A stretch of 17,484 bases of DNA from Negativicutes bacterium (GCA_963665275.2 CAXXIN010000020.1:1-17484); one strand, 5' to 3'; positions 1 through 17,484 are shown, counted from the stretch's first letter. Numbers and translations: made by a program. The notes: generated from the letters alone by a model not told the origin.

Positions 1-1436
1 ATACTTCCCTTGTTGGTCAACTCGGGAAAAGATCTTCAACGCCTTGACAATATCACTTACCCGCCTCAACCCTTCTTGCGTCTCACGAAAAGTCACGTCA
101 ACGTCTTGCAGAATATAGTCGATTTTCTTCTGTTTTTCCAAAGCCAACAGTTCCTCGTTTTTTTTGTTGCAACTCGCTGTCAACAGACGCCATAACATCA
201 TGACGGAAACCGCGAAATGCAGTCAAAACTTCGACCATTCGACCCATATACTTTTGAAGCGTTTCAAAGTTACTCATCGCAAAACCCAAGGGATTATTTA
301 TTTCATGGCAACCCCAGCTGCCAATTGCCCGATTGACGCCATTTTTTCCTGGTGAATTACTTGACTTTGCGCATTCTGCAATTCACTGTAGGCTTTTTCC
401 ACCTCGGCAATTTTTCTTTTTCAGTTCCCTTGTCGCTCTTCAACTTGAATTTCCAAACCATCCAGCGTATATTGCAAGGCAGTCTCAAAAAGATGTTGCC
501 GTTTTAATAGAAAAAACAATCCCGTAGTAAATAGCAAAATCACTGTTGTAATGAGTCCTGCAGCAATATAGTAACTTTGACCCGTTGATGAAACGCTTCA
601 AAATATTCGGCTTCATCTACACCAACCAATACAATCAAAGGATAATCTTTCATCCTGCGAAAACTATAAACCGCGTAAAGCTATCCACCGCGCTTGAGGA
701 AATGAAACTTCCTTTCGCGTCCTTTGCCGCCTTGTTCATTAAAGCGCTCTTCCTGACATCCTGGCCTATTTCGCTATCTTGGCCTGATTGTCTGGCCCTC
801 ACGATCCCGTCGGTACCAACCAACGTGACCGATGCTTTTTTCCCGATGTCCAGTTCCTTGTAAAACTCCGTGAAATAGAAGGGGTCCATCGAAATAACAC
901 GACACCGCCAAAACTGCCATCCGTTATTGACCCGTCGCGTCATTTGAATCGACCATTTGCCGGATGAACGTCCCAATACGGGTTTGCTAATATATAACTG
1001 TTTGCTGTCCTTTGTCCCTATGTACGCGAAAGTGTTCCCGATCACCCAGGTAGGATGAAACAAAAGGAACTTGATTGCTGATGGCAAAATTTCCTTCCTC
1101 ATCAATCACACCCATCAGAACAAACGGCTGACTGGAAAACCGGCCTTCACTTACATACTGGGGAATATCGATGGAACGTCTTGCCTTTCATACTCGGATT
1201 TCAAGAAAAGGACAGTCTGATCTGCCCCCGTATTGTCCGTAAGGTATGCTCTTCAAAACTTCGGGCATAATTTTTTGTTTCTTTAAGCGCATTATCCATC
1301 TCCTGTTTATTTTCAGCCTCGATTTTCCAAAACACCCAACCCAGATAACGCAAACCAGAAAAACCCCAAATAAAGCTACCATATAGCCGATATTACGGAC
1401 ATTATAAATCTTTTTGCCGGAAAAGCTTGACGGCAT
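1..1436 (-). CDS. Membrane sensor histidine kinase with extracellular Cache/PDC domain (NtrB-like HisKA), 3' end outside window, broken by several frameshifts
   Basis: Fragments in order: N-terminal TM (1188-1436, GYMVALFGVFLVCVIWVG); Cache-like YISKPVLGRSSGKWSIQMTRR...SMDPFYF...VTLVGTDGIVRAR (650-1105); H-box reconstructed across a 1-nt deletion near 307 as [43 protein letters not shown] RBS upstream of the ATG at 1436. Confidence 0.85.
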
Positions 1437-1488
1437 TTTCCCACTCCCTATTGCATCTTCAAACTAATTTGATAGCATTAACTGTGTA

Positions 1489-1512
1489 TTTCGACATTGC
1501 AATCATTCACCT
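1489..1512 (-). promoter_or_regulatory. Possible sigma-H-like promoter of the histidine kinase (AGGT-N16-GAAA)
   Basis: Minus strand reads agAGGTgaatgattgcaatgtcGAAAt. It resembles the AGGA-N17-GAAW elements at 8441 and 13520 but differs in one base and in spacing. Confidence 0.3.
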
Positions 1513-1569
1513 CTTATAAAACAACAGCAGCCGGACCATTATAGGCCCGGATGCTGTTGTTTTATAAGA
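1512..1569. terminator. Intrinsic terminator hairpin after the B3/4 gene (possibly bidirectional)
   Basis: Perfect 18-bp inverted repeat TCTTATAAAACAACAGCA (1512-1529) / TGCTGTTGTTTTATAAGA (1552-1569) with further CCGG/CCGG pairing inside, about 37 nt past the stop at 1606. Confidence 0.8.
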
Positions 1570-1605
1570 ACATCAGCAACATCACTATTATTATTGATTT
1601 CACAT

Positions 1606-2309
1606 TCAAAATTCCATCATGGTAACTTCCCTGTTCACCAGGCCGACTTTGATTTCGCAGCCAAAAAAGCGCGCAAGCAGCTCCGCCAACTCGTCACGCG
1701 CTGCGATCACGCGATCCAGATTATCATCAGCAAATCCATCAATCGGGAAAAAGATGTTCCGGCTGGGCTCCGCAACCTTGCCTTCCTCGCTCTGTCGCCA
1801 TATCCAACGCCGGGTCTTCCACCCGATCACCTGCGGAATAAATTAATTCGCCAGCTTCCAATATTTCCGCCTGGATTTCGCCAAACGGCGTAAACTGATC
1901 CCCCTGACGGGAAAACCGCACCCTGATATCGCCGCCGGCAGCATCGATATCATGGGCGCCCATTGGCAATAAATACTTCAACGACATCGCATTACCAAGA
2001 TCAACGACCGGATTGATTGACGGAAACCCTTTTTTCTTTTCAATTCGCGAGGCCATTGCCTCAATCGAACTCATAAACTTGTTGGGGTTGATCCCCAATT
2101 TCAAAAAGGCTTCCCGATAGGGAGCAATCTCGACCGATTCTTTTGCCTTCAATAAAGCAAACTTTTCTTCCACTGCCGCAATGCTCTGCTGCAGTAATGC
2201 TGCCGGGCGGTCTTCAGCAACCCTGTTGTCAATTCCCCGCGCCACCACCACGCCCAAAACAGGCCGTCGGCAATGTCGCAAACACTTTATCCTCGACAAT
2301 AAACCTCAT
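1606..2309 (-). CDS. Standalone B3/4-domain protein (PheRS-beta editing-domain homologue), two frameshifts
   Basis: Reconstructed MRFIVEDKVFATLPTACFGVVVARGIDN...YREAFLKLGINPNKFMSSIEAM...PSINPVVDLGNAMSLKYLLPMGAHD...GELIY..DRVKTRRWIWRQSEEGK. The SIEA, INPxVD.N..SL and RRWxWRQ motifs are typical of B3/4 proteins. AAGGAG RBS before ATG at 2309; extra G near 2255 and 1820. Confidence 0.88.
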
Positions 2310-2361
2310 ACTTTCTCCTTCCATTCTACCCTACTACCGATTTCAATATTTCGCAGAAAAA

Positions 2362-2946
2362 TTACTGTTCCAGCGCGGCAATCCCGGCCCGGAACGCTTC
2401 GAGATTGAGCTTGAGCGTTTCCGGCTTGAACGTTTGCCCGCAATCTCCGTTTCAAAATCCAGGTGGGTCAGATTCATTCCCTTGACCAAGGCGCCGAACA
2501 GAACCAAATTCATCGTACGGGCATTACCGATTCTATTGGCAATTTCACTTGCCTGAATCACTGTCGTATTCACTTTCGTCCTCAGCGTCTCCAGAACTTT
2601 GTCCGGGTAATCACACGCACCGATCAGGATCGGGCCGGACGGAATCTGGTAATCATTGACGACAATTTTACCGCCCGGTTTGAGATATTCCAGCCAACGC
2701 ATCGCTTCCATCATTTCAAATGCAACCAGAATATCGGCCTGTCCCTTGCCGATGATCGGCGAAAATACCTTATCGCCAAAACGGACCTGGTTGCTGACCG
2801 CTGCCGCCTCGCTGGGCCATCCCGTGGACTTCCGACATTTTGACGTCATAGCCCGCCGCCATAAGGCCCATCGAAAGAATTTTACCGGCTAAAATAGTGC
2901 CTTGTCCACCTACGCCGACCATCAATATGCTTTTGACGTCTGCCAT
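2362..2946 (-). CDS. iorB: Indolepyruvate:ferredoxin oxidoreductase subunit beta (frameshifted)
   Basis: MADVKSILMVGVGGQGTILAGKIL...SEVHGMAQRGGS(V)SNQVRFG...ADILVAFE..EA.RWL...N.VLFGAL. After a second shift near 2430 the C-terminus reads KPETLKLNLEAFRAGIAALEQ* with TAA at 2362-2364. Confidence 0.92.
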
Positions 2947-2947
2947 G

Positions 2948-4730
2948 TTATTCACCCACCTTGCTGATTGCTTTTACCGGACATACTTGAAGGCAAACTT
3001 TACAGCCTACACATTGCGTGGCATCGATGGTAACTTTTTTGGTCGTTTTGTCAAAGCGCAAGGCCGGGCAACCGGATTTTATGCACATCTTGCAACCGAT
3101 ACACTTTGTCTCATCCACGCGGCAAGTGCCCTGGTAATTGCCGAACTCTGCCCGGTCAGCGTCAGAATGTTTCTTTAGCACGCATGGCCAGCGGGTGATG
3201 ATGACCGACGGCTCATCCAGCGATAGCGCCCAAGCCAGAGCTTCTTTAGATTCCTTGAGGTCTAGCGGATTTACTATGCGAACCGCGTCAATCCCTAGCG
3301 CCTTTACGATTGCCGGAATATCGGCGATTTTTGTCGGCATTCCCTGCAATGTATAGCCTGTTGCCAGGATTTTCCTGATGTCCTGTCATCCCCGTAATCC
3401 GATTGTCCATGATGCAAGTAACAGTATTGCTGCGATTATACGCTACATGCAGCAAGCTGGTCATTCCTGAGTGAAAGAAAGTTGAATCACCGATTACCGC
3501 AACGACTTTTGTCTCTTCCCCTGTCCTGTTGAGGATCTGTTGAGCGCCATGGCCCATGCTGACACTGGCCCCCATACAGATACAAGTGTCTTTCGCGTTC
3601 AACGGTTCATTGCCACCTAGTGAATAACAACCGATATCACCGGTAATCATTAGGTTCTTGATTTTGCTCAGTTCATAGAAAAAACCTCGATGCGGACAAC
3701 CGGCGCAAAGTAGCGGCGGACGACCAACCACTTGCGACGGATCGCCTTCCACGCAGGGAATTGTTTCACCTCGCAACGTTTTTGCAATGATAATCCGGCG
3801 TCAATTCACCTATCGTCGGAACTTTTTCTTTGCCGATGCAGGCAATCCCGGCTGCTTTCATTTGTTCTTCCAGATAAGGCTCCAATTCTTCCACAACATA
3901 AAGAGTTCCCACTGCGGCGGCAAAGGCCCTGATTTTTTCGATCGGCAACGGATAGGTAAAGCCCAGTTTCAGATAGGATGCGTCGGGACCGAATACTTCC
4001 TGCGCATATTGATAGCCGATTTCCCGAAGTAACGATACCGATTTTCCTGTCGTTCCACTCGATGCGGTTCAAGTCTGTCAGTTCAGCGAAAATCGCCAGC
4101 TTCCGCAGCCGTTCCTCAACTACTACTCGTCGTTTGCGGGCAGTCGCCGGCACAAGATCATATTTCTGTATGTCCCGGGCATAAGGTTTTTTTGCCGTTT
4201 CCTCGCGACAGCCCAACTCCACGATACTCTTGCTGTGGCAAATCCGGGTCGTAATCCGCATTATTACCGGTGTGTCAAACTGTTCACTGATTTCCAGCGC
4301 AATCTTGACCATATCTTTGGCTTCCTGACTGTCACTTGGCTCGACCATCGCTATTTTAGCAAACTTTGCATAGTGACGGTTATCCTGCTCGTTCTGGGAA
4401 GAATGGCAGCCCGGATCGTCGGCGCTGACCAGAATCATTCCGCCATTCACGCCCGAATAGGCAAAACTGAACAAGGGGTCTGCAGCGACATTAACCCCGA
4501 CCATCTTCATCGCCGCTAAAGACACGGGCGCCAATCACGGAAGCGCCGATGGCGGCTTCCAGCGCAACCTTTTCATTTGGGGCCCACTCGGCAATGATGT
4601 CGCCCTTATATTCCGCGATATTCTCCAATATTTCGGTACTCGGTGTCCCCGGGTAGGCGCAGGCAAACATTACGCCGGCCTCCCATGCGCCTTGGGCAAT
4701 AGCTTCGTTTCCCGTCAATAACTTCTTCAT
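2948..4730 (-). CDS. iorA: Indolepyruvate:ferredoxin oxidoreductase subunit alpha (four frameshifts)
   Basis: [20 protein letters not shown]...YPGTPSTEI...NEKVALE; [16 protein letters not shown]; [12 protein letters not shown]; GDIGCY; TPP motif [10 protein letters not shown]...[14 protein letters not shown]; C-terminal 2x[4Fe-4S] CIGCKMC...CP and [12 protein letters not shown]. Extra bases near 4519, 4021, 3792 and 3361 explain the breaks. Confidence 0.95.
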
Positions 4731-4780
4731 CTCTCCGGACCTCCGCTTTTGTTCAATTTTCTGCAGCTATATTCCGTCAT

Positions 4781-5698
4781 TTACGTTCGATTGGCTGAAG
4801 CTATACAGCAAGCCAATGCAATCGAGTTCAGCTTAGCTTCGGCGGTATCGGCCCGCGACACCATCACCACGGGATGGGTTGCCCCCAGAATCACGCCGGC
4901 GCTCTTAAATTTTCCATAATGAATCAATGATTTTCCCAAGATATTGCCAGCCGCGATATCCGGCACCAGAAACAGATCCACCTGGCCGGAAATCTGCGAC
5001 GACAGGTTTTTGTGGGCTGCCGCCGACGGGCTGAGCGCAACATCCATGGCAATCGGTCCTTCGACCACCGCCGCCGGCAACTCGCCGCGGCGGCTCATTT
5101 CCGCCAAAGCCTGGGCATCCACCGTCACCGGCATTTTGGGATTGACTACCTCATTGGCCGCCAGGATTGCCACATTGGGTTTTGCGATACCCAATGCATG
5201 CAATGCCAACACGGCATTGATCAGGATCTCTTTCTTCCCGGCCAGATCCGGGGCAATGTTCATGCCTCCGTCGGTATGATAGGTTAATTTCTCGCCGTTC
5301 GGTTCCTCGAAGGCGGCGAAGTGACTGAGCAGTCGCCCCGTCCGTAGTCCGCATTCACTATGGAGCACCGCTCGCAGAAATTCGCTGCTGTTCACCAGGC
5401 CTTTAACCAATATGCCTGACTCCGTTTCACGGACAATGGCTACAGCGGTCAAGGCCGCCTTGGCCGGTTCGGCTTCATGCACGATTTTTGTCCCAACAGG
5501 CAGCCCTACCACCGCCAGCATCGGTTGAATCAGCGCGCTGTCGCCAACCAGAACCGCTTCGGCCAGTCCGGCATCATGCGCGGCTTTCACCGCCCGCAAA
5601 GCTTCTTCATCCTGCGCCGCCGCAACAACCAGTCGCACCGGCCCATTTCGTTTCGCGCGTTCGATCACTTCAGAAAAATGACGCAACATATCGGTCAT
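4781..5698 (-). CDS. ptb: Phosphate butyryltransferase / branched-chain phosphotransacylase (PTA_PTB family)
   Basis: Intact 305 aa ORF: VVAAAQD..AL.AV, LVKGLVNS..FLRAVL, LRTGRLLSH, TDGGMNIAPD, VEGPIAMDVA, LVPDIAAGNILGKS, PVVMVSRAD. Adjacent to buk. The start may instead be the ATG at 5689. Confidence 0.9.
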   Translation of the reverse strand: MTDMLRHFSEVIERAKRNGPVRLVVAAAQDEEALRAVKAAHDAGLAEAVLVGDSALIQPMLAVVGLPVGTKIVHEAEPAKAALTAVAIVRETESGILVKGLVNSSEFLRAVLHSECGLRTGRLLSHFAAFEEPNGEKLTYHTDGGMNIAPDLAGKKEILINAVLALHALGIAKPNVAILAANEVVNPKMPVTVDAQALAEMSRRGELPAAVVEGPIAMDVALSPSAAAHKNLSSQISGQVDLFLVPDIAAGNILGKSLIHYGKFKSAGVILGATHPVVMVSRADTAEAKLNSIALACCIASANRT

Positions 5699-5707
5699 CG
5701 ACCTCCT

Positions 5708-6773
5708 TTACACATAGTCACGGGCTGCTTCCTCGCCGCGCAGGACCCGACGAGCCCCCGCCGCCAAAGACTCCAACTCTTCTTCGCCCGGCACAATCGT
5801 CACCGGCGCGATAAAACCCACCCGATCTGCGATGTCCGCCGTAAAATAGGTCGCATAGGCCATACCGCCAGTCAATACAATCCGGTCAACTTTTCCTTTT
5901 AACACTGTCGCCAGCGAGCCGATCGATTTTGCCACTTGATAGGCAAGGGCGTCAAGCAGCAATGCCGCCTTGGCATCGCCTGCGTCGGCCATCTGCTTGA
6001 TCTGACGGATATCCTTGGTACCCAGGGTAGGCGTGTAATCCGCCGGAGCCAAACAAGCCAGCCTTCACTTCCTGTTCGCTGTATTTACCGGAATAGCAGA
6101 GCTTTACCAACTGGCTGCAGGGTACGTTGCCGCAACGGTCCGGCGCGAACGGCCCCTCGTCTTTGCCGTCTACGATGTCGATCATCCGGCCGCCCTGATG
6201 CGTCGACAGAGAAACGCCGGTACCCAGATGAGCAACCACCAGGTTGACTTCTTCATATTTCTTGCCCAGCTCCATCGCCACTTTCCGGGCTACGGCCTTC
6301 ATGTTAAGCGCATGGGTCATACTGATCCGCTCAAACCAGGGGGAACCGGAAATGCGGGCGACCGGCTCCAGTTCATCGACGGATACGGGATCAACGATAA
6401 AAGCGGGAATCGCCAATTCTTGCCCCAATTTATAGGCGATAACCGAACCCAGGTTGGAAGCGTGCTCGCCCCGCTCCGCTTTTTCCATCTCTTGCACCAT
6501 GGGTTCAGTCACCTGATAAGTTCCGCCGGCCAGCGGTTTCATCAACCCACCGCGGCCGACCACCGCATCAAGGGAAGACAATTCAATCCCGGCCTCGGCC
6601 AGCTCACATCTTAACAATTCGATCCGATAAGGATATTGGTCAAACACGCGGGTATATGATTTCAGTTCAGCTCCATGATGTTCCACCGTCTTTTTAATCA
6701 GTACGGTTTCGCCTTCGAATACGGCGAATTTTGTTGAAGTTGCCCCCGGGTTGACTGCCAGTATCCTTTCCAC
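5708..6773 (-). CDS. buk: Butyrate / branched-chain carboxylate kinase (one frameshift near 6026)
   Basis: ILAVNPGATSTKFAVF, VVGRGGLMKP, HASNLG, FIVDPVSVDE, HALNMKAVAR, VAHLGTGVS, GPFAPDRCG, then (AY)LGTKD...YQVAKSIG...IVLTGGMAY...PGEEELESLA. Likely start is GTG at 6773, preceded by GAGGAGG. Confidence 0.95.
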
Positions 6774-6823
6774 TGCCTTCCTCCTCATTACTCAGGCGAA
6801 TGCTACGCCTCATACTATGTATA

Positions 6824-6854
6824 ACAATAAACCCTCCAGTAACAGGAGAGTCAA
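6824..6854 (-). promoter_or_regulatory. MerR-family promoter/operator upstream of buk: -35 TTGACT, 19-bp spacer, -10 TATTGT, with dyad ACCCTCCAGT-A-ACAGGAGAGT
   Basis: Minus strand TTGACTctcctgttactggagggttTATTGT: -35 at 6849-6854, -10 at 6824-6829, spacer 6830-6848 is 19 nt. The 21-bp imperfect palindrome at 6831-6851 has 8/10 matching arm positions. A MerR gene lies immediately upstream. Confidence 0.85.
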
Positions 6855-6913
6855 TATTTAATACATTATACTTATTCGTGATCACTCACGAGAATTGCCT
6901 CAATAGGAATCTG

Positions 6914-6960
6914 AAAAAAAGACAGCCTCAACATCGGATTTTACTCAATGTCGGGACTGC
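6914..6960 (-). terminator. Intrinsic terminator of the MerR gene
   Basis: Minus-strand RNA GCAGUCCCGACAUUG...CGAUGUUGAGGCUGU forms an approximately 15-bp stem (with GU pairs) followed by C-U7. Confidence 0.75.
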
Positions 6961-6998
6961 TTGTTATCTGAACGATACAACTTGATTAAGCAGGTTGA

Positions 6999-7823
6999 TT
7001 AAGCAGGATGAACCGGGATTTGAATTTCGGTCAGGAAACGTTGATTGTCCCGGGAAATAAATTCATCCACAATCGCCCGTTCTAACGCCTCGCCGGCGAT
7101 AGAGCAGCCCTGGCTGGCAACAAAATCCAGCAATGCCCGGTAATGAGCCGGCGAATCCCCGTGCAAACCCCTAAATAACAGGCAGGCATATTCTCCAGCC
7201 GGCACGGCAACCGACAGTTCGGTGTCATCAGTGGAATCCTCCACCAAAATAAATACCGAGCTATACTCCTGAAAATTGCCCAGTTGCAAATTTTCTTCCG
7301 ATACCGTAAGCCCGACCTTGCCGATAAAAATCGGCGACTGCCTGGCGCCAATTAGTTTTTCCAGTTTTCGGACCGACATTTCCAGGCTCGGACCACTCTG
7401 GACACTTTCCTGCAACCGTAATACCTGACGTTCCGGAAAAAACCGGATCTCCGCTACTTCAGTCCGCGTTCCCGACAGGACTTCCTTTAATTCATCGATC
7501 CGGCTGCCAAATTTGCGTCGGGTCATTTCCAGTTCGTGAATTTTTTCATTGATCGAAGCTTCCTGACGTTGCAGCAGATGCAAAAAATATTCCACCCGAC
7601 GGTGGGTGAAATGCGCCTTAATTTCACTCAAAGGAACGCCAAGCAATCGCAAATACTTGATAATGTCCAACTGCTCGAACTGCTCGGTTGAATAGTAACG
7701 GTAACCGGTGTGGCGGTTGACCTCTCCCGGCTTGAACAAGCCGATTTCATCGTAGTAGCGGAGGGTTTTGACTGGAATATTCATCAGTTTGGACATTTCG
7801 CCGATGGAAAATCTATTTTGCAT
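6999..7823 (-). CDS. MerR-family transcriptional regulator with C-terminal GyrI-like ligand-binding domain (BmrR/BltR-type)
   Basis: FSIGEMSKLMNIPVKTLRYYDEIGLFKP...TGYRYYS HTH, a coiled-coil linker, then PAGEYACLLFRG...GEALER...TEIQIPV GyrI-like domain; 274 aa. Confidence 0.92.
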   Translation of the reverse strand: MQNRFSIGEMSKLMNIPVKTLRYYDEIGLFKPGEVNRHTGYRYYSTEQFEQLDIIKYLRLLGVPLSEIKAHFTHRRVEYFLHLLQRQEASINEKIHELEMTRRKFGSRIDELKEVLSGTRTEVAEIRFFPERQVLRLQESVQSGPSLEMSVRKLEKLIGARQSPIFIGKVGLTVSEENLQLGNFQEYSSVFILVEDSTDDTELSVAVPAGEYACLLFRGLHGDSPAHYRALLDFVASQGCSIAGEALERAIVDEFISRDNQRFLTEIQIPVHPA

Positions 7824-7851
7824 GATTTCTCCGTCTCTCCTTGACTAATAA

Positions 7852-7892
7852 GCCCCCTGCAAGTTCCTCGCAATAAGAAACACACAGGGGGC
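7852..7892 (-). terminator. Possible terminator after bfr
   Basis: GCCCCCTG...CAGGGGGC 8-bp stem with an interior that can pair partly; only a weak U-tract (UUAUU) follows. Confidence 0.45.
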
Positions 7893-7916
7893 CTGTACCT
7901 AAAGGAAAGTCTCCGC

Positions 7917-8384
7917 TTAGTCAACTTTGGTTGTTAAATAAATACCCAATGTCATGTGACCAATCTGGTCCTGGTTCTCTTCGATCGCATCGATGTGGAC
8001 GTCTTCGTCATGCAGAATATGCTCCAAAATTTCACGGGTAGCATAATCCTTGACGTCACCGGCGAGCATAATCGCCTCATTATAAGCGGCAATCGCGCCC
8101 GCTTCCGCTTCATGATCATACTGGAACATTTTCGGCACATCGCTGCCAATATGAATCGGGTTCAGTTTGTTTACGATAGGAGTGCCTTCCAGGAACAGAA
8201 TCCGGGCGATCAATTTGGCGGTATGCTTCATTTCGTCAATGGCCCGTTTTTCAAAATGATCGTGCAGTTTTCCATAGCCCCAGTTTTCACACATCTCAGC
8301 ATGTACGATATACTGGTTGATTGCCGCCAATTCATCCGCGAGCAGTGCATTAAGAGTCTCAATCAGTTTCGGATTTCCTTTCAT
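7917..8384 (-). CDS. bfr: Bacterioferritin
   Basis: MKGNPKLIETLNALLADELAAINQY...IDEMKH...RILFLEG.P...E...DEDVHID. Ferroxidase ligands (E18, E51, H54, E94, E127, H130) and the heme Met52 are present. Confidence 0.93.
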   Translation of the reverse strand: MKGNPKLIETLNALLADELAAINQYIVHAEMCENWGYGKLHDHFEKRAIDEMKHTAKLIARILFLEGTPIVNKLNPIHIGSDVPKMFQYDHEAEAGAIAAYNEAIMLAGDVKDYATREILEHILHDEDVHIDAIEENQDQIGHMTLGIYLTTKVD

Positions 8385-8440
8385 TTCTACCTAACCCCTT
8401 TCGCATCATTTTCCGGCTGTCACAGCCTTATTGTTATGTT

Positions 8441-8465
8441 ATTCGACAACAGGCATAATAATCCT
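8441..8465 (-). promoter_or_regulatory. Sigma-H-like promoter of bfr (AGGA-N17-GAAT)
   Basis: Minus strand aaAGGAttattatgcctgttgtcGAAT matches the Firmicute SigH consensus with 17-nt spacing, about 57 nt upstream of the bfr ATG. Confidence 0.55.
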
Positions 8466-8467
8466 TT

Positions 8468-9208
8468 TCAGCGGGAAGGCAATTTCCCCGTGACCGCCGC
8501 GTAGACAGCAAAGTGGTTTTCGCCATCGACGCCAAGCAGGCTGTTCACCTTCGCATCATCGAATGCCGCAATAGCGCAGACGCCGCACTCCAGCGGCGCC
8601 GCCGCCAGATAAAGGTTCTGGCAGACATGGCCCGCATCCAAAAATACATATCGCCAGGCCCGTTCGCTATAGCGCCAGGCACTGCGATACACGTCCGCCA
8701 CCCAAAAGAAAGTGACCGCTGCCGTGGTTACCATATCTTGCCCCAAGCAGGCTTCCTGCAATAATGGGCCAATTTTCGCATCCATCCGCACTTGCCCCAC
8801 CGCATGCTCCAAGGCAATATAACGGTACAATCCGGCATTCAAGCCTTTGACCCGGTTGACCAGCACATAGGTATCCAAAGGATGCCTGGCCCCGGCCGAC
8901 GGAACCGTCCGAATCGTCGATGGCGGAATGACTTGTTGTACCCCCTGTGTACACCAGAGTAACCAGGATAATTCCTCGATACTCAGCGGAGCATGGGAAA
9001 ACCGACGGATGCTGCGCCGCCCGGTAAGAGTATTTTCCAGCAGGATCGTTCCCGTTTTTTGCTGAACCGGCTTGAGCAGGTGCATCACCGGACCGCTACC
9101 GGCATAGGGCGTTTCCAGTTCGGGCGCGACAATTCCCTGGCTCTGGTCAGAAGGGGTTAGGTGTTCATAGTGCGTCAGACGAATAAAATCCTTGCCTGTA
9201 TCTTTCAT
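8468..9208 (-). CDS. SagB/ThcOx-like nitroreductase-family flavoprotein
   Basis: RRSIRRF, LSWLLWCTQG, RTVPSAGARHPLDTY, RY..RAWRYVFLDAGHVCQNLYLAA, GVCAIAAFDD; AAGGAG RBS. Confidence 0.9.
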   Translation of the reverse strand: MKDTGKDFIRLTHYEHLTPSDQSQGIVAPELETPYAGSGPVMHLLKPVQQKTGTILLENTLTGRRSIRRFSHAPLSIEELSWLLWCTQGVQQVIPPSTIRTVPSAGARHPLDTYVLVNRVKGLNAGLYRYIALEHAVGQVRMDAKIGPLLQEACLGQDMVTTAAVTFFWVADVYRSAWRYSERAWRYVFLDAGHVCQNLYLAAAPLECGVCAIAAFDDAKVNSLLGVDGENHFAVYAAVTGKLPSR

Positions 9209-9232
9209 AATGAACTCCTTATGTTTATTCGC

Positions 9233-9779
9233 TTATATGATCTTTTCGCCGCGGTAGCGCTCGCCACCTGCATCCGGCATGATTCCATATCTTTCAGTCC
9301 ACAAAGTCTTATATTTCAGCGCTTGGGCATGGATACTGTCCCAATCTTCAGGAATTGACCGGACCACTTTGGCCGGAACGCCTACAACAAGCGAATGCGG
9401 CGGAATAATCTGCCCCTCGCGCACTAGCGCCCCCGCCGCTATTATGCTGCCGGCGCCAATCACGGCGCCGGTCAGCACGATAGCGCCAATGCCTATCAGG
9501 CAATGGTCTTCCACGACCGCCCCGTGAACTACGGCGCTATGGCCGACAGTGACAAAATCACCGAGGATACAGGGATTGTCGTCCGCGACATGCAACACGG
9601 CATTATCCTGAACGTTGCTATATCGGCCCACTTCAATACGGTTCACATCGCCGCGCGCCACCGCATTGCACCACATGCTGCTAAACTCCTTCATTTTTTA
9701 CCGCGCCGATGACCCTGGCGCCATCGGCCAGAAAATTTTTTTTATCCAACTCCGGTTGTTTTCCCTCAAATTCTTTCAT
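9233..9779 (-). CDS. Gamma-carbonic anhydrase family (YrdA/PaaY-like) left-handed beta-helix protein, frameshift in an A6 run near 9696
   Basis: Reconstructed MKEFEGKQPELDKKNFLADGARVIGAVKMKEFSSMWCNAVARGDVNRIEVGRYSNVQDNAVLH...TVGHSAVVHG...LIGIGAIVL. Three metal-binding His and hexapeptide repeats; AAGGAG RBS before 9779. Confidence 0.9.
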
Positions 9780-9834
9780 GATATAATGCTCCTTCCATGA
9801 TATGCCTGCTACAATTATAAGTATAACCCAAAGC

Positions 9835-9861
9835 AAAAAAAAAGGAACCCTCCTTGGTTCC
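9835..9861 (-). terminator. Intrinsic terminator downstream of the repeat-protein gene
   Basis: Minus strand GGAACC-aaggag-GGTTCC followed by T9. Confidence 0.8.
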
Positions 9862-9908
9862 ACTCTCCATCCATTGCTTCGGTAGGGGGGAGCCGCTCAG
9901 CCGACTCG

Positions 9909-10580
9909 CTACGAAGCCCTCAATTGCTGCAATTGTTGCAAAAACGACTGCATATTGCCAAGATCGTCCTCGGTAACGGTACCTGCTGCCACTTTGTCTA
10001 AAAATATTTTCAGCAGGTCTTCGCTTTCAGTACTGTTTGAATTGCTTGCCTCGCTTGTGCCATGCACGCCACGCTGCTGCATTTGTTGCAGAAAACTTTG
10101 CATGCTTGTCAGGTCATCGTCAGTGACTGTCCCATCAGCTACTTTATCCAAAAAATTCTTCAGGGAGTCCTTGTTCCCGTTCGCGTTGCTGGTCTGGCCA
10201 ATTGCAGCCGTCCCCGATTGCTGCAACTGCTGCAGAAAGCTCTGGATACTTGCCAGATCGGAATCAGAAACTGTGCCGCTGGCTACCTTATCCAGAAAAT
10301 CCCTGATTGGGTCACCGCTGCCGTTCGTGCTGGAATCGGCGGAATTGCTGGAGTCCGCGTTTGCTGTTGGCGGTGGACCTGTCGGCGGTCCGGACGGTGG
10401 CGGCATCGCTCCCGATAATTCAAAGGTATCACCGTCACTGTTTGTGAAAACACTCTGCGCGTTTCTGGCGGCCGATGTCGTCGAGGCGCTGTCCGTGCCG
10501 GCGTCTGTACTGGAATCGGCTTTTTTCAAAAGCATTTGTTGATACCACCAAGCACTGGTGTTCACAGAGGAAACGTTCAT
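9909..10580 (-). CDS. Hypothetical Ser/Thr/Asp-rich protein with a Pro-rich segment and three 32-aa helix-loop-helix repeats
   Basis: Intact 223 aa ORF with strong AAGGAGGTG RBS and its own terminator. Protein-level repeats with synonymous divergence show this is the coding frame. Confidence 0.85.
   Translation of the reverse strand: MNVSSVNTSAWWYQQMLLKKADSSTDAGTDSASTTSAARNAQSVFTNSDGDTFELSGAMPPPSGPPTGPPPTANADSSNSADSSTNGSGDPIRDFLDKVASGTVSDSDLASIQSFLQQLQQSGTAAIGQTSNANGNKDSLKNFLDKVADGTVTDDDLTSMQSFLQQMQQRGVHGTSEASNSNSTESEDLLKIFLDKVAAGTVTEDDLGNMQSFLQQLQQLRAS
9924..10313 (-). repeat. Three intragenic 96-bp repeats encoding D..x.FLDKVAxGTVx.DL.xxQSFLQQxQQ
   Basis: Units at 10218-10313 (DPIRDFLDKVASGTVSDSDLASIQSFLQQLQQ), 10074-10169 (DSLKNFLDKVADGTVTDDDLTSMQSFLQQMQQ) and 9924-10019 (DLLKIFLDKVAAGTVTEDDLGNMQSFLQQLQQ), separated by 16-18 aa low-complexity linkers. 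Confidence 0.95.
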
Positions 10581-10671
10581 TTTTCCACCTCCTTTTCACT
10601 TGTTTTCTGACCGCGCCCTCAGCACGGCGGGCAGCTAATTCCCTACCTGCTATATGCATCGAAAAAAAATC

Positions 10672-10708
10672 CTTTGATTTTTCTTTGAACCAAATGCTTT
10701 TCAAAGAA
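10672..10708. promoter_or_regulatory. Candidate OmpR-family binding site in the divergent intergenic region
   Basis: CTTTGA direct repeat with 11-bp period (10672-10677, 10683-10688), plus inverted repeat TTCTTTGAA (10681-10689) / TTCAAAGAA (10700-10708). Confidence 0.5.
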
Positions 10709-10751
10709 TTCTTGGGTACAATTTTATATAGAAAGAAATAAGAGGTGGCCT

Positions 10752-11438
10752 ATGAAGCTGTTGTTGGTCGATGATGAAATCAAGCTGTTGGAAGCACTAT
10801 CCTATACATTGAAAAAAAAAGGGTATGTCACCGATACGGCTACAGATGGCGATACAGGCCTGGAGCTGGCGATGAGCGGAATCTATGACATCATTATTCT
10901 TGACCGCATGTTGCCCGGATTAAGCGGCATGGACATATTACAGACGATACGCAAGCATTCCGTTAATACACCCGTACTGTTTTTGACTGCCCGCGATTCA
11001 TCGGAAGATCGTGTAGCTGGATTGGATGCCGGCGCAGACGATTACCTAGTTAAGCCGTTTTCCACGGAAGAATTTCTGGCCCGGTTGAGGGCGCTGGCAA
11101 GACGTCAAAACAAAGAACTGACGGAAAATACCATAACTGTGGGAAACCTAACTCTCAACCCTATGCACGGTGAAGCCGCCTTCAATGGACAAACAATTCG
11201 GCTTACCGTAAAAGAATCATTGCTACTGGAACTGCTCATGCGAAACGCGGGACGGGTGATTACCAAAGAACGCATCCTATATAAAGTTTGGAGTTTTTCT
11301 TCGGATATTGAACTATCCAATGTCGACCTTTACATCCACTATCTGAGAAAGAAACTGCCGGGGTATTGCATTCGTACCGTTCGCGGCGTCGGATATTGTC
11401 TGCAGGAGGAAGATTATGTTCCGCAAGCTTCTGATTAA
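10752..11438 (+). CDS. OmpR/PhoB-family DNA-binding response regulator
   Basis: MKLLLVDDE, YDIIILDRMLPG (phospho-Asp), PVLFLTARD, GLDAGADDYLVKPF, winged helix LTVKE..LLELL...VDLYIHYLRKKL...IRTVRGVGY. Confidence 0.96.
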   Translation: MKLLLVDDEIKLLEALSYTLKKKGYVTDTATDGDTGLELAMSGIYDIIILDRMLPGLSGMDILQTIRKHSVNTPVLFLTARDSSEDRVAGLDAGADDYLVKPFSTEEFLARLRALARRQNKELTENTITVGNLTLNPMHGEAAFNGQTIRLTVKESLLLELLMRNAGRVITKERILYKVWSFSSDIELSNVDLYIHYLRKKLPGYCIRTVRGVGYCLQEEDYVPQASD

Positions 11439-12768
11439 ACTCACATTACTTAATGCCAGCGTAATTGCAATCTTGTTCTTTTTCCTGATTGCCGGGGTCT
11501 ATCTTTTTGCTCAGTATGACATTAATCGCCATTCAAAATCATTTCTTTCGCGAGTGGCCGCAGATATAAATGCCGGTCGACGTCCGCCAATGTTTCCGGG
11601 ACCCTTTAATGACCAAGCCACGACCGCCACTTCCGATTCCCTACCCGCGCCGCCTTCAGTGCCGCCGCCGGGGCTGTCGTTTAGCCGGCCTGTCCCTCCT
11701 CCTGATGACGAAATGCCTCACCCAATAATATTTTACGCCAAACTGGATCCGGCAGGCGCCATTGTCGCCACATCCTCTACGTTACCGCTTCCTAGAGCCC
11801 AGCTTGAAACTTTGGTTCAACTGGTAGGCAAAAAATCCGAACCCAGCAGTCAGATATTTTTTCAGGATGCAACCTATTTTTACTATAGCGTTGAGCGGCA
11901 GGACGCGCCTGGACGATTGCTGCTTTTTCAGAATTTTGAACGGGAGCGCGGAGTATTCCGCACGGTAATGACTGCTTTGGCTGTCATCGGCATGTTTTGT
12001 TTTATTGCCTCTTTGTTTGGCAGTTTGTTCTTGGCACGACGGGCTATGAAACCAATACAACAATCCTGGGCTCAGCAACGCGATTTTTTGGCGGATGCGT
12101 CGCATGAACTGCGTACGCCACTCGCAGTAATGCAGGCCAGTTTGGATGTAATCGAAAGCAATTCCGACGAATTGGTTTCAGAACAAACCCAGTGGCTAAA
12201 TAATATTGGCGAAAGCGTCAAATCGATGGCTGCCTTAGTAGAATCTCTGCTTTTTCTTGCCCGGATTGATACAATGCAACACCCGATTGATAAAAAAGCA
12301 TTCGCGCTCGACTTGGCAATCGCGAATGCAACAACTCCTTATATTACCTTGGCAGCGACAAAAAAAATCAGCCTAACAACCGAATTGGAGCCAAATTTAA
12401 ATTTATTAGGCGATGAGGGCAGAATCAAACAGGTAGTCGGCATTCTCCTCGACAATGCCATCCGCCATACGCCGGCGGGTGGTGAAATATCCGTCTTGCT
12501 GCACCGGCTCAATCGCAGCGCGCAACTGACAATAACCGACACGGGAGAAGGAATTCCCAGCGCGCATCTGCATAAAATATTCGACCGCTTTTATCAGGTC
12601 GACCCCGCTCGCAACAAAGGAGGCGCCGGGTTGGGACTAGCGATTGCAAAATCTATTATTGAAGCGCACGCCGGCACAATACAGGCAATCAGCAAATTGG
12701 GCGTCGGCGCCAGTTTTCTCATTCAACTGCCCCTCACAACTTCCCATAAGGAATCCCCTGCATCATAA
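11416..12768 (+). CDS. Two-TM sensor histidine kinase (HisKA + HATPase_c) with Pro-rich extracytoplasmic region
   Basis: TM1 (LLNASVIAILFFFLIAGVYLF), TM2 (ALAVIGMFCFIASLFGSLFLA), H-box DFLADASHELRTPL, N-box ILLDNAIRH, G1 DTGEGIP, F-box IFDRFY, G2 GAGLGLAIAK. Overlaps the response regulator 3' end and has a GGAGG RBS. Confidence 0.96.
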   Translation: MFRKLLIKLTLLNASVIAILFFFLIAGVYLFAQYDINRHSKSFLSRVAADINAGRRPPMFPGPFNDQATTATSDSLPAPPSVPPPGLSFSRPVPPPDDEMPHPIIFYAKLDPAGAIVATSSTLPLPRAQLETLVQLVGKKSEPSSQIFFQDATYFYYSVERQDAPGRLLLFQNFERERGVFRTVMTALAVIGMFCFIASLFGSLFLARRAMKPIQQSWAQQRDFLADASHELRTPLAVMQASLDVIESNSDELVSEQTQWLNNIGESVKSMAALVESLLFLARIDTMQHPIDKKAFALDLAIANATTPYITLAATKKISLTTELEPNLNLLGDEGRIKQVVGILLDNAIRHTPAGGEISVLLHRLNRSAQLTITDTGEGIPSAHLHKIFDRFYQVDPARNKGGAGLGLAIAKSIIEAHAGTIQAISKLGVGASFLIQLPLTTSHKESPAS

Positions 12769-13471
12769 AGCAAAACAAACGGTGCTCCGGCAGTTCGTTT
12801 AATTGTTGGGTTCCATGCAACGCCACCTGCCGGAGCGGATTTGATTCACCGGATTTTTCAACGCGAAGACGTTTTAATACGACTTGCCCCCGTGCGGTAG
12901 GACCAGTCATTTCACGTACAACCAGTCGTCTTACCAATACCGCGAAAACAGGGACCGTCAGCGCCAACGCTACTTGCAATCCCCCCTCATAGGAGTCGAT
13001 AAATCTTAAGCTGCCGATCACAATGAGTGCCGGTGACAAAATTGTCAGCCCCCATTGCCAGCGGGCCGGCCTTCTCCACCAGCCTGCTATTTGTATGTCA
13101 GTCATGATTCCCCTCACGCTGGCAGTCATTTGCTGCCGGGCTTTTTTTACTGCGGCGGCATTCCCCTGAAGGTTATCAAATGCTTCCAGAACCGCTTCCT
13201 CCTGTTTCGAAAGGGCTAACACATTTTCCCTACTCATCGATGCCACTATCCGCTTACTGCGGCTATCCACCTTGAGTTCAATGAGTTTCCGCGCCTGCAA
13301 ATCAAACATTACCGTTTCGACGACGGCGCCAAGTCCACCCCGTAGCAGAGCAACTTCCAGCACCTTGGGAGGCTCAGGCCGATTGGGTCGATGATATTCC
13401 CGTCGCAACAGCAGTATGCTAAATACAGCTACGGCGCCGACATAAACAAGATAAAAAAAATAAGTATTCAT
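12734..13471 (-). CDS. TIGR04222-like integral membrane protein
   Basis: N-terminal TM (FFYLVYVGAVAVFSILLLRR), EVALLRGG..AVVETV...L, two further TMs, then PTARG..VL..LR and VALHG, a motif order I recognise from TIGR04222 proteins. Confidence 0.7.
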   Translation of the reverse strand: MNTYFFYLVYVGAVAVFSILLLRREYHRPNRPEPPKVLEVALLRGGLGAVVETVMFDLQARKLIELKVDSRSKRIVASMSRENVLALSKQEEAVLEAFDNLQGNAAAVKKARQQMTASVRGIMTDIQIAGWWRRPARWQWGLTILSPALIVIGSLRFIDSYEGGLQVALALTVPVFAVLVRRLVVREMTGPTARGQVVLKRLRVEKSGESNPLRQVALHGTQQLNELPEHRLFCFMMQGIPYGKL

Positions 13472-13519
13472 TTAAACCATGTTAACCTATTCATTTTTCT
13501 ACTAGTATCAGCATGTATG

Positions 13520-13546
13520 TTTCGCTTTTGTCAGCTAAAATCCTGC
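13520..13546 (-). promoter_or_regulatory. Sigma-H-like promoter of the TIGR04222-like gene (GCAGGA-N17-GAAA)
   Basis: Minus strand gcAGGAttttagctgacaaaagcGAAAc, 17-nt spacing, located just downstream of the flagellar terminator. Confidence 0.5.
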
Positions 13547-13568
13547 TCTTTTCACTGTCAAATCAAAT

Positions 13569-13622
13569 AAAAAACCGGCAATCCGCCCAAATTTAAGGGT
13601 TTGACTGCCGGAACTTTTTTTT
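13569..13622. terminator. Intrinsic terminator of the flagellar cluster (A-tract and T-tract on either side)
   Basis: AAAAAA-CCGGCA...TGCCGG-aac-T8; on the minus strand the stem is followed by T6. Confidence 0.7.
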
Positions 13623-13650
13623 GTGGCCTTTCTTCCTATTTCACTTTTCA

Positions 13651-14065
13651 CTATCCTTTTCGACTAAACCCACGTGAAACTCCCTGATACCAACGCCCAA
13701 TATAAGTCTGCCGAAGCTCCCGGGTTTTCGAATTGCCAACCATTTGCTCGGCAATTCTTTTTTTTTTCATCCAGAGCAGTCTGAATCGCCACCGCGCTGG
13801 CAGCCAGAACAATCTGTTGCGACTTTTGAATATGCCGGCGAAGCTTTTGCACTTCAATTTGATCGTTCCACTGCCGGCCCTCTTTTTCTTGCTCGATCAG
13901 TATTGCCAGTGTCTCCAACAATTGACCTCGTGTTCGCAGCAGGCGGTTTAAACCCACCATCTTCTGCTTGCGGATAAAACGGACTTGGCTTTCGGTGTTG
14001 CCGATGATTTTGTCCAGAAGGTCCTGCTTTCTATTTAGAAGCGCAACATACTCGATCAGTATCAT
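13651..14065 (-). CDS. Flagellar export chaperone-like protein (FlgN/FliT-like), frameshift in an A10 run at 13758-13767
   Basis: About 137 aa helical protein after removing one A (…ALDEKKRIAEQMVGNSKTRELRQTYIGRWYQGVSRGFSRKG*). LNRLLRTRGQLLETL helix, a C-terminal Y...G.F.RKG tail, and position 4 nt after fliD. Confidence 0.6.
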
Positions 14066-14069
14066 ACTA

Positions 14070-16008
14070 TCAACTGTCCGAACTGGTCAGCGATGCAATA
14101 TAGGAACTTTGGGAATTCAACTCACTGATCGCTGCTTCCATCGCCGCATACTGTGCTTCGAGCCGGGTTCGCAAAGTTTCCAGGCGCTCTTCTTCATCGC
14201 TAATTCTTGTTTCATACTCGGTAATCTGTTTTGTTATCGCATTATCAGAGTCACTGCCATCACTGTCCATACCCGCTTTTTCCAGCAAAAACCCTTTATT
14301 GCCGGCCGAATCAACGCCGGTGGCCACATAGTCCAATAAGGTATCAAAGAAGCGCCAGGCAATGCCTTCCTCGCTGGTACGTGTTGCTCTCTCGCTTGAA
14401 TTTAATGTCCGCACCCCTGAAGACGTGTTCGAGCTATAACTGGTCGACCTTTGGCCAAACAGCTCCGCGATGGAAGAGGCGTCAGCCGCGATAGCCTCCG
14501 CAAGCGCGTCTTCATCAAGATACAGCTTGCCATTTTCCGTATAGGTCCCGGTTGTAATGCCGATATCCGCAAGTGTCAGGGACGACCCGGAAACGGAATT
14601 CATCAGTGAATTTCGCATCGTGCTAAGCATCTTGGTCAATAGTGTGTCATTGGCAAGCAACCCCGTCTTGGCCTTTTCGTTCCATTGCGAAATTTCAGCC
14701 TCAGTCATTTCCGCTTCCTGATCTGAGGTTAGCGGCGGATAGTCACTGTCATAAGTTTCATCCAAAGCAGCATTGATCGTTTCGATCAGTGTATTATAAG
14801 CATCAACAAAGTTGCTGACCAAACTGCTGATTGCCTCCGTGTCCTGTTCTACAGTGACCGTAACCTCTTCTGTTGTCACAGCGCCCAGTTTGTACGTCAC
14901 TCCATCCACCACAACCGAATTAGTATTTCGGGTCAATTTCGTGCCGTCAATCGTCATCACGGAGTCTGTCCCTGCCGCAACCGTACCGCCGAGCAATGAA
15001 GAAATGAAGCTGCCGTCCGTATCACTGACAGTTATGGTTGCTCCTGCCCCCAGCGTGTTCGCTGTCAATACTAGTTTCCCCGTCAGATCGTCGTATTTCG
15101 CCGTTACGCCCGCACCACTTTTATTTATTCGCTCGATAACCGTGCTAAGGGTATCGTCCTCGTCGCAATAAAGTGCCGTGCCATTGATCGTAAAATTAGC
15201 TTCCCCGTCGGAATTAAATGTCATGGTCGTGCTCATTTGCGAGGCAATGGTTGCCATCGTCGATGAGGTGCTGATCCGGTTGGATGTTGACGAAGAGGTT
15301 CCAAATCCCAAATCGGACAAGGCGCCATTACTCGAGCTATCGGCGATTGAAATCGCCTGCACCCCACTATCATCGCCGGTGGAAAAAGTCAAATAGCCGT
15401 CGCTGTTTGTGGCGACAACCACTTTGCTAACCGTACTTGTGCCAGAGGTAGCGGTTCCCACGGCCGAGTCAATTGCAGACTGCAACGAATCGACATCAGT
15501 CACCGACGAATCTATTTTCACCGTGTATTCTGCGCCGTCAACCGTAATAACAAAGCTTTGACCGCTGGTATAGGTCGGCGTATCGCTAGCAACCACCCCT
15601 TTAGAAATCGCACTGCTGCCGGTTAGAGTTGCGGCCGTCGCCAATTGTGACACAAAAAATCGTATGGGAACCTGCCGTTGATGTACTAGTCGCTGTGGCC
15701 GTAATCGACGTCGTGTTGCTGCTACCGGTAGTAAACTGCAGATAATTTGACGCCTTGGTCAAACTGGAGGAGGAAGTAGTGGAAAAATAGGTACTGTTAA
15801 ACGTTGTAATATCGCTGATGATACTGCGGTAAGCTTCTTGTTTCCATTCGGCCAGCTGTGCTTTTTGCTTCAATGAATTCAGCTTTGTACTTTCCGCCGT
15901 AATCAACCCATCGATGATCGTTTCAGTATCAATCCCGGACGCCAAGCCGGAAATGGCAGTACTGCCTGTACTTGTGGTATACGTGCTGATGCTACTGCTG
16001 CTCGACAT
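14070..16008 (-). CDS. fliD: Flagellar filament cap protein FliD (HAP2), frameshift near 15656
   Basis: N-terminal ISGLASGIDTETIIDGL..AE..KL..LKQK.QL.EWKQEAYR; C-terminal FVDAYNTLI...DYPPLT..Q..EM...EI..WNEKAKTGLL.ND...LADIGITTG...GKLYLDE...QYAAMEAAISELNSQSSYI. Confidence 0.95.
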
Positions 16009-16025
16009 GAATAGGTCCCCTCCTT

Positions 16026-17122
16026 CTACTTATATAATCGATCAAAGTCTCAGAAATGACCTTGGCGCCTACGCTCAACGACGCATCATATACCGTCTGC
16101 GCCGAGGTCACATCCACCGAAACCTTGGCAACATCGATATCTTCCACACTACTCAGCAGTCCGGTATAGGTTGTATAATCATCCCCCAATCGGCTGGTGC
16201 AAGTCGAAACATAGTTTTGCCGGGCCCCCAGATCCGAAGTTTCCGTTGAAATCTGAGCCAAGTTATTATCAATATCCGTCAACAGACCGTCCAAGGTAAA
16301 CTCGGTTTCAGTTACTCCCGTCGCGGTTCCTGAAGCATCCACCGTAACCGTTTTGCAGCGGGTTTCACCATCTAGTCCCAGCAGTAGTTTATCTATCGTA
16401 TCGAACAAGTTCGTGATTCCTGCGCCGGTTACGTTCTGCCCTTCGACATTTACCGCGGTCTCACTGCTATAACCAGTATTGTATTTGATCTCCTGGGCTC
16501 CGGAACTGGCATAGATGTTACTGGTCGTAACTCCGCCGGTAGTCGTCGAAGCATAGGTATTATAAGCTGCAATCAGATCAGTATCTGAAAGAGAGCTGGA
16601 CGCCGCTCCGTACAAGCTCAAATAGGCGCTTTTAAAAGTTACCTGATCCACACTGGTTGTGCCTACTGTTGTGGAGATCGTAGCATACGGCTCGGCGTCC
16701 GTTGCATAACCGCCAAAAATATAGCGCCCTGCATAGCTGGTGTTCATTAATTCGAGAGCGCTGGTTTTCAGTTCACTCACTTCCGCTGCAATATCCGCTT
16801 TGTCCGAATCAGTCAGGGTAACGCTGGAAGCTTGCACCGTCAAATCGCGTACTTGTTGCACAATATCCGTCAAAGAACTCAGCGCGCCGGAAGTCACCGT
16901 CATCCAGGACGTTGCGTCGGCAGCATTGGACTGGTATTGCGTAATGGTGGATACATAATTTCGGTATTTCAATGCTTTCGTGGCGGCGATCGGATCGTCG
17001 GACGGCAACTGAATTTTTGATTGGGTGGCCATTTGCGTCTGCGCCGTATCCAGGCGTTGCATATTATTAGTGATGTTACGAATCGTATTTTGCGCCATCA
17101 TATTATTTGTAATCCGGATCAT
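16026..17122 (-). CDS. flgL: Flagellar hook-associated protein 3 FlgL
   Basis: MIRITNNMM...KIQLPSDDPIAA..AL.YR...QYQSN...NTSYAGRYIFGG...DLGARQN...LLSSVEDID...Y.ASL.VGAKVI..TLIDYI. The ORF track runs to 15992, but that tail (SRRRGPIHVEQQ) reads through the fliD RBS; a missing A would give DYIK* with TAG at 16026-16028. Confidence 0.93.
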
Positions 17123-17170
17123 GGTCTCGGCCTCCTTCTCTTAACGGATAATATTGGTCGCAAATAGCGA

Positions 17171-17484
17171 TTAAGTATTGACCATGCCGAGCATTTCATC
17201 ATAGATTTCTTGCCACATGCTGACAGCTTTGGCCGAAGCAGCATATGCTTGTTGATACGTCACCAGATTTGTTGCTTCTTCATTGGTGGAAACTCCGGAT
17301 ATGGAACTCCGTAAACTTTCAATAGTGCTCAGGATGGAGTCATGTCGTTCCGACTGTGTGGAAGCATATGAACTTGACGTGCCTAAGGTGGCCACAATCG
17401 AATTCATAGCATCTTCCGCACTAGCGCCCGCAAACATTTCGCTGCTTGCGCACAGATCGATCAAATCCGAAACATTTTCACTAT
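17171..17484 (-). CDS. flgK: Flagellar hook-associated protein 1 FlgK, C-terminal part (5' end outside window)
   Basis: Open frame to the window edge; C-terminus RSSISGVSTNEEATNLVTYQQAYAASAKAVS...EIYDEMLGMV; directly upstream of flgL. Confidence 0.92.
   Translation of the reverse strand, partial: SENVSDLIDLCASSEMFAGASAEDAMNSIVATLGTSSSYASTQSERHDSILSTIESLRSSISGVSTNEEATNLVTYQQAYAASAKAVSMWQEIYDEMLGMVNT

Follow-up and report, generated by a model that had tools for sequence, protein, structure and literature searches.

A MerR-associated operon of Sporomusaceae that may couple aryl-2-oxoacid catabolism with a CtdA-like proofreading protein

Gene layout and frame breaks in the deposited copy

The window analysed here, a stretch of 17,484 nucleotides from a Negativicutes bacterium (GCA_963665275.2, CAXXIN010000020.1), carries on its minus strand five co-oriented genes, buk, ptb, iorA, iorB and B3/4 (1606-6773), with a MerR/GyrI regulator gene upstream (Table 1). 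An earlier note on this DNA had named the same five genes, and the names held up with Pfam (Acetate_kinase, PTA_PTB, POR_N/TPP_enzyme_C/Fer4, POR and B3_4, respectively) and with the orthologs in a same-genus genome, G007. The short gaps it had described were also found: 9 nt between the buk stop (5708) and the ptb start (5698), 50 nt between the ptb stop (4781) and the iorA start (4730), an 8-nt overlap of iorA and iorB, and 52 nt between the iorB stop (TAA, 2364-2362) and the B3/4 ATG (2309). AGGAGG precedes the GTG start of buk at 6773, and GGAAGGAG is the ribosome-binding site of B3/4.

Table 1 Features of the operon and its regulator in the window
Feature	Position	Strand	Basis
MerR/GyrI regulator gene, BmrR-like, 274 aa, intact frame	6999..7823	-	Pfam, BmrR alignment, G007 ortholog
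Hairpin and U-run 3' of the regulator gene, possible merR terminator	6913..6962	-	Fold, weak
Predicted MerR-type promoter/operator	6824..6854	-	Conserved alignment, regex
buk, butyrate-kinase-family acyl kinase, one inserted base near 6025	5708..6773	-	TIGR02707
ptb, phosphate acyltransferase, 305 aa, intact frame	4781..5698	-	Pfam PTA_PTB
iorA, indolepyruvate:ferredoxin oxidoreductase alpha subunit, four inserted bases	2948..4730	-	tblastn, TIGR03336 via G007
iorB, IOR beta subunit, three inserted bases	2362..2955	-	Pfam POR, NF005325 via G007
Standalone B3/4, Thr-type CtdA-like putative aminoacyl-tRNA deacylase, two inserted bases	1606..2309	-	Pfam B3_4, CtdA profile/fold
Strong terminator-like hairpin after B3/4, end of operon	1512..1569	-	Fold, inverted repeat

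In agreement with the earlier note, a simple scan of the window listed no terminator-like site between iorB and B3/4, and the hairpin after B3/4 was strong (26-pair stem, -44.5 kcal/mol, z = -7.6, equalled by 0 of 200 shuffles) and was also picked up as an inverted repeat. The hairpin behind the regulator gene (-18.7 kcal/mol, z -2.7, equalled by 4 of 200 shuffles), followed by TCTTTTTTT, may tentatively be taken as the merR terminator. With a conserved promoter of the MerR type ahead of buk and a terminator found solely behind B3/4, the predicted layout fits one transcription unit controlled by a MerR/GyrI protein that senses a ligand.

As deposited, ptb is the sole unbroken frame among the five genes, a point missing from the earlier description; buk lies in two pieces, iorA in five, and iorB and B3/4 in three each. 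Compared with the G007 ortholog, the four broken genes contained ten +1 insertions, one in buk (~6025), four in iorA (~4523, 4020, 3788-3792 and 3361), three in iorB (~2799, 2439 and 2430) and two in B3/4 (~2255 and 1820). Contigs from public runs had one letter fewer at 6025, 4524, 4020, 3792, 3361, 2800, 2437, 2428 and 1819. The letter was missing at all nine sites in the X2 contig (depth 13.3), which comes from a strain 97-98% identical to the window, at 6025, 4524, 3361, 2437 and 1819 in the X1 and X5 contigs, which represent the likely source sample and are otherwise letter-identical, and at 6025, 4020, 3792 and 3361 in the X3 contig; the extra base of buk is found in none of the contigs of X1, X2 and X3. 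The insertion near 2255 falls at the border of a segment for which X2 has a different sequence. The source run X1 covered most of the contig at a depth of about 1-5, dropping to about 0 over 1-2332. Once the inserted bases were left out of account, 6/6 genes had no in-frame stop, and dN/dS in the broken genes (0.03-0.07) was similar to that in the unbroken genes. The nine insertions missing from public contigs, the open frames and the low dN/dS together make it almost certain that the breaks arose as assembly errors in a contig of low depth, with the operon intact in nature.

It is very unlikely that the breaks are real and that this copy is decaying as a redundant duplicate. The genome does hold two collinear copies of the locus (C20, the window copy, 1683-17301; C7, 639501-665168; 64-76% nucleotide identity), the breaks cluster in contig 1-6800, where long-ORF cover was 0.30 compared with about 0.7 elsewhere, and at 3792 (X1), 2800 and 2428 (X5) the source sample had a depth of 2, with no read without the letter. 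Real decay, however, would have to explain why ten of ten breaks in the operon are +1 insertions and none a nonsense codon, under the dN/dS given above, and why same-sample contigs contradict five of them and the X2 strain nine. The C7 copy also has 1-nt insertions, and two in-frame stops in B3/4, which may stem from errors or from decay.

The regulator and its predicted promoter

The regulator scored 62.8 bits for MerR_1 and 38.6 bits for GyrI-like in Pfam and was 91% identical to its G007 ortholog. Its closest solved relative was BmrR, aligned over residues 3-270 of 274 (E 2e-24), and the order of an N-terminal MerR HTH and a C-terminal GyrI-like domain is that of a BmrR-like protein. The predicted promoter before buk consists of TTGACT, a 19-nt spacer with the palindrome CTCCTGT-T-ACTGGAG, and TATTGT, and was near-invariant in 5/5 aligned copies (C20, C7, G007, G010 and G011). 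Its over-long spacer with a dyad is the sequence-level signature of a MerR target; according to PMC8113463, promoters of MerR-family activators have 19-20-bp spacers. The simple terminator scan had mislabelled this palindrome as terminator-like. The ligand sensor that the earlier note had placed over the operon was thus recovered, together with a candidate operator.

A regex for the promoter gave 27 matches in 25 of 89 sources and none in 20 shuffles, and all matches lay immediately 5' of buk, of B3/4, or of an adjoining transporter gene or regulator-B3/4 unit. Outside Sporomusaceae the motif was found 30-200 nt 5' of B3/4 in 16 loci. The -1 neighbour of B3/4 was a MerR-family gene in 13 of the 65 loci scanned, with a GyrI-like domain in 12 of those, and L041 (MerR at -2) and L100 are further MerR-linked loci. 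Regulator and operator stood directly 5' of B3/4 alone in 13-16 Clostridia-type loci. The operator also precedes genes for transporters of the SNF (L100) and NhaC (L051) families and for a LysE exporter (L041). The LysE exporter is easier to reconcile with protection from an analogue than with overflow of an ordinary amino acid.

Catabolic enzymes and the B3/4 protein

The buk piece 6018-6767 scored 342 bits against TIGR02707, above the cut-off of 289.1 (G007 Buk, 494.2 bits), and buk was 88-92% identical to its G007 ortholog, spread over two frames. From sequence, its product is a probable arylacetate kinase within the butyrate-kinase family. The ptb product (95% identical to G007) scored 149.3 bits for PTA_PTB; it is named only phosphate acyltransferase because G007 Ptb reached 328 bits against TIGR02706 phosphate butyryltransferase, under the equivalog cut-off of 410.5. 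Five tblastn pieces of iorA spanned residues 1-592 of G007 IorA at 73-94% identity, and overall amino-acid identity to G007 was 87% for IorA and 89% for IorB. G007 IorA scored 701.7 bits against TIGR03336 (cut-off 650.9), and the window pieces scored lower (215.9, 164.5, 106.8, 78.7 and 53.0 bits) because the frame is broken. For iorB, Pfam POR gave 66.7 bits, and G007 IorB gave 268 bits against NF005325 (cut-off 230).

The B3/4 piece 1739-2299 matched Pfam B3_4 (PF03483) with 76.5 bits (gathering cut-off 29.3), and the intact G007 ortholog, of 238 aa and 85% identical to the window gene, with 101 bits. The subfamily profile matched CtdA (9f7e) with E 2e-26. In Foldseek, the AF2 model of G007 B3/4 (pLDDT 94.7) aligned over 228-229 columns with 9f7e (TM 0.82/0.84) and with 9mkl (TM 0.84/0.88), which is taken, judging from its residue numbering, to be S. 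enterica CtdA; the modelled protein has a standalone B3/B4 fold that includes the helical insert specific to CtdA. The aminoacyl pocket of CtdA is given as N105, G116, E118, C166, Q173 and I189, with Cys166 modulating specificity, in PMC12449066. At the corresponding columns, 77/77 Thr-type proteins, the type of the window protein, have N, G, H, T, Q, P, and 64/64 Cys-type proteins have N, G, E, C, Q, I/L/V; the types are defined by the C/T column itself, so that only the other pocket columns are independent of the definition, and three rows (one Thr-type, two Cys-type) were too short to be included. Thr-type proteins thus keep N, G and Q and differ from CtdA in E118 to H, C166 to T and I189 to P. 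Both types were reciprocally monophyletic in this sample, with a mean identity of 26%.

The PheRS beta editing B3/4 domain is embedded in PheT, a protein of about 790 aa, and hydrolyses Tyr- and m-Tyr-tRNAPhe. G007 B3/4, a standalone ORF of 238 aa, gave 25.5 bits against the NCBIfam model pheT_bact (TIGR00472), whose cut-off is 402.65. A guanidine-I/-IV riboswitch or a canavanine-metabolism context is frequent, not universal, for CtdA-1. Guanidine riboswitches were found in 0 of 11 Thr-type loci and not in the window, and C. difficile, which carries both types, has a guanidine-I riboswitch (RF00442, 86.7 bits) before the Cys-type gene only.

These results suggested that the likeness to CtdA drawn in the earlier note is right as regards kinship and the standalone fold, and goes too far if CtdA itself is meant: by its sequence the protein is a member of an uncharacterised sister clade of CtdA, and lies outside PheT. 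The CtdA fold and the sharing of three of the six pocket residues suggest a putative aminoacyl-tRNA deacylase. From the His/Thr/Pro in place of Glu118/Cys166/Ile189, the Thr-type protein most likely hydrolyses another mischarged aminoacyl-tRNA than that of CtdA. That B3/4 is a plain CtdA ortholog protecting against canavanine is scarcely credible, although CtdA is its closest solved relative in sequence and fold and a LysE-type exporter adjoins B3/4 in L041 (the LysE-family ArgO of E. coli exports canavanine); the invariant pocket changes, the lack of guanidine riboswitches at the loci inspected and the separate Cys-type paralog behind such a riboswitch in C. difficile all speak against it.

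Gene neighbourhoods and the proposed role of the operon

The order MerR-buk-ptb-(membrane protein)-iorA-iorB-B3/4 was intact in 4/4 loci of the same genus that have sufficient flank (G007, G002, G011 and G010), and iorB-B3/4 was also found on a 2.4-kb contig of a sister genus. This recurrence argues that the gene order is not a matter of chance. A membrane-protein gene of 197-209 aa lies between ptb and iorA in G007, G010 and the C7 copy and is absent from the window copy, so that the statement that the operon holds no transporter applies to the window copy only. B3/4 did not follow iorB in G009, a congener. In a second congener, G005 (99% complete), the operon contig ends 86 nt past iorB, and the B3/4 query was unmatched genome-wide. 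A neighbouring B3/4 is therefore dispensable for the pathway.

Outside the family, B3/4 was linked to iorAB/buk/ptb under other regulators in 4/74 loci, and no IOR, buk or ptb lay within 7 kb in the other 70. In L070 (a Peptostreptococcaceae MAG) a sigma-54 activator and the promoter TGGCACGGCTCTTGC precede iorA-iorB-buk-B3/4; in L066 (Pyramidobacter, Synergistota) a YheO-like regulator gene overlaps B3/4, divergent from iorA-iorB-ptb; L030 has buk-ptb-B3/4, and in L054 buk and iorA lie some 5 kb from B3/4. The other neighbours of B3/4 among the 74 loci were heterogeneous. IOR was present in 11/11 relatives with the Thr-type gene and in 16/30 without it, kin that are not independent of each other.

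The reading we favour, at about even confidence, is that of a ligand-inducible Sporomusaceae (Negativicutes) operon, intact in nature, which couples aryl-2-oxoacid catabolism with a CtdA-like proofreader. The BmrR-like regulator, made from its own gene, would bind a ligand, probably aromatic, and by analogy with its family would then activate the 19-nt-spacer promoter 5' of buk. IorAB would convert an aryl-2-oxoacid and CoA to arylacetyl-CoA, CO2 and reduced ferredoxin, the phosphate acyltransferase would turn arylacetyl-CoA into arylacetyl phosphate, and the Buk-type kinase would yield arylacetate and ATP. From the last gene of the transcript, the standalone CtdA-fold B3/4 protein would free tRNA from the amino acid whose flux the regulon manages, or from a close analogue, wherever mischarging has occurred, so that proofreading capacity would rise alongside uptake or catabolism. 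The gene identities, the anatomy of the operon, its conserved promoter, the separation of the clades, the recurring linkage and the artefactual nature of the breaks rest on the results above; in this scheme we infer the deacylase activity of B3/4 and its substrate, the regulator ligand and the pathway's direction. The 'catabolise and proofread' idea in the earlier note finds partial support in the operon anatomy, the candidate sensor and the recurring linkage; its non-proteinogenic or hydroxylated aromatic substrate found no support, and G009 and G005 manage without the neighbouring gene.

A less probable alternative is regulatory hitch-hiking, in which MerR, promoter and B3/4 form a small, old stress or antimetabolite-defence module with no mechanistic tie to the aryl-2-oxoacid pathway, and in Sporomusaceae buk-ptb-iorAB landed between promoter and B3/4, or B3/4 behind the block. 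MerR and operator directly preceded B3/4 in 15/74 loci, compared with IOR linkage in 4/74; G009 and G005 fit this as well, and the coming and going of the membrane-protein gene indicates that the gene content is fluid. Against it, B3/4 stands beside iorAB/buk/ptb under three unrelated regulators (MerR, the sigma-54 activator and the YheO-like one) across Negativicutes, Peptostreptococcaceae and Synergistota, and by a rough estimate, which assumes one IOR per 3.5-Mb genome and 14-kb windows, chance would give about 0.3 such loci among 74. Furthermore, the regulators are orthologous and share one operator type, so that one ligand would switch on both outputs.

We regard as rather improbable a reversed operon that salvages and proofreads. 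Buk and Ptb would then activate environmental arylacetates to arylacetyl-CoA, which IorAB would reductively carboxylate to arylpyruvates, with transamination to aromatic amino acids; promiscuous use of substituted arylacetates would give non-canonical aromatic amino acids, which B3/4 would then strip from tRNA. The host family comprises anaerobes of the acetogen type with abundant reduced ferredoxin, and IOR carboxylates arylacetates reductively in methanogens and rumen bacteria, both in favour of reversal. A BmrR-type sensor of aromatic ligands might also suit arylacetates, and each OFOR, phosphate acyltransferase and kinase step is thermodynamically reversible according to PMC13285125. The operon, however, has no aminotransferase gene, and the L100 operator drives an amino-acid-type transporter, which points to uptake of amino acids rather than arylacetates.

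Returning to the coupled operon, its parts can be set beside known systems. The regulator shares with BmrR of Bacillus subtilis the full-length two-domain architecture, and its promoter the arrangement of -35 box, 19-nt spacer with central palindrome and -10 box; whereas BmrR controls a multidrug efflux pump, the predicted targets here are a catabolic operon and a gene resembling those of tRNA deacylases. Trios of OFOR, phosphate acyltransferase and kinase are described in PMC13285125, where the kinase adjoining the C. difficile IOR favours phenylacetate and 4-hydroxyphenylacetate. Three enzyme families are adjacent here as in HpdDEFG/HpdJ/HpdK of C. scatologenes and the C. difficile IOR-linked kinase cluster, and IorA has the E and F subunits fused, as in 'cluster 2' of the same source. 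In contrast to those fermentation trios, the present one is under a MerR/GyrI sensor and has a B3/4 gene last; a search of the literature collection used here returned no paper naming 'B3 4 domain' together with 'indolepyruvate'.

Like CtdA (9f7e, P. canavaninivorans; 9mkl), the B3/4 protein stands alone, is about 230 aa long and shows the fold over its full length, helical insert included, and Thr-type proteins keep the catalytic-site residues equivalent to Asn105, Gly116 and Gln173, along with the RRWxWRQ motif. It differs in its identity of about 26%, its separate clade, the three pocket changes, the missing guanidine riboswitch, its MerR/GyrI control and its coexistence with the Cys-type in C. 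difficile. With the PheRS beta B3/4 domain it shares PF03483, the core fold (Foldseek E 5e-10 to 4e-7; TM about 0.5-0.6 on the query) and a conserved Asn; unlike that domain, it lies outside PheT and carries the CtdA-type insert. PheRS editing is not replaceable by CtdA, as stated in PMC12449066.

The locus suggests that proofreading can be induced jointly with amino-acid breakdown. We take the CtdA gene of P. canavaninivorans to adjoin the canavanine-utilisation genes. AlaX-type BesG and FthB are encoded in biosynthetic clusters, and these tRNA deacylases inside non-canonical amino-acid pathways resemble the present case in that a pathway is given a trans-editing factor of its own (PMC13149037). 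The operon described here differs from the CtdA, BesG and FthB pairings in having a deacylase of another subfamily, a fermentative, ATP-yielding pathway and an inducible shared sensor.

Operon structure and sequence quality of the contig

The window is the entire 17,484-bp contig C20 of an assembly of 20 contigs (3.97 Mb), and its features are collected in the table. Reading of the DNA confirmed the starts, stops and gaps that the earlier note had given for the five genes: buk starts at GTG 6773 with AGGAGG ahead of the start codon, buk and ptb are 9 nt apart, ptb and iorA 50 nt, iorA shares 8 nt with iorB, and 52 nt separate iorB from the B3/4 gene, whose ATG at 2309 is preceded by GGAAGGAG and whose stop lies at 1606. 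The note had also placed a hairpin 3' of the B3/4 gene and none between iorB and B3/4, and folding bore this out, with 26 pairs at -44.5 kcal/mol (z -7.6; none of 200 shuffles was as stable), while a simple terminator scan found no terminator-like site in the iorB-B3/4 gap. That scan missed the hairpin and mislabelled the operator palindrome at 6852-6830 as terminator-like, and both were re-judged by folding and alignment. Rfam at gathering scores gave 0 riboswitches in the window.

Features of the window and their coordinates
Feature	Coordinates	Strand	Remark
MerR_1 + GyrI-like regulator (Pfam)	6999-7823	minus	upstream of buk
Palindrome TCGTGA-N4-TCACGA	6875-6892	minus	~20 nt upstream of -35 box
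Promoter block	6854-6824		
Acetate_kinase family (Pfam)	5952-6788 and 5708-6052	minus	two pieces
PTA_PTB (Pfam)	4781-5698	minus	
POR_N, TPP_enzyme_C, Fer4 (Pfam)	between 4730 and 2948	minus	four pieces
POR (Pfam)	2343-2849	minus	
B3_4 (Pfam)	1739-2299	minus	
Hairpin 3' of B3/4	1569-1512		
dCache/HisKA/HATPase sensor kinase	1-1436	minus	downstream of operon

Only ptb has an unbroken frame among the five operon genes. When the intact proteins of G007, a genome of the same genus, were used in tblastn, all residues of Buk, IorA, IorB and B3/4 were covered, in 2, 5, 3 and 3 frame-shifted pieces, respectively. DNA alignment to G007 showed that the in-operon breaks were all single-base insertions (near 6025, 4523, 4020, 3788, 3361, 2799, 2439, 2430, 2255 and 1820). 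Contigs from four public sequencing runs omit one letter at 6025, 4524, 4020, 3792, 3361, 2800, 2437, 2428 and 1819 (taken from 12 of 48 indel rows). Run X2, from a strain 97-98% identical to the window (depth 13.3), omits the letter at all nine sites, X3 at four, and X1/X5, two runs of one sample, at five; at 3792 in X1, and at 2800 and 2428 in X5, the depth was 2 and none lacked the letter. The insertion near 2255 lies at the edge of a stretch replaced in X2. Because the X1/X5 pieces listed are letter-identical to the window apart from the omissions, this sample is probably the source of the window assembly.

A truly decaying operon copy is the rival reading of these breaks. With the inserted bases ignored, all six genes contained 0 stops, and their dN/dS against G007 was 0.03-0.07, with no difference between broken and unbroken genes. 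The depth of X1 on C20 was mostly ~1-5 and fell to ~0 over 1-2332, and long ORFs cover 0.30 of C20 vs ~0.7 of most other contigs. We conclude that the organism itself has unbroken operon genes and that the breaks in C20, a badly polished contig of low depth, are assembly artefacts and should not be taken as evidence of pseudogenes. An alternative genetic code behind the short ORFs was ruled out, as the pieces shift frame and share no stop codon. The sensor-kinase gene downstream, an ortholog of a 695-aa G007 protein, is disrupted by many 1-2-nt deletions and insertions, and there the source-sample contigs also carry indels against the window (5-6 gaps per piece).

Positions 1683-17301 of C20 are collinear with 639501-665168 of C7, another contig of the same assembly (loci L001 and L002), at 64-76% nucleotide identity, and the two copies hold the only IOR alpha genes of the assembly. 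Identity to the G007 proteins was 81-95% for C20 (whole genes) vs 57-92% for the C7 copy. C20, which is nearer to G007 than the C7 copy is, may therefore stem from a less abundant congener whose contigs were binned together with the main genome; the two-copy pattern suggests either such a mis-binned congener or an acquired second locus. In the C7 copy, frames are unbroken in buk, ptb and the greater part of iorA, and B3/4 is only 57% identical to G007. Its 3' end (iorA 3' end, iorB and B3/4; L001 3434-4940) has ~12 1-nt insertions relative to the congener G010, with one TGA and one TAG within the B3/4 match, damage that could be assembly error or genuine decay.

Clade, pocket and paralogs of the B3/4 protein

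For the B3/4 protein, a profile of seven relatives matched the CtdA structures 9f7e (E 2e-26) and 9mkl (E 2e-23), with PheRS beta chains at 2e-5 and weaker. An AF2 model built for the G007 ortholog (pLDDT 94.7) aligned to both CtdA structures at TM 0.82-0.88, PheRS beta coming next. According to PMC12449066, the CtdA pocket is formed by N105, G116, E118, C166, Q173 and I189, of which N105, G116 and Q173 are required for activity and C166 is strictly conserved and modulates specificity. We compared these columns in 77 proteins of the window type, termed Thr-type (78 found, 1 too short; from 80 of at least 394 relatives), and 64 Cys-type proteins from a motif scan (66 ORFs in 80 loci, 2 dropped). 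All 77 Thr-type pockets have N, G, H, T, Q, P, and all 64 Cys-type pockets N, G, E, C, Q plus I/L/V; the way in which the two sets were assembled dictates the split in the C/T column, but not those in the H/E and P/aliphatic columns. In a FastTree phylogeny rooted on a third paralog type, the Thr-type and Cys-type sets were reciprocally monophyletic (mean identity 26%); their stem lengths, in substitutions per site, were 0.90 and 0.66 and the SH-like support 0.365 and 0.954, respectively, although motif-drawn sampling could conceal intermediates.

In fold the protein is nearer to CtdA than to PheRS beta, and it falls in a clade separate from Cys-type CtdA. Plain CtdA function, the rival reading at this point, has the shared fold on its side. 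Set against it is the loss of the acidic Glu118, which speaks against a cationic side chain of the canavanine kind. Guanidine riboswitches have been tied to CtdA-type B3/4 genes in PMC10018355 and PMC11477304; Rfam gave none for the 11 Thr-type loci scanned, nor for the window. Riboswitch control was rejected, as at Rfam gathering scores the 11 loci contained only a yjdF/azaaromatic riboswitch, ~1 kb upstream in C. difficile, which belongs to a neighbouring gene.

At least 77 species-level genomes carry a Thr-type gene, including C. difficile, Paraclostridium, Romboutsia, Brachyspira and Synergistota. C. difficile has PheT and four standalone B3/4 genes (L224, L227, L230 and G041:C1:3702398-3702781). 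One of them is Thr-type and without riboswitch, and one is Cys-type; the latter, the only B3/4 paralog there with a guanidine-I riboswitch ahead of it, lies directly behind that element (86.7 bits) and has Glu at the Q173 position, as is reportedly also the case in C. perfringens CtdA. A c-di-GMP-I riboswitch lies ~650 nt from the guanidine-I riboswitch on the opposite strand. Another of the four C. difficile genes, of a third type, is without the RRWxWRQ motif. The window's assembly also encodes a second standalone paralog (G000:C7:485998-486672, minus strand; 224 aa), likewise without RRWxWRQ and adjoining a threonine-synthase-like gene. Most congeners showed a weaker second B3/4 match (E 1e-8 to 1e-12), probably of the same type, which may be the published 'CtdA-2' group.

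Regulator, operator and linkage to the IOR pathway

The 274-aa regulator aligned over its full length to BmrR (E 2e-24), and its stop codon is followed by a modest hairpin and U-run. The promoter block between regulator and buk consists of TTGACT, a 19-nt spacer containing CTCCTGT-T-ACTGGAG, and TATTGT, and is near-invariant in C20, C7, G007, G010 and G011; we take it to resemble the bmr operator. Over-long-spacer promoters are the architecture on which MerR-family activators act, according to PMC8113463. The palindrome upstream of the block is perfect; it recurs in G011, is missing from G007, G010 and C7, and could mark a second regulator site.

A regular expression for the block gave 27 matches in 25/89 sources and 0 in 20 shuffles; the matches represent ~22 distinct loci, because three loci are represented twice. 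Outside Sporomusaceae, the block lies 30-200 nt ahead of B3/4 in 16 loci (Clostridium, Paraclostridium, Romboutsia, Intestinibacter, Faecalimicrobium, Lacrimispora, Propionigenium and others), with a homologous MerR/GyrI regulator as the immediate upstream gene in 13. The same block and homologous regulators across these loci point to one predicted orthologous sensor/operator pair, which would control B3/4 in many Firmicutes and buk-ptb-iorAB-B3/4 in Sporomusaceae.

The block also precedes transporter genes. An additional copy lies ahead of an NhaC-family gene in L051, and a Lacrimispora locus (L100, 4248-8720) has the order block, SNF-family transporter, regulator, second block, B3/4. Bacterial SNF members transport hydrophobic and aromatic amino acids, and a role in amino-acid handling would suit the transporters found with this operator. 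In L041 a variant block stands between the regulator and a LysE-B3/4 pair, an exporter that fits analogue defence better. The B3/4 end in L100 is overlapped by a D-2-hydroxyacid dehydrogenase-family ORF, another 2-oxoacid enzyme adjoining a Thr-type gene.

In Sporomusaceae, four genomes (G007, G010, G011 and G002) keep the full order MerR-buk-ptb-(membrane protein)-iorA-iorB-B3/4 (buk and ptb of G002 were both found by tblastn), and a sister genus (G012) has iorB-B3/4 on a 2.4-kb contig. Against a tight link, iorB has no B3/4 after it in G009, and G005 (99% complete) gave no match to a 186-aa query, its operon contig stopping 86 nt past iorB. Elsewhere, pathway genes lie within 7 kb of the Thr-type gene in 4/74 loci, compared with a rough chance expectation of ~0.3/74, calculated for a single IOR in each genome and windows of 14 kb. 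These are a Peptostreptococcaceae MAG (L070), where iorA-iorB-buk-B3/4 (57-nt gap ahead of B3/4) stands behind a sigma-54 activator and a perfect -24/-12 element TGGCACGGCTCTTGC; Pyramidobacter (L066), where a YheO-like regulator overlaps the B3/4 start and the pair is divergent from iorA-iorB-ptb; L030 with buk-ptb-B3/4; and L054 with buk and iorA ~5 kb off on the opposite strand. Among 41 relatives, an IOR alpha match (E <= 1e-60) occurred in 11/11 with a Thr-type gene (E <= 1e-30) vs 16/30 others, kin not being independent.

In 70/74 loci of other lineages no IOR-pathway gene was found within 7 kb, which counts against a tight link. Here the rival is regulatory hitch-hiking, a putative deacylase without mechanistic tie to the pathway; those counts speak for it, and the rough excess over chance speaks for a tie. 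The wider neighbourhood (109 proteins at -2, +1 and +2) and a clustering of neighbours were both heterogeneous, with no recurrent partner except MerR, and scattered among them were amino-acid-fermentation genes (BcrAD/BadFG-type activators, CoA-transferase III, sigma-54 activators and transporters).

A membrane protein of 197-209 aa is encoded between ptb and iorA in G007 (L015 11127-11756), C7 (L001 6645-7274) and G010, and directly ahead of iorA in another family (G027; L233 6039-6632). Its gene was not found at this junction in C20 (4731-4780), G011, G005 or G009, and the X2 contig has no joint at this window gap. The 209-aa protein has no Pfam or NCBIfam match; its Atlas lead is Mpv17/PMP22-like (0.94), and it may transport a substrate or product.

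Proposed function and known systems

In anaerobes of gut and sediment, aromatic amino-acid fermentation yields phenylacetate, 4-hydroxyphenylacetate and indoleacetate. According to PMC13285125, cited alongside PMC12873857 on the chemistry of this pathway family, IOR oxidises arylpyruvates to arylacetyl-CoA, a phosphate acyltransferase and kinase then give arylacetate and ATP, and phenylacetate and 4-hydroxyphenylacetate are the preferred substrates of the kinase adjoining the IOR of C. difficile. All steps are described there as reversible, in line with a rival in which the pathway runs backwards, salvaging arylacetate, and its non-canonical products are proofread.

In our composite explanation, a sensor-controlled aryl-oxoacid operon combined with induced Thr-type proofreading, the regulator would sense an aromatic ligand linked to arylpyruvate flux, and the Thr-type protein would be an aminoacyl-tRNA deacylase clearing an amino acid or analogue mischarged at high flux. 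We regard this explanation as evenly poised between right and wrong. A more specific form is tentative and rather doubtful: a BmrR-like sensor would run inducible proofreading, in which an excess amino acid (most likely aromatic) or analogue triggers uptake or IorAB-Ptb-Buk disposal together with a trans-editing deacylase of the CtdA sister clade, whose His/Thr/Pro pocket would be specific for a neutral or aromatic residue, e.g. Tyr or m-Tyr on tRNAPhe. The regulator's ligand should reveal the amino acid, and the deacylase substrate the mischarged tRNA.

Because the link to IorAB/Buk/Ptb recurs, these results suggest that translation fidelity is managed jointly with aromatic amino-acid fermentation. 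The locus points to a second, large clade that is marked by a distinct pocket signature and comes with a conserved BmrR-type sensor/operator. In print, we found neither this clade, nor its regulator/operator, nor the pathway link, and the supplements of PMC12449066 may place the clade in CtdA-1 or CtdA-2. No paper was found joining the B3/4 domain with indolepyruvate, and none among the matches listed joins it with MerR, GyrI-like or trans-editing.

Standalone tRNA deacylases are coming to be seen as markers for unusual amino-acid metabolism, and to our knowledge canavanine is the only substrate with a known enzyme in the CtdA/B3-4 family. If true, our explanation would give the first CtdA-family member acting outside canavanine and the first ligand-induced trans-editing wired to a catabolic pathway, in a module widespread in Clostridia, including C. 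difficile. CtdA is reportedly located in a canavanine-utilisation cluster, and canavanine with CtdA is likewise a known pairing of a pathway with a trans-editing factor, as are the AlaX-type BesG and FthB in biosynthetic clusters (PMC13149037).
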